Notes under the pieces: model-generated
What the model was told of the DNA's origin: nothing
The model's database searches: none
What the model saw: only the letters and a program-made list of their open reading frames with translations
In this document: piece by piece, positions 1 to 62,822 of the stretch
Position numbering within the stretch: position 1 is the first letter of the stretch
Layout: the number at the start of each line of letters is the position of its first letter
Translations under genes and position numbers: made by a program
Assembly: GCA_964635565.1 (NCBI GenBank)
Contig: CAZWON010000007.1
Span: 1 to 62,822 of the forward strand
Length of the DNA stretch: 62,822 bases
Source: an uncultured Planctomycetia bacterium
GTDB lineage: Bacteria; Omnitrophota; Gorgyraeia; Duberdicusellales; 4484-171
Direction: 5' to 3'

Positions 1-95
1 GATATAAGAGAATGTAGAATTAGAATTAAATAATTTTAAAAAAATTATTTAATTTAGTTTCAAAAAAATTTTTTTAAAAAAAAATCGAAAAAATG

Positions 96-124
96 TTGAC
101 AAACTTTTTTTTATTTGTTAAATT
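96..124 (+). promoter_or_regulatory. sigma70-type promoter of the Lys-rich micro-gene
   Basis: TTGACA (96-101), 17 nt, TAAATT (119-124) with extended -10 TG at 116-117. Confidence 0.75.
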
Positions 125-172
125 TAGATTAGAGTATTCGCACAAGTGTGCGGGAAAAAAAGGAGGTGGTAA

Positions 173-235
173 ATGGCAGTAAAGAAAAAGAAGAAAGCAA
201 CAAAGAAGAAAGCGGCAAAGAAGAAAAAGAAATAG
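173..235 (+). CDS. 20-aa Lys/Ala-rich basic micro-protein MAVKKKKKATKKKAAKKKKK (histone H1/protamine-like composition)
   Basis: Hand translation; SD AGGAGG at 161-166, 6 nt before ATG; promoter upstream and terminator downstream; below the ORF-track length cutoff. Confidence 0.8.
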   Translation: MAVKKKKKATKKKAAKKKKK

Positions 236-259
236 TTTTGCATCGGCATGAAGATAAAA

Positions 260-287
260 AAGAGCCCGCTATAAATAGCGGGCTCTT
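260..287. terminator. Intrinsic, probably bidirectional, terminator
   Basis: Perfect 12-bp stem AAGAGCCCGCTA/TAGCGGGCTCTT with TAAA loop; A-tract on the left, T-rich tract on the right. Confidence 0.85.
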
Positions 288-494
288 AATTTTTTATTTT
301 ATTTATTCTATTACTAAATCACAATAAGATTATATTTACAAATTAACTTAACATTTATAATAAATCATTTTTCTAACAGTTTTTTTTATTTCTTTTTATT
401 AAGAGCATGCCTTATTACTCTTTTATATTTTAAATCTGGAAAGTCTGTAATTGACTCAAATCGTTATAGTTACAAAAGCGCTCTTTTTATAAAG

Positions 495-523
495 AAGATA
501 GTTGCATTTTATAATCTTGTCAA
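495..523 (-). promoter_or_regulatory. Putative leftward sigma70 promoter
   Basis: Minus strand TTGACA (523-518), 17 nt, TATCTT (500-495); no annotated gene downstream. Confidence 0.4.
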
Positions 524-634
524 TTTTTAATATCTTTTAAGTGGTTTATTTTTGTTTTTTAAATCTATTATTTTGTTATTTTCAAACAGAAGATATTGTT
601 TATTTTTAAAATAGAAAGGAATAAGATTAAATAA

Positions 635-662
635 TTGACAGCCTGCTTATGTGTGGTAAACT
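635..662 (+). promoter_or_regulatory. Putative promoter of the radical SAM-feoAB region
   Basis: TTGACA (635-640), 16 nt, TAAACT (657-662) with TG at 654-655. Confidence 0.55.
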
Positions 663-779
663 TCCTTACATATAAAAATTATTATCAATAAGAAGAATAA
701 TACTAAATTCTTTTAAAGAAATATAATTGTAAACCACAGTTTTGAATTTATATCGATAATAAATAATACGATTAAAAAA

Positions 780-1715
780 ATGGGTTACGTATATGGACCA
801 GTATATTCTAAACGTTTGGGTTTTTCTTTAGGAATAGATATTGTTCCTCGAAAAACTTGTAGTTTTGAATGTGTGTATTGTCAGTTAGGGAGAACTTCTT
901 ACAAACGCATTCGCCGTTTTAAGTGGGTTAAGATAAATAAGTTTAAAAAAGAGTTAAAAAAAGTATTGAAAAATAATTTAAGAATTGATTACATTACTAT
1001 TTCTGGTTCAGGAGAACCAACCCTTCATAAAAATTTAGATGTTATTATAAAGGAAATAAAAAAAATATCTTTATATAAAATTCCTGTTTGTGTAATAACT
1101 AACTCTTCTCTTCTGTATAGATATTGCGTGAGAAAAGAGCTAAGTAATGCTGATGTTGTTATGCCATCTTTAGATGCTCCTTCTCCAGAGATATTTAATA
1201 AAATAAACTGTCCCCATAAAAGTATTTCTTTTAAATATATAGTTAGAGGATTGATAGAGTTTAGAAGAGAATTTAAAGGAAAGATTTTTTTAGAAATAAT
1301 GCTTCTTAAGGGATATAATGATAAAAAAGAATATGCATATTTATTTAGGGATATTATAGAAAAAATCGATCCGGATAAAGTATATCTTATCTTTCCTTAC
1401 CGTCCTACCCCCTTATCAAACATTAATCTTATTCCTTCTTATAGAAGAATAATATATTTTAAGAAAATATTAGGGAGCAGGTGCGAAATAGTAGGGCAAG
1501 GAAGAAAGAATATTTCTGTTAAAAAGAGGAAAATAAATAAGGAGGATATTTATATGTCTTTATTGAGACGTCCTCAAACAAAAGAAGAACTTAAAATTGC
1601 ATTAGGTTGCAGTGATAGAATATTACAAGATATTATTAGAGAGCTTCTAAGAGAAAAGAAAATTTATTGTGTATATGAAGGGAAAAAGATTTATTATACA
1701 AAGATATCTTATTAA
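780..1715 (+). CDS. Radical SAM protein (COG0731/wyosine-synthase-like Fe-S oxidoreductase) with C-terminal winged-helix-like tail
   Basis: CSFECVYC CxxxCxxC motif; YGPVxSxRLGxSLG N-terminus; SGSGEPTL. Confidence 0.8.
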   Translation: MGYVYGPVYSKRLGFSLGIDIVPRKTCSFECVYCQLGRTSYKRIRRFKWVKINKFKKELKKVLKNNLRIDYITISGSGEPTLHKNLDVIIKEIKKISLYKIPVCVITNSSLLYRYCVRKELSNADVVMPSLDAPSPEIFNKINCPHKSISFKYIVRGLIEFRREFKGKIFLEIMLLKGYNDKKEYAYLFRDIIEKIDPDKVYLIFPYRPTPLSNINLIPSYRRIIYFKKILGSRCEIVGQGRKNISVKKRKINKEDIYMSLLRRPQTKEELKIALGCSDRILQDIIRELLREKKIYCVYEGKKIYYTKISY

Positions 1716-1811
1716 TCTATTTTTTAATATTAAATAGTAGGTGGGAGTATTTAATTATAAAAATTAATTCTTTTATATATTACTACTTGGTAGTATTATT
1801 TTTAGAAAGGA

Positions 1812-2039
1812 TTGATAATGATTACTTTAATTGAGCTTAAGAATTTCCGTAAAGCTTTAGTAATAGATATTGTGGGAGGAAGTATGGCAAAGAGAAAATT
1901 AGAAAACCTTGGCATTCGGGTGGGAAGCATTATTGTTAAAAAGGGTCCATCTTTAGGGCCGGTTGTTGTAAATTCTGGGAATACCCAGATTGCTATAGGC
2001 AGAGGCCTTGCTTCTAAGATTTTGGTTAAAGAATTATGA
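1812..2039 (+). CDS. feoA: Ferrous iron transport protein A
   Basis: RKLENLGIRVG and IAIGRGLASKI motifs; ATGA overlap with feoB. Confidence 0.9.
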   Translation: MIMITLIELKNFRKALVIDIVGGSMAKRKLENLGIRVGSIIVKKGPSLGPVVVNSGNTQIAIGRGLASKILVKEL

Positions 2040-3757
2040 AGATAGTTTTAGCAGGAAATCCTAATGTAGGTAAAAGTGTATTGTTTTCCCGTCTTACAGG
2101 AGCAAGAGTAATTGTGTCTAACTACCCTGGGACAACCGTGGGTTTTACGAAAGGAAAATTCTGTTTTTTAGGGATGGAGGGTGAACTTTATGATGCTCCA
2201 GGAACATATAGCCTTAATCCTACTTCAAAAGCAGAGGAAGTTGCTGTAAACCTTATTAAAGATGCGGATTTGATTGTTAACGTTATAGATTCTACTAACC
2301 TGGAAAGAAACCTTCTTCTTACATTAGAGTTAGTGTCTAAGATAAAAAAACCTTTTATAGTTGTGCTTAATATGTGGGATGAAACTAAACATAAGGGAGT
2401 AGAAATAGATATAGATAGGTTAAAGGAGATTCTGGGTATAGAGGTTGTTTCTACGTGTGGGTTGACTGGTGAAGGAATTGTAAGGCTAATTCACAGGATA
2501 AAAGATGCTAAGGTTCCTGATTTTACCTTAAAAGAAGATGTTTGGTCTTTTATTGGAGAAATTATTAGGAAAGTTCAGAAACTCCATCACCGTCATCATT
2601 CCTTCTGGGATGCTGTACAGGAACTTAGCATAAAGCCTCCTTGGGCGTGGATAATTGCCTTATTGGCAATATTATCTTCCTTTCAAGTAATAAGATTTAT
2701 TGGTGAAGGATTTATTAATTATGTGTTTGACCCTTTTTTTATGAATTTTTATACTCCTCTTATTATGAAGCTAAGTGCTTTAGTAGGGGAAGGGAATTTT
2801 ATTCATTCAGTTCTTATTGGGCATTTAATAGATGGTAGGCTTGATTATGCTTTAGCTTTTGGAGTTCTTACTACCGGTTTCTATGTCCCTATAGCGATGG
2901 TTCTGCCTTATGTATTTAGCTTTTATCTTGTATTAGGTTTCTTGGAAGATTTAGGTTATTTACCCCGTTTAGCTGTACTCTTTGATAGAGTTTTCCACAA
3001 AATAGGCCTGCATGGGTATTCCATAGTTCCTATGGTTTTAGGTTTAGGTTGTAATGTTCCTGGGGCTTTATCTACACGCCTTTTTGAAGAACGTCGAGAA
3101 AAGTTTATTGCTGCTACTCTGCTTGCCATTGCTGTTCCCTGTATGGCGCAGACTTCTATGATTATAGGAATATTAGGGAGATTTGGAGGGCAATATGTAG
3201 GAATGGTATTCTTCAACCTTGTTGTTATATGGTTTATTCTGGGTAAATTATTAAATAGATTCCTAAAAGGATGTAGTCCAGAAATTTTATTAGAAATTCC
3301 TCCCTACAGAAGACCTTCTCTTATTGCTCTTTTTAAGAAATTGTGGATACGCCTTCGTTGGTTCTTTTCAGATGCTTTTCCTTATGTCCTCCTGGGAGTG
3401 CTTTTGGTAAATATACTCTATTATTTTAAGATAATTGATTTTCTTGCTTGCTTTTTTAATCCTTTAATAAGGAATCTTTGGGGACTTCCTCAGGAGTCAA
3501 TCGGTGCTCTTATTGTTGGTTTTTTAAGAAAAGATGTTGCTGTAGGTATGTTAAGACCACTTAATTTAACCATAAGGCAGTTAATTATAGGTAGTACTAT
3601 TCTTGCAGTATATTTCCCCTGTGTAGCAACTTTTATGGTCCTTTTGAGAGAATTAGGAGTTCGTGATATGATAAAGTCGATGTTAATAATGATTGCTACT
3701 GCAGTAATTACCGGCACATTGTTGAATTTAATCTTATTTGTATTAAATATCGGATGA
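2036..3757 (+). CDS. feoB: Ferrous iron transport protein B
   Basis: G1 GNPNVGKS, G2 NYPGTT, G3 DAPG, G4 NMWD; membrane domain with GLGCNVP and PPYR. Confidence 0.95.
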   Translation: MKIVLAGNPNVGKSVLFSRLTGARVIVSNYPGTTVGFTKGKFCFLGMEGELYDAPGTYSLNPTSKAEEVAVNLIKDADLIVNVIDSTNLERNLLLTLELVSKIKKPFIVVLNMWDETKHKGVEIDIDRLKEILGIEVVSTCGLTGEGIVRLIHRIKDAKVPDFTLKEDVWSFIGEIIRKVQKLHHRHHSFWDAVQELSIKPPWAWIIALLAILSSFQVIRFIGEGFINYVFDPFFMNFYTPLIMKLSALVGEGNFIHSVLIGHLIDGRLDYALAFGVLTTGFYVPIAMVLPYVFSFYLVLGFLEDLGYLPRLAVLFDRVFHKIGLHGYSIVPMVLGLGCNVPGALSTRLFEERREKFIAATLLAIAVPCMAQTSMIIGILGRFGGQYVGMVFFNLVVIWFILGKLLNRFLKGCSPEILLEIPPYRRPSLIALFKKLWIRLRWFFSDAFPYVLLGVLLVNILYYFKIIDFLACFFNPLIRNLWGLPQESIGALIVGFLRKDVAVGMLRPLNLTIRQLIIGSTILAVYFPCVATFMVLLRELGVRDMIKSMLIMIATAVITGTLLNLILFVLNIG

Positions 3758-4095
3758 GGAAAAGAGAATATAGTCTTTTTATAATTTTTATTTGTATGTT
3801 TCTATTCTTTATTTGTGGATGTATGATTCTGCGTAGTTATGTTTCTGCAGAAAAAGGTTTTATTAACCTCCGTCTTAAAAAACAATTTGGAGAAGGCAAA
3901 CAACTCCAGGAGTATTTTATAACAAGAGATAAAATTATTAATAAAGGTGATAATGTATCTTATTTAGTAAAGATTTTAGGTTATCCTGATGAAGTTAATA
4001 TCTCTCTTAGTGGTTATAATATATGGGCATACAAAAAGAAGAATGTTACATTTTATATTGTTGATAACAGAGTAGAATATATTTATAAAAGGTGA
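3754..4095 (+). CDS. Putative lipoprotein, SmpA/OmlA (BamE)-like motif
   Basis: Hydrophobic signal ending ICGC; ILGYPD...WAY pattern. Confidence 0.5.
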   Translation: MRKREYSLFIIFICMFLFFICGCMILRSYVSAEKGFINLRLKKQFGEGKQLQEYFITRDKIINKGDNVSYLVKILGYPDEVNISLSGYNIWAYKKKNVTFYIVDNRVEYIYKR

Positions 4096-4697
4096 ATTTC
4101 AAAAAATTAAGGGAAAATAAAAGAAAAAGAGAGTTCTTTTTTCAAAACGCGGTTAAAGTAGCAAAGAATATTTTGGGAGATTATCTTGTGGTAGATAATG
4201 GCGGTTTAATGATAGGCAAAATTGTTGAAGTTGAGGCCTATTTAGGAGTTAACGATGATGCTTCTCATAGTTTTAGAGGCAGAATAACTAAGCGTAACAA
4301 AGTATTATTTGAAGATGGAGGAGTTGTTTATGTATATTCTATTTATGGAAAATATTTTTGCTTTAATATTGTAGTTTCAAGAAAAGGCGACCCCCAAGCA
4401 GTATTTGTTAGAGCATTAGAACCTATTTTGGGTATAGAGATAATGTTAAAACATAGAAAAGTAGAGAGAATAAAAATGCTTACAAATGGCCCTTGTCGTT
4501 GGACTACTGCTTTTGGTATTGATAAAAAGTTTTTAGGTAGGAGTACTGTTTCTAAATCTTTATATATTTCACAGACTCCTTCAAAAAATTTTAAGATAGT
4601 TTCTGCAAAAAGGATTGGTATTGAGTATGCTAATAATTCTAGAGATCTCCCATTAAGATTTTATATAAAAGATAATTCTTTTGTTTCTAAGAAGTAA
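4092..4697 (+). CDS. DNA-3-methyladenine glycosylase (MPG/AAG family)
   Basis: IVEVEAY, YVYSIYGKYFCFNIV, NGPCRW, RIGI, LRFY motifs. Confidence 0.93.
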   Translation: MNFKKLRENKRKREFFFQNAVKVAKNILGDYLVVDNGGLMIGKIVEVEAYLGVNDDASHSFRGRITKRNKVLFEDGGVVYVYSIYGKYFCFNIVVSRKGDPQAVFVRALEPILGIEIMLKHRKVERIKMLTNGPCRWTTAFGIDKKFLGRSTVSKSLYISQTPSKNFKIVSAKRIGIEYANNSRDLPLRFYIKDNSFVSKK

Positions 4698-5967
4698 CAG
4701 TTTCCCACTTTCTGTTAAGTTTTCTTATGTAGTTTTTTATCTCCCAGATTTTTTTCCATTGGTTTTTGGGAAAAAAGGGAAAAATAGAATTGTTGTGCAG
4801 TAAAGGTTCTTTTAAAAGATGGCGATATTTAGAGAATATTTTTGTTTTTGGTGTAGGAGAAAATTCTGCTAAAGAAACACGTGCTCCTTGAGAATGAAGG
4901 AATTCAGCGTCTTTTTTTAGCTCTTTTAAATCTTGATGGGGGTATCCTAAAAGAAGATAGAAACAAAATTCACCATCTTTAAATCCTGCTTTTTTCAGTA
5001 ATTCTATGCCTTTTAAAAGGTCAGTAGTATTTACTTTGTTTTGCCATTTTTCTTGTAGTTTTTCATTTAAAGTCTCTAACCCAAAGTGAGGGTTTTTGAA
5101 TCCTGCTTTTTTGATAAGAAAGGCTAATTCTTCATCTAAAAATCTTATATGAAGTGCATTAGGAGTATGAATACGGATTTTTATATTTGCTTCAATAATT
5201 TTTTTTAGGATATTTTTTGCATGTTCTTTCTTATAAAATAGTGCATCGTCGTATAGCACAAAATCTTTTATTTTTTTATGATAATAAAGAAGATAATCTT
5301 TTATCTTCTCAGGCTCAATGTTATAAAATCCTTTTTGTAAACTTTTTATAGCACAGTAACTGCAGTTAAAAGGACACCCCCAGGTAGTCCTTAGTACTAC
5401 ATAGTCTATAGATTTATAGAAGTCTTCATAAAAAGGTAAGGTATTGTAAAATTCATAAGGACTAAAGGGAATATTTAGTAACTTGAATAATTTTTGAAGG
5501 TTTGGGTTGGAGAAAAGATAATCTAAAGGAATAGTTCTTTTTGCGTGGTGAGGTAATAGGGTAGCATAAGTACCCCCCAGAATTAGAGGCTTATGGGGGA
5601 AATACTCTTTTAAAATTTGTGCAACTTTTTCTACGCCTTTATACCAATAAGTCATTGAAGATGTGACAAGGATTACGTCGGGTTTTTTATTTTTTATTTT
5701 TTCTCTAAACTCTTCTTCAGAAATACCATAGCATTTAAAATACCGGGGAATGTTTTTCAGTATGGATGGTTTTTTGATAATAGAGGAGCAATATTTTCCT
5801 TTTCCAAAATTATCTTTGGTTTCTTTTTTATCAAGACAATCAACAAAATCAACTTTTATACTTTTTTTCTTTAGAAACTGAAGAATCACTAAGAATCCAT
5901 AAGGTTTAAGCCAGAAATCATAAGCAGCAAAATCTACAATCCAGGGGTTAATAGCAAGAATTCTCAT
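4687..5967 (-). CDS. B12-binding-domain radical SAM protein
   Basis: N-terminal cobalamin-binding fold (LGGTYATL); GCPFNCSYC motif. Confidence 0.85.
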   Translation of the reverse strand: MRILAINPWIVDFAAYDFWLKPYGFLVILQFLKKKSIKVDFVDCLDKKETKDNFGKGKYCSSIIKKPSILKNIPRYFKCYGISEEEFREKIKNKKPDVILVTSSMTYWYKGVEKVAQILKEYFPHKPLILGGTYATLLPHHAKRTIPLDYLFSNPNLQKLFKLLNIPFSPYEFYNTLPFYEDFYKSIDYVVLRTTWGCPFNCSYCAIKSLQKGFYNIEPEKIKDYLLYYHKKIKDFVLYDDALFYKKEHAKNILKKIIEANIKIRIHTPNALHIRFLDEELAFLIKKAGFKNPHFGLETLNEKLQEKWQNKVNTTDLLKGIELLKKAGFKDGEFCFYLLLGYPHQDLKELKKDAEFLHSQGARVSLAEFSPTPKTKIFSKYRHLLKEPLLHNNSIFPFFPKNQWKKIWEIKNYIRKLNRKWETVTS

Positions 5968-5975
5968 TCTTTATT

Positions 5976-5984
5976 ATTATAGCA
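5976..5984 (-). promoter_or_regulatory. Extended -10 promoter, probable leaderless transcript
   Basis: Minus strand TGC-TATAAT 8 nt before the ATG at 5967; no SD. Confidence 0.55.
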
Positions 5985-6082
5985 TATTTTTGCAAGAACC
6001 TTCTTTCATCTTCTTTAAAAAACAGTGGAAGATAGATAGAGAAAATTTGTTTATGGAGAGATATTATAGTATAATTAGTTTT

Positions 6083-6408
6083 GTGGAAGAGAGAAGAAGA
6101 TATGTAAGAATAGATGTATGCGTAAGAGGTAGAATATAATATTTTTAATGAGAAATTAGAAAGTTTAAAATCTAAAAGTAGAAAATCAGCGAAGAAGATA
6201 TATGTTTCTTTGCTAAAGATAAGTTAGAAGAAGGCACTATTTTACAATTGAAGTTACGTCTCCCTGATAAAAAAAGAACGTTATTGAGTCCAAAGGAAGA
6301 GTTGGGTGGCAACTTAAGGAAGGAATAGGTTATCTTACGGGTATTGAATTCATTGATTTGGATATCACTCAGCGTTTTTTAATAAGGATATTTGTTTTAC
6401 ATTTATGA
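6083..6408 (+). pseudogene. PilZ-domain protein pseudogene (three frameshifts)
   Basis: Frames join to EERRRYVRI / VEYNIFNEKLESLKSKS / ISEEDICFFAKDKLEEGTILQLKLRLPDKK / VIESKGRVGWQ...TGIEFIDLD; RxxxR motif and G-x-x-F beta pattern. Confidence 0.75.
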
Positions 6409-6468
6409 ATGAGTTATTAAATTACGGTTTACATTAATTCTTACCTTCATTCATTATATTCTTTTTTT

Positions 6469-7452
6469 ATGCTGGAAAGGATATTCCGAGATACAGTTGC
6501 TAAATATAAACTCCTTAAGAAGAGAGATAGAGTAATTCTTGCTGTTTCCGGCGGGCCTGATTCTATAAGTATGTTCCATCTTTTTCGTGAATTGAAAGAA
6601 GAACTAAAGTTAAGAATGATTTGTTCCCATTTTAATCATGGTTTAAGAAAAGATGCTGATAAAGATGAGGAATTTGTGAGAAGTTTATGCAGTACCTATA
6701 GGATGAAATTTGTAAGTGCGAAAAAAGAAGTAGCTAAATTTTTTAAGGGCGATTCCTTAGAGCAGACCGCCCGTCGATTACGCTTTGATTTTTTTTTAAA
6801 TTGTTCGAGGCAATATAAAATAAAAAAGATTGCCCTTGCTCATACTCGCGATGATGTTATTGAGACGCTTCTTATGCGGATTATTCGAGGGTCAGCTTTG
6901 CGGGGTATGCGGGCAATTATGCCTAAGAGTATGTATAGGAGTTTATGTTTAATAAGACCTCTTATCCACATTAGTAAAAGAGATGTGCTTAAGTGGCTTA
7001 AAGATAATAATTATTTATATAGAATTGATAAGACTAACCTTGAAGAAAAATTTTTTAGAAATAAAATAAGACATAAACTCATAAGCATTCTGAAAGAGTT
7101 TAACCCTAATGTTGAAAATAATTTGTTTAATCTTTCTAAAATAGCAGGAGAGGATTATGATTTTTTATATAATTATGCCAGCAGTATATTTACTTCTTTA
7201 AAAAAAATCTCGTATAAAGGGATAAAACTTAAAATAGATGATTTAAAAAATTTACATCCAGCAATTTTTAAGGAAATTATTCGCATTGCCATTGAAGATG
7301 TAAAAGGGGATTTAAGAAAGGTAGAATATAGGCATTTAGAGGAGATAGAAGATTTGCTTATTAATAGACCATCGGGAAGTATAGTTCACTTACCCCATTT
7401 AGAAATTAAGAAAGATGATGCTTTTCTTTTTATCAAGTCCTTGATTTTGTAA
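6469..7452 (+). CDS. tilS: tRNA(Ile)-lysidine synthetase
   Basis: AVSGGPDS PP-loop, HFNHGLR, AHTRDD, IRPL, RNKIRH. Confidence 0.96.
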   Translation: MLERIFRDTVAKYKLLKKRDRVILAVSGGPDSISMFHLFRELKEELKLRMICSHFNHGLRKDADKDEEFVRSLCSTYRMKFVSAKKEVAKFFKGDSLEQTARRLRFDFFLNCSRQYKIKKIALAHTRDDVIETLLMRIIRGSALRGMRAIMPKSMYRSLCLIRPLIHISKRDVLKWLKDNNYLYRIDKTNLEEKFFRNKIRHKLISILKEFNPNVENNLFNLSKIAGEDYDFLYNYASSIFTSLKKISYKGIKLKIDDLKNLHPAIFKEIIRIAIEDVKGDLRKVEYRHLEEIEDLLINRPSGSIVHLPHLEIKKDDAFLFIKSLIL

Positions 7453-7467
7453 AGGAAGGTAGTTATA

Positions 7468-9405
7468 ATGGGAAATATGAAGAATAGAAGAAGAAAACCA
7501 AAAACAGTTGACCAAAATTTTACGAGGCGTTTTTTCCTCTGGATTATTGTTGCTATGGGCCTACTTTATATTACAAATATTGTTTTTATGCCTCGCCCTG
7601 TCAAAATAGCCTATAGTGATTTCTATCATCAGCTTGTAGCAAATAAAGAGCGACCTGCTATTGAGTATGTAAAGAAAACCAACAATCTTCTAATAGGAAA
7701 ATTTACTTCTCAAGCAGGAGGGGGAGAGTTTTATGTTTACGTTCCTGAGGGCGACAAAGAACTCATTTCTCTTTTAAAGAACAATGTAGAGAAATTCGAA
7801 ATAGAACCTCCTAAGACATTTTTAATTAATTTTTTCTCCTCTTTTGGTTTTATGCTTCTTTTTCTTTTGCTACTTTGGTATTTCCTTTATCGAGGGACTC
7901 AACAGGTAGGTAGTCATCTTTGGTCTTTTGGTAAGTCAAAGGCGCGAATAATCGAAAAAGAAAAATCTCCTAAGGTAACATTTCAAGATGTTGCTGGGGT
8001 AAATGAAGCAAAAGAAGAATTACGGGAGATTATTGAATTTTTAAAGGACCCACGGCGTTTTCAAAGATTAGGAGGTAGGATTCCTAAGGGGGTTATTCTT
8101 GTTGGTCCTCCGGGCTGTGGTAAGACTTTATTGGCTAAAGCAGTGGCAGGAGAAGCAGGAGTACCTTTTTTTAGTATAAGTGGCTCTGATTTTGTAGAGT
8201 TATTTGTAGGAGTGGGAGCATCGCGAGTCCGTGATCTTTTTGAACAGGCAAAAAAATCTGCCAAAATTGGAGGAAGAGGATGCATTATATTTATTGATGA
8301 AATAGATGCAGTAGGAAGACAACGTTTTGCTGGTATTGGAGGAGGACATGATGAAAGAGAGCAAACATTAAACCAATTATTAGTAGAGATGGATGGGTTT
8401 CAAACACAAGAAGGGATTATTGTGATAGCAGCTACCAACCGCCCTGATGTTTTAGATCCTGCTTTACTTCGTCCAGGAAGATTTGATAGGCATATAGTAA
8501 TTGATGCGCCGGATATCAAAGGTAGAGAAGCAATATTAAAAGTTCATACTCGTAGGATAAGATTATCGCCGAGTGTGGATTTAACTATTATTGCCAAACA
8601 AACGCCAGGTTTTTCAGGGGCAGATTTGGAAAACCTTTGCAATGAAGCAGCTTTGTTAGCTGCCCGTAAGAATAAAGACGCTGTAGAAATGGAGGAGTTA
8701 GAAGAGGGTATTGAAAGAGTAATAGCAGGTCCTCAGAGGAAAAGCAGGGTTATTTCTAAAAAAGAGAAAGAGATTATTGCTTACCATGAGGCAGGGCACG
8801 CGATTTTATCTTTGCTTTTACCTTATGCCGACCCTCTCCATAAAGTTTCCATAATTCCGCGAGGCGTATCCGCTTTGGGTTATACAATGCAGTTACCTCT
8901 TCAGGACAGGTATATTCTTACTCGTGAGGAGCTTCTTGATAGGATTTGTGTTTTTTTAGGAGGCAGAGTATCTGAGGAGATTGCTTTTAAAGAAGTAAGT
9001 ACAGGAGCGCAAAATGATTTAGAGATTACTACTAAAATGGCAAGGCGCATGGTAACAGAGTTTGGTATGAGTGATAAGATAGGTAATATTACCTTGGGAA
9101 GAAGAGAGGGGCCAGTATTTTTAGGTAGAGAAATAGTGGAACACAAGGATTATTCAGAAGAAAGCGCAGAGCTTATTGACCGTGAAGTAAAAAAAATCGT
9201 AGATGAGTGTTATTTAAGGGCAAAAAAGATATTAGAAGAAAATTATAAAAAGCTTAATATCTTAGCAAAGAGACTATTGGAAAAAGAGGTGCTTACTTCT
9301 GGTGAGGTAAAAGAAATTTTAGGAATAAAAAAAGAGAATAAAGAAGAGTTAGAGGAAGAGCCTAAAGCAGAAAATCATAGTTCTTCCCAAGATAAAACCA
9401 GTTAA
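7468..9405 (+). CDS. ftsH: ATP-dependent zinc metalloprotease FtsH
   Basis: Two TM helices, [17 protein letters not shown] motif, HEAGH. Confidence 0.98.
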
Positions 9406-9410
9406 AATTT

Positions 9411-10634
9411 ATGAGATTGATTCCTCTTAAGATACATACAATTAAAGAAGCAAAGAGGTTAATGTGTAGGATTGGTGTAGATAGTAGAGGTATAGAAATT
9501 ATGGCTCCTAAAACATTGCATTTTTGCTTTAAAATAGAGGATATCAACTCTTTATATGCTAATATCATAAAACAACATTTGCTCTCTTTAGGTTCTGATG
9601 CTGCCATAGATAGAAAGGCCCTTACAAAAAGAATAAAAACATCCCTTGTTCTTTTTGGTACTTTTCGCCAAATAGATAAACTAATTTCTAAGCTTAAAAG
9701 TCAACCTTTTGAATTAAAAGAAATAGCATATAAATTAGAGGAGGCTTTAAAAAGAGAAAAGAATAGAAATTTAATATTTAAGGCAAGAAATAAATTATTA
9801 AAAATAAAAAAACCCATCCTTTGTGGGATTATCAACGTTACTCCTGATTCTTTTTCTGGCGATGGTTTGCTTAAGAAGTGTGTTCTTGGTTCTCGTAAGT
9901 TTAAAGAAATTATTTTAAAGAAAACTGACGAAATGGTAAAGAATGGAGCAAAAATTATTGATATAGGAGGGGAATCAACTCGTCCTTATTCTAAAAGAAT
10001 AGATGAAAAAGAAGAAATAAGGAGGGTAATTCCTGCTATTAAGATTATAAGAAAAAAATTTTCCGATGTATTTTTATCTATTGATACATATAAATATAAA
10101 GTAGCAAAAGAAGCGGTAGAATATGGAGTAGATATTATTAATGATATTACTGCTTTACGGAATTCACCTCGTTTAGTTAATTTAATAGCTAAGTACAAAT
10201 TAGGATGCATTCTTATGCATATGAAAGGAACTCCCCAGACAATGCAATTAAATCCTTTATATAAAAAAGGAGTGGTAGAGGAGATATTTGATTTTTTATC
10301 GGGAAGAATTGAGTTCTGTTTGAATAACAAGATAAGAAAAGACCAGATTATGATTGACCCCGGGATAGGGTTTGGTAAGCGACTCCAAGATAATTACCAG
10401 ATTCTAAACAAACTGTATATCTTAAAAAGCTTATGTGTCCCAATTTTTTTAGGAGTTTCCCGTAAGTCCTTTATCGGGAAGGTGTTAAAGTTAGATATTG
10501 AGGAACGTATTTATGGCACGATTTCTGCATTATCTATTTCTTATATTAAAGGAGCGGATGTGTTGAGAGTTCATGATGTGAAAGAAGCTTATCAAGCTTT
10601 AAAGATAGCTTATCTGATAAAGGAAGTAAATTAA
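9411..10634 (+). CDS. folP: Dihydropteroate synthase with ~125-aa N-terminal extension
   Basis: GIINVTPDSFS, DIGGESTRP, DPGIGFGK, SRKSF, RVHDV. Confidence 0.95.
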   Translation: MRLIPLKIHTIKEAKRLMCRIGVDSRGIEIMAPKTLHFCFKIEDINSLYANIIKQHLLSLGSDAAIDRKALTKRIKTSLVLFGTFRQIDKLISKLKSQPFELKEIAYKLEEALKREKNRNLIFKARNKLLKIKKPILCGIINVTPDSFSGDGLLKKCVLGSRKFKEIILKKTDEMVKNGAKIIDIGGESTRPYSKRIDEKEEIRRVIPAIKIIRKKFSDVFLSIDTYKYKVAKEAVEYGVDIINDITALRNSPRLVNLIAKYKLGCILMHMKGTPQTMQLNPLYKKGVVEEIFDFLSGRIEFCLNNKIRKDQIMIDPGIGFGKRLQDNYQILNKLYILKSLCVPIFLGVSRKSFIGKVLKLDIEERIYGTISALSISYIKGADVLRVHDVKEAYQALKIAYLIKEVN

Positions 10635-10645
10635 AAAAACATATA

Positions 10646-11407
10646 ATGGTAGGTATATTGAAAGCTATTGAGTGGAAAGCAATTATCGAAATTGTTATTC
10701 TTTGGTTTGTTATCTATAGAATTTTTCTTTTTTTAAAAGGCACCAAAGCAGTATATCTTTTAAGAGGCATTGTTATTCTGGTAATAGCTTTTTTCTTCTT
10801 TCAGAAGATGAATTTCTATGTTTTGAGTTGGTTTCTTACAAAATTCTTTGCCTTTTTTTTGATTCTGATTGTTATTATTTTTCAGCCTGAACTTCGAGAA
10901 GGGCTTATTAGATTAGGTAAAAGACATATTTTTTACATTGAACCTAAACAGGAAGAGATTGAGAAAGTAATTAGAGAAATTGTCAGTGCAACAAGTATTA
11001 TGAGTAAAAAAAGAATAGGTGCTCTTATAGCAATAAAAAGAGAGATTGGCCTTAAGAATTACATTGAAAGCGGGGTAATATTAAATGCTGACATTTCTTC
11101 TGAGCTATTGCAAAATATATTTTCTCCTCCTGCCCCTCTACATGATGGAGGAGTTATTATCGATGGAGTAAAAATTATCTCTGCAGGATGCCTTTTTCCT
11201 CTTACAGATAATCCTAATTTAGAAAGAGCTTTGGGTATGCGACATCGTGCTGCTGTGGGTCTTTCTGAAGCATCCGATGCAGTAGTAATCGTTGTTTCTG
11301 AAGAAAGAGGAACAATATCATTAGCAATCAATGGCCAGTTGACAAGGAATTTATCTCCCAGTGACTTACAGACAATTTTAAAGGGCCAGTTAGGGAGGAA
11401 AGAATGA
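10646..11407 (+). CDS. cdaA: Diadenylate cyclase (CdaA/DacA)
   Basis: Three N-terminal TM helices, PLHDGG, GMRHRAA, VVSEERG. Confidence 0.96.
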   Translation: MVGILKAIEWKAIIEIVILWFVIYRIFLFLKGTKAVYLLRGIVILVIAFFFFQKMNFYVLSWFLTKFFAFFLILIVIIFQPELREGLIRLGKRHIFYIEPKQEEIEKVIREIVSATSIMSKKRIGALIAIKREIGLKNYIESGVILNADISSELLQNIFSPPAPLHDGGVIIDGVKIISAGCLFPLTDNPNLERALGMRHRAAVGLSEASDAVVIVVSEERGTISLAINGQLTRNLSPSDLQTILKGQLGRKE

Positions 11408-11556
11408 GATTTAAACAGTTTAAGGAATACATTGAGGATTTAAGTGTTAAAAAGATGGTAACTAATAATTTCTGGCTTAAATTAGTTGCTTTAGGGATAG
11501 CCATAATTACATGGTTTTATGTAAATGGTGAGTTAACAAGAGGGATAAAGGTTTAG
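11404..11556 (+). CDS. 50-aa transmembrane-only CdaR/YbbR-like protein
   Basis: MRFKQFKEYIEDLSVKKMVTNNFWLKLVALGIAIITWFYVNGELTRGIKV; ATGA overlap with cdaA stop; resembles the CdaR N-terminal TM anchor. Confidence 0.7.
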   Translation: MRFKQFKEYIEDLSVKKMVTNNFWLKLVALGIAIITWFYVNGELTRGIKV

Positions 11557-11574
11557 CTTAAAAGCACCTGTATT

Positions 11575-12288
11575 ATGAAGCTGGGAGTAAATGTTGACCA
11601 TGTAGCTACTTTAAGGCAGGCGCGGGGAACAGTTTATCCTGATCCTGTTGTAGCTGCTTTACTGGCAGAATATGCAGGGGCTAATTCTATAGTTGTTCAT
11701 CTAAGAGAGGATAGGCGGCATATAAAAGAAAGAGATGTAATTATTATAAGAAAAATGATAAAAATACCTCTTAATTTAGAGATGTCAGTTAACAAAGATA
11801 TTGTTAATTTTGCCTTAAAAATAAAACCTCATCAAGCAACATTAGTTCCTGAAAGACGACAGGAATTAACTACTGAAGGGGGAATAGATTTAAGAAAAAA
11901 TTATTTGCGAGTAAGAGAAGTCGTTGATAGACTTAAATCCCAAGGTATAAAAGTAAGTTTGTTTATAGACCCTTTTAAGTTCCAGATTGATTTAGCAAAA
12001 AAAATAGGAGCAGATATTGTAGAGTTTAATACAGGAAAGTTTTCTGAAGCTGATAATATTTTCCAGAGAAAAAAAAGACAGAATAAAATAAAAGAAGCAG
12101 CGCGTTATGCCAAAAAGAAAGCTCTTTTTGTTGCTGCGGGGCATGGTTTAGACTATGATAATGTAAAGGAGATAGTTAAGATAAAAGAAATAGAAGAATT
12201 AAATATAGGGCATTCTATAATCTGTCGGTCTCTGTTTGTAGGAATAGTTTCTGCAGTAGAGGAAATGATAGATTTGATTTCAAATTGA
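11575..12288 (+). CDS. pdxJ: Pyridoxine 5'-phosphate synthase
   Basis: LGVNVDHVATLRQAR, HLREDRRHI, AGHGL, ELNIGHSII. Confidence 0.97.
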   Translation: MKLGVNVDHVATLRQARGTVYPDPVVAALLAEYAGANSIVVHLREDRRHIKERDVIIIRKMIKIPLNLEMSVNKDIVNFALKIKPHQATLVPERRQELTTEGGIDLRKNYLRVREVVDRLKSQGIKVSLFIDPFKFQIDLAKKIGADIVEFNTGKFSEADNIFQRKKRQNKIKEAARYAKKKALFVAAGHGLDYDNVKEIVKIKEIEELNIGHSIICRSLFVGIVSAVEEMIDLISN

Positions 12289-12305
12289 GATAAAAAATAA
12301 ACAAG

Positions 12306-12659
12306 ATGGTTGTAGGAGTGGGAATAGATATAGTTAAAATAGAAAAGATGAAACTTGCTATTAAACGATGGAGCAATACTTTTATCAAGAGAATATTTAA
12401 TCCTGAAGAGTTAAAAAATATTTCTAAAGGAAAAATTTACTATCAGCGTCTTGCAGCGCGTTTTGCAGCAAAAGAAGCAGTTATAAAGGCTTTAGCAAAA
12501 ACTTACCCTTTATCTTTTAAAGATATTTTGATTCTTAACAGGGATAATGGTGCCCCCTTTTGTAAAATAAAAAAAGAAGATAATCTTAATATTTTCATTT
12601 CTTTAACCCACATTGAGGATTATGCTGTTGCCTGCGCAGTTGCAGAAAAGAAAGAGTGA
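12306..12659 (+). CDS. acpS: Holo-ACP synthase
   Basis: GVGIDIV, ARFAAKEA, SLTH. Confidence 0.95.
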   Translation: MVVGVGIDIVKIEKMKLAIKRWSNTFIKRIFNPEELKNISKGKIYYQRLAARFAAKEAVIKALAKTYPLSFKDILILNRDNGAPFCKIKKEDNLNIFISLTHIEDYAVACAVAEKKE

Positions 12660-13509
12660 TACTCACAAAGGAGATTACGGACACGTATTAGTAATTGGAG
12701 GAAGCTGTGGCCTTACAGGGGCTGTATGTTTATGTGCCCAGGCAGCTTTAAGAAGTGGTTGTGGTCTGGTTACTGTAGGAGTTCCTTCTTCTTTAAACAA
12801 TATTTTTGAAGTTAAACTTACAGAAGTAATGAGTTTACCCCTTAAGGAGACTTCTCAGCGCACCCTTTCTTTAAGCGCCTTTAAAATAATTAAGCAGTTT
12901 TCTTTGAAAGTAGATGTAATAATTGCTGGTTGTGGAGCATCTTGTAATGTTTCTACTAAGAAATTAATAGTAAAGATATTAAGAGAGATAAATAAACCTT
13001 TAGTTGTGGATGCTGATGGAATAAATGCCTTTGTGGGAGATTTAGAGACGTTAAGAAGGAGAGTGTTTCGAGATGTTATTTTTACTCCACATATGGGAGA
13101 ATTTTCCCGCCTTATTAATAAAAGTATTGATTATATTAGGAAAAAGAGAAAAAGGCTTGCCAAAGAATTTGCTCTTCGGTATAATTTAATCCTTGTATTA
13201 AAGGGTTGCCGTACTATTATCACTGATGGCAAAAGATTTATTGAAAATACAACAGGAAATCCTGGTATGGCTACTGCAGGTAGTGGTGATGTATTGAGTG
13301 GAATAATCAGTGGTTTGATGGCTCAGGGATTAAGCGGTTTTGAATCAGCTAAGTTAGGTGTTTATCTGCATGGTTTAGCAGGAGATTTAGCAGTAAGAGA
13401 TATTACCCAAGTTTCTTTAGTAGCATCTGATATTATAAAGTATTTACCATTAGCTGTAAAAAAATCTAAGCGCCCAGGTAGCTCAATCGGCAGAGCAGGG
13501 GTTTTGTAA
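12613..13509 (+). CDS. nnrD: ADP-dependent NAD(P)H-hydrate dehydratase (stand-alone NnrD; start 12613 or 12622)
   Basis: HKGDYG, VVDADG, TPHMGEF, GNPGMATAGSGDVL; no epimerase domain; 3' end overlaps tRNA-Thr. Confidence 0.92.
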   Translation: MRIMLLPAQLQKRKSDTHKGDYGHVLVIGGSCGLTGAVCLCAQAALRSGCGLVTVGVPSSLNNIFEVKLTEVMSLPLKETSQRTLSLSAFKIIKQFSLKVDVIIAGCGASCNVSTKKLIVKILREINKPLVVDADGINAFVGDLETLRRRVFRDVIFTPHMGEFSRLINKSIDYIRKKRKRLAKEFALRYNLILVLKGCRTIITDGKRFIENTTGNPGMATAGSGDVLSGIISGLMAQGLSGFESAKLGVYLHGLAGDLAVRDITQVSLVASDIIKYLPLAVKKSKRPGSSIGRAGVL

Positions 13510-13544
13510 ACCTCAGGTTGGAGGTTCGATTCCTCTCCTGGGCT
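13472..13544 (+). tRNA. tRNA-Thr(TGT)
   Basis: Acceptor GCCCAGG/CCTGGGC; anticodon arm GGGGT-TT-TGT-AA-ACCTC; TTCGATT loop; no encoded CCA. Confidence 0.95.
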
Positions 13545-13638
13545 TATTTAGACACAGAGGGTTAGTAATTTTTGGTAGATTACGTAATTTAGTTGTCTGT
13601 TACAATCTATTTCCGATGTATTATTAATCTGTATAAAT

Positions 13639-13721
13639 GGGCAGGTACCCTAGTGGACAACGGGGGCAGACTGTAAATCTGCTGCGCTTGCGCTTCGGAG
13701 GTTCGAATCCTCCCCTGCCCA
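13639..13721 (+). tRNA. tRNA-Tyr(GTA)
   Basis: Acceptor GGGCAGG/CCTGCCC; GCAGA-CT-GTA-AA-TCTGC; long variable arm. Confidence 0.95.
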
Positions 13722-13826
13722 CTGTTTTTGGTACCTAATAGTTTAGAGGGAATGCAGAGAATTTTAGCTTATCTTGTAGATGATAACTGTCTTTTTATTC
13801 TAGTGGTTAAGACAGTTTATTAAGTT

Positions 13827-14054
13827 GTGGAAGAAAATAGAAAGTTAAAATTTATAAAAGTAATTAGTGTAAATAATGTAGGAACTCTTTCTTTCATAAA
13901 ATCTCTTTTAGAAGATAAAGATATTCCTTACTATATTACTAATGAAAATTTTTCTGTTTTTTATGGGGGAGCAGACGGATTGACGCGGATGGATATAATG
14001 GTAAGAGAAGATAAGCTAAGAGAGACAAAAGATATTCTAAAAGGATTTATATAA
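13827..14054 (+). CDS. DUF2007-like putative signal-transducing protein
   Basis: IKSLLEDKDIPY...IMVREDKLRETKDIL pattern. Confidence 0.7.
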   Translation: MEENRKLKFIKVISVNNVGTLSFIKSLLEDKDIPYYITNENFSVFYGGADGLTRMDIMVREDKLRETKDILKGFI

Positions 14055-14066
14055 GAGAGATTATTT

Positions 14067-14140
14067 GCGGGCGTAGTTCAATGGTAGAACACAGGCCTTC
14101 CAAGCCTGATATGACGGTTCGATTCCGTTCGCCCGCTCCA
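14067..14140 (+). tRNA. tRNA-Gly(TCC)
   Basis: Acceptor GCGGGCG/CGCCCGC; CAGGC-CT-TCC-AA-GCCTG; encoded CCA. Confidence 0.96.
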
Positions 14141-14225
14141 GTTAAAACAAGGCAAAACTTTTAAGAATAATAAATTTATTTTAGGAAGAAAAGGATTAAT
14201 TATTGAATTAATAATTTAAAGTCAT

Positions 14226-15230
14226 ATGAGAGAAAGAATTTCTATAATTGGTGCGGGTAGCTGGGGAACTACTTTAGCAGTTATTCTTGCTCAGAATGAT
14301 AAAGAGGTAGAACTACATAGTGTATTTAGAGAGCATAATAGAGTAATGTCTAAAGAACGCATGAATCGCCTGTTTCTTAAAGGAATAAAATTTCCTCCTT
14401 TGTTAAAAATAAATGATAGCCTTAGAAGTGTTTTAAATAATAAAATTATTATTCTTGCTGTTCCTGTAAAATTTTTAAAGGAGTGTTTAAAGAAAATAAA
14501 GAAATTAAATATCAATTTTAAAGATAAAATATTTGTAAGTGTAGCTAAAGGAATTGAAGTTAGTTCTTTAAAAAGGCCTTCTGAAATTATCCAGGAGCAG
14601 TTAGGTAATGTTAAAATTGCTGTTCTTAGTGGGCCTACGATTGCTAAAGAGGTAGTAAAAGGGATACCTACTACCTGTATAGTTGCCTCGAAGAATAAAA
14701 AAATTGCTAAGAGAGTGCAATATGCGCTTAGTACGTCTCGTTTTCGGATTTACCATCATTACGATGTTTTAGGAGTGGAGTTAGCAGGAGCATTGAAGAA
14801 TATTATTGCTATCGCTTGCGGAGTCTCTGATGGTTTAGGTTTTGGCACTAACACAAAAGCTGCTCTTCTTAGCCGAGGTCTTGTGGAAATAGTTCGTTTA
14901 GGTAAAAAGATGGGAGCATGCCCTTCTACTTTCTGGGGGATAAGTGGATTGGGTGATTTAGCTACTACCTGTTTTTCACCTTATTCTCGGAATAGATTTG
15001 TAGGAGAACAAATTGGTAAAGGAAGAAAGTTAAAAGAGATTCTGAATAAAATGGAGATGATTGCCGAAGGTATTAATACCGTTTATTCTGCTTATATACT
15101 TAGTAAGAAAATGAAGATAGAGATGCCTATAACCAGCGAAGTTTATAAGGTGCTTTATAGGAACAAGAAACCCCACGACGCTGTTAATGATTTAATGATG
15201 CGTCCTCTTAAACCAGAAACTGTTAAGTGA
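14226..15230 (+). CDS. gpsA: NAD(P)H-dependent glycerol-3-phosphate dehydrogenase
   Basis: GAGSWGT, KGIE, LSGPT, GALKN, GLGDL, EG. Confidence 0.96.
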   Translation: MRERISIIGAGSWGTTLAVILAQNDKEVELHSVFREHNRVMSKERMNRLFLKGIKFPPLLKINDSLRSVLNNKIIILAVPVKFLKECLKKIKKLNINFKDKIFVSVAKGIEVSSLKRPSEIIQEQLGNVKIAVLSGPTIAKEVVKGIPTTCIVASKNKKIAKRVQYALSTSRFRIYHHYDVLGVELAGALKNIIAIACGVSDGLGFGTNTKAALLSRGLVEIVRLGKKMGACPSTFWGISGLGDLATTCFSPYSRNRFVGEQIGKGRKLKEILNKMEMIAEGINTVYSAYILSKKMKIEMPITSEVYKVLYRNKKPHDAVNDLMMRPLKPETVK

Positions 15231-15832
15231 TACCCTCTATAAAAGAAAGTTTTTTAAATAAAAAATTTATAGTACAGAGAAGAGCTGACGTTCTTTTTTC
15301 TTTCTTATCCCTAAATATTCTTTTTGATAAAATCTAAGTGATTTTTTTGAAATCTTGTTTTAGATTTCGTGTGTTTTTCCTTATAGGATAATGAGTAGTA
15401 AAGGTAGATGGCATCCCTATTTCCCTAATTCTTTGGACAAATTATGATATAATAAATAAACTTTTTAAAAAGAAGAAAGAGCAAGGTATTGGTATGCAGA
15501 AAAAATATTGTCTAAGTAAAAAGGGAATGCGTCCAAAGATAGGGAGTCAGCCCATTTTGTTGTGATTATTAAAGGAGAGCTAACGGTACTTATTATATTT
15601 TATTATATTAGGAGGTTGGCAATCCAGAGGAGGTAGGTCTTTTTTAGATGTGTTTTTTGTGGTTTTTTTGTGCTTTCCGGTAGTATTTTTAAGAGATTTA
15701 GTTGATGCGACTTGTTTCTTCACTTTTAAAACATATCTTTTTATTCTTTTAAATAACTTCTCATCAAAAGATGAAAGAGGCTTTATGGGTGTATACCGTG
15801 TTCTTTTGCTTTTCTCAAGCTCAATAGAGAGC

Positions 15833-15861
15833 TTGACAAACTATTAATTATAGGATAAATT
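15833..15861 (+). promoter_or_regulatory. sigma70 promoter of aroK operon (leaderless), -35 overlapped by an inverted repeat
   Basis: TTGACA (15833-38), 17 nt, TAAATT (15856-61), 6 nt to ATG; TCAAGCTC/GAGCTTGA repeat at 15815-15836. Confidence 0.65.
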
Positions 15862-15867
15862 TTTGGC

Positions 15868-16377
15868 ATGGATAAAAATATATATCTAGTAGGATTTATG
15901 GGTACAGGTAAAACTACAGTAGGTAAGATTTTATCTAAAGAGCTTAAAAGAGAATTTGTGGAAACTGATGAACTTATTGAGAAGAAGGAAAATTTAGATA
16001 TTCCTGCGATTTTTTCCCTTAAAGGAGAACGATATTTTCGTAAGGTAGAAAAAGAAGTATTAAAAGAGGTATCATGTAAGAATAGTTTGATAGTAAGTTG
16101 TGGTGGAGGGATAGTAATAGATAAAGAAAATTTAAGTTTGTTAAAAAAAACAGGATTTGTTGTCTGTCTTACCGCAGATGCTTCTATAATTTATGAGCGT
16201 ACTGTTTCTTACAAGCATAGGCCTTTACTTAATGTAGATAATCCTTTAGAGAGGATAAAAAAACTTTTGAGAGAAAGAGAACCTTTCTATAAAGAGGCTC
16301 ACCTTTTTATTGATACTGCAAATATTTCTCCTCAAGATGTCGCAACAAAAATAATCAAAGAGTTAAATAATGTATAA
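15868..16377 (+). CDS. aroK: Shikimate kinase
   Basis: GFMGTGKTT, GERYFR, GGG, RPLL. Confidence 0.95.
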   Translation: MDKNIYLVGFMGTGKTTVGKILSKELKREFVETDELIEKKENLDIPAIFSLKGERYFRKVEKEVLKEVSCKNSLIVSCGGGIVIDKENLSLLKKTGFVVCLTADASIIYERTVSYKHRPLLNVDNPLERIKKLLREREPFYKEAHLFIDTANISPQDVATKIIKELNNV

Positions 16378-17437
16378 AAATCCATTTATTTTAATTAATA
16401 AGGTAAAATTAGCCTTTAAAGAGACAAATTTACTGTTAAATTATTTTTCTAATCCTAATGATATATTTAAGGCAAAAAAAGAAGATTTTCTAAGAGCAGG
16501 ACTGAAAGAAAAATCAGCCAATAATATAATATCCATGCTCAATAGTTACGAAATTGATGAAGAAATGAGACTCATAGATAAAGAGGAGATAGAGGTTGTT
16601 GATTGGTTTAGTGAAGATTATCCTCCTCTGTTAAAAGAGATACCCTTTCCTCCTTTAGTCCTTTATGTAAAAGGAGATAAGAAGCTATTAAGTAAGATGT
16701 GCATTGCCATTGTTGGCTCAAGATTGGCAAGTTTATATGGTATTCAAATGGCTGAGAAATTTTCTTATAGCTTAGCTAGTTTAGGATTAGTTGTAGTTTC
16801 AGGCTTAGCCAGAGGAATAGATACCTCAGCCCATAATGCTGCTTTAAAGTCAGGTTTTACTATTGCAGTATTAGGAAGTGGTTTACTTAATATTTATCCT
16901 CGCCAGAATTATAATCTGGCTAAGGAGATATTTAGGAAAGGAGCGGTAATATCAGAGTTTTCTTTGAGAGAACCCCCATTAAAAGAGAATTTTCCTCGGC
17001 GGAACAGAATAATAAGCGGATTATCAAAAGGTGTTTTAATAGTGGAAGCAGCTAAAAAGAGTGGCGCCTTGATTACTGCCCGTCTTGCATTAGAACAGAA
17101 TAGGGAGGTTTTTGCTGTCCCAGGCAAAGCAGATTCTCCTTTAAGTAAGGGAGTTCACTTTTTGATTAAAGAAGGAGCGAAGCTGGTAGATTCATTAGAT
17201 GATATTCTTGGGGAGTTGAATATAAAATGGGATAAAGAAGAGACTACTGTTAATTTAACATCGGAAGAAAAGGTTGTTTTTGATATAATTAGTAAGGAAG
17301 GAATGTTTCTGGAGGAAATTATTCTTAAGAGTGGATTGGATTATAAGTCAGCCCATCGAGCTATTCTTTATCTTCAGGTAAAAGGGCTAATAGAAGAAAA
17401 AAAACCTCTTTATTTTGCAAGGAGTGTTTATGGCTAA
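16370..17437 (+). CDS. dprA: DNA processing protein DprA
   Basis: IVGSR, SGLARGID, FPRRNRIISG, VEAAKKSGALITA. Confidence 0.96.
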   Translation: MYKNPFILINKVKLAFKETNLLLNYFSNPNDIFKAKKEDFLRAGLKEKSANNIISMLNSYEIDEEMRLIDKEEIEVVDWFSEDYPPLLKEIPFPPLVLYVKGDKKLLSKMCIAIVGSRLASLYGIQMAEKFSYSLASLGLVVVSGLARGIDTSAHNAALKSGFTIAVLGSGLLNIYPRQNYNLAKEIFRKGAVISEFSLREPPLKENFPRRNRIISGLSKGVLIVEAAKKSGALITARLALEQNREVFAVPGKADSPLSKGVHFLIKEGAKLVDSLDDILGELNIKWDKEETTVNLTSEEKVVFDIISKEGMFLEEIILKSGLDYKSAHRAILYLQVKGLIEEKKPLYFARSVYG

Positions 17438-19394
17438 ATATCTGGTGGTAGTAGAATCGCCTACAAAGGCAAAGACTATATCAGGATTTTTAGGTAACTT
17501 ATACGAGGTAGTTTCTTCTATGGGGCATATTGTAGACTTGCCTTCACGTTCTTTAGGTATAAAGATAAAGGAAGGTTTTGAACCTTCTTACCATATTATC
17601 CCAGGGAAAGAGAAGATAGTAAGTCAATTAAAGAAAAAAGCAAAAAATAAGAAGGTTATCTATTTAGCTACTGACCCTGATAGAGAAGGAGAGGCTATAG
17701 GATGGCATATAAGGAATATTTTTTCTTGGGACAACAAAAAATTCCTACGTGTAGTGTTTCATGAGATTACTGAATCTGCCTTAAAAGAGGCCTTTAACAA
17801 AGCAGGTGATTTGGATATTAATAAAGTTAATGCTCAGAAGGTTCGTCGGATTCTTGATAGAATTGTAGGATACTATTTATCTCCTCTCTTATGGAAAAAA
17901 GTTCTTAGAGGACTTTCTGCAGGAAGAGTTCAGTCTGTTGCTTTGAAATTTATTGTAGAAAGAGAAAAAGAAATAGAGAAATTTATCCCTACAATAACTT
18001 ATGAGTTAGAGGGTATTTTTAGGAAAGACCGTGCCTTATTTAAAGCTCGTCTTAAAAAAATTAACAATGAAAGAGCTGTTTTTCACAAAAAGGATAAAGC
18101 TAATTCTATGCTGAATATTATAAAAAATAATAAATTTTTTGTTAAGAAAATAGTTAAAAAGGAATTTAAACGTCGTCCTCCATCCCCTTTTACTACATCA
18201 TTATTACAGCAAGAAGCTTTTAATAAACTTAAGTTTTCTTCAAAAAAGACAATGCTTATTGCTCAGCATCTGTACGAAGGAATTGCTATTAAGGGTAAAA
18301 TGACCGGCCTTATTACTTATATGAGGACAGATTCCTTCCGTATTGCAGATAAAGCTAAAAAAGAGGGAAAGTTATTTGTAGAACAACAATGGGGGAAAAA
18401 GTATGTATGTAGTAAAGAATACAGGTATAGAGAAAAGAAATCCGCCCAATTAGCTCATGAAGCAATAAGACCGACTAATATAGCTCTTATTCCTTCTGAG
18501 ATTGAGGAGTATTTAAGCCAGGATGAGTTTAAACTTTATAAGCTCATTTGGGAAAGAAGTGTTGCTCTATTTATGAAAGAAGCAGTGTTGGAAACTTCTA
18601 AGGTTTTAATTAGTGATGAAGATCAAAAAATAGAATTTATTGCAGAAAGTAAGAAGGTTGTTTTTGATGGTTTCTTGAAAGTAATAGGAAGAGAGGGTGA
18701 GAAGATTTTACCTCCTTTAAAAGAGAAAGAAGAAGTATTATTAGAGGATGTAGATATTGTAGAAAAGACAACCAAGCCCCCTCCGCGTTTTACCGATGCT
18801 TCTTTGGTGAAGATATTGGAAGAAAAAGGCATAGGACGCCCTTCTACCTATGCTCCTACAATCTCTACGCTTGTTGCAAGGAATTATGTGCGAAGAGAAA
18901 AAGGATGTTTTATCCCCACAGATTTAGGAGTGCGTGTATGTGAACTTTTAGTAAAATATTTTAGTGAAATTATGGATGAAAATTTTACCGCCCAGATAGA
19001 GGATAAGTTAGATAGAGTAGAAGATGGAAATATCGATGGTAGAGAAATTCTTGAGGAATTTTATCCGCCCTTTAAAGAAAAAATAGATTACGCCACAAAA
19101 CTTATCAAAAAGCAGATAGAGTTTGTAGAGAAAAAATGCCCTAAGTGTGGTAGACAACTTATGATTAAATGGTCACGCCGAGGGCGTTTTCTAAGTTGCT
19201 CAGGTTTTCCTGAGTGTAGATATGCAGAAAGTATCTCTACTGGTATAAAGTGCCCTTCGTGTAAGGAAGGAGAACTGGTAGAAAGGAGAAATAAAAGGGG
19301 ACAACTTTTTTATGGATGCAGTAAGTTTCCTAAGTGTCACTATACGACAAGGATACTTCTACCTTCAGGAGAAGAAAACAAAAGGCAAAAGTAA
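17430..19394 (+). CDS. topA: DNA topoisomerase I (start moved to ATG 17430)
   Basis: VVVESPTK, ATDPDREGE, SAGRVQS, ITYMRTDS, two C-terminal Zn ribbons; SD AAGGAG at 17419-24. Confidence 0.96.
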   Translation: MAKYLVVVESPTKAKTISGFLGNLYEVVSSMGHIVDLPSRSLGIKIKEGFEPSYHIIPGKEKIVSQLKKKAKNKKVIYLATDPDREGEAIGWHIRNIFSWDNKKFLRVVFHEITESALKEAFNKAGDLDINKVNAQKVRRILDRIVGYYLSPLLWKKVLRGLSAGRVQSVALKFIVEREKEIEKFIPTITYELEGIFRKDRALFKARLKKINNERAVFHKKDKANSMLNIIKNNKFFVKKIVKKEFKRRPPSPFTTSLLQQEAFNKLKFSSKKTMLIAQHLYEGIAIKGKMTGLITYMRTDSFRIADKAKKEGKLFVEQQWGKKYVCSKEYRYREKKSAQLAHEAIRPTNIALIPSEIEEYLSQDEFKLYKLIWERSVALFMKEAVLETSKVLISDEDQKIEFIAESKKVVFDGFLKVIGREGEKILPPLKEKEEVLLEDVDIVEKTTKPPPRFTDASLVKILEEKGIGRPSTYAPTISTLVARNYVRREKGCFIPTDLGVRVCELLVKYFSEIMDENFTAQIEDKLDRVEDGNIDGREILEEFYPPFKEKIDYATKLIKKQIEFVEKKCPKCGRQLMIKWSRRGRFLSCSGFPECRYAESISTGIKCPSCKEGELVERRNKRGQLFYGCSKFPKCHYTTRILLPSGEENKRQK

Positions 19395-19418
19395 AGGTAA
19401 AGGTGTAATTGCAATCAT

Positions 19419-20303
19419 ATGATACCTTTTAATTATTATATTGATAAATATTTAGATTATTTACGTCTGGAGAAAAACTACTCTTCTCATACTATTACCA
19501 ATTATGCTGTGGATCTTAGAGATTTTTATGATTATCTTATTGAGGATAATAAAAAAGAGATTCCCTTAGAGAAAATTGATTATTTTATTTTGAGAAAATT
19601 TCTAAGTAAACTCGTGGTGAAAAATTTAAATAAACGGAGCATTTCCCGTAAAATTTCTGCCCTAAAGAGTTTTTTTAAATTTCTTATAAAAGAAGGAAAT
19701 ATAAAAAGTAACCCTGCTGCTTCTCTTATTTATCCTAAGATGGACAAGAATTTGCCTAAGTTTTTAACAGAAGAAGATATAAAAAGAATTCTTGATTCTG
19801 CACAAGGAACTAATTTATTTCAATTAAGAGATAGAGCTATTTTAGAATTTTTGTATTCTACAGGAGCAAGAGTTTCTGAGACTACTACTATAAAAATAGA
19901 AGACGTTGATTTTATAGGTGGTATTGCTAAAGTAAAAGGGAAGGGGCAGAAAGAAAGGCTTCTTCCTTTGGGAGAACCCGCCTTATGTGCAATAAAAGCT
20001 TATCTTGATAAAAGAAATGATTCTTGTTCTTATCTTTTTGTTAATAGAAGATTAAAAAAGTTAACAGACAGGGGTCTTAGAAATATTGTTAATAAGTATA
20101 TTAATAAAGCTTCTATACGTTTGAAAGTTTCACCACATACTTTCAGACATTCATTTGCTACACATCTTCTTAATAGAGGAGCTGATTTAAGAAGCGTTCA
20201 GGAGCTTTTAGGCCATTCTAGTATTTCCACAACTCAGGTTTATACACATCTTACAATTGATTCTTTAAAGAAAATTTATAATAGAACTCATCCCCGCGCA
20301 TGA
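19419..20303 (+). CDS. xerC: Tyrosine recombinase XerC
   Basis: TGARVSE, HTFRHSFATH, LGHSSISTTQVY; conserved dprA-topA-xerC order. Confidence 0.9.
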   Translation: MIPFNYYIDKYLDYLRLEKNYSSHTITNYAVDLRDFYDYLIEDNKKEIPLEKIDYFILRKFLSKLVVKNLNKRSISRKISALKSFFKFLIKEGNIKSNPAASLIYPKMDKNLPKFLTEEDIKRILDSAQGTNLFQLRDRAILEFLYSTGARVSETTTIKIEDVDFIGGIAKVKGKGQKERLLPLGEPALCAIKAYLDKRNDSCSYLFVNRRLKKLTDRGLRNIVNKYINKASIRLKVSPHTFRHSFATHLLNRGADLRSVQELLGHSSISTTQVYTHLTIDSLKKIYNRTHPRA

Positions 20304-21574
20304 GATTATTAATTTTTGTTATTTATGATATAGCTTTGTTTATTGCTGTTTTGTTTTTTCTCCCTCTTTATGCTTTGCGGAAAAAAATAAATTTTGAAGC
20401 TTTATTAGAGAAATTAACTATAGTTATTCCTGTAAAAAAGATAGAAGAATCTATATGGATCCAGGCGGTAAGTGTAGGAGAAGTTATTTCCATAAGAGCA
20501 TTAGTTGATAACCTCCAAAATTACTTTTCTTTCCGAATAGTTATTTCCACTACTACTCTGACAGGAAAGAAAGTAGCAAAAAATATATACGGAAATAAAG
20601 CCGATATTATTTTTCTTCCTTTTGATATCACATTTTTAGTAAAAAGAATTATAAAGAGAATTAATCCTAAGATATTTATTGCTATTGAAACAGAAATTTG
20701 GCCTAATCTTTTTTATCAATTGTATAAAAAAAAGATACCAATAGTTATATTAAATGGAAGAATTTCAGATAAAGCTTATAAGAGGTATAAAAAAATTAAA
20801 TTTATTACAGAAAAAATTCTTTCTCTGTGTTCATATATAGGTGTACAAAATAATTTTTATCTTGAACGTTTTCTTTCTTTAGGAGCTTCTTCAGATAGAA
20901 TTGCTATTAGTGGAAATATTAAATTTGCTAATATTATAGTTAAACAAAAAAAACTCCTTAACTTTAAGGATGAATATCTATCCTTACTCAAGCATAAATC
21001 AAAATTTCTTTTTATTGCTGCCTCAACCCACAGTAGAGAAGAAAAGGCAATATTGGAAGTTTATAAATCAATAAAGGAAAGATTTTCTTGTAATCTTTTA
21101 ATTGCCCCTCGTCATCCTGAGAGAACAAAAGAGGTAGAAAAGGAAGTGAGAAGAACTGGATTAATTGCTTTAAGGATTAGTCAGCTAAGAGAGAAAGAAG
21201 ATATTTTAGATAAATGTGTGTTTATTTTGGATACTGTAGGAGACCTTTTTTATTTTTATAGTATAGCAGACGTATGTTTTGTAGGAGGAAGTCTTTTTGA
21301 CTATGGAGGGCATAATATTCTGGAGCCTCTTTATTTTTCAAAACCTACTCTTTTTGGTCCCTATATGAGTAATTTTAAAGAGATAGAAGAGGTTGTCTTA
21401 GAGAAAAAAGCAGCAATAAAAGTGCAGGATAAAAAACAATTGAGATATTATATAGAAAGGATTCTTTTTGATGATGAATTTAGAGAGGTATTATGTAAAA
21501 ATGCTTCTAAAATTTTTGAGCATCAAAGAGCTTTGGTCAAAAAGAATATAGAGATAATTAAGTCTCTACTGTAA
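20300..21574 (+). CDS. waaA: Kdo transferase
   Basis: WIQAVSVGE, ETEIWPN, IAPRHPER, GGHNILEP. Confidence 0.93.
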   Translation: MRLLIFVIYDIALFIAVLFFLPLYALRKKINFEALLEKLTIVIPVKKIEESIWIQAVSVGEVISIRALVDNLQNYFSFRIVISTTTLTGKKVAKNIYGNKADIIFLPFDITFLVKRIIKRINPKIFIAIETEIWPNLFYQLYKKKIPIVILNGRISDKAYKRYKKIKFITEKILSLCSYIGVQNNFYLERFLSLGASSDRIAISGNIKFANIIVKQKKLLNFKDEYLSLLKHKSKFLFIAASTHSREEKAILEVYKSIKERFSCNLLIAPRHPERTKEVEKEVRRTGLIALRISQLREKEDILDKCVFILDTVGDLFYFYSIADVCFVGGSLFDYGGHNILEPLYFSKPTLFGPYMSNFKEIEEVVLEKKAAIKVQDKKQLRYYIERILFDDEFREVLCKNASKIFEHQRALVKKNIEIIKSLL

Positions 21575-21576
21575 AG

Positions 21577-22602
21577 ATGAATATGAGGAAGAGCTTTTTT
21601 GTTTCTGCAAAAATTTGGTATATTAATTTTTTAAAAAGAAAAGATAAATATTTCTTTTCCATGTGTCTCTATTATTTTCTTGTGGGATTATCTTATATAT
21701 ATCAACTTTTACTATTTTTAAGAAATAAGGCTTATGATTATAAGTTTTTTCCTGTTTATAGCGTTCATAAAAAAGTAATAAGTGTAGGCAATATTTCATG
21801 GGGTGGGGTAGGTAAGACAAGTTTGGTAAGTTATCTTCATACGAGATTATCTTCTTTTATTAAAGTAGCTTCTATCACTAAAGGTTATGCTAAAGATGAG
21901 GTTATGTTATTAAAGAATAAGTTAGACAATGTATTTGATTCCAAGAACAGAGTTTCTCTTATCAGAAGTTTAGAAAAAAAATTTGACCTGTTTATACTTG
22001 ATGATGGTTTTCAATACAGGAGGTTAAAAAGAGATTTGGACATTGTTATTATAAGCAGTAGAGAGTTCTGTAGCAGTTGGCATCTTTTACCTGCAGATGT
22101 GTTGCGGGAGCCTTTAAAAAGCCTAAGGCGGGCAGATATTGTAGTTATAAACTATTGGCGGTTAATCCACAATTTAGATTACTGGCAAAAAAGATTACTT
22201 TCTATAAACCCTCGTCTTAAAATTTATCTTTCTGAATATATACCTCGAGGGTTTTTGGATAAAAATAGAAGGTTAATAAAGATGGATTATTTTCAGAAAA
22301 AAAAGGTAGCTGTTTTAACTGCTATTGGATATCCTCAAGGGTTTATTGATATTTTAAGAAAATTGTCGATTAACATTAAAAAGATTTTTATTTATCCTGA
22401 TCACTATGAATTTGATAGAAAAGATTTATTTTCCATAGAACAGAAGCTTAAAAAAAATGATATATACAATATAATTATTACTTATAAGGATTTTTATCAT
22501 ATTGATTTAGAGAACGCTCAACTTAATTATTTTATCTTAGATGTGGATTTAAAAATAGAAGAAGAGGAGAATTTTTTTAATGAGGTAAAGAAAGTTCTAT
22601 AG
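21577..22602 (+). CDS. lpxK: Tetraacyldisaccharide 4'-kinase
   Basis: SVGNISWGGVGKT, ILDDGFQ, LREP, YPDHY. Confidence 0.92.
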   Translation: MNMRKSFFVSAKIWYINFLKRKDKYFFSMCLYYFLVGLSYIYQLLLFLRNKAYDYKFFPVYSVHKKVISVGNISWGGVGKTSLVSYLHTRLSSFIKVASITKGYAKDEVMLLKNKLDNVFDSKNRVSLIRSLEKKFDLFILDDGFQYRRLKRDLDIVIISSREFCSSWHLLPADVLREPLKSLRRADIVVINYWRLIHNLDYWQKRLLSINPRLKIYLSEYIPRGFLDKNRRLIKMDYFQKKKVAVLTAIGYPQGFIDILRKLSINIKKIFIYPDHYEFDRKDLFSIEQKLKKNDIYNIIITYKDFYHIDLENAQLNYFILDVDLKIEEEENFFNEVKKVL

Positions 22603-22676
22603 AAACTTTTCTAAGAGACATATGCATATATTTAATTTCTAAAGAAAAATAGAAAAATTAAGAGGGGAAAGGCTTT

Positions 22677-24491
22677 ATGTATTTTATATTTACTTTATTT
22701 TGTAAAATTATAAATGTTTTCCCTTTAAAATGCGTTTTAAATTTAGGGAAATTAATAGGATTGGGCTTTTATTATTTTAGTAGAAGCAAGAGAAAGGTAG
22801 GTTTTATTAATCTTAAACTTGCATTTCCTCATAAAGACAATAGAGAGATTCTTTATATTTTAAAGAAGAGCCTTATGAATTTTGGGATGAGCATTATAGA
22901 AAGCTTAGTTATAAAGAAACTTATAGATAAAAAATTTATTGAGGATTTAGATTTTGATGATGCAGAAGAAAATAATATATTAGTAGGTGTTCATGGGGGA
23001 AGTTGGGAACTATATAATGCTAAGATTGCTTGTTATCGTAAGTTTGCAGTTCTTGTCCAGAAGCAGAAGAATGTTTGTTTTGATAGATTTATAAATGAAC
23101 AGAGGAATAAAAACAATATTAACATCTGTTTTTCTTTAAAGTGTCTTATAGAATACTTGAATAAAGGTTATTGGATAGGTTTAGTTGTTGACCATGGTGC
23201 AGAGAAGAAATCTTTATACATAGAATTTTTCGGTAGTGAAGTTCCTACACCAGGAGGAGCAGTGCACATTGCTAAAAAATTCAATAAAAGAATATATCCT
23301 GTTTTTGGGCGCCGAGAAAAAGATGGTAGGCACGTTCTTAAGATAGGAGAAAGTATTGATTGTAGAGCTATCAGCAACAAAGAAGCATTGTTAAGATTAA
23401 ATAGAACCTATGAGAAATTTATTTCTTTGTATCCTTCAGAATATATGTGGTGGTATAAGCGCTTTAAACGCAGGAAAACTTTTTATTCTTTGATATTAAG
23501 TGATGGTAAAATAGGGCACCTTAAACAGTCGCTTTTTTTCCAGGCATTTTTAGAGAATAAAGGTTATAAAATAAAGAAAGAAATCGTAGAGATAACAGGT
23601 CTTACTAAAACTAAAAGAGCATTTATCGAAGCATGTGCATTTTTTTCTCATAAGTCTGTAGGTAAGCTTTACCCTTTAAAATGGGTGCTTAAGAATGAGG
23701 AGTTTTATAAATTAAGCAGAGTATTTGCTGATTTTGTAATAAGTACAGGTAGTTCTTTAGGAGGGATAAATTTAATCGTTGCCCATTCTTTAGGGGCTAA
23801 ATCAATTGTTATTCTTAAACCTAATCTGCCCATAGAGAAATTCGATTTGGCTGTTATTCCTGAACATGATAATTTACAGGCTGAGAATGTAGTTAACATA
23901 AAAGGAGCTTTAAGTTATCCTTTAGATTCTTATAATGATGGATTAAATCTTTCCCGACATTTTAGTCTAAGCAGTAAGGATAAAATAGCAGTTTTTATAG
24001 GAGGACCATTAACTAACGGAAATATCTTTTATGAGAATATTAAGATATTTATCGATAAGCTCAAAAATTTCTCTTTAAGAAAAGATTTTAAGATTTTAAT
24101 TTCTACTTCCCGCCGGACTCCCTCTGCAATTGAAAAATTAATAGAAGAAGAACTTAAAGAATTTAGAAATACTGAAGTTATTATAATCGCCAATAGAAAA
24201 AATTACCCCTTTGTTACAGGAGGATTTTTACATTTTGCCTCATTTGTTTTTATAACCGCAGATAGTATCTCTATGATTTCTGAAAGCCTGAGCATGAAGA
24301 AAACTACCATATGTATAGAATTAGAAGAGATATTAAATATCCATCATGTGAACTTTATGGATTCTGTGAGAGATTTGATTAATTTTATAAAGTCTCCTTA
24401 TGAAAATATGGATAATTTTTATGAACCTTCTTTTTCTCTTTTGGAATATAATCAAGAGGTTTTAAAGAAAGCAATACAAAAAATTATATAA
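22677..24491 (+). CDS. Fusion: lipid A acyltransferase (LpxL/HtrB-like) + ELM1/GtrOC1-family domain
   Basis: N-half HGGSWE and YMWWYKRFK; C-half from ~23490 LSDGKIGH...Q, IPEHD, TSRRTP, TADSISMISE. Confidence 0.8.
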   Translation: MYFIFTLFCKIINVFPLKCVLNLGKLIGLGFYYFSRSKRKVGFINLKLAFPHKDNREILYILKKSLMNFGMSIIESLVIKKLIDKKFIEDLDFDDAEENNILVGVHGGSWELYNAKIACYRKFAVLVQKQKNVCFDRFINEQRNKNNINICFSLKCLIEYLNKGYWIGLVVDHGAEKKSLYIEFFGSEVPTPGGAVHIAKKFNKRIYPVFGRREKDGRHVLKIGESIDCRAISNKEALLRLNRTYEKFISLYPSEYMWWYKRFKRRKTFYSLILSDGKIGHLKQSLFFQAFLENKGYKIKKEIVEITGLTKTKRAFIEACAFFSHKSVGKLYPLKWVLKNEEFYKLSRVFADFVISTGSSLGGINLIVAHSLGAKSIVILKPNLPIEKFDLAVIPEHDNLQAENVVNIKGALSYPLDSYNDGLNLSRHFSLSSKDKIAVFIGGPLTNGNIFYENIKIFIDKLKNFSLRKDFKILISTSRRTPSAIEKLIEEELKEFRNTEVIIIANRKNYPFVTGGFLHFASFVFITADSISMISESLSMKKTTICIELEEILNIHHVNFMDSVRDLINFIKSPYENMDNFYEPSFSLLEYNQEVLKKAIQKII

Positions 24492-24528
24492 TTTTATATA
24501 TTTTATTTCAGCCTATTTAATTAAAATA

Positions 24529-26589
24529 ATGAAAATAATCCAGATATTACCCAAAATGAATGTAGGAGGAGTAGAAAGAGGAATTCTTGATTTTGCTAAG
24601 TATTTTAACGAGACAGAAAATGAGATTGTTGTTGTATCAGGAGGGGGTAAGCTTATAAAGGAGTTAGAGAAATTTAATATTCAGCACTATAAACTTAACG
24701 TTTATAAAAAATCTCCTTTAAGTCTGCTGTCGATAAAGAAACTCCGTAGGATTATTGAGAAAGAAAAAGGTGGTATTGTTCATGCCCGTTCACGCGTACC
24801 TGCTTGGATAGCTTTTTTTGCTACTCGTAGAAGTAATGTTGAATTTATTACTACTGCTCATGGTTTTTATTCCCCGCATTTTCTAAGTTATATAATGAGT
24901 TTGGGAAAGTTTGTGATATGCCCTTCAAAAGTCATTGCTCGTCATATGCAAGAAGCATTTGGAGTTTCTCCTGCTAAGATTAAAATTATTCCTCGCTGGG
25001 TAGATCTCGATAGATTTAAGTTTACCCCTGAAAGAGAAAAGACAGAAGATACTACTCTTTTAAGTGTGGGAAGGATTAGCCCTTCTAAAGGTTATGAATA
25101 TCTTATAAGTGCTATGCGACGCATAGTAAGAGTTAATCCTTATATCCGTTTAGATATTGTTGGCTCTGCAGAGAGTAATAGAGAGAGATACTTCAATTAC
25201 CTTAAAAGTTTGGTCCAACGATATTCTTTGAACTATAATATCAGGTTTTTAGGTTATAGAGATGATATAGAGAAGATTTTATCCTATGCTCATTTACTTG
25301 TAGTCTCTTCTGTAATAGAGGAGTCTTTTGGGAGGGTAATTATTGAGGCAATGGCAGTAGGTGTTCCTGTGGTTGCTACAAAAGTAGGAGCTATCCCTGA
25401 AATTGTAGAGGATAAAAAAGATGGTTTTTTAGTTCCTCCTCGTGATCCTCATGCATTAAGCAAAACAATTTTAGAGATTTTAAGAAACAAAAGTGTGACT
25501 GAGAAAATAATTTTAAATGCCAGAAAAAAAGTAGAAAAAAAATACTCTTCATTAGGATGCATAAAGGAAATACATGATTTATATAGGAAAGCAAAAGAGT
25601 TTAAAAGGATTCTTGTTATAAAAATATCTTCATTAGGAGATATAATTCTTGCAATTCCTTCTCTTAAAGCAATTAAAGAAAGATACCCTTATAGCGAAGT
25701 GACACTTCTTATATTAAAAAAGTATATTTCTTTGCTTCATGATTGTCCTTTTGTAGATAGAATTATTGGTTTAGATAATAATTATAAGAAGATATCCTAT
25801 CTTTTTAGTATTTCTTTAAAGCTTTGCAGAATGAGTTTTGATTATATAATTGATTTCCAGAATAGTTTTGCTTCCCACATAGTTTCTTTTTTGAGTTTTC
25901 CAAAACGTTCTTTTGGATATAGACGTAAGTGGGGATTTCTTCTTACTAATAGCATAAGAATTAAAAAGAAAGAAGAGAACCCTTTAGATTCTCAAGAGAA
26001 TATTTTAAAGTTATTGGGAATAAAATTGCAAAAAAAAGAGCTTACCTTTTGGTCAACAAAAGATTCCTCTTTGGAGAAATTCGGTATATTTAAAAATGAC
26101 AAATTAATAGGTATCAATATCTCTGCTTCTTTTAAATGGAAAAGCAAAAATTGGCCTCTTTTATATATAAGGAAATTAATTGAGCTTATTAGTAAGGAGT
26201 TGCGGGACTATAAAGTAGTACTTCTGGGAGATAGTTATAGTTTAAGAGATAGCAATAATCTTGTTGAGTATTTTAAGGGTAAGATAATTTCTTTATGTGG
26301 TAAGACTACTTTAAAAGATTTAGTTGCTGTTGTTAGAATGTGTAAGGTATTTATTACACAGGACACAGCAACATTGCACTTAGCCTGCGCCTTAAATACA
26401 AAAACTATTGCTATTTTTGGCCCTACTAACCCCTCTTATCATACGGTAAAGAGTAAAAATCTTAGAATTATTTATGAAAGATTGCCTTGTTCTTTCTGTT
26501 ATAAAAGAAAATGTGGGCATCATACATGTATGAAGTCTATTACACCACAGAAGGTATTTTTTCAGGTAAAGTCAATTTTAAAAGAATGA
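24529..26589 (+). CDS. Fusion: GT4 glycosyltransferase + GT9 heptosyltransferase-like domain
   Basis: GGVERG, HARSR, ESFGRVIIEA; from ~25603 RILVIKISSLGD, DTATLHLA, FGPT. Confidence 0.88.
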   Translation: MKIIQILPKMNVGGVERGILDFAKYFNETENEIVVVSGGGKLIKELEKFNIQHYKLNVYKKSPLSLLSIKKLRRIIEKEKGGIVHARSRVPAWIAFFATRRSNVEFITTAHGFYSPHFLSYIMSLGKFVICPSKVIARHMQEAFGVSPAKIKIIPRWVDLDRFKFTPEREKTEDTTLLSVGRISPSKGYEYLISAMRRIVRVNPYIRLDIVGSAESNRERYFNYLKSLVQRYSLNYNIRFLGYRDDIEKILSYAHLLVVSSVIEESFGRVIIEAMAVGVPVVATKVGAIPEIVEDKKDGFLVPPRDPHALSKTILEILRNKSVTEKIILNARKKVEKKYSSLGCIKEIHDLYRKAKEFKRILVIKISSLGDIILAIPSLKAIKERYPYSEVTLLILKKYISLLHDCPFVDRIIGLDNNYKKISYLFSISLKLCRMSFDYIIDFQNSFASHIVSFLSFPKRSFGYRRKWGFLLTNSIRIKKKEENPLDSQENILKLLGIKLQKKELTFWSTKDSSLEKFGIFKNDKLIGINISASFKWKSKNWPLLYIRKLIELISKELRDYKVVLLGDSYSLRDSNNLVEYFKGKIISLCGKTTLKDLVAVVRMCKVFITQDTATLHLACALNTKTIAIFGPTNPSYHTVKSKNLRIIYERLPCSFCYKRKCGHHTCMKSITPQKVFFQVKSILKE

Positions 26590-27659
26590 ATATCCTTATT
26601 CTCACTACTCATCTTAATCCTGGAGGAATCTCCCGTTATGTTGTTAGTTTATCTTGCGCTCTCTCTAAGAATAATAATGTCTGGGTGGCTTCAGATAAAG
26701 GAGAATGGCAAAAAGAATTAGTGAATTCTAAAGTAGGATATAAACATATTCCTATAGCAACAAAGTCTATAATGGATATAAAAGTATTTTGCTCTTTTTT
26801 CATTCTTGTTCCTTTTGTTTTAAAAAATAAAATAGATATTATTCATTGTAATACTCGGGTGACACAATTTATAGGATTTCTTTTATATATATTTTTAAGA
26901 AAAAAATATGTTTCTTCTTTCCATGGTTTTTATCGTCCCCATCTGGCAAGAAAAATATTTAAATTTGAAGGGATAAAATCAATCGCAGTAAGCGGGGCAG
27001 TAAAAGAACATCTATATAATGATTTAAAGATAAAAAAAGATAAAATTGAAGTAATTTACAATGGGATTGAGAAGAAAGATTTTTCTTCAAAAAAATATAG
27101 AAAAGAAGATGTGGGCTTAGAAGATAGTTGCATAACTTTAGGTATCTTAGGAAGGATTTCAGAAGAAAAAGGACATTTTTTAGTTTTAAAGGCTTTTAGA
27201 GAGTTAAAAGATAAATTTAAAAACATTTTTCTTCTTGTCTGCGGTAAAGGGAAATTAGAGAATAAACTTAAAAAGCGTATAGATGAGATGGGAGTTAAAG
27301 ATGAGGTTTTATTTGTATCTTTAAAGGCAGAGGATTTTCTTGATATCGTTGATATACTTTTAGTGGCTTCTTTTAAGGAAGGTTTTGGCTATACTATCTT
27401 GGAAGCATTCGCTAAAGAAGTATGTGTTATAGGATTTGCTACAGGAGGCATAAAAGAAATCATAAAAGATAAAGAAAATGGCCTCCTTTTTTATGATTAC
27501 AAAAAGGATGCTTTAATTGATACCATTAATAGTTTACTTAATGATAATCTTCTTAAAGAAAAAATTAAACAAAAAGCAAAGGAAAGTTTAGAAGTATTTT
27601 CTCTCGATAAAATGGCTCATTATACAGAAGCAGTGTATAAGGAAGTTTTAAGAGGATAA
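26586..27659 (+). CDS. GT4 glycosyltransferase (start moved to ATG 26586)
   Basis: MNILILTTHLNPGGI, EGFGYTILEA; ATGA overlap with the upstream stop. Confidence 0.88.
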   Translation: MNILILTTHLNPGGISRYVVSLSCALSKNNNVWVASDKGEWQKELVNSKVGYKHIPIATKSIMDIKVFCSFFILVPFVLKNKIDIIHCNTRVTQFIGFLLYIFLRKKYVSSFHGFYRPHLARKIFKFEGIKSIAVSGAVKEHLYNDLKIKKDKIEVIYNGIEKKDFSSKKYRKEDVGLEDSCITLGILGRISEEKGHFLVLKAFRELKDKFKNIFLLVCGKGKLENKLKKRIDEMGVKDEVLFVSLKAEDFLDIVDILLVASFKEGFGYTILEAFAKEVCVIGFATGGIKEIIKDKENGLLFYDYKKDALIDTINSLLNDNLLKEKIKQKAKESLEVFSLDKMAHYTEAVYKEVLRG

Positions 27660-27661
27660 AT

Positions 27662-28735
27662 ATGAGAGAGTCTATTGTTGATAAGGTAAATTTCGGAGAA
27701 AAGTTTCTTGTTGTGAGTGTGAATTGGTTAGGCGATTGCGTGATGAGTTTACCCATATTTAAGGCTATAAAGGATAAATTCCCTGGTGCATTTTTAGCAG
27801 TTATGACAACTCCTCGTGTTAAAGAGCTTTTTGAAAACATTGCTTATATCGATGAAGTTATTGAGTTTGATGAGAGGACAAAAAATAGAAGTTTTTTTGC
27901 TAAGATAAGATTTATTAAGGAGTTAAGGAAAAGAAGATTTGATGTTGCATTTTTTCTGCATCGTTCTTTTACGCGCATATTAATTTGTGCGCTTTCTGGA
28001 ATAAAAAAGAGAATTGGCTATAAGAGAAAAAAGACATCGTTTTTACTCACAATAAAAATAACTCCTCCTCAAAAAGACTCTTTGCATCGTGCTGATTATT
28101 ATTTCTATCTTTTTGAAAAGGTTCAAATTCCTGTGAAAGATAGAATTCCTCATTTGGCAATAAAAGAGAAAGAAGAGAATAAAATTCATCGTTTTTTTGT
28201 AGAACATAAAAAGAGATATTCTTATACTGTTGCTATTAATCCCTCCAGTAACTGGAATTTAAAATCTTGGCCTATTGATTACTTTGTTGAGCTGATTAAG
28301 GAAATGATTTCTCAAAAAATTTGTGTTCTGTTAATTGGTACAAAGAAAGAAGAAAGGATTGCTAATGAAATAGTAAAGAAAGTAGGATTAAAAGACCTCT
28401 TTAGTTTTTGCGGAAAGACTACTTTAAAGGAATTACTTATTATTCTTAAAGGAGTAGATATGTTGATCTCTTCTGATTCAGGCCCAGCTCATTTATCTTC
28501 TGCTGTCGGTACTTCTACAGTTGTATTATTTGGGCCAACTTCTCCTTATATTACTGCACCAAAAGGAGATAAAGTCGTAATTATAAGAAAAGATATTGGT
28601 TGTCGGATTCCTTGCTATAAACTTGATTGTAGAGATAATAGGTGTATGAAAGAGATTACTCCACAATTAGTATGGTCTATAATTAAACCTATTCTTTATG
28701 GGAAATCACAGATTTGCTATAAAGAAGAGGGTTAA
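27662..28735 (+). CDS. waaF: LPS heptosyltransferase II (GT9)
   Basis: NWLGDCVM, SDSGPAHL, FGPT. Confidence 0.8.
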   Translation: MRESIVDKVNFGEKFLVVSVNWLGDCVMSLPIFKAIKDKFPGAFLAVMTTPRVKELFENIAYIDEVIEFDERTKNRSFFAKIRFIKELRKRRFDVAFFLHRSFTRILICALSGIKKRIGYKRKKTSFLLTIKITPPQKDSLHRADYYFYLFEKVQIPVKDRIPHLAIKEKEENKIHRFFVEHKKRYSYTVAINPSSNWNLKSWPIDYFVELIKEMISQKICVLLIGTKKEERIANEIVKKVGLKDLFSFCGKTTLKELLIILKGVDMLISSDSGPAHLSSAVGTSTVVLFGPTSPYITAPKGDKVVIIRKDIGCRIPCYKLDCRDNRCMKEITPQLVWSIIKPILYGKSQICYKEEG

Positions 28736-28819
28736 CTTTAACTTGGAGGATAATAAGATAGAAATTGTTCGTTTACAATATTACTTTATTGATTCTATAA
28801 GAAATAAGATAGGATAAAA

Positions 28820-29746
28820 ATGATTAAGAAGATAATTATTAATTTGCCTACTAATATTGGCGACACCATTCTTGCATTTCCTGCCATAGACTTAATAAGA
28901 GAAAATTATCCTCAGGCAAATATAACAGCAGTAGTTTCCTCTAATACTTGTTCTTTTGTAGAAAGATATAGCGCTGTAAATAGAGTAATAGAGTATAATA
29001 AAAAATGGAAGGTTAGAGAAAAAATGAGCTTTTGTAGAATGCACCGCCATAAGTATGATTTGATGATAGATTTTAAACATTCATTGCTTCCTCTATTCCT
29101 TAGGATATCAAAGAGAACCCCTCTTGTTAGGCTATTTGAAAAAAAAATGCATAAAAAAGATAGATATATAGATTTGATACATAAGTTTATTAACGTTAAT
29201 AATGTAAAACAAAGCACTTTTTTCTTAACTGACAGAGAAAAAGAGAAATGGGATTCATTAAGGTTGAATTCGGCAATATTTATTGCCACTGCTTCTAATT
29301 CTCATCTTAAAAGATATCCTCAGCCTTATTTAAAAAAAGTAATAGAAAAATTAGTGGAGGATTATCCTGTAGTCATTTTAGGGACAGAAAGAGATAGAAA
29401 GTATTATGGTGATATTTTCTCTATAAGAAGAGTTATTGATTTGACAGGTAAAACCAGGATTTTTGAAGTGCATTACCTTCTTAAGAATTTTTCCTCTTTG
29501 GTTATATGTGTTGATTCATCGATTTTACACTTGGCGAGTTATCTAAATCTGCCTGTAGTCGCTTTATTCGGACCTACTGATGAGAAGCTTTATGGTCCTT
29601 ATTCCGATAGACATAGGGTTCTATATGATAAAAATTTAAAATGCCGACCTTGCCAAAAGTCATTCTGCAACAAAGAGAGAGAATGTATGAGAAGAATCTA
29701 TCCTGGTGATGTTTTGATATCAATAAGAGAACTTATCTGTCACTAA
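28820..29746 (+). CDS. GT9 glycosyltransferase
   Basis: NIGDTILAFP, VDSSILHLA, ALFGPT. Confidence 0.85.
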   Translation: MIKKIIINLPTNIGDTILAFPAIDLIRENYPQANITAVVSSNTCSFVERYSAVNRVIEYNKKWKVREKMSFCRMHRHKYDLMIDFKHSLLPLFLRISKRTPLVRLFEKKMHKKDRYIDLIHKFINVNNVKQSTFFLTDREKEKWDSLRLNSAIFIATASNSHLKRYPQPYLKKVIEKLVEDYPVVILGTERDRKYYGDIFSIRRVIDLTGKTRIFEVHYLLKNFSSLVICVDSSILHLASYLNLPVVALFGPTDEKLYGPYSDRHRVLYDKNLKCRPCQKSFCNKERECMRRIYPGDVLISIRELICH

Positions 29747-29761
29747 CGGAGACCGATTATA

Positions 29762-30790
29762 ATGGTAGTTCCTAAAAGAATACTGATTATAAGAACAGAT
29801 AGAATAGGAGATGTTATATTATCTACGCCTGTAATAAAAAATTTAAGATTGGCATATCCGCATAGTTTTATAGCGTTTATGTGCCGTCCTTATACTAAGG
29901 ATATAATTGATGGCAATCCTTATTTAGACGAAGTGATTGTGTATGATAAATATGGAGAGCACAGAAGTTTTCTGTCATCATGGCGTTTTTCTCTTTATCT
30001 AAAAAAGAAAAGATTTGATATAGCAATAATTCTTCACCCTACTAATAGAACACATCTCCTAACTTTCTTTGCAGGAATTCCTTTAAGGATTGGATGGGAT
30101 AAAAAGTTTGGTTTTCTTTTAACTCATAAATTACCTTATACCAAACATACAGGAGAAAAACATGAATTAGAGTATACTTTAGATTTATTGAGGCTGATTG
30201 AAGTTCCTATAAGAGACAAAAACACTTTTTTCCCTATTAAAAAAGAGGCAGAGAGGTTTATAGATAGGTTATTTTTGGAATATAATATTTCTCAAAAAGA
30301 TAAAATTTTTGTTATTCATCCTTCAGCATCGTGTATTTCTAAACGCTGGCCCCAAAAATATTTTATTGAGTTGATAAATCTTATTAAAAAAGAATTTAAT
30401 CCTAAAATATTTATTGTTACTTCCCCTAAAGAAATTATTTATGCTGAGAAAATTATGCAGGCTCATTCCTATCTTATTGATTTACGGGGTAAATTAACTC
30501 TGGCTCAGTTAGGAGCTTTGCTTAAGAAAACAGACATTTTTATTTCGAATGATAGTGGACCTGTTCATGTTGCTTCTGCTTTAAGAGTACCGGTTATATC
30601 TATATTTGGAAGAAATGATAAAGGACTTTCTCCTTTACGTTGGAAGCCTTTAGGGGAAAGAGTATTTTTTTTACATAAGGATGTAGGATGCAGGAGGTGT
30701 TTTGCTCATAATTGCACAAAAAAGTTTTTATGTCTTAAAGCAATAAAGCCAGAAGAAGTTTTTGGATTGGTAAAGAAACTTCTCGTTTAA
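29762..30790 (+). CDS. GT9 glycosyltransferase
   Basis: RILIIRTDRIGD, NDSGPVHVA, SIFG. Confidence 0.88.
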   Translation: MVVPKRILIIRTDRIGDVILSTPVIKNLRLAYPHSFIAFMCRPYTKDIIDGNPYLDEVIVYDKYGEHRSFLSSWRFSLYLKKKRFDIAIILHPTNRTHLLTFFAGIPLRIGWDKKFGFLLTHKLPYTKHTGEKHELEYTLDLLRLIEVPIRDKNTFFPIKKEAERFIDRLFLEYNISQKDKIFVIHPSASCISKRWPQKYFIELINLIKKEFNPKIFIVTSPKEIIYAEKIMQAHSYLIDLRGKLTLAQLGALLKKTDIFISNDSGPVHVASALRVPVISIFGRNDKGLSPLRWKPLGERVFFLHKDVGCRRCFAHNCTKKFLCLKAIKPEEVFGLVKKLLV

Positions 30791-30859
30791 CAATAGTTGA
30801 AAAGATTAAAATAGATAATCAACATTTCTATACCTATTTCCCACCTATCTAAAAAAAAC

Positions 30860-30888
30860 TTGATAACCTTTGGGGATGTTGCTATAAT
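30860..30888 (+). promoter_or_regulatory. Promoter of tRNA-Ile2
   Basis: TTGATA (30860-65), 17 nt, TATAAT (30883-88) with TG at 30880-81. Confidence 0.75.
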
Positions 30889-30905
30889 TTTTATTCACTT
30901 TCTAC

Positions 30906-30982
30906 GGGCCCGTAGCTCAGCTGGTTAGAGCAGTTGACTCATAATCAATTGGTCCGGGGTTCGAATCCCTGCGGGCCCACCA
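30906..30982 (+). tRNA. tRNA with CAT anticodon, probably Ile2 (lysidine)
   Basis: GGGCCCG/CGGGCCC acceptor, GTTGA-CT-CAT-AA-TCAAT, CCA encoded; C4:G69 and C5:G68 pairs are TilS determinants; G1:C72 excludes initiator Met. Confidence 0.9.
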
Positions 30983-30983
30983 G

Positions 30984-31018
30984 ATAGCTAATAGTTCGTA
31001 GCTCATGGCTGATAATAT
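30984..31018 (+). repeat. Heptamer tandem array ATAGNNN-type
   Basis: ATAGCTA ATAGTTC GTAGCTC ATGGCTG ATAATAT. Confidence 0.7.
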
Positions 31019-31044
31019 ATAAATTATTTTGTTCGAGCGATAGG

Positions 31045-31086
31045 CTAAATACTATTCGCTAATCGCTATTCGCTAAGTGCTAAAAT
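31045..31086 (-). repeat. Heptamer tandem array, inverted relative to 30984-31018
   Basis: CTAAATA CTATTCG CTAATCG CTATTCG CTAAGTG CTAAAAT on + strand. Confidence 0.85.
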
Positions 31087-31102
31087 TCGCAAAGCGAATT
31101 TT
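31082..31102. repeat. Perfect palindrome/hairpin immediately before tRNA-Val
   Basis: AAAATTCGC-AAA-GCGAATTTT. Confidence 0.8.
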
Positions 31103-31103
31103 T

Positions 31104-31177
31104 GGGCGATTAGCTCAGCTGGTTAGAGCGCTACGCTCACATCGTAGAGGTCACAGGTTCAAATCCTGTATCGCCCA
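31104..31177 (+). tRNA. tRNA-Val(CAC)
   Basis: GGGCGAT/ATCGCCC; CTACG-CT-CAC-AT-CGTAG; no CCA. Confidence 0.95.
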
Positions 31178-31297
31178 TATTTTATGATAAAAATAGGTAA
31201 AAAGATATTTTAGATTGATGAGAGTAGTTAATATTTTCCTAATAAAATATGGGGACTCCTAAAATAATGGAAGATTATCTGTTGTATATAAAAAATA

Positions 31298-32020
31298 ATG
31301 AACTTAAAAGAAGAGATTAGAAAGCTTATCCACTTGCAGGAGATAGATTCCAAAATCCACTCCTTAATTCATAAACAAGACGTTGATATTCCCTCACAGT
31401 TAGAAGAGTTAAAAAATAATTTTGATAAAAAAAAGAGTATGCTTTCCTCCTTTGAGGAAAAAGTAAAGCAGTTACAGCTTAAACGTAAAGATAAGGAATT
31501 AGATTTATCTTCTAAAGAAGAAAATGTTAAAAAAGCGCAGACTCAGTTATATCAGTTAAAAACTAACAAGGAATATCAGGCTAAGCTTACAGAAATTAAC
31601 TCTTTAAAAGCCGACATTTTTCTTATAGAAGAGGAAATTATTAATTTATTAGATGAGTTAGAGGAAGCAGAGAAAGAGTTAAAAGAGGCAAAAAGAGATT
31701 TAGAAGAAGAAGAAAAGAAATTTAGAGATAGAGAAGCTCGCTTAAAAGAAGAGAAGAAAAGCTTAGAGATGGAAATAAGCAATCTCAGAGATAAAAGGAA
31801 AATTATAACCCAAAGTATAGACAGTAAAATTTTATCTATATATGAGAGGTTGCTTAAGACACGTAATGGTCTTGTTATTGCCAGTGTTGATAATCAAAAC
31901 TGTACCGCCTGTCATATGAGAGTAACCCCGCAGACAATTAATGAAATAAAAATGTATAAAGATCTGGTTTTCTGTGAGATGTGCGTTCGTATTCTTTATA
32001 TAAAGGAAGATTTTTCTTAA
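31298..32020 (+). CDS. C4-type zinc-ribbon coiled-coil protein (DUF164 type)
   Basis: Long coiled coil; CTAC...CEMC. Confidence 0.9.
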   Translation: MNLKEEIRKLIHLQEIDSKIHSLIHKQDVDIPSQLEELKNNFDKKKSMLSSFEEKVKQLQLKRKDKELDLSSKEENVKKAQTQLYQLKTNKEYQAKLTEINSLKADIFLIEEEIINLLDELEEAEKELKEAKRDLEEEEKKFRDREARLKEEKKSLEMEISNLRDKRKIITQSIDSKILSIYERLLKTRNGLVIASVDNQNCTACHMRVTPQTINEIKMYKDLVFCEMCVRILYIKEDFS

Positions 32021-32024
32021 ACTT

Positions 32025-32432
32025 ATGGGTATAAGAGTTTACATTGATGGTGCTTCTATTGGTAATCCAGGAAAAATGGGAATAGGTTATTTAATTTATA
32101 AAGATACAATTCTTTTAAAAAAGAAAAGCTTTTATTTAGGGATAGGGACAAATAACTTTGCTGAGTATATGGCACTCTTAGCATCATTGATAGAAGTTTT
32201 GTCTATGGGTGAAAAGGAATGTTATGTTTATTCTGATAGTAACCTTTTATGTGAACAACTGAAAGGTAACTTTAAAGTAAAAAGCAAGAATATTTATCCC
32301 CTTTTTGTTATGGTAAAGGATGTGGTCGCAAAATTTAAAAGTTTTAGTATAAACTATATATCACGAGAAAATAATAAAGATGCTGATAGATTAGCCAAGG
32401 AGGCAGCAAATTTTCTTACAATAATTAATTAA
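32025..32432 (+). CDS. rnhA: Ribonuclease HI
   Basis: DGASIGNPG, NNFAEY, SDS, NKDADRLA. Confidence 0.92.
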   Translation: MGIRVYIDGASIGNPGKMGIGYLIYKDTILLKKKSFYLGIGTNNFAEYMALLASLIEVLSMGEKECYVYSDSNLLCEQLKGNFKVKSKNIYPLFVMVKDVVAKFKSFSINYISRENNKDADRLAKEAANFLTIIN

Positions 32433-32481
32433 TTTTTTAAAATGGATGAGGGCAGAGGCCCTTTATTTTGAGGAGGTAGAA

Positions 32482-33243
32482 ATGAGTGGACATTCAAAAT
32501 GGGCAGGAATAAAACATAAAAAAGCAGCTCAAGATGCAAAAAGGGGAAGAATCTTTACCAAATTGATAAGAGAAATAACTGTTGCTGCTAGAGAAGGAGG
32601 GGGTAATCCTGATACCAATCCTCGGTTACGTACTGCCATTGACAGAGCACGTGATGCTAATATGCCTCAGGATAATATTGATAAGGCAATAAAGAGAGGT
32701 ACAGGGGAATTACCTGGCGTTACTTATGAGTCCTGCATTTTTGAAGGTTATGGTCCAGGAGGGGTAGCTATAATGGTTGAAGCTCTTACTGATAATAAGA
32801 ATCGTACTTCTGCGGAGATTAGAAATATATTCTCCAAACGGGGAGGAAATATGGCAGGCAGTGGTAGTGTCTCTTGGATTTTTAATAAAAAAGGATATAT
32901 TCTTATTGATAAGAACCAGGGGAGTGAAGATGATATTTTTGCTATAAGTGTTGATGCAGGAGCGGAGGATATGAAAGCAGAAGGCAAAAATTACGAGATT
33001 TTTTGTGACCCTCATGATTTTGAAACAGTAAAAAATTCTATTAAGGAAAAGAATATAAAGTGGGAGCTTGCTGAGCTTACAATGTTACCTACATCTACTG
33101 TCCAGGTAACAGGACAGACTGCCAAACAGCTCCTTGCTCTTATAGAGGCTTTAGAGGAACATGACGATGTTCAGAAAGTTTATGCCAATTTTGATATTCC
33201 TGAAGAAGTGTTAGAAGAGATAGCTCATGAGCTTTCTAAATAG
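32482..33243 (+). CDS. yebC: YebC/PmpR family protein (start moved to ATG 32482)
   Basis: MSGHSKWAGIKHKK; SD GGAGG upstream. Confidence 0.96.
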   Translation: MSGHSKWAGIKHKKAAQDAKRGRIFTKLIREITVAAREGGGNPDTNPRLRTAIDRARDANMPQDNIDKAIKRGTGELPGVTYESCIFEGYGPGGVAIMVEALTDNKNRTSAEIRNIFSKRGGNMAGSGSVSWIFNKKGYILIDKNQGSEDDIFAISVDAGAEDMKAEGKNYEIFCDPHDFETVKNSIKEKNIKWELAELTMLPTSTVQVTGQTAKQLLALIEALEEHDDVQKVYANFDIPEEVLEEIAHELSK

Positions 33244-33744
33244 ATGATGCGTGTTTTAGCGGTTGATGTTGGTTTAAGAATAAGTGGTTATGTTGTATGT
33301 GAAGTTAATAATTTTAATATCCGGTTAATTAGAGAAGGAGAAATAAAACCACCTAAGGATAAAAGATTGTCCCAAAAGTTATTTTTTATTTATAAAGAGT
33401 TAGCTCAAATTATAGAAGAGTTTCGTCCCCGAGCATTAATTGCAGAGAAGTTATATTCTCATTATCGTCATCCTACAACAGTATCTTTGCTCTCTCATGT
33501 AAAGGGTACTATTCTTATTTTAGGAGAAATTTATAAGATAGATTTTTACGAATATTCTCCTACAAAGGCAAGAAAATCCTTTTTAGGCAAGGGGAGTGTC
33601 CATTCTTATCAGGTAAAGAGAATGGCAGAAAATATTTTGGGATTGAAATTAAAATCACAACATACCGCTGATGCTTTTTCTTTAGTGGTTGCATTTTCTC
33701 ATAATTTAAAGAAGAAGTTGTTAGAAAATGATTGGGAAGATTAA
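33244..33744 (+). CDS. ruvC: Holliday junction resolvase
   Basis: VLAVDVG, AEKLY, HTADA. Confidence 0.9.
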   Translation: MMRVLAVDVGLRISGYVVCEVNNFNIRLIREGEIKPPKDKRLSQKLFFIYKELAQIIEEFRPRALIAEKLYSHYRHPTTVSLLSHVKGTILILGEIYKIDFYEYSPTKARKSFLGKGSVHSYQVKRMAENILGLKLKSQHTADAFSLVVAFSHNLKKKLLENDWED

Positions 33745-34339
33745 GGGACGTTTAGTAAAGAGGCTCGATGATAGGGTTTTTATTGATGTAGGGGGAGTTT
33801 GTTATGAGATATGCGTTCCTAAAACAGTGAGTTTAAAGCTGGAGAGTGATTTAGAAAAAGAGATTTCTCTCATTATTTATTACTATTTACAGATAGATAA
33901 AAATAGAGCCCTTCCTGTAATGATAGGATTTAGGGATGAATTAGAGAAGGATTTTTTTGTAAGTTTCATTGGAGTGTCAGGAATAGGACCAAAGGCAGCA
34001 TTAAAAGCTTTTGATAAACCTGTTCCTTTGATTGCAAAAGCTATTGAGGAGGGAGACGTTAACTTTTTAGTGAGTTTAGCAGGTATAGGTAAGCAGAAAG
34101 CAAAACAGATCATTGCTCATCTTCAAGGTAAAGTAGGTAGATTTGCTCTCATAAAGGAAAAGCCATTAAAGGAGTCTTTTGCACATAAGGAAATTATTGA
34201 CGAGGCTAAGAAGATTTTAAAACGCTTGCAGTACAGTGCTAAAGAAATAGAAACTATGGTAAAAAAAGCTTTAAGCACATCAGATAAAATTGATAGTGTA
34301 GAAAGCTTACTCAATGAGATTTATCGTAGTACCCGTTAA
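33728..34339 (+). CDS. ruvA: Holliday junction branch migration protein
   Basis: MIGKIKG, VSGIGPKAA, GIGKQKA. Confidence 0.92.
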   Translation: MIGKIKGRLVKRLDDRVFIDVGGVCYEICVPKTVSLKLESDLEKEISLIIYYYLQIDKNRALPVMIGFRDELEKDFFVSFIGVSGIGPKAALKAFDKPVPLIAKAIEEGDVNFLVSLAGIGKQKAKQIIAHLQGKVGRFALIKEKPLKESFAHKEIIDEAKKILKRLQYSAKEIETMVKKALSTSDKIDSVESLLNEIYRSTR

Positions 34340-34341
34340 TT

Positions 34342-34911
34342 ATGAATATTAAATCAATATTGGAGGCTTTATTGTTTGTTAATGAGAGACCAATTTCCTT
34401 AAGTGAGCTTGGTGAAATTGTAGATTTAGATAAAAAATCTGTAACAAGAATTATAGAAGAGCTTAAGGAAGAATACGAACAGAGAAGCTCAGGAATTTGT
34501 ATTGTAAAAGTTGCTGGTGGATATCAGATGTGTTCACACCCTGATAATGAACCGTGGATTAAAAAAATGTATCATAAAAGAAATAAACAGAAACTTTCCA
34601 TAGCATCTTTAGAGACGTTAGCAATTGTTGCTTATAAGCAACCTATAACCAAAATGGAAATAGAGTTAATAAGGGGAGTTAATATAGATGGAGTAATAAG
34701 GCACCTCTTAAAATTAGGATTGATAAAGACTGCGGGTAGAAAAGATGTGGTGGGAAGACCATTTCTTTACATAACTACTCGAAAATTTTTAGAGTATTTT
34801 GGATTAGATTCTCTTAAAGACTTACCTAAGTTAGAAGAGTTTAGTGGTTTTGGAGGGTTAACTGCAACAGAAGAAACAGATAACGTTACCAGCAAAGGAG
34901 GGCAAATATGA
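34342..34911 (+). CDS. scpB: SMC-Scp complex subunit ScpB
   Basis: [28 protein letters not shown]...YFGL. Confidence 0.95.
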
Positions 34912-36047
34912 GATGCTTTTTTACATCAGAATCAGTAACTGAAGGTCATCCTGATAAGATATGTGACCAGATTTCTGATTTAATCTTAGATGCTATTTAT
35001 GAAAAGGATATTACCGGAAGAGTTGCCTGTGAAACATTAGTTACACGGGGGGTAGTGTATATTGCAGGAGAAATAACTACCAGTTGTTATGTAGAGATAC
35101 CTCGCAGAGTAAGAGAGTTGATAAAAGATATTGGTTATGATAATCCCAATATGGGCTTTGATTATGGTAGCTGTGGAGTAATAACTGCCATTCAGGAGCA
35201 GTCTCCTGATATTGCAGTGGGTGTGGATAAAGGAGGAGCAGGAGATCAGGGGCTTATGTTTGGTTATGCTTGTAGACAGACAGAGGAATTTATGCCTTTG
35301 CCTATTATGTTTGCTCATAAGATAGTAAAAAGACTTTCTGAGATAAGAAAAAAGAAGATTGTTGATTATCTCTGTCCTGATGGGAAATCACAGATTACAG
35401 TAGAATACGAGAATAAAGAACCTAAAAGAATAGAGACAATAATTATTGGAGCGCATCATAATAGCTCTGTTAAAACAGAGGTTTTACGGGAAGATATAAA
35501 AAGGTTAGTTATTGAAAAGGTTATACCAAAAGAATTAGTGGATAAGAACACCAAAATTTTTATCAATGCTACAGGAAGATTTGAAATAGGAGGTCCTGTG
35601 GCTGATACAGGAGTAACAGGAAGGAAAATTATGGTAGATACCTACGGAGGATGGGCACGCCATGGAGGAGGTTGTTTTAGTGGTAAAGATCCTACTAAAG
35701 TTGACAGGTCTGCTTCGTATATGGCACGTTATATTGCTAAAAATATCGTTGCTAGCAAGATAGCTGAAGAATGTGAGGTGCAACTTGCTTACTGTATTGG
35801 TATAAAAGATCCTGTGGGAGTAATGGTTGATACAAAAGGTACTGCTAAAGTAGATGAAAAAAAACTTCCTATAGCCGTAAGAGAAATTTTTCCCTTAACT
35901 CCTCAAGGAATTATAGAAACATTAAGGTTATTAAGACCAATATATAAAAATACTGCTTCTTATGGTCATTTTGGAAGGAATGAAGAAGGGTTTAGTTGGG
36001 AAAAAACTGATAAGATAGAAGAACTAAGGAGATTTTTTAAACTATAA
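34908..36047 (+). CDS. metK: S-adenosylmethionine synthetase
   Basis: [30 protein letters not shown]. Confidence 0.98.
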
Positions 36048-36074
36048 CTTGTAAGAAAGAGAGGATAAAAAAGG

Positions 36075-37364
36075 GTGAAGATGAAATCAGACATAAAGGA
36101 TAAATTTCTGAAAAAAGAAGGTAAAAGACGAATTAATTGGACATTGCAGAGAATGCCGGTTTTAGAGTTGATAAGAAAAAGATTTTACCAAAGAAAGCCT
36201 TTTAAAAATATTAATATAGCCGCTTGTTTACATGTTACTGCAGAAACTGCCAGTTTAGCTATCACCCTAAAAGAAGGAGGGGCAAATATAAAAGTATGTG
36301 CGTCAAATCCCTTATCTACCCAGGATGATGTAGCTGCTTCTTTGGTATATGATTTTGGTATTTCTGTATTTGCTATTAGAGGAGAGGATAGAAAGGTTTA
36401 TTATAAACATATTTATTCTGTTTTAGCGAACAATCCCCATATTACTATGGACGATGGAGCAGATTTAGTTTCTGTGATTCATAAAGAGTTCGCTAAAAGT
36501 TCTAAGATTGTTAAACATTTTCCTTGGGCTGGGACAGAGGAGACTACAACAGGGGTAATTAGGTTACGTGCTTTAGAAAAAGAAGAAAGATTGCTTTACC
36601 CTATTATTGCAGTTAATGATGCTTATACTAAGCATCTTTTTGATAATCGTTATGGAACAGGACAATCTACAATAGATGGTATTATTCGTGCTACAAATAA
36701 GTTAATTGCAGGATGTACTTTTGTTGTTTGTGGTTATGGATGGTGTGGTAAAGGTATAGCCCGCCGTGCTCAAGGTTTAGGAGCAAATGTTATTATTTGT
36801 GAGGTAAATCCTTTAAACGCTCTTGAAGCAGTAATGGATGGTTTTAGGGTAATGCCTTTAAAAGAAGCAGCACGCATAGGAGATATATTTGTTACAGCTA
36901 CAGGAGATAAAAATGTTATTACAGAGGAACATTTTCTTCTTATGAAAAATAAGGCTATTTTGGCTAATTCTGGACATTTTGATGTAGAAATTGATTTAGA
37001 AAGTTTAAATAAAATGGCTTTAAAGAAAAAAGATGTAAAACCCTTGGTTACAGAATACGCAATAGGCAATACACAATACGCCAAACTTAAAAAAATATAT
37101 GTTTTGGGAGAGGGAAGGTTGGTAAATTTAGCTTGTGCTGAAGGCCATCCTGCAGAGGTTATGGATTTAAGTTTTGCTAATCAGGCGTTAGCTTGTGAGT
37201 ATATTGTAAAAAATTATAAAAAGTTAGAAAAAAAAGTATATTCTGTGCCCTATGAGATTGATATAAAAGTAGCCCGTCTTAAATTAGAAGCACTGAAAGT
37301 TAAAATAGATAAATTAAGTAAAGCTCAAAAAAAATATCTTTCTAGCTGGCAGGAAGGGACATAA
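36075..37364 (+). CDS. ahcY: Adenosylhomocysteinase
   Basis: ACLHVT, EETTTG, DNRYGTGQS, GYGWCG, GRLVNL. Confidence 0.97.
   Translation: MKMKSDIKDKFLKKEGKRRINWTLQRMPVLELIRKRFYQRKPFKNINIAACLHVTAETASLAITLKEGGANIKVCASNPLSTQDDVAASLVYDFGISVFAIRGEDRKVYYKHIYSVLANNPHITMDDGADLVSVIHKEFAKSSKIVKHFPWAGTEETTTGVIRLRALEKEERLLYPIIAVNDAYTKHLFDNRYGTGQSTIDGIIRATNKLIAGCTFVVCGYGWCGKGIARRAQGLGANVIICEVNPLNALEAVMDGFRVMPLKEAARIGDIFVTATGDKNVITEEHFLLMKNKAILANSGHFDVEIDLESLNKMALKKKDVKPLVTEYAIGNTQYAKLKKIYVLGEGRLVNLACAEGHPAEVMDLSFANQALACEYIVKNYKKLEKKVYSVPYEIDIKVARLKLEALKVKIDKLSKAQKKYLSSWQEGT
37054..37081 (+). repeat. Four-unit heptamer tandem repeat inside ahcY
   Basis: AATACGC AATAGGC AATACAC AATACGC. Confidence 0.85.
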
Positions 37365-37399
37365 TAAGTATAGACTTATAAAGTCAAGGATGGTGATAT

Positions 37400-39064
37400 A
37401 TGAGAAGAAAGGTAATTCTTATAGGTGTTTTTTTGATATTTTCTTTCTCCTCACAAGCAGAGGAGATAGTAAAAAGTTTTGTTAAAAAAGTTGTGCTTTT
37501 TTCTCACCAGGCACAAGTTACCCGCCAGGCCTTGGTTAAGGTCAAGAAAGGGGTGAATGAAATTTTTCTTGAAAGTACGGCGTTTAACGTAGACGAAAGT
37601 TCGCTTACGGCAGAAGTCGAAGGGAAAGGAGAAATACTGGGCGTTCAGTTTACAACAGTGCCTTTGAAAGAGTTTTCTCAGGAGAATATAAAAGATATAG
37701 AAGAAAGGATTAAAAATTTAGAGAGAGAAAAAAAGAGTCTCTACAATAACATAGAGGTTTTGGATAATAAAAAGCAATTTCTAAATTCTCTTATCAACTT
37801 CTCCGATTCACAACTCTCTAAAGAGATTGTTACTAATTTCCCCAAAACAGAAGATTTAAGAAATATGCTGCAGTTTCTTGGCTATTCTTATGGAGAAATA
37901 AATACAAAGAAAGAGTCATTAGAAGAGAAGATAGAGGATTTATATAAAGATATTGAAGTCTTACGCCAAAAGTTAGCATCTCTTACAGAAAGTAAGACAA
38001 AGATAAAGAGGGTTATAGAAGTTCTATTCGCTTCCCAAAGAGAGCAGCAGATAAATATTGAAGTATCCTATGTTGTAAGAAGAGCGTGGTGGAAACCTCT
38101 TTACAAAATTAATGTTTTGCCCAAGAAAGATATAAATCTGGTTATGTTTGCTCGTATTTACCAGAAGACAGGGGAAAGTTGGGATAATGTAGAGTTAACT
38201 GTGTCGAATGTTGTACCTTTTAAAGGACAGAAGTTACCTAAACCTCAAAGTAGATATTTATATTTAAGGCTGCAATTTGGACGTTTTGACAAAATTGCTG
38301 CTGAAGGAGGCAAGGGGTTTTGGACAAAATCGTTACAGTTTGACAGTGCCGCCAATGCACCTATGGCAGGAAAAATTGAACGTAAGATTGCTTCAGAGAA
38401 GGCTTCTTTTGCCTCATCAGTAAGAAGGAGGCTTTCTTTCTCTTTTGAATATACTTTACCTCATAAAGTTACCATAAAATCAAAGGATAGAGGGTCTATA
38501 TATCCTATTTTTTCTAAGAAAATTAAAGGCGAAGTCTACCATTATGCTGTCCCTTCAGATATTCCCTATGCTTTTTTAGTATGCAAAGCAAGTTCTGACA
38601 GCGAACTTCTTGCAGGCGTTTTACAAATTTATCATGAAGGAAGGTATGTAGGCAAGGCAGTGCTTGAGGAGAAAAAGAGCGCAGAGGACTTTCTGGTTAA
38701 TTTAGGGATAGATAGAGAGGTGAAGGTTAAAAGAGAAAAAATTAAAGATAAAAAAGAAGAGATGTTTTTCGGAAAAATTGAAAGGCAAAACATCGTAAGA
38801 AAGTTAACATATAAAATAACAATAGAGAATGTCAAGGAAGAAAAAGTTAATGTTCATATTCTTGATGCTATTCCCGTTTCAAAGACCGATAAGATAAAAA
38901 TAAAAGATGTAAGAATAACGCCACAACCGAAAGTAAAAGATTACAGGGATAAAAAAGGAGTAGTGCTTTGGGAATTAGAGCTTAACCCCAAAGAAAAGAA
39001 AGAGATAGCAGTAAGTTACACTGTTGTTTATCCCAAAAATGCTCCTATTTATGGATTGGATTAG
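37400..39064 (+). CDS. DUF4139/DUF4140 (MuiA-family) exported protein
   Basis: Signal peptide, VVLFSHQAQVTR, QKTGESW, coiled coil. Confidence 0.88.
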   Translation: MRRKVILIGVFLIFSFSSQAEEIVKSFVKKVVLFSHQAQVTRQALVKVKKGVNEIFLESTAFNVDESSLTAEVEGKGEILGVQFTTVPLKEFSQENIKDIEERIKNLEREKKSLYNNIEVLDNKKQFLNSLINFSDSQLSKEIVTNFPKTEDLRNMLQFLGYSYGEINTKKESLEEKIEDLYKDIEVLRQKLASLTESKTKIKRVIEVLFASQREQQINIEVSYVVRRAWWKPLYKINVLPKKDINLVMFARIYQKTGESWDNVELTVSNVVPFKGQKLPKPQSRYLYLRLQFGRFDKIAAEGGKGFWTKSLQFDSAANAPMAGKIERKIASEKASFASSVRRRLSFSFEYTLPHKVTIKSKDRGSIYPIFSKKIKGEVYHYAVPSDIPYAFLVCKASSDSELLAGVLQIYHEGRYVGKAVLEEKKSAEDFLVNLGIDREVKVKREKIKDKKEEMFFGKIERQNIVRKLTYKITIENVKEEKVNVHILDAIPVSKTDKIKIKDVRITPQPKVKDYRDKKGVVLWELELNPKEKKEIAVSYTVVYPKNAPIYGLD

Positions 39065-39069
39065 TTTTT

Positions 39070-40026
39070 ATGAAAAGAATAGCTGTTCTTACTAGAGATT
39101 GTGCTGGTATAAATGCCTGTGTCCGTTCTATAGTTCGCAGTGCTTGTTTATATAATATAGACGTTGTAGGTGTATATAGAGGCTACGAAGGTTTAATTGA
39201 GGGTGATTTGATTAGTTTAGATAGGCGTTCTGTGTCGGGAATAATAAATTTAGGAGGCACAATCCTTAAGAGTGCTCGTTGCCATCGCTTTTATGCTCAA
39301 GAAGGACAAAAAGAAGCAGTGATTGCTCTTAAGAAGAACAGAATTGATGGACTAATTGTTATTGGTGGTAATGGTTCTCTGACAGGAGCTCACATTTTAA
39401 GCAGAGAATATGGGATAAGGGTAATAGGAATTCCTGCTACGATTGATAATGATGTGAATGGTGTAGATATAAGTATTGGCGTAGACACTGCTTTAAATGT
39501 GGCTTTAGATGCTCTGGATAAGATAAGAGATACTGCTATGAGTTTAGAAAGGATATTTGTAGTGGAGGTGATGGGGAGAGAATGCGGTTATCTTGCTCTT
39601 AATGTTGCGTTAGCAGGAGGATGTGAGGAGGTATTACTGCCAGAAAAAGATTTTAATATTGGAACAATGTGTAAAGAAATCAAAGAGGGAAGTGTTAAGG
39701 GAAAGGTAAGTTGGATTATTATTGTTGCTGAAGGGAAAGCTTCTGCCGATGATATTGCTTCTCTTATTAGAGAAAAAACTAAATTAGATACAAGAATAGT
39801 TGTGCTGGGGCATATTCAAAGAGGAGGTAGACCTACTGCTTTTGATCGTATTACTGCAGCCAGATTGGGTAAATATGCTTTAGAGTGTATATTAAATGGC
39901 GAGACAGATAAATGTGTAGGAATAAAGAACGGTAGACTTATTACTGTTTCTCTGGAAACCGCTATTAAGCCTAAGAAATTAGAAAAATTAGAGGAATATT
40001 ACAAGCTTATAAAAATCCTTACATAA
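39070..40026 (+). CDS. pfkA: 6-phosphofructokinase
   Basis: GGTIL, IGGNGS, PATIDND, EVMGR, LGHIQRGG. Confidence 0.94.
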   Translation: MKRIAVLTRDCAGINACVRSIVRSACLYNIDVVGVYRGYEGLIEGDLISLDRRSVSGIINLGGTILKSARCHRFYAQEGQKEAVIALKKNRIDGLIVIGGNGSLTGAHILSREYGIRVIGIPATIDNDVNGVDISIGVDTALNVALDALDKIRDTAMSLERIFVVEVMGRECGYLALNVALAGGCEEVLLPEKDFNIGTMCKEIKEGSVKGKVSWIIIVAEGKASADDIASLIREKTKLDTRIVVLGHIQRGGRPTAFDRITAARLGKYALECILNGETDKCVGIKNGRLITVSLETAIKPKKLEKLEEYYKLIKILT

Positions 40027-40098
40027 TTTAAAAAATGTTGTATAATATATCACTTATTATTTTACTATTCTTGTAAAATAAATAAATTTAAGGAGGAT

Positions 40099-41505
40099 GT
40101 GATGATTTATCGTGATGAAGAAGAGCTATTCAACAATAATATTATTGGATTAAAAGATGATAAAATTGTATTTAAGAATATCGATCTTTTTAAAGAAAAA
40201 ATGGTGGACAATTTAGTAGATACTATAATTCTTAGTAATTCTTTTTATATTAAAAAGTTATGTTATTGGTTAACTTACGAGGCGGCAATCCAGTTTGGTA
40301 TAGTTCCTTCTTCTATTCACGCTCTTTATATCGGAAGGGCAAAGGAAGGTTTAACTCATTTTACTGTTCCAGCAATGAATTTACGCACGCTTACTTATGA
40401 TTTAGGACGGGCGGTATTTCGTGTAGCGAATAGAATTAATGCAGGAGCGTTTATCTTTGAGATTGCTAAAAGTGAAATAGGTTATACTTCTCAGAGACCT
40501 TTAGAATACGCATCGTGTGTGTTTCTTGCAGCGATAAAGGAAAATTATAAAGGTCCTGTATTTATTCAGGGGGATCATTTTCAGGTAAAAGCAAAGAATT
40601 TTTTATCCTCTAAAGAAGAGGAGATAAACCAGTTAAAAGATTTAATTAAAGAAGCAATAGAGGCAGGATTTTATAATATTGACATTGATTCCTCAACCTT
40701 AGTAGATTTATCCAAACCGACAATTGATGAACAGCAGAGATTGAATTATGAGGTGTGCGCTTTTTTTACTAAATTTATAAGAGAACTACAGCCACATAAA
40801 ATTGAAATTTCTATTGGGGGAGAAATTGGAGAGGTGGGAGGAAAAAATTCTACCCCAGAAGAACTACGTTCTTTTATGAAAGGATACCTTTCCCAGATTA
40901 ATGGTTTAAAAGGGATTTCTAAAATAAGTATTCAGACAGGAACAACCCATGGTGGCGTTGTCCTTCCTGATGGTTCCATTGCTAAAGTAAAGATAGATTT
41001 TGAAACTTTAAAGAACCTTTCTGAGATAGCACGTAAAGAGTTTGGTATGGCAGGAGCAGTTCAGCATGGCGCCTCTACTTTACCTAATGATGCTTTTCAT
41101 CATTTTCCTGAAGTAGGATGTTGTGAGATTCATTTGGCCACGCAGTTTCAGAATATCGTATATGATTATCTTCCTTTACCCTTAAAAGAGAAAATTTATG
41201 CGTGGCTTCATGAGAATTGTGCTGACGAAAAGAAACCAGACCAGACCGATGACCAATTTATCTATAAGACCCGCAAAAAAGCATTAGGTCCTTTTAAAAG
41301 AGAAATTTATTCTTTGCCACGTGATTTAAAAAATAAAATTTCTTCTGTTTTAGAGGAAGAGTTTGCTTTTCTTTTTGATAAGCTAAACATAAAAGATACA
41401 AAAGAAGTGGTAAATAAGTATATTAGACCTGTGGTGGTAGAAAAGAAAAAAAAGGATTTTATAAAAGAAAGAAAAGATTTGGGGAGACTCGAAGGGGCAG
41501 ATTAA
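40099..41505 (+). CDS. Class II fructose-bisphosphate aldolase family, long form
   Basis: QGDH, GEIGEVG, GTTHGG, QHGAS; adjacent to pfkA. Confidence 0.85.
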   Translation: MMIYRDEEELFNNNIIGLKDDKIVFKNIDLFKEKMVDNLVDTIILSNSFYIKKLCYWLTYEAAIQFGIVPSSIHALYIGRAKEGLTHFTVPAMNLRTLTYDLGRAVFRVANRINAGAFIFEIAKSEIGYTSQRPLEYASCVFLAAIKENYKGPVFIQGDHFQVKAKNFLSSKEEEINQLKDLIKEAIEAGFYNIDIDSSTLVDLSKPTIDEQQRLNYEVCAFFTKFIRELQPHKIEISIGGEIGEVGGKNSTPEELRSFMKGYLSQINGLKGISKISIQTGTTHGGVVLPDGSIAKVKIDFETLKNLSEIARKEFGMAGAVQHGASTLPNDAFHHFPEVGCCEIHLATQFQNIVYDYLPLPLKEKIYAWLHENCADEKKPDQTDDQFIYKTRKKALGPFKREIYSLPRDLKNKISSVLEEEFAFLFDKLNIKDTKEVVNKYIRPVVVEKKKKDFIKERKDLGRLEGAD

Positions 41506-41561
41506 TTTAATCTCTATTGTTTTTAGGCAGATAATTACTTAAGTTCAAGAAGGGAGGAAGA

Positions 41562-43217
41562 ATGCGTTCAGATAAAATTAAGAGAAGCATAGAAAGAATG
41601 CCCAATCGCGCTCTTCTCTATGGTACAGGAATCTCTTTTTCTCATATGAAAAGACCTTTTGTTGGTATTGCCTCTTCTTTTACTGATCTTATTCCTGGCC
41701 ATACTAATATGCGAATATTGGAGCGTTATATTGAAAGAGGTGTAGAAAATTCTGGAGGTACACCTTTTATATTTGGTGTTCCTGGGATTTGTGATGGGAT
41801 AGCAATGGGACACTCTGGTATGAAGCAATCTTTACCTTCAAGAGAACTGATTGCTGATATTATTGAAAGTATTGCTTCTGCTCATGCTTTTGATGGATTA
41901 GTACTTCTTACTAATTGTGATAAAATTACCCCCGGAATGATTATGGGGGCTTTAAGAATAAATGTACCTACGATTGTGGTCACTGCAGGGCCTATGCTTG
42001 CAGGTCATAGAGGCAGAAGAAGACTTTCTTTGGTAAGAGATACATTTGAAGCAGTAGGAAGGTTTAAGGCAGGATTGATGACAGAAGAAGAAAGGTCATT
42101 TCTTGAGATAGAAGCTTGTCCTTCTTGTGGTTCCTGCCAGGGGCTTTATACTGCTAATACTATGGCGTGTTTAACAGAAGCAATGGGTTTATCTTTGCCT
42201 TATTGCGCAGCAACGCCTGCTGTTTTAGCACGCAAACAGAGAATTGCTTATGAAAGTGGCCAACGAATTGTAAAATTAATAGAAAAAAATATTGCTCCAA
42301 GAAATATTGTGAACAAAAAGGCTTTAAGGAATGCTATAAGAGTAGATATGGCTTTAGGAGGCTCCACTAATACTGTTCTTCATCTTATGGCTATAGCTCA
42401 CGAAGCAGGTGTAGATATTACTCTTAAAGATTTTGATCGTATAAGCAAGTTGACTTTTCATATTTCTAATCTTAGACCTGCAGGAGATTACTTTATGGAG
42501 GATTTAGATATTGCTGGAGGAATACCAGCTGTTTTAAAAAGATTAATAGATGATATAGAGGATAACGATACTGTCTCAGGAAGAAAGGTAAAGGCTATCG
42601 CTAAGGAAGCAGAGGTATTAGATGAGGATGTGATAAGACCAAAAAATAGGCCCTATCATAAACAAGGAGGGATAGCTATTCTCTATGGTAATTTAGCAGA
42701 AGAGGGATGTGTAGTTAAACAGTCTGCAGTGGATGAGGATATGCTGAAATTTACAGGATGGGCACGAGTGTTTGATTCTGAAGAAGAAGCAATGAGAGCA
42801 ATTCTTAAAGGAAGAGTGAAAAAGGGAGATGTTGTGGTAATAAGATATGAGGGGCCACGTGGAGGGCCAGGAATGAGAGAGATGCTTTCTCCTACGTCAG
42901 CGATTGTAGGTATGGGATTGCATAAACAGGTTGCTCTTATTACTGATGGAAGATTTTCTGGAGGCACGCGTGGGCCTTGTATTGGTCATATTTCTCCTGA
43001 GGCAAAAGAAGGAGGGCTAATTGCTTATTTAAAGGATGGTGATAAAATTCTTCTTGATATTCCAAAAAGGAAGATAGAAGCAGTGATTTCAAAAGAGGAG
43101 ATTTCCCGGAGAAAAAAGAAAATAAAATTGCTTCCTCCTAAAGTAAAAAGTGGTTATCTTTATCGTTATTCTCAGATGGTAGGCTCTGCTTCAAAGGGAG
43201 CAGTATTTAAAGGCTAA
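41562..43217 (+). CDS. ilvD: Dihydroxy-acid dehydratase
   Basis: [28 protein letters not shown]. Confidence 0.97.
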
Positions 43218-43249
43218 TTTTAACCTTAATTGTGGTAAGATATAAAAAA

Positions 43250-43258
43250 TGGTATAAT
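43250..43258 (+). promoter_or_regulatory. Extended -10 promoter upstream of ilvB
   Basis: TG-G-TATAAT. Confidence 0.55.
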
Positions 43259-43281
43259 TACTTTATTAAGAAGGCGACAAA

Positions 43282-44955
43282 ATGAAAGGTGCAAAGATTT
43301 TTGTAGAAAGCCTTATAAAGGAAAATGTAGAAGTTATTTTTGGTTATCCTGGGGGAGCAGTACTGCCAATTTTTGACTTTCTTTATGATGCCCCTATTAA
43401 ATTTATTCTTACCCGTCATGAGCAAGGAGCTGCTCATGCTGCTGATGGTTATGCGCGTTCTACAGGAAAGGTAGGAGTATGTATTGCTACCAGTGGCCCA
43501 GGTGCTACAAATCTCACTACAGGGATTGCTACTGCTTATATGGATTCTGTTCCTATGGTAGCATTTACAGGTCAGGTAAAGACCTCTTTGATTGGTAATG
43601 ATGCTTTTCAGGAAGCAGATGTCACTGGTATTACCCGTTCTATAACTAAACATAATTATCTTATAAAGGATGTAAAAGAATTAGCCCCTACAATTAAAGA
43701 AGCTTTTTATTTAGCACGCACAGGAAGGCCAGGCCCTGTGTTAGTAGATATTCCTGTGGATGTTCAGCTTCATGATACAGAATTTAACTATCCTTATGAT
43801 ATTTCTTTGCGGAGTTACCGACCCACTTATTTTGGCCATCGCGGTCAGATTAAAAAAGCACTCAAACTTATTTATTCCGCAAAACGGCCAGTAATTATTG
43901 CAGGAGGAGGGGTGATTATTTCAGAGGGGGCGAGAGAACTTTTTCAATTTGCTGAAAGATTTAGTATTCCTGTAGCTACAACATTAATGGGTTTAGGAGC
44001 ATTTCCTTCTACTCACCCTCTTTATTTAGGTATGCCCGGTATGCACGGGACAGTATATGCCAATATGGCTATTACAGAAAGTGATTTACTCATATCTGTG
44101 GGTTGTAGATTTGATGATCGTGTTACGGGAAGAGTGGATGCGTTTGCACCTCAAGCAAAAATAATTCACATTGATATTGACCCTACTTCTATCAGCAAGA
44201 ATATAAAAGTAGATATTCCTATAGTAGGTGATGCTAAAAATATTTTAGGACAGCTTTTGGAAGAGATTGATAGAAAAAAAATTCTTAATATAAGCAGTTG
44301 GCTTAAGAGAATAAAGGAGTTCAAGAAAAAACACCCTTTAAAATATAAAAAGGGTGTGGGGGGGATAAAACCTCAGTATGTAGTGGAAGAATTGTATCTT
44401 CAAACAAAAGGAAGAGCAATTGTTGCTACAGAGGTGGGTCAAAATCAAATGTGGGCAGCTCAATTTTATAAAATAGATTCTCCCCGGCATTTTTTATCGA
44501 GTGGAGGGTTAGGAACAATGGGTTATGGTTTTCCTGCTTCTATTGGTGCGAAAGTAGGTAATCCTACTGCTGTTGTTTTAGATATTGCAGGCGATGGTTC
44601 CATTCAGATGAATATACAAGAGCTGGCAACAATAAGTACTTATGATATTGGCGTAAAGATTATTATTTTAAATAACAGTTATTTAGGGATGGTTCGTCAG
44701 TGGCAGGAGTTATTTTATAACCGTAGATATTCTGCCACTTCATTAAAAAATCCTGATTTTGTAAAGATTGCCCAAGGGTATAAGGTTAAAGGAATGAGGA
44801 TAAAAAAAGCAAATGAAGTTAAAAAAGCAGTTAAAGAATTACTTTCATATAAAGGGCCTGTTCTTGCTGATTTTTGGGTAGAAGAGGAGGAAAATGTATT
44901 TCCTATGGTACCTGCAGGAGAAGCAATCAATCGTATGATAGGAGGAATGGCATAG
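43282..44955 (+). CDS. ilvB: Acetolactate synthase large subunit
   Basis: [26 protein letters not shown] motif. Confidence 0.97.
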
Positions 44956-44965
44956 AAGTTAGGTT

Positions 44966-45439
44966 ATGAAACATACAATTCAAGTCTTAGTAGAGAATAA
45001 ATTTGGAGTATTGGCAAGGATTGCCTCTTTATTTAGTGCACGAGGGTACAATATTGATTCCTTGGCAGTAGGAGAAACTCAAGACCCTACAATTTCCTGT
45101 ATGACTATTGTTGTTAATGCCGAAGATGAGCGTGTTTTAGAACAGATAAAGAAACAACTCCATAAACTCATTGATGTTATTACTGTTGTTGATTTGACTC
45201 GCAAAGATTATATTGATAGAGAGCTTATTCTTCTTAAGATATATAATAAAAAACCAGCAAAAGATATGGTTGAAGAACTGGTTAAAAATTATCCTGTAGA
45301 GATATTAGATAAGAATGAGGAGTATTTTATCTTGCAGGTTTGTGCTGAGCATAATGATTTAGAGAATATCTTTAAAGAGATAAAAAAGATAGGAATAAAA
45401 GAGTTGATAAGAACAGGGAAAATAGCTATAGCGAAATAA
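44966..45439 (+). CDS. ilvN: Acetolactate synthase small subunit
   Basis: LVENKFGVLARI, RGYNIDSL ACT domain. Confidence 0.93.
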   Translation: MKHTIQVLVENKFGVLARIASLFSARGYNIDSLAVGETQDPTISCMTIVVNAEDERVLEQIKKQLHKLIDVITVVDLTRKDYIDRELILLKIYNKKPAKDMVEELVKNYPVEILDKNEEYFILQVCAEHNDLENIFKEIKKIGIKELIRTGKIAIAK

Positions 45440-45487
45440 TTTATAGTATTTTAAAAAATTCTTTAGAAGAGATAGGAGGAGGTAAAA

Positions 45488-46477
45488 GTGGCAAAAGTTT
45501 ATTATGATAAAGGGGTAAGTTTGGATATTTTAAAGAAAAAAACAATAGCAATTATTGGCTATGGTGCACAGGGAAGGGCCCATGCTCTTAATTTGAGAGA
45601 TTCTAAAATCAAAGTAATTGTAGCAGAACTAAAGGATACAGTTAATTATAAACAGGCCAAGAAAGACGGTTTTAATCCTGTGGATGCAAAGGAAGCGTCA
45701 GAGAAAGCAGATATTATCCATATTCTTACTCAGGATACAATCCAACCCTTGGTTTATGAAAAATTTATTTTACCTTGTTTAAAAAAAGGGAAAGCTCTTG
45801 GTTTTTCTCATGGGTTTAATATCCATTTTAATCAGATAATTCCTCCTTCTTTTGTTGATGTATATATGGTTGCGCCTAAAGGGCCGGGAACTTTAGTAAG
45901 AGAAATGTATCTTCAAAAGAAAGGTGTGCCCTGTTTGGTAGCAGTATATCAAGACGCTAGCAAAAATGCTAAGAAAATTGCTTTAGCTTATGCGAAGGCT
46001 TTAGGAGGAACTCGTGCAGGAGTGATTGAAACTACTTTTAGAGAAGAAACAGAGACAGATCTTTTTGGAGAACAGGTTGTTCTTTGTGGAGGAGTCACTA
46101 AACTTATTCAGAGAAGTTTTGAAACTCTTGTGGAGGCAGGATATCAACCCGAAATTGCTTATTTTGAGTGTTGTCATGAACTTAAGCTTATTACTGACTT
46201 AATTTATTCTAAAGGTATAAAAGGTATGCGGCATGTAGTTAGCGATACTGCAGAGTATGGCGATTTAACAAGAGGGAAAAGAATAATTACTGAGGGAACA
46301 AAGAAGGAAATGAAAAAAATTCTTGCTGAAATTCAGTCTGGTGAATTTGCCCGTGAGTGGATTTTAGAAAACAAAACTAATTGTGTAGTGTTTAATGCTC
46401 TTCGTAAGCAGGAAAAAGAGCATATTATTGAGAAAATAGGAGAAAAACTGCGTAAGATGATGCCGTGGATTAGATAG
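45488..46477 (+). CDS. ilvC: Ketol-acid reductoisomerase
   Basis: IGYGAQG, APKGPG, DLFGEQ, SDTAEYG. Confidence 0.97.
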
Positions 46478-46521
46478 CAAGTAGTGATAGCGTATAGAGA
46501 ATAGAATTGTGGATATAAAAT
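46474..46521 (+). repeat. Degenerate ATAGNNN heptamer array between ilvC and leuA
   Basis: ATAGCAA GTAGTG ATAGCGT ATAGAGA ATAGAAT TGTGGAT ATAAAAT. Confidence 0.6.
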
Positions 46522-46522
46522 A

Positions 46523-48025
46523 ATGAAGGAGAAAATAATAATTTTTGATACGACTTTAAGAGATGGAGAGCAAGCTCCAGGAGCATCATTGACGAGCGAG
46601 GAAAAATTAGAGGTCGCTTATCAGTTAGAAAAACTTGGTGTAGATATTATTGAAGCAGGGTTTCCTATTGCCAGCAGTGACGACTTTAAGGCAGTAAGTT
46701 TAGTTGCTCGCCACATTAAAAAGAGTATTATTTGTGGATTAGCACGCTGTTTGAAAAAAGATATAGAGGCAGCACATAATGCTTTGATTAAAGCCAAACA
46801 TCCGCGTATTCATATTTTCTTGGCTACTTCACGGATACACCTTAAATATAAATTTAAGAAGGTAGAAGAGGAAATAATTGATATCGGCAGAAGAGCAACT
46901 AAATTGGCACATCGGGTGTGTAGTGATATTGAATTTTCTCCCGAAGATGCTACTCGTACAGAGAAAGAATTTCTTTTTAAGATTATTGAAATGGCGATTA
47001 AAGAGGGGGCAAAAACAATTAATATTCCTGATACTGTAGGGTATACTTATCCTTATGAGTTTTTTTCTCTTATTAAAGATATTTATAATAATGTTCCTAA
47101 TATAAATAAGGCAGTTATTTCTGTCCATTGCCATGATGATTTAGGAATGGCGGTGGCAAATTCTCTTTCGGCACTTACTGCAGGGGTTCGACAGATACAT
47201 TGTACTGTAAATGGGATAGGAGAACGGGCGGGAAATGCCTCATTAGAAGAAATTGTTATGGCCATAAAGACGCGCAAGGATGCTTTTAAAGGTTTCTATA
47301 CAGGTATTAATACGAGAGAAATATATCGTACTTCGCGTTTGGTCAGTAAATTAACGGGTTTTGTTGTACCTCCCAATAAGGCTGTTATAGGAGAAAATGC
47401 TTTTCGTCATGAATCGGGCATCCATCAAGATGCTATTTTAAAAAAACGTACTACCTATGAGATAATGAATCCCAAAGATATAGGAATAGAAAAAAGTGAG
47501 CTTGTTTTGGGCAAACACTCTGGTCGCCATGCTTTAAGCAGACGACTTAAGGATTTGGGATTTAAGTTAAATGAGAAAAAGATAAATGCTATTTTCAAAA
47601 AATTTAAGGAACTTGCGGACAAAAAGAAAAAAATTTTTGATGGTGATTTAATTGCTTTAGTTGAAGAGGAAAGTCGTAAGAAGAAAAGAAATCTTGAGAT
47701 GGTAGGTGTGCGGGTTACTACAGGCACAGATATCGTTCCTCAAGCCACTGTAAAAATTAGATACAAGAATAAGATATTTGAATCCCGTTCTTCAGGAGAT
47801 GGGCCTGTTGATGCTTGTTATAAAGCTATTGACAAAGTTATTGGCAAACGTCCTAAACTTTTGAGTTATAAATTAGAAGCCATCACTAAAGGTAAAGATG
47901 CTCAAGGGCTGGTGAATGTAGAAATAAAACTTACAGGAAGGATTTCTTCAGGAAGAGGAGCAAGTACAGATATTTTAGAAGCATCCACCAAGGCATATTT
48001 AGATGCTTTAAACAAGATTCTTTAA
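46523..48025 (+). CDS. leuA: 2-isopropylmalate synthase
   Basis: DTTLRDGEQ, HCHDDLG, NGIGERAGN, HESGIHQD. Confidence 0.95.
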   Translation: MKEKIIIFDTTLRDGEQAPGASLTSEEKLEVAYQLEKLGVDIIEAGFPIASSDDFKAVSLVARHIKKSIICGLARCLKKDIEAAHNALIKAKHPRIHIFLATSRIHLKYKFKKVEEEIIDIGRRATKLAHRVCSDIEFSPEDATRTEKEFLFKIIEMAIKEGAKTINIPDTVGYTYPYEFFSLIKDIYNNVPNINKAVISVHCHDDLGMAVANSLSALTAGVRQIHCTVNGIGERAGNASLEEIVMAIKTRKDAFKGFYTGINTREIYRTSRLVSKLTGFVVPPNKAVIGENAFRHESGIHQDAILKKRTTYEIMNPKDIGIEKSELVLGKHSGRHALSRRLKDLGFKLNEKKINAIFKKFKELADKKKKIFDGDLIALVEEESRKKKRNLEMVGVRVTTGTDIVPQATVKIRYKNKIFESRSSGDGPVDACYKAIDKVIGKRPKLLSYKLEAITKGKDAQGLVNVEIKLTGRISSGRGASTDILEASTKAYLDALNKIL

Positions 48026-48074
48026 AGAGTAATATGAATTCTATATATCCTTCCGCATAAAAGAACATTGTAAA

Positions 48075-48995
48075 ATGGGAAAAGTATATGGTTTGATTGG
48101 TTATCCTGTAAAACATAGTCTTTCAGGGGTAATGCATAATGCTGCTTTTAAATATTTAGGTATGGATGCTGAATACAGAATTTTTGAGATTATTCCTGAG
48201 GAGTTAGAAGATTTTCTACTTGACCCTCAAAAATTAGTAAAAGACCTAAAAGGTAATACTATTCCTGCTAAAGAAATAGTTGGTTTTAATATTACTATTC
48301 CTCATAAAGTTCAAGCCAAAGATATATTAGATAGAAGTGAATTGTTTAAGGGAGAAGATTCTTATTATGTAGAACTTTCTGGTGCAATAAATACAGTAAA
48401 GAGGGTTCCTCCCGGCGGAGTCTACTATAACACTGATGCTTATGGTTTTGAAACTACTTTAAAAAATGACTTACAATTTACTTCTAAGGGAGAAAAGAAT
48501 GCCTTAGTGATTGGTTGTGGAGGGGCGGGAAGAGTTATTGTTGCGGTATTGGTAAAGGGGGGTATAGGTATAAAAAAAATACATATTTACGATAAAAATA
48601 AAGAGGCTGTAGAATATGCAAAAAATCATTTCTTGAAATATTTTCATAAGTACCCTTATATCAAGGAGAAAATAATGTTTGTTTCACAGGAGGATATTCC
48701 TAACCTTATAACTGATTGCCAGCTTTTAGTCAATGCTTCTCCTGTAGGAATGAATAGTAATACTTCCCCTATAGATACAGAACTCTTACATTCTCGTCTC
48801 TATGTGTATGATGTTGTGTATAACAGGAAAACAGCTCTTATTCGAGAAGCAGAAAAAAAGTGTAGAAGTGCTATCGGAGGATTAAATATGCTTTTATATC
48901 AGGGAGGAGCTGCTTTTAAAATATGGACAGAAAAAGAGCCGCCTCTTAATATAATGCAAGAAGCTTTAAAAAAAGAGTTAAAAGATGAGTCTTAG
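48075..48995 (+). CDS. aroE: Shikimate dehydrogenase
   Basis: GYPVKHSLS, NITIPHK, NTD, GCGGAG, MLLYQG. Confidence 0.94.
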   Translation: MGKVYGLIGYPVKHSLSGVMHNAAFKYLGMDAEYRIFEIIPEELEDFLLDPQKLVKDLKGNTIPAKEIVGFNITIPHKVQAKDILDRSELFKGEDSYYVELSGAINTVKRVPPGGVYYNTDAYGFETTLKNDLQFTSKGEKNALVIGCGGAGRVIVAVLVKGGIGIKKIHIYDKNKEAVEYAKNHFLKYFHKYPYIKEKIMFVSQEDIPNLITDCQLLVNASPVGMNSNTSPIDTELLHSRLYVYDVVYNRKTALIREAEKKCRSAIGGLNMLLYQGGAAFKIWTEKEPPLNIMQEALKKELKDES

Positions 48996-49809
48996 TGGAG
49001 CTTTTTCTTTTATCATAGGAATGTGTGTGGGTAGTTTTCTTAATGTTTGTATTTATCGTTTGCCTCGTGAGATTTCCATCATAAAACCTTTTTCTTTTTG
49101 TCCTGAATGTAAAATCTCTTTGAAGTGGTATGATAACATACCTATCTTAAGTTATTTTCTTCTTAGAGGAAAATGTAGAAATTGTCACAAAAAGATTACC
49201 TTGCGGTATCCTTTAGTAGAATTTATTACGGGCTGTCTTTTTTTCTTTCTCTACAATAGGTTTTCTTTATCACTAGATTTTTTTAAATTTGTTTTCTTTT
49301 TTTCTCTTCTGATTGTAGTTTCTTTTGTGGATATCGATTATCACGCTATACCTGTATATTTTTGTTTTTTAGGGATTTTGGTAGGGTTATTTTTCGCCTT
49401 CTACGAGAGTGTTATAATATATAAACAGGGGTTTATTGATAATTTACCCATAATAGTTGCTTTTAAGGGTTTAATATTTGGTTTGGGTTTTACTTATTTT
49501 TTTAAACTTATGGGGGACATTATATTAAATATTTATCTTTCTTTAAGAAAAAAAGATTCTATAGAGGGGGAAAGAGAATCTTTAGGGTTAGGTGATGTGG
49601 ATTTTATGGGAATGGTAGGAATATTTTTGGGAATTAAACTTACTGTAACTGTCTTCTTTATTGCTCCTTTTATTGCTCTATTTTATTCTATATTTGCTAT
49701 TATTTTTAAGAAATCGCATCTTATTCCTTATTTACCTTATCTTTCCCTTGCCGCTTTTATATCTTTTATATGGGGGAGAAATATCATAACATTTGTAGGC
49801 TTGGGATGA
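48985..49809 (+). CDS. Prepilin peptidase (A24, PilD-like)
   Basis: GSFLNVCIYRLP, CPEC...CRNC, LGLGDVDF. Confidence 0.92.
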   Translation: MSLSGAFSFIIGMCVGSFLNVCIYRLPREISIIKPFSFCPECKISLKWYDNIPILSYFLLRGKCRNCHKKITLRYPLVEFITGCLFFFLYNRFSLSLDFFKFVFFFSLLIVVSFVDIDYHAIPVYFCFLGILVGLFFAFYESVIIYKQGFIDNLPIIVAFKGLIFGLGFTYFFKLMGDIILNIYLSLRKKDSIEGERESLGLGDVDFMGMVGIFLGIKLTVTVFFIAPFIALFYSIFAIIFKKSHLIPYLPYLSLAAFISFIWGRNIITFVGLG

Positions 49810-49842
49810 AAATGATATAAAAACAATATTAAGTTAAGAGGA

Positions 49843-50898
49843 ATGGTAAAAGAATTTTTAAATAAAACATATGCCTTTAACAGCGTAAGTGCTTATTTTT
49901 TCTCTTTGTTGTTGTTTATGGCCATTGTTATAGCAATAAAAATATTTCGTTGTGTAGTTCTTAATCGCCTTAAGAAATGGGCAGAGAAAACTGCAACTAC
50001 TATTGATGATCTTATAATAAGTTTTTTTGAAAAAACACTGATTCCTTTAATGTATTTTGGTGGCTTTTATATAAGTATAAACTCTTTAAGTATTGTCCCC
50101 TCTTTAAAGAAAGTAATTGATGTTTTAGGTATTGCTTTATTAACTATATTCACTGCACGTCTTATAACAAGTATCCTTGCCTACATTTTTGAGATTTATC
50201 TTAAAAAACAAGAAAAAAATGTTTCTTTAGAACGTAGCATGAAAGGAATACTAAAGGTAATTAAATTTTTAGTGTGGGGATTAGCGGTTGTATTCTTTCT
50301 TGATAATTTAGGTTTTAAAATATCTACAGTTATTGCTGGTTTAGGTATTGGTGGTGTAGCTGTAGGATTAGCTGCTCAAGCAATATTGAAAGATCTTTTC
50401 AGTTATTTCGCCATAATATTTGATAGACCTTTTGAGGTAGGAGATTTTATTATTGTTGATGATTATCTGGGGACAGTAGAGTATATTGGGGCAAAGACAA
50501 CACGTATCCGTAGTTTAAGTGGAGAACAGCTCATTTTTTCCAATACCGACCTTACAGATTCACGTTTAAGAAATTATAAAAGAATGGCAAGACGTCGAGT
50601 AGTTTTTCGTATAGGGGTAACTTATGATACTCCCCTTGATAAGCTTAAAGAAATCCCTGTTATTATTGAAAAAATAGTCAAAGGTATTGGTGGTACTATT
50701 TTTGACCGGGCCCATTTTTTCTCTTATGGAGATTTCAGTCTTATATTTGAAATTGTTTACTATGTTATTGGTAGTGATTACAATAAATATATGGACATCC
50801 AACAGGCAATCAATTTAAAAATAAAGGAAGAATTTGTAAAACGCAAGATTGATTTTGCTTTTCCTACGCAAACAGTTTATTTCCACAAATTATCTTAA
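49843..50898 (+). CDS. Small-conductance mechanosensitive channel (MscS family)
   Basis: AGLGIGGVAVGLAAQ, DRPFEVGD, FAFPTQT. Confidence 0.93.
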   Translation: MVKEFLNKTYAFNSVSAYFFSLLLFMAIVIAIKIFRCVVLNRLKKWAEKTATTIDDLIISFFEKTLIPLMYFGGFYISINSLSIVPSLKKVIDVLGIALLTIFTARLITSILAYIFEIYLKKQEKNVSLERSMKGILKVIKFLVWGLAVVFFLDNLGFKISTVIAGLGIGGVAVGLAAQAILKDLFSYFAIIFDRPFEVGDFIIVDDYLGTVEYIGAKTTRIRSLSGEQLIFSNTDLTDSRLRNYKRMARRRVVFRIGVTYDTPLDKLKEIPVIIEKIVKGIGGTIFDRAHFFSYGDFSLIFEIVYYVIGSDYNKYMDIQQAINLKIKEEFVKRKIDFAFPTQTVYFHKLS

Positions 50899-50907
50899 AA
50901 AAGGAGA

Positions 50908-51603
50908 ATGAGGAAAATTTATAAAGCAATCTTTGTTTTTCTTTCCCCGAGTATTTTTTCTGTATCTCTCTTTTCTGCTCCTGCTTATGGTCCCCAGATG
51001 CCTCCTCAAAGAAAATTCTTTTGTGGGATTCAGAACTATACTCTTTTCAAAAGAAATCTTGAAGGGAGAAATGGAAAAATGCGTAGCATTCAGAGTTTTT
51101 TTCTTTTAACTTATGGGCTGAGGGATTGGTTTTCTATTGATTTAAAAGGAGGTGCGGGTTATATTAAACAACACCCTGAGGGAGTAGATGAAATTGATTA
51201 TCCTACTTATCTTGGTGGAGGATATGGGTTTAGAATTAAGCTTATGGAAAACGCCTATTATGCCACAAAACTTATTTTTGGTTTTCAGCACATAAGTATT
51301 CATCCTAAGCATATACAGATAAATGGTATCAAGTATAAAGGAGTTCTTGATGATTGGCAGATATCTTTACTTTTTTCCCGTAAACTGGGTAAATTTATCC
51401 CTTATTTGGGAACAAAATGGTCACGTACTGATTATATAAACTGGCAGGATAATGAAAGAAACCGCATAAAATCTGATTTAACTCACTCTATAGGGATAAT
51501 ATTGGGAATAGACTTTGTTATAAGAGAGGATCTATGGGTTAATATTGAAAGTCACCTTTTGGATGAAAAAGCTTTTTCCTGCGCTCTTATGTTTAAGTTG
51601 TAA
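50908..51603 (+). CDS. Putative outer-membrane beta-barrel protein
   Basis: Signal peptide; alternating hydrophobic/aromatic strands; PYLG motif. Confidence 0.55.
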   Translation: MRKIYKAIFVFLSPSIFSVSLFSAPAYGPQMPPQRKFFCGIQNYTLFKRNLEGRNGKMRSIQSFFLLTYGLRDWFSIDLKGGAGYIKQHPEGVDEIDYPTYLGGGYGFRIKLMENAYYATKLIFGFQHISIHPKHIQINGIKYKGVLDDWQISLLFSRKLGKFIPYLGTKWSRTDYINWQDNERNRIKSDLTHSIGIILGIDFVIREDLWVNIESHLLDEKAFSCALMFKL

Positions 51604-51611
51604 CTTCATAT

Positions 51612-53075
51612 ATGATTATAAAGACTGACTCTTCTGATTTCCTCGCCTATTTAGAAGATACCTCTAATCTTAAAGGATTTGCTGATACTCTTTATATCCC
51701 TGAAAATAAATTAGAGATTTGTGAGATTTTAAGAGATTGTAATATGAGGAGAAAGCCCTTAACTTGTTCTGGTGCACGCACAGGAACAACAGGAGGGTGT
51801 GTACCTTTAAGAGGGGGCATTCTTTCTTTGGAAAAACTTAACAAAGTAATAGATATTGAGGTCGTTGATAAAATAGCTAAAGTGGAAGCAGGAGTACCTT
51901 TAAGTGTTCTTGAAGAAAAGTTGAATAAGTTTGGACTTACCTTTTCTCCACAACCAACTGAGTCTCTTGCCCTTATAGGATCAGCTGTTTCTACAGGAGC
52001 ATCAGGAGTACGAGGGTTTAAATATGGTTCCATAAGAAGTTATATTCGGGCGATAGAGATTGTTCTTTCTGACGGGACTCTTATGCTATTAAAACGTGGC
52101 AAGGTCAAAGCAAAGGGTAGAAATTTTTTCTTTACCTATGGAAAGAAAGATTTTAAATTTTCTCTTCCTACCTATATACTTCCTTCTGTTAAAACTCAGG
52201 CAGGGTATTTCGTTTGTGAAAATATGGATTTAATCGACCTTTTTATTGGAAGTGAAGGCACCTTGGGAGTAATTGTTGCTGTGGAGATAGCAGTTCAAAA
52301 TAAAAGTGAGGCTATTTTTGATGGAGTGGTTTTTTTTGACACAGAAAAGGGAGGATTTAATTTTGTAGAGAAGGTAATCCAGAGAAAGAAAAAAAGAATG
52401 TTTTCTCCTACAAGTATCGAATTTTTTGATGGCAATTCCCTTGAATTTTTAAGCGATGAGTATTCTCATATTCCTAAGAAAGGGTGTGCTATATACTTTG
52501 AACAGGAGGCTAGCAAAGATTCTTATGAGAATCTTATGAATATGTGGATAAATTTATTTAAAGAGAGTGGAGTAGATTTAGAGTGTGTTTGGATAGGAGA
52601 TAATCCACGTGAGCGATTAAGAATTTATGAATTCCGCCATAGACTTCCAGAGAAAATTAACGAATTTTTGCGTAAACACCATCAGAAGAAGCTTTCTACC
52701 GATATTGCTGTCCCTGATAAAAATTTTTATAAGATGTACGATTTTTACAAAAAAGAGGCAAAGAAGTTAAAAATTTCTTATGTTAATTTTGGGCATATCG
52801 GGGAAAGGCATCTTCATTTTAATTTTCTTCCTCGCAATGAAGAAGAGTATCTTTTAGGCCAAGAGACTATTAAGCGTTTTATCCATTATAGTGTATCTCT
52901 TAAGGGAACAGTTTCTGCAGAGCATGGCATTGGTAAGATAAAAAAGGAATATCTTAAGGTTATGTTTGGAATAGACCATATAAAAGAAATGGCCCAACTT
53001 AAAGCGTATTTTGACCCTTACTTTATTCTTGGAGAGAATAATATTTTTGATAAAGATATTCTTAGAAAAGACTAA
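51612..53075 (+). CDS. FAD-binding oxidoreductase (GlcD/D-lactate dehydrogenase type)
   Basis: GARTGTTGG, GSEGTLG, GHIGERHLH, AEHGIGK. Confidence 0.9.
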   Translation: MIIKTDSSDFLAYLEDTSNLKGFADTLYIPENKLEICEILRDCNMRRKPLTCSGARTGTTGGCVPLRGGILSLEKLNKVIDIEVVDKIAKVEAGVPLSVLEEKLNKFGLTFSPQPTESLALIGSAVSTGASGVRGFKYGSIRSYIRAIEIVLSDGTLMLLKRGKVKAKGRNFFFTYGKKDFKFSLPTYILPSVKTQAGYFVCENMDLIDLFIGSEGTLGVIVAVEIAVQNKSEAIFDGVVFFDTEKGGFNFVEKVIQRKKKRMFSPTSIEFFDGNSLEFLSDEYSHIPKKGCAIYFEQEASKDSYENLMNMWINLFKESGVDLECVWIGDNPRERLRIYEFRHRLPEKINEFLRKHHQKKLSTDIAVPDKNFYKMYDFYKKEAKKLKISYVNFGHIGERHLHFNFLPRNEEEYLLGQETIKRFIHYSVSLKGTVSAEHGIGKIKKEYLKVMFGIDHIKEMAQLKAYFDPYFILGENNIFDKDILRKD

Positions 53076-53083
53076 AGAAGTTT

Positions 53084-53491
53084 ATGAGAACAGTTGAGGT
53101 CGTTGCTGCTTTAATTATTGATAAAAATAAAGTTTGTATATGTCAACGCAAAGAAAAAGATTCGTTCTCTTTGCTTTGGGAATTTCCAGGAGGAAGAATT
53201 GAAGCAAAAGAGACATTGAGTGGTGCCATTAAGCGGGAGATAAAAGAAGAGCTCGGTTTAGAAATTGAGCCCATAAAGATTATAGGGAATTTCAAAGATA
53301 CTATTTCTAAACTTACGATAAATGTCCATCTTTTTTTGTGTCGTATTGTTAAGGGAAAGCCTTTGCCTCTTGAATGCGCGGATGTGCGTTTTGTAAGTAT
53401 TGATGAGCTAAGTAAATTTTCTTTAGCTCCTGTGGATAAGAAAATAGCTACTTACTTAAATAATCATAAGGATTTGTTATCTTCTATGTGA
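53084..53491 (+). CDS. Nudix hydrolase (MutT/NudG type)
   Basis: WEFPGGRIEAKETLSGAIKREIKEELG. Confidence 0.92.
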   Translation: MRTVEVVAALIIDKNKVCICQRKEKDSFSLLWEFPGGRIEAKETLSGAIKREIKEELGLEIEPIKIIGNFKDTISKLTINVHLFLCRIVKGKPLPLECADVRFVSIDELSKFSLAPVDKKIATYLNNHKDLLSSM

Positions 53492-54135
53492 TGGCGTATA
53501 TCCTTTCCTTTTACAATATAGTAAACATCCTCAGCAATATTTGTTGCATGGTCGGCAATACGTTCTAAATAACGTGCTACAAGAATGAGTTTTATTGCCC
53601 GATTGATATTTTTAGGGTCCTGAAGCATATAGGTAAGTAGCTCGCGAAAAATTTGGTCATTTAAATTATCTACAATATCATCAGTTGAACATACTTTCCG
53701 GGAAGCTTCTGCATCTTTATTAAGGAAGGCCTTTAAGGTATTATCGAGCATCTCCTGAGCAATCTCAGCCATACGGGGAAGGTCAATGAGGGGTTTTAAT
53801 GGAGGCTCTTTAAGAAGTTCTTTTGAGCGTTCTACAATATTTACTGCTAAGTCTGCCATACGTTCTAATTCTGAGTTTATTTTCATTACAGAAACAATAA
53901 GACGCAAATCGCTTGCTGCTGGTTGACGTAAAGCAATCAATTTTAAAGCTTCATCGTCAATTTCAATCTGTGCCATATTTATTTTCTCTTCCGATTCAAG
54001 GACAAAATCCATAAGCTCTTCTTTTCGTTCTTTTAAGGCACAGATAGAGGTAGAGATCATCTCTCGTACAAGGTTCGCAGTACGGGTAAGTTTTTTCTTA
54101 AGTTCTGTTAATTCTTCATCAAAATGGCGATCCAT
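53464..54135 (-). CDS. phoU: Phosphate signalling protein PhoU (start moved to ATG 54135)
   Basis: ELERMAD, LERIADHATNI; SD AGGAGGA upstream of MDRHF. Confidence 0.95.
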   Translation of the reverse strand: MDRHFDEELTELKKKLTRTANLVREMISTSICALKERKEELMDFVLESEEKINMAQIEIDDEALKLIALRQPAASDLRLIVSVMKINSELERMADLAVNIVERSKELLKEPPLKPLIDLPRMAEIAQEMLDNTLKAFLNKDAEASRKVCSTDDIVDNLNDQIFRELLTYMLQDPKNINRAIKLILVARYLERIADHATNIAEDVYYIVKGKDIRHHIEDNKSL

Positions 54136-54154
54136 AATTTTCCTCCTTTTAATA

Positions 54155-54922
54155 TTATCCAAATCTTCCTGTAATATAATTTTCTGTTCGATCATCAGAA
54201 GGATTAGTAAATATTTTTTTTGTACGAGCAAATTCAACAAGTTCACCTAAAAGCATAAATCCACACCAATAAGATACTCTTGCTGCTTGCTGCATATTAT
54301 GGGTTACAATAACAATTGTATAATCTTTTTTTAAGACTTGCAATAATTCTTCTATTTTTGTTGTAGAAATAGGGTCTAAAGTTGAACAAGGTTCATCTAA
54401 GAGGATAATATTTGGTTTTAAAATAATAACACGAGCAATACATAAACGCTGTTGTTGTTCTAAGGTTAACGCGCGGGCATTTTTAGTATGCAGATTATCT
54501 TTTAACTCATCCCATAGTCCTACATCTTTCAGTGATTTTTCAATAACTTTTTCTACCTCACGGCGTTCCTTAATAAGACGGTGTATCTTTATTCCGAAAT
54601 TAAGATTGTCGTAAATCGAAGCATTAAAAACATTGGGGCGCTGAAAAACCATACCTACATTGCGCCTTAGTTGGATAAGGTTGGTATTTTCACTTAGGAT
54701 ATTTTCTCCTTCAATAATTACTCTTCCTTCTATTTTTACATTTTCAATTAAATCATTCATTCGGTTGAAACAGCGAAGTAACGTTGATTTTCCGCAGCCT
54801 GACGGCCCAATAATAGCTGTAATTTCTTGAGAGGGTATAGAAATATTTATATTTTTTAGAGCATGGAAGTTACCATAGTATAAGTTTAAATTTTCTGTTT
54901 TTATTTTTTGATTAATCTTCAT
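54155..54922 (-). CDS. pstB: Phosphate ABC ATPase, intact Walker A/Q/B/H, degenerate signature
   Basis: GPSGCGKST, VFQRP, LLDEP, VTHN; signature LTLEQ. Confidence 0.93.
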   Translation of the reverse strand: MKINQKIKTENLNLYYGNFHALKNINISIPSQEITAIIGPSGCGKSTLLRCFNRMNDLIENVKIEGRVIIEGENILSENTNLIQLRRNVGMVFQRPNVFNASIYDNLNFGIKIHRLIKERREVEKVIEKSLKDVGLWDELKDNLHTKNARALTLEQQQRLCIARVIILKPNIILLDEPCSTLDPISTTKIEELLQVLKKDYTIVIVTHNMQQAARVSYWCGFMLLGELVEFARTKKIFTNPSDDRTENYITGRFG

Positions 54923-54924
54923 AG

Positions 54925-55677
54925 TTATCCGAACTTACCCCTTATATAATCATCAGTACGTTTATCCTTAGGAGAGGTAAATAAAGTAGAGGTTTTATCT
55001 ATTTCGATGAGTTCACCCATGAGAAAAAAAGAGCATCTTTCTGTTACTCGTGCTGCTTGTTTAGTATTGTTAGTAACAAGAATTTGAGTATAGTGCTGTT
55101 TTAATTCCTGCATTGCTTCTTCTATTTTTGCTGTAGAAATAGGGTCTAAGCCTGAACAGGGTTCATCATAAAGAATAATATCGGGTTGTACAGCAAGTGT
55201 ACGGGCGATACAGAGACGTTGTTGTTGACCTCCAGAAAGTTTTAATGCAGGCGAATGTAATCGGTCTTTGACTTCATCCCATAGATATGCTCGTTTAAGA
55301 GATATTTCCACAAGTTCATCCAATATGCTTTTTTTGCGTATCCCATGGACTTTTGGTCCATAGGCAATGTTGTTGTAAATACTCATAGGTAATACCTGAG
55401 GTAAAGCAAAAATAATTCCGATTTTTTTTCGTAGCTCATTATCACTCAATTCAGCAATATTCTTTCCTAAAAAATATATCTCACCTTCTTGAAAGTAATT
55501 GGGTTTTAAATAATTAAGACGGTTTAAGGCGCAAAGAAACGTTGTCTTACCACTGTTAGCAGGGCCGATTATACCTAAAATCTCTTTAGGAAAAACTTCT
55601 ATATTGAGATTCTTTAATACACAATTATTGTCAAAATAGGCAGATAAGTTTTTTGTCTCAATAATTATTTGCATCAC
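54925..55677 (-). CDS. pstB: Phosphate ABC ATPase, intact signature, degenerate Walker A/Q/H
   Basis: GPANSGKTT, IFALP, LSGGQ, LYDEP, VTNN. Confidence 0.9.
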   Translation of the reverse strand: MMQIIIETKNLSAYFDNNCVLKNLNIEVFPKEILGIIGPANSGKTTFLCALNRLNYLKPNYFQEGEIYFLGKNIAELSDNELRKKIGIIFALPQVLPMSIYNNIAYGPKVHGIRKKSILDELVEISLKRAYLWDEVKDRLHSPALKLSGGQQQRLCIARTLAVQPDIILYDEPCSGLDPISTAKIEEAMQELKQHYTQILVTNNTKQAARVTERCSFFLMGELIEIDKTSTLFTSPKDKRTDDYIRGKFG

Positions 55678-55683
55678 AATTTA

Positions 55684-56532
55684 TTACCATTGTTTCTTTT
55701 TACGGAAATGTACCCGTAGCACGATACTTATAAGATTTATTAAGAAGACTAATATAATAAGGACAAAAGCAGTGGCAAAACTTATCTGCAGAGGCATATT
55801 GGGTACTTGTGTTGAGATAACGTAAAGATGATATGGTAAAGCCATGGCCTGATCAAATATTGACCGAGGTAAGCGGGGAAGATAAAAAGCTGCCACAGTA
55901 AAAAGGATAGGGGCGGTTTCTCCTGCAGCTCGACTTAAGCTTAATACTGTTCCTGTAAGAATTCCTGGTAAAGCATAAGGGAGTACACAATAACGGATTG
56001 TCTGCCATTTTGTTGCTCCTAAGGATAGGCTTATTTCTCTAAAAGAATAGGGAACTGCTTCTAATGCCTCTTTGGTTGCAGTAACAATTACGGGCAAACT
56101 CATAATGGCAAGTGTTAATGATCCTGCCAGAATTGATGTACCAAATTGCATAAAGATGACAAAAAGAGCAAAGCCAAATAGACCGTAGACAATTGAAGGA
56201 ATGCCAGAAAGATTGACAATGGATAGCTTAATAAGGCGAGTAAAAAAGTTATCTTTTGCATATTCTACAAGATATATAGCAGAGAGTATACCCACAGGAA
56301 GAGAAAAAATCATTGTTCCTACAATAAGATAGATTGTTCCTATAATAGCAGGTAGAATTCCTCCTTCTTTCATTCCATTACGGGGGTACTGGCTTATAAA
56401 TTCCCAAGTAATTGTTCCTATACTGTTTTTGGCAACATAGAATATAGTAAGAAAAATAGGGAGGATAACAAAAAAAGTAATTATACCCAAAATTATAAAA
56501 GCAACCTTTTCTCTTGTAGTTGGCGATTTCAT
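55684..56532 (-). CDS. pstA: Phosphate ABC permease
   Basis: LSGIPSIVYG, RAAGETAP. Confidence 0.95.
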   Translation of the reverse strand: MKSPTTREKVAFIILGIITFFVILPIFLTIFYVAKNSIGTITWEFISQYPRNGMKEGGILPAIIGTIYLIVGTMIFSLPVGILSAIYLVEYAKDNFFTRLIKLSIVNLSGIPSIVYGLFGFALFVIFMQFGTSILAGSLTLAIMSLPVIVTATKEALEAVPYSFREISLSLGATKWQTIRYCVLPYALPGILTGTVLSLSRAAGETAPILFTVAAFYLPRLPRSIFDQAMALPYHLYVISTQVPNMPLQISFATAFVLIILVFLINLISIVLRVHFRKKKQW

Positions 56533-57401
56533 TGCTTCCCTCTTTGTAAGGATAAATCAGCAAGAAAGTTTATGATAAAAGTGATAATAAAAAGAACAAG
56601 ACCCACAGCAAAGAGAGCAAAGTAATGTTCACTTCCCGAAACTGTTTCTCCCATTTCTCCTGCCACCGTTGCAGTAAGTGTCCGTAAAGGTTGAAAAATA
56701 GAGCGGGGGATAACGGGAGAATTACCTGTAACCATCATTACTACCATTGTTTCTCCAATGACCCGACCTATTCCTAGCATTATAGCAGCAATTATTCCTG
56801 AAGAGGCAGAAGGAAGAACTATACGCCAGAGGGTTTGCCAGCGTGTTGCTCCTAAACCAAAAGCAGCTTCTTTGTAAGAACGGGGTACACTGACAAGAGC
56901 ATCTTCCGAGATACTGATTATAGTAGGTAGCGCCATAAATGCAAGAAGCAGGCTTCCTGTTAACCCACACATTCCTGTGGATAAACCTAAAGCATTTTTT
57001 AAGAATGGCCCCAGCCAGACAATTCCAATAAATCCCAATACAACACTAGGTATAGAAGCAAGAATTTCTACTAATGATTTCAAGATTATCCGCAAATAAG
57101 AGGGGGCAACCTCAGCAATAAACATTGCTACAGCAATCCCTGTGGGGACACAAATAAGTATTGCTACAAGAGTTACATAAAGAGAACCTATTACTAAAGG
57201 AATAATACCAAATTGAGATGGTTCAGAGATAGGAAGCCAGTTCTTGCCAAAAAAGAAATTTTTTAAAGAGTAAGTGCGAAAGAGGGAAAGAGAGTCTTTG
57301 AGAAGAAAGAGAAAGATTAGAACAACAAAACCAATTATAAGCGCTCCACTTGTGTGGATTAGAAATTCGATAACGAATTCCTTAGTTTTCTTCAGACGCA
57401 T
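56529..57401 (-). CDS. pstC: Phosphate ABC permease
   Basis: LASIPSVVLG, GRVIGETM. Confidence 0.95.
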   Translation of the reverse strand: MRLKKTKEFVIEFLIHTSGALIIGFVVLIFLFLLKDSLSLFRTYSLKNFFFGKNWLPISEPSQFGIIPLVIGSLYVTLVAILICVPTGIAVAMFIAEVAPSYLRIILKSLVEILASIPSVVLGFIGIVWLGPFLKNALGLSTGMCGLTGSLLLAFMALPTIISISEDALVSVPRSYKEAAFGLGATRWQTLWRIVLPSASSGIIAAIMLGIGRVIGETMVVMMVTGNSPVIPRSIFQPLRTLTATVAGEMGETVSGSEHYFALFAVGLVLFIITFIINFLADLSLQRGKQ

Positions 57402-58284
57402 TTTCCTCTCTTATAGGGACAAATCCTGTCTCTTGAAAAACACGTTGGCCTTGGGGAGAATATACATAATCAATAAAAAGCTTTATTACTCCTTTTGGTT
57501 CACCATTAGTATACATCTGTAAAGGACGTGAGAGAATATACTTTCCTTTTGCAACATATTTTACAGTAGGAGGATAGAACTTATTATCTTTACCTATTTT
57601 TACTGCTTTTACGCGGTCACAGATATATCCCATACCAAGGTAGCCGATAGCATTTTCGTTGTTTACAACTTCTTCTACAATTGATTGGGAGGAGGAAAGA
57701 AGAAGAGTTTGTGGAGAAAACTCTTCTTTACTATTTTTATTTTCAAGTTGAATAACTTTTTCCTTAAAGTACATATGAGTTCCTGAGCTTACTTCTCGTG
57801 ACAAAGTTACAATTTTCCCCTCTTTCCCACCTATTTCTTTCCAGTTGGTAATCTTTCCTGTGAATATATCGTGGAGTTGGTCAATCGTAAATGTGTCTAT
57901 AGGATTATTTTTATTGACAATCACTGCCACACCATCATAGGCAACAACAAATTCTTTCGGAGTAATACCTCTTTTTTTAGCTATTTCAATTTCTTTTTTC
58001 TTCATCTTTCTTGAAGCATTGGCAATATCACACGTACTATTAATTAGAGATGCGATACCTACACCACTGCCTCCACCAGTAACGGCAACAAAGACATAGG
58101 GATATTCTTTCATAAAATTTTCGGCAAGTTTTTGCGCTGCATTAACAATTGTATCTGACCCTTTAATTTGAATGAAACCGCTTGGTCCTTTATGGGTTTT
58201 TTCTGAGGATACGCAAGAAAAAACAAATAATAAGAAAAGATAAAAGAAGATATTATTTATTTTTATATTTTTTATGCTCAACAT
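57382..58284 (-). CDS. pstS: Phosphate-binding lipoprotein
   Basis: GSDT, GGGSGVG, ASR, SREVSSGT; lipobox-like VFSC. Confidence 0.94.
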   Translation of the reverse strand: MLSIKNIKINNIFFYLFLLFVFSCVSSEKTHKGPSGFIQIKGSDTIVNAAQKLAENFMKEYPYVFVAVTGGGSGVGIASLINSTCDIANASRKMKKKEIEIAKKRGITPKEFVVAYDGVAVIVNKNNPIDTFTIDQLHDIFTGKITNWKEIGGKEGKIVTLSREVSSGTHMYFKEKVIQLENKNSKEEFSPQTLLLSSSQSIVEEVVNNENAIGYLGMGYICDRVKAVKIGKDNKFYPPTVKYVAKGKYILSRPLQMYTNGEPKGVIKLFIDYVYSPQGQRVFQETGFVPIREENASEEN

Positions 58285-58327
58285 TATTAAAGATTAAAGG
58301 AATAAAATTTTTCTTTACTATCGGGTG

Positions 58328-58355
58328 ATTTTATCAGAAAAAATTTTAATTGCAA
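58328..58355 (-). promoter_or_regulatory. Putative pst operon promoter
   Basis: Minus strand TTGCAA (58355-50), 16 nt, TAAAAT (58333-28) with TG-A extension. Confidence 0.55.
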
Positions 58356-58388
58356 GATTTTTATTCTAAACTCGATATTATAAAAAGA

Positions 58389-58416
58389 TTGACTGCTTAA
58401 GTACAAAGAGTATAAT
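58389..58416 (+). promoter_or_regulatory. pyrE promoter, probable leaderless transcript
   Basis: TTGACT (58389-94), 16 nt, TATAAT (58411-16), 8 nt to ATG, no SD. Confidence 0.6.
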
Positions 58417-58424
58417 TTATTCAA

Positions 58425-58958
58425 ATGAAAGAAGAGCTATTAAAAATGATAAAAAAAGAAGCTTTTTTCAAAAAACGCATTACCCTTTCCTCAGGGAAGA
58501 TAAGTAATTATTATATTGATATTCGCCGAGTTAGCCTTACATCAAAAGGATTATACTTAATTTCTCATCTTATCTGGGATATGATTAAAAAAGATAACCC
58601 TACAGCTATTGGAGGGCCTACTTTGGGTGCTGATCCTATAATAGGAGGAATATGCCTCCTTGCGAGCGTTAAGAAAAGAAGTATAAAAGGTTTTATAGTG
58701 AGAAAAAAACCTAAAGCGCATGGCCACCAGAATCTAATAGAAGGTAAAAAACTGACCTCAAAAGATAAGGCAGTTATTATTGACGATGTTACTACTACAG
58801 GTTCCTCGCTTATTAATGCTTATTTAGCTCTTAAGAAATATAAGATTCCTGTAATTAAAGCAATTTCTGTAGTAGATAGGGATGAAGGGGCTAAAGAAGC
58901 ATTCCAAAAATTAAGATGTCCCTTTGCAAGTATTTTTACAAAAAAAGATTTTATTTAA
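58425..58958 (+). CDS. pyrE: Orotate phosphoribosyltransferase
   Basis: LSSGKISNYYID, RKKPKAHG, IIDDVTTTGSS. Confidence 0.95.
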   Translation: MKEELLKMIKKEAFFKKRITLSSGKISNYYIDIRRVSLTSKGLYLISHLIWDMIKKDNPTAIGGPTLGADPIIGGICLLASVKKRSIKGFIVRKKPKAHGHQNLIEGKKLTSKDKAVIIDDVTTTGSSLINAYLALKKYKIPVIKAISVVDRDEGAKEAFQKLRCPFASIFTKKDFI

Positions 58959-59698
58959 TCTTTATATTGTTATTTTTCATAGGCTGTATTACTACAGAAT
59001 ATGATGTTTCTACTCACCGTCAGAATATTTTCTTATATTCTGTTGATAAAGAAGTTGCTTTAGGTAAAAATATTGCTGAAAATATTGGCAAAGAATTAAA
59101 AATCTCCAAAAGTCCTGCTTATATAGAAAGGATAAATAAAATTGGTTCTCAGATTGTAGAAGTTTGTGATAGAAAAGAGATATATTACTACTTCTATGTT
59201 CTTGATGAAAAAGATAAGTATAGTGCTTTTAGTATTCCTGGCGGTTATGTCTATGTGGATAAAAGTCTAATGGATATCCTTAGCGATGATGAATTAGCTT
59301 TTGTTTTAGCCCATGAAATTGGACATATTGTTGCTCGCCATGCTATTAAAAAATTACAGGCAGTAATGGGAGCAAATCTTCTTATGTTAGCTTCTGTGCA
59401 TGCAGAAGCAACCCCAGGTTTTCACAGAGGTCTTTCTTTTGCTCTTGCCCAAATTATGGTAGCTTATTCTCGTAAAGATGAATATACCGCTGATGAATTA
59501 GCCACTAAATATCTTAAATTAGCAGGTTTTAGTCCTCAAGCAGGTATCAGTGTGCTTAACAAATTGTATAATCTCCATAAGAAAGAACCTTTACGTCAGT
59601 ATTCCTACTTTAAAACTCACCCTTATATCGCCCAAAGAATTCGGCATATTAAAGAGTATCTGGGGATTCCTTTGGATATCAATGATTATATCAATTAA
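58916..59698 (+). CDS. M48 family metallopeptidase, probable lipoprotein (start uncertain)
   Basis: AFSIPGG, HEIGH, EYTADE, THP; lipobox FIGC. Confidence 0.88.
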   Translation: MSLCKYFYKKRFYLIFILLFFIGCITTEYDVSTHRQNIFLYSVDKEVALGKNIAENIGKELKISKSPAYIERINKIGSQIVEVCDRKEIYYYFYVLDEKDKYSAFSIPGGYVYVDKSLMDILSDDELAFVLAHEIGHIVARHAIKKLQAVMGANLLMLASVHAEATPGFHRGLSFALAQIMVAYSRKDEYTADELATKYLKLAGFSPQAGISVLNKLYNLHKKEPLRQYSYFKTHPYIAQRIRHIKEYLGIPLDINDYIN

Positions 59699-59701
59699 TT
59701 T

Positions 59702-60682
59702 TTACTTCATAAAAAATTTTAAAATAAGTATATTCACAAGCGATAAGGTATTATAGAGGCTATGAAAAACAATAGCAGACACTATATTGCGGGTTTTCTC
59801 GTAAATATAGCATATTCCTATACTGAGGATAAAAACGATAAAAAACCCCCATATACTAGAATGAAGAAAAGCAAATACTATTGATGTAATTATTACTGCA
59901 GACTTCCAGTCTAGTTTTTTCTTTAAAAAATTATATATAAATCCTCTAAAGAAGAGTTCTTCACTAATAGGACCTAAGAAAATTATTTCTATAGAAAGTA
60001 TAAATAGCATAAAGGGGTCTTTTAAGATAAGCATTATATATACAGCAACCTGAGGAGTGAAAAAAAGATGAAATCTTTCTTGAATTTCTATCATAATATA
60101 ATTAATCAAGACAATAAGGAGTATTGTTAAAGCATATACCCGTAATACAGCAATTATTTCTTTTTTTGGCAAGCTTACACCTAAAGAAGAAAAAGGGATG
60201 TTCTTTATTACAATAAGTATAATAAGAATTTGGAAAATAAAATTCATTATTATACTAAGATGTGGAGAATAATTGTATTCCTTTTTATATATCATTAATG
60301 CAATAGAAATAAAATAGAGTAGCGAATATGTATATATACTGTAAAATAAAAGTAAAGATGCATGATGGTTACCCAATGCAAATTTTAAAGACGGTTTATT
60401 TGATACAACAAAAGGTTTTTTATTAAAAATACAATATAAAAAAATAAATATATTTATAAGACCATACAAAAAAAGCATAAATAAAAGAAAGAAAAAAATA
60501 GCAACAAAAGGATTGTTCTCTAAAGCAAATATATTGAAAGAATATTCTTTGTGTATTTTTGCTAGATTTTCTTTATAGGAAGAAGAGGGAAGTAAAGTAT
60601 TGAGAACTAAAATACACAGGATTAAAAAAACACTTAAAGTAATGTATACTTTTGTATTGTTCTTAATTAAAATATTTTTCAC
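59702..60682 (-). CDS. CPBP (Abi/CAAX) intramembrane protease
   Basis: EELFFRG, FAFLH, HSLYN. Confidence 0.9.
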   Translation of the reverse strand: MKNILIKNNTKVYITLSVFLILCILVLNTLLPSSSYKENLAKIHKEYSFNIFALENNPFVAIFFFLLFMLFLYGLINIFIFLYCIFNKKPFVVSNKPSLKFALGNHHASLLLFYSIYTYSLLYFISIALMIYKKEYNYSPHLSIIMNFIFQILIILIVIKNIPFSSLGVSLPKKEIIAVLRVYALTILLIVLINYIMIEIQERFHLFFTPQVAVYIMLILKDPFMLFILSIEIIFLGPISEELFFRGFIYNFLKKKLDWKSAVIITSIVFAFLHSSIWGFFIVFILSIGICYIYEKTRNIVSAIVFHSLYNTLSLVNILILKFFMK

Positions 60683-60688
60683 TAAACT

Positions 60689-60717
60689 ATTATATCTTTA
60701 AGATTTAACTAGGTAAA
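60689..60717 (-). promoter_or_regulatory. CPBP gene promoter, probable leaderless transcript
   Basis: Minus strand TTTACC (60717-12), 17 nt, TATAAT (60694-89), 6 nt to GTG. Confidence 0.5.
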
Positions 60718-60741
60718 ATAATTTATAATATTTTTTAATTC

Positions 60742-60750
60742 TGGTATAAT
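60742..60750 (+). promoter_or_regulatory. Extended -10 promoter upstream of tRNA-Leu
   Basis: TG-G-TATAAT. Confidence 0.55.
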
Positions 60751-60806
60751 TAATCTATAAAGATATTTTTATTTTTGAAATATTTTTGAAATAAAAAAAG
60801 GTCAAA

Positions 60807-60888
60807 GCGCGGGTGGCGGAACTGGCAGACGCGCTAGATTCAGGTTCTAGTGGGTAATACCGTGCGGGTTCAACTCCCGCCCCGCGCA
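60807..60888 (+). tRNA. tRNA-Leu(CAG)
   Basis: GCGCGGG/CCCGCGC; CTAGA-TT-CAG-GT-TCTAG; variable arm. Confidence 0.95.
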
Positions 60889-61021
60889 TTTATATAAGAT
60901 TAAAGAGGCCAATTTTGAATTTTAAAGAGATATTATTTTAGAATTATGGTATATGGCCTTGACTTCTTTGATAATCTTACGAACGTAGTGCGAGAAGGGT
61001 CATAGCCCTATGATGTATTCC

Positions 61022-61111
61022 GGAGAGGTGCCTGAGTTTGGCTTAAAGGGACGGTCTCGAAAACCGTTGTACCTTTTAAAGGTACCCTGGGTTCAAATCC
61101 CAGCCTCTCCG
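61022..61111 (+). tRNA. tRNA-Ser(CGA)
   Basis: GGAGAGG/CCTCTCC; ACGGT-CT-CGA-AA-ACCGT; long variable arm; G discriminator. Confidence 0.95.
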
Positions 61112-61229
61112 TGTTATACTATCATTTTAAGGTAAGGATACAAAAGAGAGACTAAGGGATAAAGAGAGCCTAATACATTTTTGGATGCACTATAAAAAAA
61201 GATATCTGGCTTACGCCAGATAGTGCATA

Positions 61230-61247
61230 CAAATCCCAGCCTCTCCG
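61230..61247 (+). repeat. 18-bp direct repeat of the tRNA-Ser 3' end (att-like)
   Basis: CAAATCCCAGCCTCTCCG identical to 61094-61111. Confidence 0.9.
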
Positions 61248-61292
61248 CTTGATATTTATCTAAAAATGCAAGATAAGTAAATAGGATAAAAA

Positions 61293-62237
61293 ATGGTAAC
61301 AATATTTTTAGCTATTATAAAGTTATTTTTTATAATCTTTTTAGGTTTCTATCTCTATCGCCGAAAGGTATTAAAAGAGGAGGCTTTAAGTTTTATAACA
61401 ACATTTGTTATAAATATTAGTATACCTTCTTTGGTATTTTCAAATATAATTACTCATTTCCAACCAGATAAATTACCCTCCCCCTTAATATTTATTGGCT
61501 TAAGCATAGGGATATTTTTGTTAGGATTTATATTGGGTGTATTTTTTTCCTTTAAAATCCCTCAATCAATACGTAGAGAATTCATCACCTTAACAAGTTT
61601 TCAAAATTGTGGATATTTGCCGATGAATATTGCGGTTTTTCTCTTGTCTTCTCCTTTAAGAGAAACATTCCTTACGTATATTTTTCTTTATATACTGGGA
61701 TTTAATATTCTTATGTGGTCAATAGGGACATTTTTAATATTTAAAAGAAAAGAGGAAACTTTTAAGATGACATCAATGTTTACTCCTCCAATTTTAAGCA
61801 CAATCATTTCTTTAGGTATTGTATATTTAGGCTTAAAAGAAGCTATTCCTTCTATTATCCTTTCTCCTTTAAAGGCAATAGGGGAAACAAGTTTTGTTCT
61901 TTCCATGATAATTTTAGGAGCGTGGCTGGCAAAAAGCAGGGCAAAAACTTACCTTTACTCTTTGAGTGTATGGAGAGTAGCTATAGTAAAACTTGTTCTT
62001 TTACCTGCTGTTATGTTTACAATCATTATTCGTAATAATTTATTTTCTTTAATAGGAATGTTTATTATTTTAGAATCAAGTATGCCTTCAGCTGCTTCGT
62101 TACCTATTGTTGTTAGTTTAAGAGGGGGAGATAGTAAGTTTATCTCTTGCGGTGTGTTTCTAACACATATACTTGGTGTCGTAACAGTACCTTTTTGGAT
62201 AGAATTATTTTTGAGAATATCTAATTTAAAAATTTAA
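61293..62237 (+). CDS. AEC (auxin efflux carrier) family transporter
   Basis: PSLVFS, FQNCGYLP, PPILS, MPSAAS; ~10 TM helices. Confidence 0.88.
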   Translation: MVTIFLAIIKLFFIIFLGFYLYRRKVLKEEALSFITTFVINISIPSLVFSNIITHFQPDKLPSPLIFIGLSIGIFLLGFILGVFFSFKIPQSIRREFITLTSFQNCGYLPMNIAVFLLSSPLRETFLTYIFLYILGFNILMWSIGTFLIFKRKEETFKMTSMFTPPILSTIISLGIVYLGLKEAIPSIILSPLKAIGETSFVLSMIILGAWLAKSRAKTYLYSLSVWRVAIVKLVLLPAVMFTIIIRNNLFSLIGMFIILESSMPSAASLPIVVSLRGGDSKFISCGVFLTHILGVVTVPFWIELFLRISNLKI

Positions 62238-62240
62238 GGA

Positions 62241-62699
62241 ATGAGAATAGTATCTACAAACCGAAAAGCGAAGTATAATTATAATATTTTAGAAACCTTT
62301 GAAGTGGGAATAGAATTAAAAGGTATGGAAGTAAAATCATTACGCCAGAAAGGATGTTCTTTAGAAGGAGCATTTGGCAGAGTTGAGCAAGGGGAGGTTA
62401 TTCTTTATAATATGAATATTCCTGAGTTTGATAAGTCTTCCTATTTTAAAGTTGATTCTCGTCGTCCTCGTAAACTTCTCCTTCACAAAAGAGAAATTAA
62501 AAAACTTATTGGTACAACTACACAGAAAGGCTTAACATTAATTCCTTTAAAAGTGTATTTTAACGAGAGAGGGTGGGCAAAAGTAGAAATTGCTTTAGCG
62601 AGAGGAAAAAGAGCATATGATAAAAGAAGAAAAATAAAAGAGGAAATAGAAAAAAAAGAAGCACAGCGCATCTTAAAAAGATACAGTAAAAGATATTGA
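62241..62699 (+). CDS. smpB: SsrA-binding protein
   Basis: NRKAKYNY, GIELKGMEVKS, RKLLLHKREI, GKRAYDKR. Confidence 0.97.
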   Translation: MRIVSTNRKAKYNYNILETFEVGIELKGMEVKSLRQKGCSLEGAFGRVEQGEVILYNMNIPEFDKSSYFKVDSRRPRKLLLHKREIKKLIGTTTQKGLTLIPLKVYFNERGWAKVEIALARGKRAYDKRRKIKEEIEKKEAQRILKRYSKRY

Positions 62700-62723
62700 A
62701 TAAATTAACTGTTAGTGTATAAT
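62696..62723 (+). promoter_or_regulatory. tRNA-Lys promoter
   Basis: TTGAAT (62696-701), 16 nt, TATAAT (62718-23). Confidence 0.6.
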
Positions 62724-62749
62724 TTTATTTTCTGTTTATTAACTTGTAC

Positions 62750-62822
62750 GGGCCGCTGGCTCAACTGGCAGAGCAACGGACTCTTAATCCGTCGGTTGCA
62801 GGTTCAAGTCCTGCGCGGCCCA
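62750..62822 (+). tRNA. tRNA-Lys(CTT), ending at the window edge
   Basis: GGGCCGC/GCGGCCC; ACGGA-CT-CTT-AA-TCCGT; GCAGG-TTCAAGT-CCTGC. Confidence 0.95.

Follow-up and report, generated by a model that had tools for sequence, protein, structure and literature searches.

The ORF at 173–235 of the window (the whole stretch of DNA analysed, 62,822 nucleotides) is, as judged from its sequence, a real and self-contained gene, and the region 96–295 around it is on the same ground a complete monocistronic gene for a translated oligolysine micro-protein of 20 residues. Orthologues are found at the syntenic site in at least 26 Omnitrophota-type species. The micro-protein might be an abundant tiny polycation that binds DNA or RNA as a counter-ion of the nucleoid or of RNA, a reading to which we give an even chance.

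The Micro-Gene and Its Expression Signals

The ORF lies on the forward strand and consists of 20 codons followed by TAG. Its translation is MAVKKKKKATKKKAAKKKKK. Thirteen of the 20 residues are Lys and none is acidic, as the initial annotation had stated, and there is no non-repeat region beyond M-A-V. The predicted product has a mass of ~2.3 kDa, or ~2.17 kDa if Met is removed before Ala, and a net charge near +13. No other ORF of such kind is present within the 62.8-kb window. A chance product of AT-rich DNA is ruled out: in 300 second-order Markov simulations of the window, no ORF arose that started with ATG, was 15 aa or longer, and had a Lys content of 60% or more.

The promoter TTGACA-17-TGnTAAATT of the initial annotation is present as described. 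It is of the sigma-70 type and occupies 96–124 on the forward strand, with the −35 box TTGACA at 96–101, a 17-nt spacer, the extended −10 TG at 116–117, and the −10 box TAAATT at 119–124. Transcription is predicted to start near 131. Directly 5' of the −35 box, at 62–95 of the same strand, is an A/T-tract (AAAAAAA..CGAAAAAATG) that could act as an UP element. The arrangement AAAAAAA-N3-4-GAAAAA-N3-TTGACA recurs in most orthologues. By itself the promoter match is not significant in DNA of 33% GC, where 11 promoter-like sites are seen and 10.9 are expected. Of the 26 orthologues, 25 carry an exact TTGACA, 25 TAAATT, and 21 TG, and the spacer measures 16–18 nt in every one. The idea that TTGACA-N-TAAATT is a general strong-promoter signature of the genome was rejected, since the sole other match precedes aroK.

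A small hairpin, UCGCAC-AAGU-GUGCGG, is predicted near the 5' end of the mRNA (−8.0 kcal/mol, z = −3.2). It had been described as CGCAC/GTGCG at 139–152, and a G-U pair extends the stem to 138–153 on the forward strand. A hairpin is seen at the equivalent place in ~20 of 26 orthologues, with at least seven different stem sequences, while the orthologues with short 5' UTRs have none. The sequence of the 5' UTR is not conserved between deeper lineages. The Shine–Dalgarno (SD) sequence, earlier noted as AGGAGG, is indeed found at 161–166, as part of the 9-nt AAGGAGGTG at 160–168 (forward strand), a full complement to the 3' end of 16S rRNA. Six nucleotides separate GGAGG from ATG, and the SD sits in an unstructured A-rich stretch. 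GGAGG is located 6–8 nt 5' of ATG in 26 of 26 orthologues.

The gene is closed by an intrinsic terminator at 260–295 on the forward strand. The 12-bp stem that had been reported corresponds to 260–287; it contains seven G-C pairs and the loop TAAA, and is followed by the T-run AATTTTTT. An A-run on the 5' side makes the terminator bidirectional. A GC-rich terminator is present 17–102 nt past the stop codon in all 26 orthologues. In the minimum-energy fold predicted for 131–296, only the 5' hairpin and the terminator are formed, and the ORF is unpaired save a few weak pairs.

The window was compared with L002, a related lineage. The A/T-tract at 62–95 is ~95% identical, and so are the promoter and the 5' UTR (95%); the adjoining radical-SAM gene is 71% identical in nucleotides and 60% in protein. 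The alignment collapses just after the terminator. The two terminators have different loops but identical stems, save for the loop-closing pair, in which both partners are changed (A-T to T-A). The two ORFs differ by a 12-nt in-frame indel.

The his, thr, and phe leaders likewise have a stretch of like codons ahead of a terminator, and the gene could be read as a regulatory leader, in which translation of the Lys run senses Lys-tRNA or translation capacity and controls read-through of the terminator into the genes beyond it. Weak Rfam matches to Thr, Trp, and Phe leaders are seen on the terminator, but they are noise: Rfam 15 gave nothing at the gathering threshold over 1–800, and at E ≤ 1 the best matches reached 17–29 bits against cut-offs of 40–115, nearly all of them driven by the terminator hairpin. 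The predicted folds include no antiterminator. Purines make up almost the whole ORF (5 C and 2 T after ATG), and no stretch within it is complementary to either arm of the terminator. Moreover, a strong promoter and a strong terminator of its own accompany the gene in 26 of 26 orthologues, and the genes that follow differ and have no link to lysine (in the window radical SAM and FeoAB, in relatives ribE or GGDEF). An attenuator model fails, with no alternative fold and unrelated downstream genes, and we consider a leader function very improbable.

Orthologues Downstream of rsfS and Their Codon Pattern

A gene end is visible at 1–33 of the window on the forward strand, with the last 10 codons and the stop codon TAA at 31–33. 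Frame 1 reads DIRECRIRIK*, and the rest is cut by the window edge. Judged from the synteny of relatives, this gene is probably rsfS. In 24 related species, rsfS (PF02410, E = 1.5e-28 in L002) ends 90–235 nt 5' of the micro-ORF. The region 3' of rsfS was inspected for orthologues in an unbiased manner. Of the 27 closest Omnitrophota-type species that could be evaluated, 24 have the same cassette there, versus only 1 of 51 more distant rsfS loci. RsfS is only 41–60% identical between these lineages, and the micro-gene is therefore old. The organisms carrying family members are all uncultured.

The family of K-rich micro-proteins of Omnitrophota is defined in the present analysis. The window contains every cassette element of it: TTGACA-16/18-(TG)nTAAATT, the SD AAGGAGGTG, an ORF that starts with M-A-(V), is rich in Lys and ends in a K-run, and a GC-rich terminator; the neighbour rsfS is cut off at the window start, with its probable last 10 codons visible. 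Orthologues start with M-A-(V), continue with Lys-rich repeats, and almost always end with KKKKK-stop. Lys accounts for 62% of their residues, Ala for 21%, Thr for 7%, Val for 6%, and Arg for 2%; Asp, Glu, and aromatic residues are lacking. Among the syntenic orthologues, conservation is limited to M, A, and the terminal K-run. Their length varies 3.6-fold, from 13 to 47 aa, and all length differences are in frame. The string MAVKKKK as the defining N-terminus was an artefact of the first search pattern, as the set anchored on rsfS also includes MAK.., MPAK.., MAAK.., and MAVR...

The adjacency to rsfS, the gene for the ribosome silencing factor, could hint at a ribosomal role. The product might be a lineage-specific ribosome-associated protein (a ribosomal protein, or a helper of hibernation or assembly, like bS22, bL37, bTHX, or eL41) that binds rRNA at a defined site. 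In favour of this are its tiny size, its extreme basicity, its strong expression signals, which resemble those of ribosomal proteins, and its position directly 3' of rsfS in 24 species. Against this, rsfS and the micro-gene lie within a longer conserved block, trpA-M16 peptidase-rsfS-micro-ribE. As the whole block is syntenic, the adjacency does not represent a specific functional link: it is no more conserved than that of the unrelated neighbours in the block. Known small ribosomal proteins have fixed lengths and specific contacts. Neither near-constant length nor conserved contact residues are seen in the orthologues, which span 13–47 aa by repeat number, with only A/T/V as non-Lys residues. 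No match to bS22, bL37, bTHX, or any other ribosomal family model or PDB ribosomal chain was obtained (NCBIfam, Pfam, and PDB). Nevertheless, small ribosomal proteins have repeatedly been missed until cryo-EM (bS22 and bL37; PMC10081302, PMC6133939), and repeats like those of Hc2 bind RNA too (PMC2848022). We regard a ribosome-associated protein as unlikely.

The codon pattern argues that the Lys run is under selection as coding sequence, as had been proposed. In the window ORF, 8 of the 13 Lys codons are AAG and 5 are AAA, in agreement with the earlier count. The genome background of AAG is 0.30 (P = 0.02). The longest A-run is 5, compared with 8.2 expected when the own Lys codons of the ORF are permuted (P = 0.018). 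Across the family, AAG is observed 205 times versus 158 expected from neighbouring genes (z = 4.9), and the maximal A-runs sum to 169 versus 239.6 in codon permutations, none of 2000 permutations being as low; these pooled statistics overstate independence, because the orthologues are phylogenetically related. The initial annotation had stressed that no A-run exceeds 5. This holds for the window ORF but not for relatives, in which runs reach 6–9, while the tendency to short runs is strongly significant family-wide. It had also made its case depend on syntenic homologues with synonymous AAA/AAG variation. Such homologues exist, and they show wobble changes in GCN, ACN, and GTN codons and in-frame repeat indels as well. 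Three-base periodicity is strict in the orthologues, with A/G at position 1, A/C at position 2, and the G/T/C variation concentrated at position 3. On these codon statistics, the ORF has the codon pattern of a frame that is translated and guarded against poly(A) slippage.

The same data bear on whether the functional product is a purine-rich small RNA, with the ORF incidental to it. The unit from promoter to terminator is compact (~165 nt) and has conserved 5' and 3' hairpins. Besides, an open frame alone proves little in a purine tract, where stop codons are absent from every frame. However, SD and ATG are invariant, and in each orthologue the last Lys run is immediately followed by an in-frame stop codon. 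Only wobble positions vary, the 5' UTR is not kept between deeper lineages, Lys coding is kept at 70% GC, and no Rfam family matches. An RNA product is the least probable of the readings considered here. The product is taken to be translated because of its composition, the maintained promoter, SD, and terminator, the AAG enrichment, the short A-runs, and the analogues of high GC content described below.

Database Searches and Analogues in Other Lineages

The initial annotation had suggested that annotation pipelines miss this peptide, and this is borne out: in an exact look-up of 10 family members in a collection of 15 billion proteins, none was present. This absence is attributed to their size below the length limits of gene callers, together with a complexity too low for HMMER and BLAST. 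Scans of the 20-aa peptide against NCBIfam and Pfam gave no match, and a profile of 17 members had no match among all PDB chains at E ≤ 10. A phmmer-type search with the 44-aa orthologue against 5.8 billion clusters yielded 29 word candidates, none significant. In the literature, the string MAVKKKK had no match, and no such peptide is described in work on lysine-rich small proteins and protamine-like bacterial proteins. For the protein of the adjacent radical-SAM gene, the look-up yielded nothing beyond a Logan contig of 2 kb (SRR6823441), which lacks the micro-ORF region. In the window, radical-SAM and FeoAB genes lie downstream of the micro-gene.

The sole Pfam signal is that of the longer analogues with HC2 (PF07382), at 11.7–19.3 bits and thus below the cut-off of 40; the window peptide is unmatched by Hc2/HctB PF07382. 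There is likewise no Pfam match to Hc1/HctA (PF07432), and 20 aa leave no room for its N-terminal dimerisation domain. No statistically valid homology link to the H1-like families can be drawn, because low complexity defeats HMMER. Membership in Hc1, Hc2, or any ribosomal protein family is not established by these sequence searches. Synteny and the logic of expression signals alone find such genes.

Analogous stand-alone micro-ORFs with SD and terminator are present in genomes of 60–70% GC (L134, L088, and L094), where every Lys codon is AAG. Similar micro-ORFs occur in Melainabacteria, Bdellovibrionota-like bins, and CPR bacteria. The analogues of Melainabacteria sit between glycosyltransferase-like and aminopeptidase-like genes, identities read from the printed sequences; this placement also speaks against the ribosomal reading. 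The Lys-rich module is seen as the N-terminal tail of SWIB-domain and TopoVI-A-like proteins, and it forms entire proteins of ~125 aa in SAR11. A pattern scan of metagenomes gave six loci, mostly duplicates of known lineages. A viral scan revealed one comparable ORF of 21 aa (L163) and no evidence of a phage origin.

The distribution of the micro-ORFs is also relevant to the possibility of an exported polycationic peptide, antimicrobial or cell-penetrating, made by a host-dependent or predatory bacterium. Oligolysines are membrane-active. Omnitrophota show host-dependent traits (PMC10066038), and the similar micro-ORFs in Melainabacteria, Bdellovibrionota-like bins, and CPR bacteria would fit. 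On the other hand, no signal peptide and no adjacent transporter, immunity, or maturation gene is seen, and the gene lies within a housekeeping syntenic block. Export is therefore highly unlikely in our estimation.

Possible Role and Comparison with Known Systems

We return to the micro-protein as a polycation of DNA or RNA. An UP-like tract, a consensus −35 box, and an extended −10 (a strong promoter of constitutive type), together with a perfect SD in an unstructured stretch, would yield an abundant peptide. High expression is suggested by the conservation of these signals. The peptide would be intrinsically disordered and carry ~13 positive charges, and for this reason it would bind polyanions by electrostatics and not by a fold. 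Its main target would be chromosomal DNA, or possibly RNA or ribosomes. Phosphate charge would be neutralised and the nucleic acid compacted or stabilised. Repeat number could drift freely by in-frame slippage, because only bulk charge would matter. The peptide would in effect be a Lys/Ala-rich tail like those of histone H1, Hc1/Hc2, AlgP, and BpH1, but free-standing. The length variation of 13–47 aa and a composition like that of Hc2 pentamers and H1 tails tilt the balance to a non-specific polycation over a ribosomal protein with a fixed site. Two features are left unaccounted for by the polycation model: the conservation of the 5' hairpin and that of the promoter region, which is very high.

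By its composition, the peptide could equally well bind RNA, ribosomes, or polyphosphate. Another polyanion, such as polyphosphate granules in the case of AlgP, might be the main partner, or the peptide might be a genetically encoded substitute for polyamines. The chemistry is the same as that of the AlgP-type Lys/Ala repeats, which are localised to polyphosphate granules (PMC9239181), and nothing in the sequence specifies DNA. Nevertheless, no linkage to ppk or polyamine genes is seen in the loci examined, and this reading modifies the main explanation without offering a separate mechanism. We consider it improbable.

A wider proposal, which we put forward tentatively and with less confidence than the polycation model itself, is that Omnitrophota and several other small-celled lineages encode free oligolysines of 13–47 aa as a very highly expressed class of polycations. 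They might serve as a genetically encoded counter-ion in chromosome compaction, in place of or alongside nucleoid-associated proteins and polyamines, or be an undiscovered component of the ribosome. Most Omnitrophota are ultra-small cells (PMC10066038). If the proposed function is true, a minimal free H1 tail would be added to the bacterial chromatin proteins, with a bearing on the packing of DNA and ribosomes in ultra-small cells. If true, hardly any conserved gene for a stand-alone protein would be known that is shorter than the orthologue of 13 codons. Neither gene callers nor homology tools in current use see any of the family, and it marks a blind spot of annotation: a clade-conserved gene, with one among the best-conserved promoters of its neighbourhood, is missing from 15 billion proteins. 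Its codon pattern is a natural experiment in how poly-lysine can be encoded with poly(A) slippage kept at bay. With the cassette (promoter, SD, K-rich ORF, and terminator) as a guide, other genomes can be mined for similar micro-proteins.

Omnitrophota are assigned to the PVC group, as are Chlamydiae, whose Hc2 condenses DNA and represses transcription and translation. The chlamydial Hc2 consists of pentamers of K/R with A/V/T/P, varies in repeat number in frame, and binds both DNA and RNA electrostatically (PMC2848022). Hc2 and BpH1 of Bordetella, like the micro-protein, contain short Lys-rich repeats with Ala, Val, Thr, and Pro as the other residues. The family shows consecutive short Lys-rich repeats with A/V/T, and their number varies in frame between species as that of Hc2 does between strains or species. 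However, the 36-aa higher-order elements and conserved non-repeat flanks of Hc2 are not seen. Hc2 is 165–237 aa long, whereas the micro-protein is 13–47 aa (20 aa here) and consists of the repeat only. Lys density is also higher in the micro-protein, at 62–65%, compared with two basic residues per pentamer in Hc2.

H1-type tails are disordered, and they bind and condense DNA through their charge. The C-terminal tail of H1 and the bacterial H1-like tails share the K/A/T/V/P composition and condense DNA by charge (PMC9239181, PMC2848022). In this composition, the C-terminal tail of H1, the C-terminus of Hc1, AlgP, and the tail of mycobacterial HupB resemble the micro-protein. These tails are attached to a folded or dimerising domain, whereas the micro-protein is free-standing, with its own promoter and terminator.

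ScvA of Coxiella burnetii is ~30 aa long and rich in Arg and Gln, and is not poly-Lys. ScvA and Hq1 are small basic DNA-binding peptides enriched in the condensed small-cell form (PMC4766238). With ScvA there is thus a precedent in a bacterium for chromatin that includes a very small basic peptide (PMC4766238). Its regulation is developmental, and there is no sequence relationship to the micro-protein. The ribosomal proteins bS22, bL37, bTHX, and eL41 are similarly small (24–33 aa) and extremely basic, and bS22 and bL37 were overlooked by annotation until ribosome structures and cryo-EM revealed them (PMC10081302, PMC6133939). These four are of fixed length and rich in Arg, with specific residues, in contrast to the micro-protein family with its 3.6-fold range of lengths.

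The expression cassette in the window

A compact unit spans bases 96–295 of the window, and every element that the initial annotation had proposed for it (promoter, small 5' hairpin, Shine-Dalgarno (SD) sequence, and 12-bp terminator) was found there on the forward strand. The -35 hexamer TTGACA (96–101) is followed by a 17-nt spacer and an extended -10 element, TG (116–117) with TAAATT (119–124). Downstream of the predicted transcription start near 131 are a 6-pair hairpin, UCGCAC/GUGCGG (138–153; -8.0 kcal/mol, z = -3.2), an A-rich linker, and the 9-nt SD AAGGAGGTG (160–168). The micro-ORF (173–235) starts with ATG at 173, has 20 codons encoding MAVKKKKKATKKKAAKKKKK, and ends with TAG (233–235). 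Recounting confirmed its 13 Lys residues and 8 AAG codons. Its product would be ~2.3 kDa, or ~2.17 kDa if Met is cleaved before Ala. The terminator (260–287), whose 12-bp stem includes 7 G-C pairs, is followed by AATTTTTT and is also readable as a terminator on the minus strand. In the predicted transcript fold, the SD and start codon are essentially single-stranded, with a few weak pairs in the minimum-energy fold and none in the centroid.

Promoter-like hexamer pairs occur in the window at chance density (11 found vs. 10.9 expected in 33% GC DNA), so the promoter alone proves nothing. The micro-ORF, unlike the promoter taken alone, exceeds chance. It is the sole Lys-rich micro-ORF within the 62.8-kb window, and an ATG-started ORF of ≥15 aa with ≥60% Lys never arose when the window was simulated 300 times with a second-order Markov model.

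Other features of the window were also observed. The 484-nt AT-rich stretch between the terminator and the radical-SAM gene (296–779) contains no credible ORF. The corresponding interval of L002, a close syntenic relative, holds a Fur-like gene (PF01475, weak), which seems to have been lost from the window, although FeoA and FeoB come next. At 635–662 there is a second promoter-like site, TTGACA-16-TGnTAAACT. A mechanically called NAD(P)H-hydrate dehydratase-like ORF (12613–13509) overlaps the start of tRNA-Thr (13472–13544) by 38 nt, and one of the two features may in truth stop or start elsewhere.

Orthologues and their synteny

Two relatives of the radical-SAM protein (780–1715), 62% identical, come from bins labelled 'Planctomycetia', and the syntenic micro-ORF MAVKKKKATKKKATKKKATKKKKK is present beside both. 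Syntenic homologues with synonymous AAA/AAG variation, proposed by the initial annotation as a test of the ORF, are thus present in relatives. The three-way DNA alignment shows near-identity from ~85 nt upstream of the -35 up to the ATG. The ORF itself differs by a 12-nt in-frame indel that corresponds to one repeat unit, by synonymous AAA/AAG and GTA/GTT changes, and by one Ala-to-Thr replacement. In the terminator stems, only the loop-closing pair differs (A-T vs. T-A, changed on both sides); the loops are different, and similarity ends immediately 3' of the terminator. Identity to L002 is 95% in the promoter and 5' UTR, in contrast to 71% (nucleotide) and 60% (protein) for the adjacent gene.

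The first scan (GGAGG, 4–9 nt, ATGGCNGTN, then four AAR codons; one genome per species) imposed the N-terminus MAVKKKK, and the second test was therefore anchored on synteny. In Omnitrophota lineages, the micro-ORF lies downstream of rsfS (PF02410, E = 1.5e-28). The window starts 172 nt upstream of the ORF, and from a 10-codon tail (1–33) we infer that rsfS precedes it there as well. Eighty rsfS loci were searched for any Lys/Arg-rich ORF ≤800 nt downstream. Such an ORF is seen in 24 of the 29 closest loci, 90–235 nt past rsfS (two others are truncated and three are without it), and in one of 51 more distant loci (Clostridia, Verrucomicrobia, and distant Omnitrophota). The N-termini are MAVKKKK, MAVKKAKKK, MAKKKAKKK, MAKRRKAKK, MPAKKK, MAAKRKK, and MAVRKK. 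The C-terminus is nearly always KKKKK-stop, and the length is 13–47 aa. RsfS is just 41–60% identical between micro-ORF-bearing lineages, which makes this an ancient gene of the clade.

The adjacency to rsfS is not decisive for a site-specific ribosomal protein, a reading considered unlikely, because the whole trpA-M16 peptidase-rsfS-micro-ORF-ribE block is syntenic; the next gene is ribE in 18 of 25 loci and GGDEF in five. Syntenic orthologues differ 3.6-fold in length, which also speaks against that reading and for a function based on bulk charge, not on a fixed binding pocket.

All genomes compared are metagenome bins. The M16 peptidase, rsfS, micro-ORF, ribE block is also found inside a bin labelled Methanosarcinales archaeon (L184, JAIWAR010000036.1), probably by a binning error, and several binchicken bins with the 'Planctomycetia' label likewise group among Omnitrophota relatives. 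The window start and, in one related bin, the start of L001 and the end of L176 all fall between rsfS and the micro-ORF, in the A/T-tract region. Assembly seems to break repeatedly at these homopolymer tracts, which would further hide the context of the micro-ORF.

The cassette was compared between the window and 25 species (n = 26). The -35 is TTGACA in 25, the spacer is 16–18 nt in all 26, the -10 is TAAATT in 25, and TG is present in 21; the -35 is preceded by an A-tract motif. All 26 have a AAGGAGGTG-type SD 6–8 nt 5' of the ATG, and a GC-rich hairpin with a T-rich tail 17–102 nt past the stop. The 5' UTR sequence has diverged between deeper lineages. The 5' hairpin is a conserved structural feature as well, present a few nt from the predicted start in ~20 of the 26 with at least 7 different stem sequences; mRNA stabilisation is the simplest guess for its role.

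For a non-consensus hexamer, TAAATT instead of TATAAT is unusually invariant (25/26 species). Elsewhere in the window, TTGACA-N15-18-TAAAWT occurs just once, at 15833–15861, upstream of aroK-dprA-topA. Many orthologues (L180-L193, L197, and L203) have an extra small hairpin ahead of the terminator, 5–35 nt past the stop codon. Its arms are often AAGGT/ACCTT, its position is kept while its sequence varies, and it has no clear counterpart in the window or L002. Three loci (L061:2004-2069, L158, and L160) carry a second, tandem Lys-rich micro-ORF of 21 aa, MKGKSMTKKKTSRKKAAKKKK; its GGAGG overlaps the stop codon of the first, and a shared hairpin lies ~100 nt past the first stop. In a sister lineage (L107/L179), the second micro-ORF has decayed: the ATG is gone and the 3' half of the sequence remains. 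This looks like a duplication undergoing decay.

Translation and analogues

Because stop codons are absent from every frame of a purine tract, openness by itself is not evidence of translation. The SD-to-ATG geometry is fixed, and an in-frame stop lies directly behind the last Lys run. Periodicity is strict, with A/G at position 1, A/C at position 2, and nearly all G/T/C wobble variation at position 3. All indels are in frame, and Lys content is kept in 60–70% GC genomes. Pooled over the family, where codon P-values are optimistic since the lineages are related, AAG is more frequent than in neighbouring genes (205 observed, 158 expected, z = 4.9), and the summed maximum A-run is 169 vs. 239.6 after permutation of the Lys codons within each ORF (0 of 2000 permutations as low). 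In the window, AAG accounts for 8 of 13 Lys codons against a background of 0.30 (P = 0.02), and the longest A-run is 5 against 8.2 expected from permutation (P = 0.018). The claimed limit of 5 holds for the window; relatives reach 6–9. Long A-runs cause transcriptional slippage and ribosome sliding, so short runs are as predicted by selection for faithful production of the peptide. Codon usage, A-runs, wobble periodicity, and in-frame indels thus agree with the selection as coding sequence that had been proposed.

The first scan detected ~20 complete stand-alone micro-ORFs of 20–51 aa, all with an SD and nearly all with a visible terminator hairpin. Their hosts are Omnitrophota, Melainabacteria, Gemmatimonadota, Myxococcales, a CPR bacterium, and others. 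Analogues from other phyla may be homologues of the Omnitrophota family or convergent, which such low-complexity sequences do not distinguish. The Gemmatimonadota ORF (70% GC) uses AAG at 24 of 24 Lys codons. The neighbours of the Melainabacteria analogues differ from the Omnitrophota block, a further point against a site-specific ribosomal protein.

The module MAVKKKK plus (A/V/T/P)KKK repeats is also the N-terminal tail of longer proteins. It precedes a SWIB domain (PF02201, E = 1.6e-29) in Bdellovibrionota-like bins (L139, L098, and L148), an EF-Tu domain-2-like domain in small beta-barrel proteins of Omnitrophota (L113, L076, and L159), and a topoisomerase-VI-A-like (TopoVI-A-like) enzyme in L089. 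All-repeat proteins of 90–140 aa (about 125) are seen in L132 and about 20 SAR11/HIMB59 loci. Viral contigs contain a 21-aa ORF, MAVKKKKKSKKKNKKKGKKKR (L163:3243-3308), and 73–87-aa Lys/Gly/Met-rich repeat proteins with KKRAGGGSMV units (L165, L167, L169, and L173); these may be phage DNA-packaging polycations.

Ten family members, including those of 42–44 aa, are absent from a collection of 15 billion proteins, as expected from the claim that annotation pipelines miss them. A 44-aa member had no significant match in 5.8 billion clusters. Searches of NCBIfam, Pfam, and PDB with the micro-protein gave zero matches, Rfam gave nothing but sub-threshold terminator noise, and no mention of the MAVKKKK motif was found in the literature searched.

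Comparison with basic nucleoid proteins

Bacterial Lys/Ala-rich nucleoid proteins are known. In the sources searched, no description was found of a conserved, independently transcribed version of 13–47 aa. Tests for membership of the Hc1, Hc2, or ribosomal protein families failed where they could be run, and longer analogues gave only sub-threshold matches to the HC2 model. Specific observations contradict each of three further readings, namely an attenuator, a small RNA, and an exported peptide.

The window peptide would carry ~13 positive charges and has no hydrophobic core, so folding is precluded and charge must mediate its action. Judged from its sequence, it could well be an abundant, non-specific nucleic-acid counter-ion or condensing peptide; this is given about an even chance and is favoured over a site-specific ribosomal protein. 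Fusion partners of the Lys-rich module elsewhere are mostly DNA proteins (SWIB and TopoVI-A). Small basic DNA-binding peptides are characteristic of Coxiella in its condensed cell form (PMC4766238), AlgP, which is H1-like, is associated with polyphosphate granules (PMC9239181), and the majority of Omnitrophota are ultra-small (PMC10066038). Hc2 pentamers consist of K/R plus A, V, T, and P; their repeat number varies without frame loss, and Hc2 binds both DNA and RNA (PMC2848022). The composition of the micro-protein family (K 62, A 21, T 7, V 6, and R 2%) matches that of H1 tails and Hc2 pentamers. The micro-protein would work like a free H1/Hc2-type tail.

Follow-up and report, generated by a model that had tools for sequence, protein, structure and literature searches.

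Two tRNA genes of an uncultured Omnitrophota bacterium, carried on a 62,822-nt stretch of DNA (the window, by which we mean the whole stretch that was analysed), are separated by a spacer built of 7-nt repeat units in two opposite orientations. The question raised by this locus is what kind of element fills the spacer and where it belongs among known repeats. Our analysis indicates that the spacer is very probably a gene-less copy of a cassette family in which inverted arrays of 7-nt units (heptads) bracket a gene of the Pfam family PF05635 (23S_rRNA_IVP, the 23S rRNA intervening sequence protein), coding for a four-helix bundle of about 120 aa.

Anatomy and folding of the tRNA spacer

The features of the locus are collected in Table 1. 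The gap between tRNA(CAT) and tRNA-Val is 120 nt long and is filled entirely by the heptad element; only a single G (30983) separates the encoded CCA (30980-30982) from the left array. An earlier note on this DNA had described a period-7 array right after the tRNA CCA, an oppositely oriented array about 30 nt further on, and a palindrome abutting tRNA-Val. All three were recovered as described, and the distance between the arrays was measured as 33 nt. On the minus strand, the right arm reads as TAG-N4 repeated six times. The three TAGs of the left arm occupy all three plus-strand reading frames, and of the two palindrome halves, one is the last inverted heptad and the other a single AGCGAAT unit in direct orientation. 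ARAGORN labels tRNA(CAT) as Met; we tentatively take it to be a lysidine-type tRNA-Ile2 because of its likeness to E. coli ileX.

Table 1. Features of the tRNA(CAT)-tRNA-Val locus (window positions).
Feature	Position	Strand	Details
tRNA pair promoter, sigma-70-like	30860..30888	+	TTGATA, 17 nt, TG-TATAAT; predicted to drive both tRNAs
tRNA, anticodon CAT, CCA encoded	30906..30982	+	ARAGORN; Rfam 73.3 bits
predicted main stem-loop	30983..31064	+	left arm pairs with first three right-arm units; ~30 pairs, small internal loops
left arm, 4 direct heptads	30984..31011	+	ATAGCTA ATAGTTC GTAGCTC ATGGCTG; core T-R-G-C/T
central loop, 33 nt, AT-rich, without ORF	31012..31044		site of PF05635 gene in loaded relatives
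right arm, 6 inverted heptads	31045..31086	-	plus strand CTAAATA CTATTCG CTAATCG CTATTCG CTAAGTG CTAAAAT
terminal palindrome, 9-bp	31082..31102		AAAATTCGC-AAA-GCGAATTTT; ends one base before tRNA-Val
tRNA-Val (CAC)	31103/4..31178	+	ARAGORN, Rfam

In the promoter scan, the promoter matched 11 of 12 consensus positions and had an extended -10 element, and it is also kept in a relative (L001); within the spacer interior, the scan called neither a second promoter nor a terminator. Rfam at gathering thresholds returned tRNAs only, with no family for the spacer and no rRNA in the window. Around the element lie the two tRNA genes together with ORFs of heptosyltransferase-like and zinc-ribbon type; none of the neighbouring ORFs was a small regulator gene. 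Directly upstream of the tRNA promoter, positions 26511-30790 carry a glycosyltransferase-like ORF followed by three consecutive heptosyltransferase-like ORFs, which, judged by eye, are presumably glycosyltransferase family 9-like.

In the window, TAGN4TAGN4TAG was found at 6 places where 1.04 were expected, a count that none of 100 shuffles reached; five of the six occurrences lie inside the tRNA-tRNA spacer. Two period-7 chains of T[AG]G[CT] with at least four units were observed, one of 4 and one of 6 units, lying next to each other on opposite strands. Simulation gave 0.02 such chains per window and none longer than 4 units; a chance origin of the arrays was rejected on these numbers. Tandem Repeats Finder reported the second array with period 7 and also with period 14 (score 50). 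A period-7 call at 37054-37081 lies inside an adenosylhomocysteinase-like ORF, is coding, and is unrelated to the spacer arrays. A CRISPR-like array was likewise considered for the spacer and rejected. The earlier note had looked to further period-7 arrays and to an association with four-helix-bundle genes for support; no other heptad array of this type was found elsewhere in the 62.8 kb, whereas the gene association was found in other genomes, as described below.

Folding of the whole spacer as RNA gave a minimum free energy of -34.8 kcal/mol for the transcribed strand (z = -3.1), and none of 200 shuffles folded as well. In this fold, the left array is base-paired to the first half of the right array. 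For the antisense strand the value was -27.6 kcal/mol (z = -2.0), 7 kcal/mol less favourable. In the minimum free energy fold, the 3' half of the palindrome pairs with an upstream TTCGC unit instead of its own partner.

Heptad cassettes with and without a PF05635 gene

The YebC protein of the window shares 93% identity with proteins from uncultured MAGs, and 60-84% with those from named Omnitrophota MAGs. Across 809 kb of YebC neighbourhoods, period-7 chains were confined to Omnitrophota loci. The tRNA(CAT)-tRNA-Val pair is syntenic across Omnitrophota, with spacers ranging from 17 to 366 nt. In six relatives (L013, L014, L015, L016, L020, and L021), the same spacer carries period-7 arrays with the core A-T-R-G-C followed by inverted units, and these spacers fold as hairpins. 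L001, the closest relative, matches the window almost exactly in the promoter and in both tRNAs (tRNA(CAT) without an encoded CCA), and the spacer is unalignable from the discriminator base to three bases before tRNA-Val, where a different long hairpin (z = -2.8) is found. Other relatives have a short plain spacer only. As the L001 hairpin is unrelated in sequence, a processing hairpin in this spacer need not be built of heptads, and the comparison across relatives indicates that a long hairpin is a recurrent property whose content is replaceable.

Gene-less heptad hairpins were also found outside tRNA spacers. In L038, three gene-less copies of about 130 nt occupy successive gaps of the yebC-ruvCAB row within 2.3 kb. 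In each copy, a conserved inner hairpin stands between 4-5 direct heptads (nTAGCGn) and 4 inverted heptads, CTATTCG and CTAATCG among them; the copies fold at -66 to -71 kcal/mol (z = -9.8), with the sense strand better than the antisense strand by 10-15 kcal/mol. No target-site duplication was visible at the window copy, the only one in 62.8 kb, or at the three L038 copies. An hmmsearch with the PF05635 profile was negative for the window and for 36 Omnitrophota YebC loci alike.

Several further repeats were observed at these loci. In the Omnitrophota MAG L026 (5496-5929), 62 heptads (ATAGTGA / ATGGTGA) follow one another without a break immediately upstream of yebC; the array has no inverted partner nearby and shows how far heptad arrays can expand. 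In L024 (4062-4346), the tRNA(CAT)-Val spacer consists of three tandem copies of an 85-nt unit; its 'spacers' are identical, so the array is not CRISPR-like. The MAG contigs of L002, L007, L015, and L025 start within or just after the tRNA(CAT)-Val spacer.

Other small elements were noted at tRNA genes. In the window (61113-61250), a hairpin GGATGCACTAT...ATAGTGCATAC lies about 115 nt downstream of tRNA-Ser(CGA) and is followed by an exact duplicate of the tRNA 3' end from the T-loop onward (CAAATCCCAGCCTCTCCG). Five Omnitrophota relatives have this hairpin and a displaced tRNA 3' end after tRNA(CAT) (L006 626-796, L007 1-143, L016 ~60-175, L020 4477-4610, and L021 4293-4425), and a tRNA-Val version is present in L003 (1-135). 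The outer pairs of these hairpins covary (CTCG/CGAG, TTCG/TGAA, CTTG/CAAG). Judged from sequence, this looks like a gene-less element of about 100-150 nt with tRNA T-loops as its integration sites, each insertion supplying the tRNA with a new 3' end. The heptad hairpin of L016, L020, and L021 lies beyond the displaced end and is for that reason placed as the older of the two. Another small gene lodged in a tRNA cluster of the window is a 75-aa DUF2007 ORF (13827-14054; PF09413, E = 1.9e-10), which lies alone in the 344-nt tRNA-Tyr/tRNA-Gly spacer.

The earlier note had stated that inverted heptamer arrays flank four-helix-bundle genes in some bacteria and had proposed a test of co-location. 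The statement was borne out in many phyla. Arrays were searched in a collection of 185,579 species genomes; the counts are lower bounds, not a census, and the rules are core-specific, so that arrays with other cores are missed. A scan for four TAGC heptads gave matches from many phyla. Among the matches listed, a TAGC array followed by a GCTA array at a spacing below 100 nt outnumbered the reverse order 40 to 5. Two array pairs enclosed ORFs that Pfam assigned to PF05635 (E = 1e-29 and 4e-39). The gene-less state was commoner than the loaded state in the sampled arrays (about 40 gene-less pairs with loops of 12-95 nt vs 2 loaded pairs, among the TAGC-array matches listed).

A gapped pattern, TAGC-N3-TRGC-N3-TRGC-N{155,185}-NIAEG, which places heptads about 170 nt before an NIAEG motif, matched at least 120 loci compared with about 1.6 expected by our calculation. 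A PF05635-like ORF was present in 119 of the 120 listed loci, with Pfam E-values of 1e-29 to 1e-39. Among the matches listed, the hosts were Bacteroidota, Planctomycetota, Nitrospirota, Chloroflexota, Proteobacteria, Actinomycetota, CPR groups, and two DPANN archaea. By a strict rule, 87 of the 122 cassettes that had room for an array at either side carried both arrays; the median unit numbers were 5 and 4. All inspected loci among 80 Acidobacteriota PF05635 loci had the same heptad design, with cores TAGC, CAGC, or GAGC. An array-unbiased sample of cassettes was obtained by searching metagenomes with Omnitrophota PF05635 proteins: a period-7 chain was found upstream in 46/65 (71%) and downstream in 52/65 (80%), compared with 12/102 (12%) of the controls, and period 7 was dominant, with TAG as the commonest conserved triplet. 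The literature search found no paper stating a general rule that links PF05635 to heptads, or a location in tRNA spacers.

Loaded cassettes were found in three Omnitrophota relatives. In L330, a loaded cassette fills a tRNA-tRNA spacer, as the heptads do in the window, in the order tRNA 3' end, ATTAGCT AATGGCA TATGGCT..., PF05635 gene, ...TAAGCCA TATGCTA, tRNA-Arg, and further heptads. L358 comes from the MAG that also contains L007, whose YebC shares 84% identity with that of the window; the PF05635 gene of L358 is bracketed by TTTAGCG AATAGCA ATTAGCA... and CTAATCG CTAACCG CTATCCA CTAATCG..., the 3.2-kb contig carries this gene a second time, and the protein matches PDB 2GSC. No close relative of the L358 protein was found in the metagenome search, where the best match was 56% identical. 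In L334, the loaded cassette lies beside tRNA-His. The heptads CTAATCG / CTATTCG are common to the arrays of the window, of L358 (loaded), and of L038 (gene-less). An exact match to the 26-nt right arm was absent from the 185,579 species genomes, a collection that the window organism lies outside.

Among 139 sampled loaded cassettes, 9 adjoined a tRNA, all co-oriented with it, and none lay inside rRNA. None of 167 general TAGC arrays had a tRNA within 60 nt among the matches listed, which we count against the reading preferred here, as we do the lone copy and missing PF05635 gene of the 62.8 kb and the short and degenerate state of the window arrays, of which the right arm is longer than the left. 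The design also varies. In L283 (Collinsella), the upstream and downstream arrays point the same way, and the inverted design is accordingly not universal.

Individual loci showed additional arrangements. In L161 (4760-5420), a PF05635 gene is flanked by period-8 CTTTGCCC-type and period-7 TTCGATG units, which are repeated in blocks downstream; unit length and core are thus not fixed across PF05635 cassettes. Downstream of the loaded cassette in L334 (5977-6110), two partial copies of the tRNA-His 5' part, each followed by the same 45-nt stretch, precede the intact tRNA-His. In a Chitinophagia MAG (L105, 1014-1050), a direct array ATTAGCT GGTAGCT ATTAGCC AATAGCC GTTAGCT lies in the 23S-5S spacer immediately before 5S rRNA and is the sole rRNA-linked array in the samples.

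Cassettes of this family are recognized by at least three tandem 5' heptads with a conserved core of 4-5 nt, a reverse-complementary 3' array (TAG core, then CTA core), arm units in common with related loaded cassettes, and a PF05635 gene between the arms. The window spacer has four 5' units with the core T-R-G-C/T, six reverse-complementary 3' units, and the units CTAATCG and CTATTCG; the gene is absent, and since the 33-nt loop holds none, we read the copy as an empty derivative. The suggestion of the earlier note that this is an empty or miniature copy is therefore the best-supported reading, given the same polarity, unit numbers of 4 and 6 against medians of 5 and 4, and the CTAWWCG heptad shared with L358 and L038. 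The loaded tRNA-tRNA spacer of L330 also supports this reading. The window copy may have lost its gene, or an empty form may have spread.

The distribution of the cassettes in Acidobacteriota bears on their persistence and on the mobile or recombinogenic nature suggested by the earlier note. Across dozens of species, 72 loci fell into only six flank-synteny groups (43, 20, 6, 1, 1, 1), and so few orthologous sites make the cassettes look like long-term residents kept through speciation. Against long-term residence stands the complete replacement of spacer content between the window and its closest relative, L001.

Proposed processing of the tRNA precursor and alternative explanations

By analogy with the intervening sequences (IVSs) of 23S rRNA, we consider it fairly probable that the spacer acts as an IVS-like stem in a tRNA dicistron, formed from the gene-less cassette copy and removed by RNase III; on RNase III processing of the stem taken by itself, the arguments for and against are about evenly balanced. 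The single promoter at 30860 would yield one Ile2-spacer-Val precursor transcript, and we infer co-transcription of both tRNAs from this arrangement. The two arrays would then anneal as a long, imperfect stem that is double-stranded over more than two helical turns, RNase III, which is double-strand-specific, would cut this stem as it does in 23S rRNA IVSs and set the two pre-tRNAs apart, and RNase P together with 3' trimming enzymes would complete both tRNAs. Slippage and arm-to-arm co-evolution would hold the arrays complementary. Because every unit is alike, pairing is possible in any register, and the stem would thus survive insertions and deletions of whole units. An element that is harmless or mildly useful in this way could be hosted by stable-RNA operons. 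A search for an RNase III signature found none in the 62-kb window, too small a stretch to be informative.

Comparison of the arms indicates constraint on their pairing. Arm units matched at variable positions at 0.83 within a cassette vs 0.58 for cross-cassette pairs (p = 1e-14); a unit-order permutation test of register-specific pairing gave no signal (0.827 vs 0.820), units within an array being too alike for it to be informative, and the cross-cassette control was used instead. The core type was concordant on both arms in 59 of 69 orthologous Acidobacteriota loci and differs between species. This concordant switching is compensatory change, which points to a pairing requirement or to one reader of both arms and argues against mere insertion scars.

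Whether pairing occurs in RNA or DNA was addressed through strand asymmetry. The sense strand folded better than the antisense strand in 10 of 12 Omnitrophota spacer or operon hairpins (9 of 11 heptad ones), the window included; the sense strands use more G-U pairs, and composition skew could contribute to the difference in folding. Across 81 pan-phylum cassettes, no sense-strand bias was found (G-U-type vs A-C-type mismatches 67 vs 76; arms-only dG -33.7 vs -34.6), so a DNA-level hairpin or a protein site fits these equally well. A cassette of peat Acidobacteria was detected in metatranscriptomes, where contigs run from neighbouring genes through either array. The sequencing runs found to carry window sequence were DNA metagenomes with no RNA runs among them, the exact spacer occurring in one sediment run, and no RNA runs with the Collinsella cassette were found.

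A broader interpretation, which we hold only as a speculative and rather doubtful one, is that heptad arrays and a PF05635 pentamer form one unrecognised class of cassette across bacteria, CPR, and archaea. The protein would read the units, as DNA or RNA and about one per subunit, and would so maintain, copy, or home the cassette; gene-less hairpins would be non-autonomous copies served in trans, and classical 23S rRNA intervening sequences would be a few copies that landed in rRNA. The period-7 TAG core would also close all three frames on each side and so insulate the cassette from neighbouring translation.

Among the explanations that compete with an RNase III-processed stem, two appear about equally improbable. 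In one, the element is a DNA-level array in which each heptad is the site of a repeat-reading protein that acts in regulation, recombination, or homing, the candidate readers being pentameric PF05635 in trans or an omega/pSM19035-type ribbon-helix-helix protein. Omega proteins of the pSM19035 type bind direct and inverted heptads. The 4-5 nt core kept in every unit while other positions drift is what such a reader would leave, co-evolution with one binding protein would switch the core of both arms together as pairing does, and the cassette stems without strand asymmetry agree with it; the median of five upstream units next to a homopentameric protein (PDB 2GSC relative) is suggestive only. 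However, we know of no binding demonstrated for PF05635 proteins, and neither a PF05635 gene nor a small regulator gene, such as the cognate DNA-binding protein gene expected beside an omega-type operator, adjoins the window element, although a protein could act in trans. The arms are complementary at variable positions too, which is needless for a reader of the core alone, and in Omnitrophota the better fold of the sense strand and its use of G-U pairs also speak against this reading.

The other is that the spacer is a locally evolved processing hairpin whose 7-nt period arose by replication slippage, convergent with the PF05635 cassettes and without common descent. The unrelated long hairpin at the same place in L001, the wide range of spacer lengths among relatives, and the ease with which heptamer arrays expand and contract (62 units in L026; different copy numbers among Coxiella strains) fit such an origin. 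It does not account for CTAATCG / CTATTCG units with the same polarity in loaded cassettes and multi-copy elements of other Omnitrophota, for the loaded cassette that occupies exactly such a tRNA-tRNA site in L330, or for the strong excess of TAG-then-CTA pairs over the opposite order among the closely spaced matches listed. A gene-less copy of the cassette family remains our reading of the spacer.

A terminator or attenuator between the tRNAs, in which the palindrome and a T-run stop some transcripts and the upstream TTCGC units offer alternative pairing, is very unlikely. The 9-bp palindrome is followed by Ts directly before tRNA-Val, and its 3' half is indeed paired alternatively with an upstream heptad in the minimum free energy fold; however, the stem is A/U-rich with only 3 G-C pairs, the T-run lies mostly within it, the palindrome is conserved in none of the relatives, and the two arrays are left unexplained. 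An intrinsic terminator was rejected because the scan of 30600-31500 on the plus strand called none, finding no G+C-rich stem with a free T-run. Hardly credible is a site for HutP, whose anti-terminator motif is UAG-N4-UAG-N4-UAG, or for another triplet-repeat RNA-binding protein on the precursor: the left arm is exactly UAG-N4 x3 on the transcribed strand, but two such sets on the same strand are needed and the plus strand has one, the second array gives UAG on the non-transcribed strand only, units vary to UGG, the conserved core extends to TAGC and shifts to CAGC or GAGC in other lineages, and no regulated ORF lies downstream.

The 23S rRNA IVSs were already known in the early 1990s, as were their S23p / PF05635 proteins, and we know of no accepted origin, function, or route of spread for them; to our knowledge, heptamers had been noted once before, in Coxiella, as a local detail. 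The spacer of the window led to a general rule, namely that in many phyla PF05635 genes stand between inverted heptad arrays that co-evolve, and gene-less hairpins of the same build are common and in Omnitrophota occupy tRNA operon spacers. This opens to testing what the arrays do (as an RNase III substrate, a protein site, or both), what the abundant PF05635 family binds, and why stable-RNA operons are favoured. For annotation, the contig ends of the relatives suggest that heptad repeats break short-read assemblies of metagenomes, and the arrays may explain why PF05635 appears 'CRISPR-associated' in large screens.

Comparison with known systems

Like REP/BIME-type and MITE-like repeats, the heptad hairpins are short, gene-less, hairpin-forming, and present in several copies in operon gaps (L038), where they could act on mRNA processing or stability. 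They differ in that their arms are arrays of a 7-nt unit, not one unique inverted repeat, and in that no target-site duplication was seen; we know of no RAYT or transposase for them. Tandem 7-nt intergenic units are also found among the intergenic heptamer direct repeats, which include TAACTGA in Beggiatoaceae, cyanobacteria, and Bacteroidetes and the STRR heptamers of cyanobacteria, and which vary in copy number and are patchy across phyla (PMC4679880). Those repeats have another unit and are direct, with one indirect set among 169, and no inverted partner or link to PF05635 is reported for them (PMC4679880).

The 23S rRNA IVSs have complementary borders, are removed by RNase III, and are described as unclear in origin and function; those of Leptospira, Coxiella, and Brucella encode S23p (PMC4990558), which the same source gives as a homopentamer of four-helix bundles (citing Lin 2006). 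The Coxiella IVS has two or three GACAGAT heptamers in tandem, depending on the strain; they stand in the 5' part of the stem, ahead of the S23p ORF, and the first of them is where RNase III cleaves the middle of the stem (PMC4990558). The window spacer resembles these S23p-encoding IVSs, which also include a Xanthomonas type, in its complementary arms and long stem around a loop, and both lie within a stable-RNA transcription unit (inferred for the window from its single promoter), where excision of an IVS is harmless. Among studied systems the Coxiella IVS stands closest to it, sharing the tandem heptamers in the 5' part of the stem, strain-variable in number there. The window spacer differs in its host, a tRNA-tRNA spacer instead of helix 9, 25, or 45 of 23S rRNA, and in the lack of a PF05635 ORF in its loop; both of its arms are overt heptads with a TAG(C) core, in contrast to the GACAGAT unit, and cleavage is known for Coxiella and predicted here.

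Further counterparts are the free-standing PF05635 cassettes of Acidobacteriota, Bacteroidota, CPR, Omnitrophota, and others, which are bAvd-like, PF05635 resembling the DGR accessory protein Avd (PMC10053308). Most of those cassettes lie between protein-coding genes and the window copy is gene-less, whereas polarity, unit length, unit number, and the TAG(C)/CTA core are the same in both.

Follow-up and report, generated by a model that had tools for sequence, protein, structure and literature searches.

Two questions about ABC importers are still unsettled: how much ATP is used for each substrate, and whether both composite ATPase sites are needed, one active site being required in the histidine permease and two in the maltose transporter (PMC3971661). 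The window analysed here, a stretch of DNA of 62,822 nucleotides, bears on both, as it contains a pst operon with two adjacent pstB genes, denoted pstB-A and pstB-B, whose products depart from the consensus ABC motifs in a reciprocal manner. Do these two proteins together make one motor with a single working site, or does the pattern have another meaning? The operon has the order pstS-pstC-pstA-pstB(A)-pstB(B)-phoU, with all genes on the minus strand:

57382..58284, minus strand: pstS, periplasmic phosphate-binding protein, 300 aa (TIGR02136, 258.8 bits, above the cutoff)
56529..57401, minus strand: pstC, permease, 290 aa (TIGR02138, 286.7 bits; EAA loop KEAAFGLGATRWQT)
55684..56532, minus strand: pstA, permease, 282 aa (TIGR00974, 285.8 bits; EAA loop REISLSLGATKWQT)
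54925..55677, minus strand: pstB-A, 250 aa from the GTG at 55677 (TIGR00972, 319 bits)
54155..54922, minus strand: pstB-B, 255 aa (TIGR00972, 362.7 bits, above the cutoff)
53464..54135, minus strand: phoU (TIGR02135, 221 bits; match beginning at residue 41 of the ORF)

Gene callers start pstB-A at the ATG at 55674, giving 249 aa, and the likely start of phoU is the ATG at 54135, preceded by AAGGAGG, the ORF itself reaching 54246. The ATG of pstB-B lies 2 nt past the pstB-A stop codon. Every protein of the operon scores above its curated NCBIfam cutoff except PstB-A (319 versus 343 bits), although TIGR00972 is the best match for PstB-A and PstB-B alike. The two share 48% identity and so are two different subunits, with reciprocal motif changes, PstB-B being the closer sequence match to Escherichia coli PstB (E = 1e-87). 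Homology of PstS, PstC and PstA suggests phosphate as the transported substrate. Scanning the operon for promoters and terminators gave no signal above background. The original prediction had placed the two genes correctly, down to the LTLEQ motif at 54455-54469, but omitted the strand: plus-strand translation of the region is interrupted by stops throughout, and minus-strand translation yields exactly the two proteins with the motifs described, as follows for PstB-B:

54782..54808, minus strand: Walker A GPSGCGKST, canonical
54635..54649, minus strand: Q-loop VFQRP, canonical
54455..54469, minus strand: signature LTLEQ (GG>LE), facing the Walker A of PstB-A
54389..54403, minus strand: Walker B LLDEP
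54374..54385, minus strand: D-loop STLD
54296..54307, minus strand: H-loop VTHN, canonical

and for PstB-A:

55540..55566, minus strand: Walker A GPANSGKTT (G>N, C>S; Lys and Thr kept)
55399..55413, minus strand: Q-loop IFALP (Q>A), with adjacent R>L and F>L also fixed
55225..55239, minus strand: signature LSGGQ, intact, completing the consensus site
55159..55176, minus strand: Walker B ILYDEP
55144..55155, minus strand: D-loop SGLD
55066..55077, minus strand: H-loop VTNN (H>N), with N in 100% of the A clade

The only catalytic motif of PstB-B that is off consensus is thus its signature. The Walker A of PstB-A, which had been called deviant, does have the deviant sequence reported, yet it still matches GxxxxGK[ST], with its Lys and Thr in place, and is altered rather than broken. 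When the motifs are assigned to the composite sites of an A/B dimer, the deviant ones (Walker A, Q-loop and H-loop of PstB-A, signature of PstB-B) fall together in one site, here site 1, and the consensus ones (Walker A, Q-loop, Walker B and H-loop of PstB-B, LSGGQ of PstB-A) in the other, site 2. The motif logic of the original prediction, which held that intact motifs share one site and altered motifs the other, is therefore right, and it follows from the same layout, as also stated there, that a homodimer of either protein would be left with no consensus site.

How general this arrangement is was examined in two independent samples, one of 80 genome loci from 80 species picked by similarity to PstB-A, the other of 80 metagenome loci picked by similarity to PstB-B. 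The motif pattern recurs in 80/80 of the related genome loci, with the order pstS-pstC-pstA-A-B wherever those genes are visible, pstS opening the operon in every locus where that region can be seen and phoU being, in most, the next pst-related gene past B. All complete B partners in these A-chosen loci combine an altered signature, L[ST]LE[QS] with the single exception of LSGEQ, with canonical Walker A, Q-loop and H-loop motifs. In the reverse sample, 17 PstBs have a signature that is acidic and not GG, and upstream of every one of them lies an A-type NBD in which Q>A and H>N go with SGLD and LSGGQ, whereas an A-type gene precedes none of the 52 canonical PstBs, 49 of which have a permease there (17/17 versus 0/52, Fisher p = 1.7e-16, uncorrected for shared ancestry). 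Eleven loci provide an internal control, as they hold an additional pst operon whose one pstB is canonical throughout. Co-occurrence of the reciprocal substitutions, which had been proposed as a check, is thus complete in both directions, and it excludes a chance origin of the motif pattern.

Within the A clade the deviations are nearly or fully constant. Q>A, H>N, LSGGQ and the Walker B D-E are present in 81/81 A-type sequences; in Walker A, N replaces G in 98% and S replaces C in 100%; the D-loop SGLD is found in 99%; the Walker A Lys and the Walker B D-E are present in 100% of A sequences; and the A-loop aromatic residue is present in 79/80. The fixed replacement residues of PstB-A are A91, N203, S42, K206 and N41 (the last being the Walker A N, at 98%). 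The B-clade signature has L in 99% and E at position 4 in 100%. That the replacements in A do not vary, nor the E at position 4 of the B signature, speaks for a new role under constraint and not for mere loss.

A tandem pair of which one member falls short of its family cutoff, as PstB-A does of that for TIGR00972 (319 against 343 bits), could also be read as a gene and its decaying duplicate on the way to becoming a pseudogene, but we regard this as extremely improbable. Mean pairwise identity across the same 72 genomes is 0.658 for A and 0.654 for B, neither is less conserved than the canonical PstB copy, the reading frames of both are intact in all loci, and the altered residues show no variation across several phyla. 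Ratios of dN/dS, calculated from closer pairs among the related loci because synonymous sites are saturated when the window is compared with its nearest relatives, are 0.016-0.085 for A and 0.033-0.131 for B. PstB-A is also predicted, with confidence, to adopt a normal PstB domain fold, its AF2 monomer model (pLDDT 86.4) having as best PDB match E. coli PstB (9k3x_C, TM 0.89). Selection and conservation rule out pseudogenisation at the sequence level. General decay of one copy and lack of conservation had been named as what would count against the original prediction; what is found is near-equal identity, dN/dS of 0.02-0.13 and substitutions kept across phyla. The A/B pair is a large conserved family, neither chance nor decay, and its arrangement is strictly conserved across several bacterial phyla.

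A representative library clustered at 50% identity, in which the main A clade falls into few clusters and which therefore gives no count of family size, contained deeper A-like and B-like lineages. In the deep high-GC lineages reciprocity is kept with variant residues, A showing Q>A and H>N and B having an acidic residue fourth in its signature. Thus, A has VFATP and VTNN both in L081, where the B signature is LPLEQ, and in the cultured Sorangium sp. So ce260, where it is LTSEQ and the genes lie at about 9.952-9.954 Mb of CP150320.1; further deep lineages have the B signatures LSPEQ, LPLDQ, LSEEx and LSAEQ. Position 4 of the A Walker A and position 3 of the B signature covary by lineage (N/L, R/P, G/E, P or S). 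A neighbour-joining tree separates the A-like from the B-like sequences, each full set forming a single bipartition of its own, consistent with one origin for each paralogue clade. Natural A-B fusion proteins were not found among the long representatives, which are single NBDs with other extensions.

Tandem pstB genes occur elsewhere, and cyanobacteria have pstB/pstB' pairs. Among Firmicutes, Bacillus subtilis has the tandem pair PstBA/PstBB (PMC11466899) and Enterococcus faecalis PstB1/PstB2, with identical canonical motifs in both copies (PMC12096839), our literature search having found no other study of tandem pstB genes. Like A and B, the Firmicute genes are adjacent, lie between pstA and phoU, and encode functionally non-equivalent copies; the motifs of the A/B pair, by contrast, are reciprocally degenerate, and neither of its homodimers would have a consensus site. 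Equivalence to Firmicute PstB1/PstB2 is ruled out, as the motifs differ. An excess of PstB2 can nonetheless substitute for PstB1 in E. faecalis (PMC12096839), which indicates that a PstB homodimer with intact motifs can function, and E. coli PstB is itself a homodimer (PMC12976172). Might A and B then also work unpaired, as separate homodimers serving different states or complexes, with, for instance, A2 in a regulatory role and B2 a weak motor? Such a division of labour seems to us very improbable: A2 would lack the Q-loop Gln and the H-loop His at both sites and B2 the signature glycines at both, a separate canonical pstB is present in the same genomes where a homodimeric motor is called for, and strict reciprocity, the 2-nt junction and the two-way co-occurrence would be left unexplained.

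Adjacency, the 2-nt junction and reciprocity instead suggest that A and B heterodimerise. The reading we prefer, with good though not full confidence, is that A and B make up an obligate heterodimer in which one ATPase site is at consensus and the other probably binds ATP and barely hydrolyses it. PstB-A and PstB-B would together be the motor on the PstC/PstA permease, and hydrolysis at site 2, at full consensus with the Walker A, Q-loop, Walker B and H-loop of B and the LSGGQ of A, would power each transport cycle, pointing to a stoichiometry of one ATP per cycle. Site 1, to which A would contribute its Walker A, Q-loop, Walker B and H-loop and B its LTLEQ, retains the elements for nucleotide binding (A-loop aromatic, P-loop Lys and Thr, Walker B Asp-Glu) and is without the Q-loop Gln, the H-loop His and both signature glycines, so that ATP is expected to be bound there with very slow hydrolysis or none; in other words, binding appears to be retained and hydrolysis lost. 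By analogy with Pdr5 and TM287/288, site 1 is probably a permanently occupied hinge or allosteric site. The catalytic Walker B Glu, E172 in PstB-A and E177 in PstB-B, is lacking from most characterised degenerate sites; PstB-A keeps it, and slow hydrolysis at site 1 is therefore possible. An acidic residue at signature position 4, as in CFTR G551D, might block closure on ATP, in which case site 1 might hold ADP or nothing.

The same constancy of the substituted residues, which are not free to drift, would be expected if site 1 had been repurposed as a newly evolved regulatory pocket, gating transport or Pho signalling as it senses a ligand (the ATP/ADP ratio, another nucleotide, Pi or PPi), and hence nucleotide or phosphate status, or docks PhoU. 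Such a pocket, made up of the Asn and Ala residues that are fixed in PstB-A and the invariant acidic residue of the PstB-B signature, which might mimic or replace the gamma-phosphate, would couple Pi uptake and Pho signalling to the energy state, and the transporter would then be a type I ABC importer equipped with an allosteric nucleotide sensor of its own. The joint shifts by lineage of A Walker A position 4 and B signature position 3 fit this reading, as do the position of phoU next after B in most loci and the contact of E. coli PhoU with PstB that is reported in work cited in PMC12976172. We consider it unlikely, however, given that phoU is equally frequent after canonical single-pstB operons, that no sequence feature links PhoU or any ligand to site 1, and that invariant replacements are equally expected for a tight, non-hydrolytic ATP site.

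Compared with known systems, the heterodimer that we favour is closest in setting to E. coli PstSCAB-PhoU, with cryo-EM structures 9k3x and 9k3s (PMC12976172). The content and order of the operon are common to both, E. coli Pst being a type I ABC importer whose permease is a PstC/PstA heterodimer, and A and B are both PstB homologues. The difference lies in the motor, which in E. coli is an identical PstB pair with two ATP and two consensus sites, and here would have different PstBs with one consensus and one degenerate site. The EAA loops of A/B-type and canonical operons in the same loci show small differences (for example, PstA REVSLSLG versus REASLALG), too small to assign A or B to a particular permease.

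In heterodimeric exporters the consensus/degenerate layout is, as the original prediction stated, established, a review calling one degenerate site frequent there (PMC3971661). TM287/288, TAP1/2, BmrCD and CFTR share it, with two different NBDs forming one consensus and one degenerate site, but they are type I (type IV fold) exporters and A/B an importer; heterodimeric exporters also usually lack the Walker B Glu and have non-acidic signature changes, A/B being the opposite on both counts. Our searches on tandem pstB, degenerate or heterodimeric PstB and degenerate importer sites returned no account of the A/B pair, agreeing with the claim that the layout is unreported for Pst importers. With no description found, the A/B arrangement appears new for phosphate importers, the one-degenerate-site layout itself being already known. 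For importers at large, a precedent that had gone unmentioned is offered by RbsA and NupO, which belong to the CUT2 family. In these ABC importers, as proposed for A/B, one of the sites between the two NBDs is degenerate; there the NBDs are fused in one polypeptide and are not separate subunits (PMC11466899). They are classed as type II, with sugars and nucleosides as substrates (PMC11466899), and have lost the second Walker A Lys, whereas the P-loop Lys is intact in the type I importer A/B.

A close likeness in the degenerate site itself is to NBS1 of the yeast pumps Pdr5/Cdr1, in which, as in A/B, all deviations lie in one composite site and the H-loop His is replaced. In Pdr5 this site, with the signature LNVEQ and a substituted H-loop, binds ATP and does not hydrolyse it (PMC8421411, PMC7756269). 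Restoring the symmetry of Pdr5, by a change equivalent to returning A and B to consensus, abolished function. The partner-domain signature is L-x-hydrophobic-E-Q in both, LNVEQ in Pdr5 and L[ST]LEQ in the A/B family. Pdr5 is a eukaryotic full-length exporter of another fold class and A/B a bacterial importer, and Pdr5 also lacks the Walker A Lys and Walker B Glu that A/B keep. The likeness is convergent, with no homology at the subfamily level; fungal PDR pumps and A/B-type bacterial importers have each come to an L-x-x-E-Q signature independently, which suggests that there is a structural solution of general use for making an ATP site non-hydrolytic.

Judged from its motifs, the A/B family appears to be a natural type I importer that has settled on one catalytic site, and it is widespread, strongly conserved and made of two separate subunits. 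Several genomes hold an A/B Pst beside a canonical two-site Pst, a built-in comparison, and the presence of the pair in a cultured Sorangium makes stoichiometry, energy cost and regulation directly testable. In annotation, both A and B genes are at present called merely phosphate ABC transporter ATP-binding proteins.

A single minus-strand operon, pstS-pstC-pstA-A-B-phoU, occupies positions 53464-58284 and is the only pst operon in the window. Whereas E. coli PstSCAB contains two identical PstB subunits with two ATP bound (PMC12976172), this operon encodes two distinct ones, PstB-A and PstB-B (A and B), which share 48% identity and whose genes are separated by only 2 nt between the stop codon of A and the start codon of B.

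Genes of the operon, with NCBIfam family evidence
57382-58284, minus strand: pstS, NCBIfam Pst family
56529-57401, minus strand: pstC, NCBIfam Pst family
55684-56532, minus strand: pstA, NCBIfam Pst family
54925-55677, minus strand: first pstB (A), TIGR00972 at 319 bits, under the cutoff of 343
54155-54922, minus strand: second pstB (B), TIGR00972 at 363 bits, cutoff 343
53464-54246, minus strand: phoU ORF, likely start ATG 54135, NCBIfam Pst family

The phoU ORF as listed starts at GTG 54246 and shares 92 nt with the end of pstB-B; its true start is probably ATG 54135, since the family match covers the ORF only from residue 41 onward and AAGGAGG lies 8 nt upstream of this ATG. The window (32.8% GC) also carries eight tRNA genes in three small clusters, at 13472-14140 (Thr, Tyr, Gly), 30906-31178 (Met, Val) and 60807-62822 (Leu, Ser, Lys).

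The motifs called in the original prediction are identical in the translated proteins, and the observation is confirmed with two refinements: both pstB genes sit on the minus strand, and the Walker A of A still matches GxxxxGK[ST]. The motifs of A are GPANSGKTT, IFALP, LSGGQ, ILYDEP, SGLD and VTNN, and those of B are GPSGCGKST, VFQRP, LTLEQ (54455-54469), LLDEP, STLD and VTHN. Compared column by column with canonical PstB, B departs essentially only in the glycine pair of its signature, which reads L (99%) and E (100%). The same comparison locates the changes of A in Walker A (G>N 98%, C>S 100%), in a Q-loop remodelled to F-A-L-P-x-P-L-P (Q>A 100%, with R/K>L and F>L), in the H-loop (H>N 100%, and Q>K 98% three residues downstream) and in the D-loop (SGLD in 99%); the A-loop aromatic residue (F or Y, 79/80) and the P-loop Lys and Thr and Walker B Asp-Glu (100%) are retained. 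ABC dimers are arranged head-to-tail, the Walker A, Q-loop, Walker B and H-loop of one subunit lying opposite the signature of its partner, so that the altered motifs of A and the altered signature of B share one pocket, and the B core with the A LSGGQ makes up a full consensus site, as had been claimed. The invariance of the replacement residues themselves indicates that the degenerate pocket is a constrained new state and not a product of relaxed selection.

The nearest 120 database homologues of A (71-86% identity, in MAGs labelled Omnitrophota, Sedimentisphaerales and Planctomycetota) retain GP[AS]NSGK, VTNN and [LI]SGGQ throughout, and the Q-loop Gln is missing from every one of them (F[AS][LM]P in 119 and FELP in the other). 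For B, the nearest 120 uniformly have GPSGCGKST, VFQRP and VTHN together with a signature of the form L-x-L-[ED]-Q. Scanning species-representative genomes with A gave 80 loci, in MAGs labelled Planctomycetota, Omnitrophota, Elusimicrobia, Saganbacteria/Margulisiibacteriota, Bacteroidota, Verrucomicrobiota, Krumholzibacteriia and other groups. The 81 A-type proteins of these loci carry Q>A, H>N and LSGGQ without exception; in every complete B partner the catalytic core is canonical and the signature reads L[ST]LE[QS], save for one LSGEQ; and the gene order is pstS-pstC-pstA-A-B wherever the genes are visible, with phoU following B in most. Three MAGs with the A/B operon (L018, L040, L052) are labelled Paceibacterota, Patescibacteria and Micrarchaeia (an archaeon) by record title; two of these contigs fall short of 3 kb, the proteins share 61-70% identity with those encoded in the window, and mis-binning seems more likely than real occurrence in these groups.

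In the reverse sample, drawn from metagenomes with B as query, B-type PstBs were mixed with ordinary ones. Counting those with a visible upstream neighbour, in 17 of 17 cases of an acidic non-GG signature the preceding gene encodes an NBD carrying Q>A, H>N, SGLD and LSGGQ, whereas 0/52 canonical PstBs are preceded by any NBD, 49 of them following the permease (Fisher p = 1.7e-16, loci treated without phylogenetic correction). A second pst operon (pstC-pstA-single pstB, often with phoU) lies immediately upstream of the A/B operon, within 0-3 kb, in 11 loci (L025, L029, L031, L046, L054, L056, L067, L071, L073, L078, L079), and its single pstB, an internal control, is fully canonical, with LSGGQ, Q and H intact; these genomes therefore retain a two-site and a predicted one-site Pst system next to each other. 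The A/B system is spread across several phyla, often adjoining a canonical one.

In the 72 genomes used for both proteins, pairwise identity averages 0.658 (A) and 0.654 (B); in genomes with a canonical paralogue it is 0.69 and 0.71, respectively, versus 0.66 for the canonical copy, A and B being at least as conserved as that paralogue. Six close pairs of loci gave dN/dS of 0.016-0.085 for A, 0.033-0.131 for B and 0.029-0.060 for pstA, and AlphaFold2 folds A confidently (pLDDT 86.4, pTM 0.86), with E. coli PstB (9k3x_C, TM 0.89) as the best structural match. Conservation, co-occurrence, selection and fold therefore speak against the two sequence-level objections to the original prediction, inconstant substitutions and general decay of one copy.

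At the sequence level these data support the interpretation proposed for the pair, and an obligate A/B heterodimer on PstCA is the best-supported reading. By the general ABC mechanism and precedent, ATP would be hydrolysed at the consensus site, and the degenerate site, whose A-loop, P-loop and Walker B Asp are intact, would probably use these to bind ATP but not hydrolyse it efficiently without the Q-loop Gln, H-loop His and signature glycines, although A does retain the catalytic glutamate. Neither homodimer would be expected to work, both sites lacking Gln and His in A2 and the signature glycines in B2. The acidic residue of the B signature resembles CFTR G551D, and could hinder rather than stabilise closure on ATP.

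The principle has strong precedent: consensus/degenerate site pairs are reported to be frequent in exporters (PMC3971661), and the degenerate site of Pdr5, with an LNVEQ signature and an H-loop substitution, does not hydrolyse ATP (PMC8421411, PMC7756269). Pdr5 and B-type signatures are both L-x-x-E-Q, which looks like a convergent solution. Importers with degenerate sites include RbsA and NupO (PMC11466899), but these are fused ATPases, whereas the A/B pair appears to bring the known layout into a type I, split-subunit phosphate importer. The only tandem-pstB study found concerns E. faecalis PstB1/PstB2, in which both copies are reported to carry the same canonical motifs (PMC12096839), and no degenerate PstB pair was described in the literature searched, an absence that is not proof, most subscription journals lying outside it. 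The family is large and experimentally accessible, and bears directly on the ATP stoichiometry of ABC importers.

Searching 1.84 billion cluster representatives uncovered deeper A-like (GPAG[SAG]GKT, VF[AS][TV]P, VTNN) and B-like (LSAEQ, LTEEQ) lineages, in which the pairing holds wherever contigs are readable.

A-like/B-like pairs at deeper loci
L081 (69% GC): A-like GPAGGGKTS, VFATP, VTNN; partner LPLEQ
L083: upstream A-like fragment, VTNN; partner LSAEQ
L093, L111, L159: A-like H-loop VSNN; partner LSEEx
Other metagenome loci: A-like Q>A, H>N, SGLD; partner LSPEQ or LPLDQ

Homologues of the L081 A-like protein (n=120) have Q>A in 120/120 and H>N in 118/120, and one belongs to the cultured myxobacterium Sorangium sp. 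So ce260, usable for experiments, whose complete genome (L166, CP150320.1) has pstS, a fused pstC-pstA (one 594-residue permease, L166 4220-6004), an A-like gene (GPSGSGKTT, VFATP, VTNN), an LTSEQ partner and phoU in that order. Across these lineages the near-universal core is therefore Q>A plus H>N on the A side and, on the B side, an acidic residue at position 4 of the signature. Walker A position 4 of A (55555-55557; N, R or G by lineage) lies opposite signature position 3 of B (54461-54463; L, P, E, S or G) in the degenerate pocket, and the lineage pairings N-L, R-P and G-E/P/S/G, a small and phylogeny-confounded sample, may reflect co-evolution. In a neighbour-joining tree all A-like sequences fall in one bipartition and all B-like in another, consistent with a single old duplication. 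Possible evolutionary intermediates are an A-like gene that has Q>D and still keeps the H-loop His (L097 3774-4565; VFDLP, VPHN), its partner lying off the contig, and a fragment of an upstream NBD (L085 1-390; VPHS, SGLD) followed by a partner in which the first Gly alone is changed (LSLGQ, 393-1160). A lone pstB right behind pstA (L084 477-1322), with signature LSVGQ and a ~30-residue insertion in the helical subdomain, is a different kind of deviation, being unpaired.
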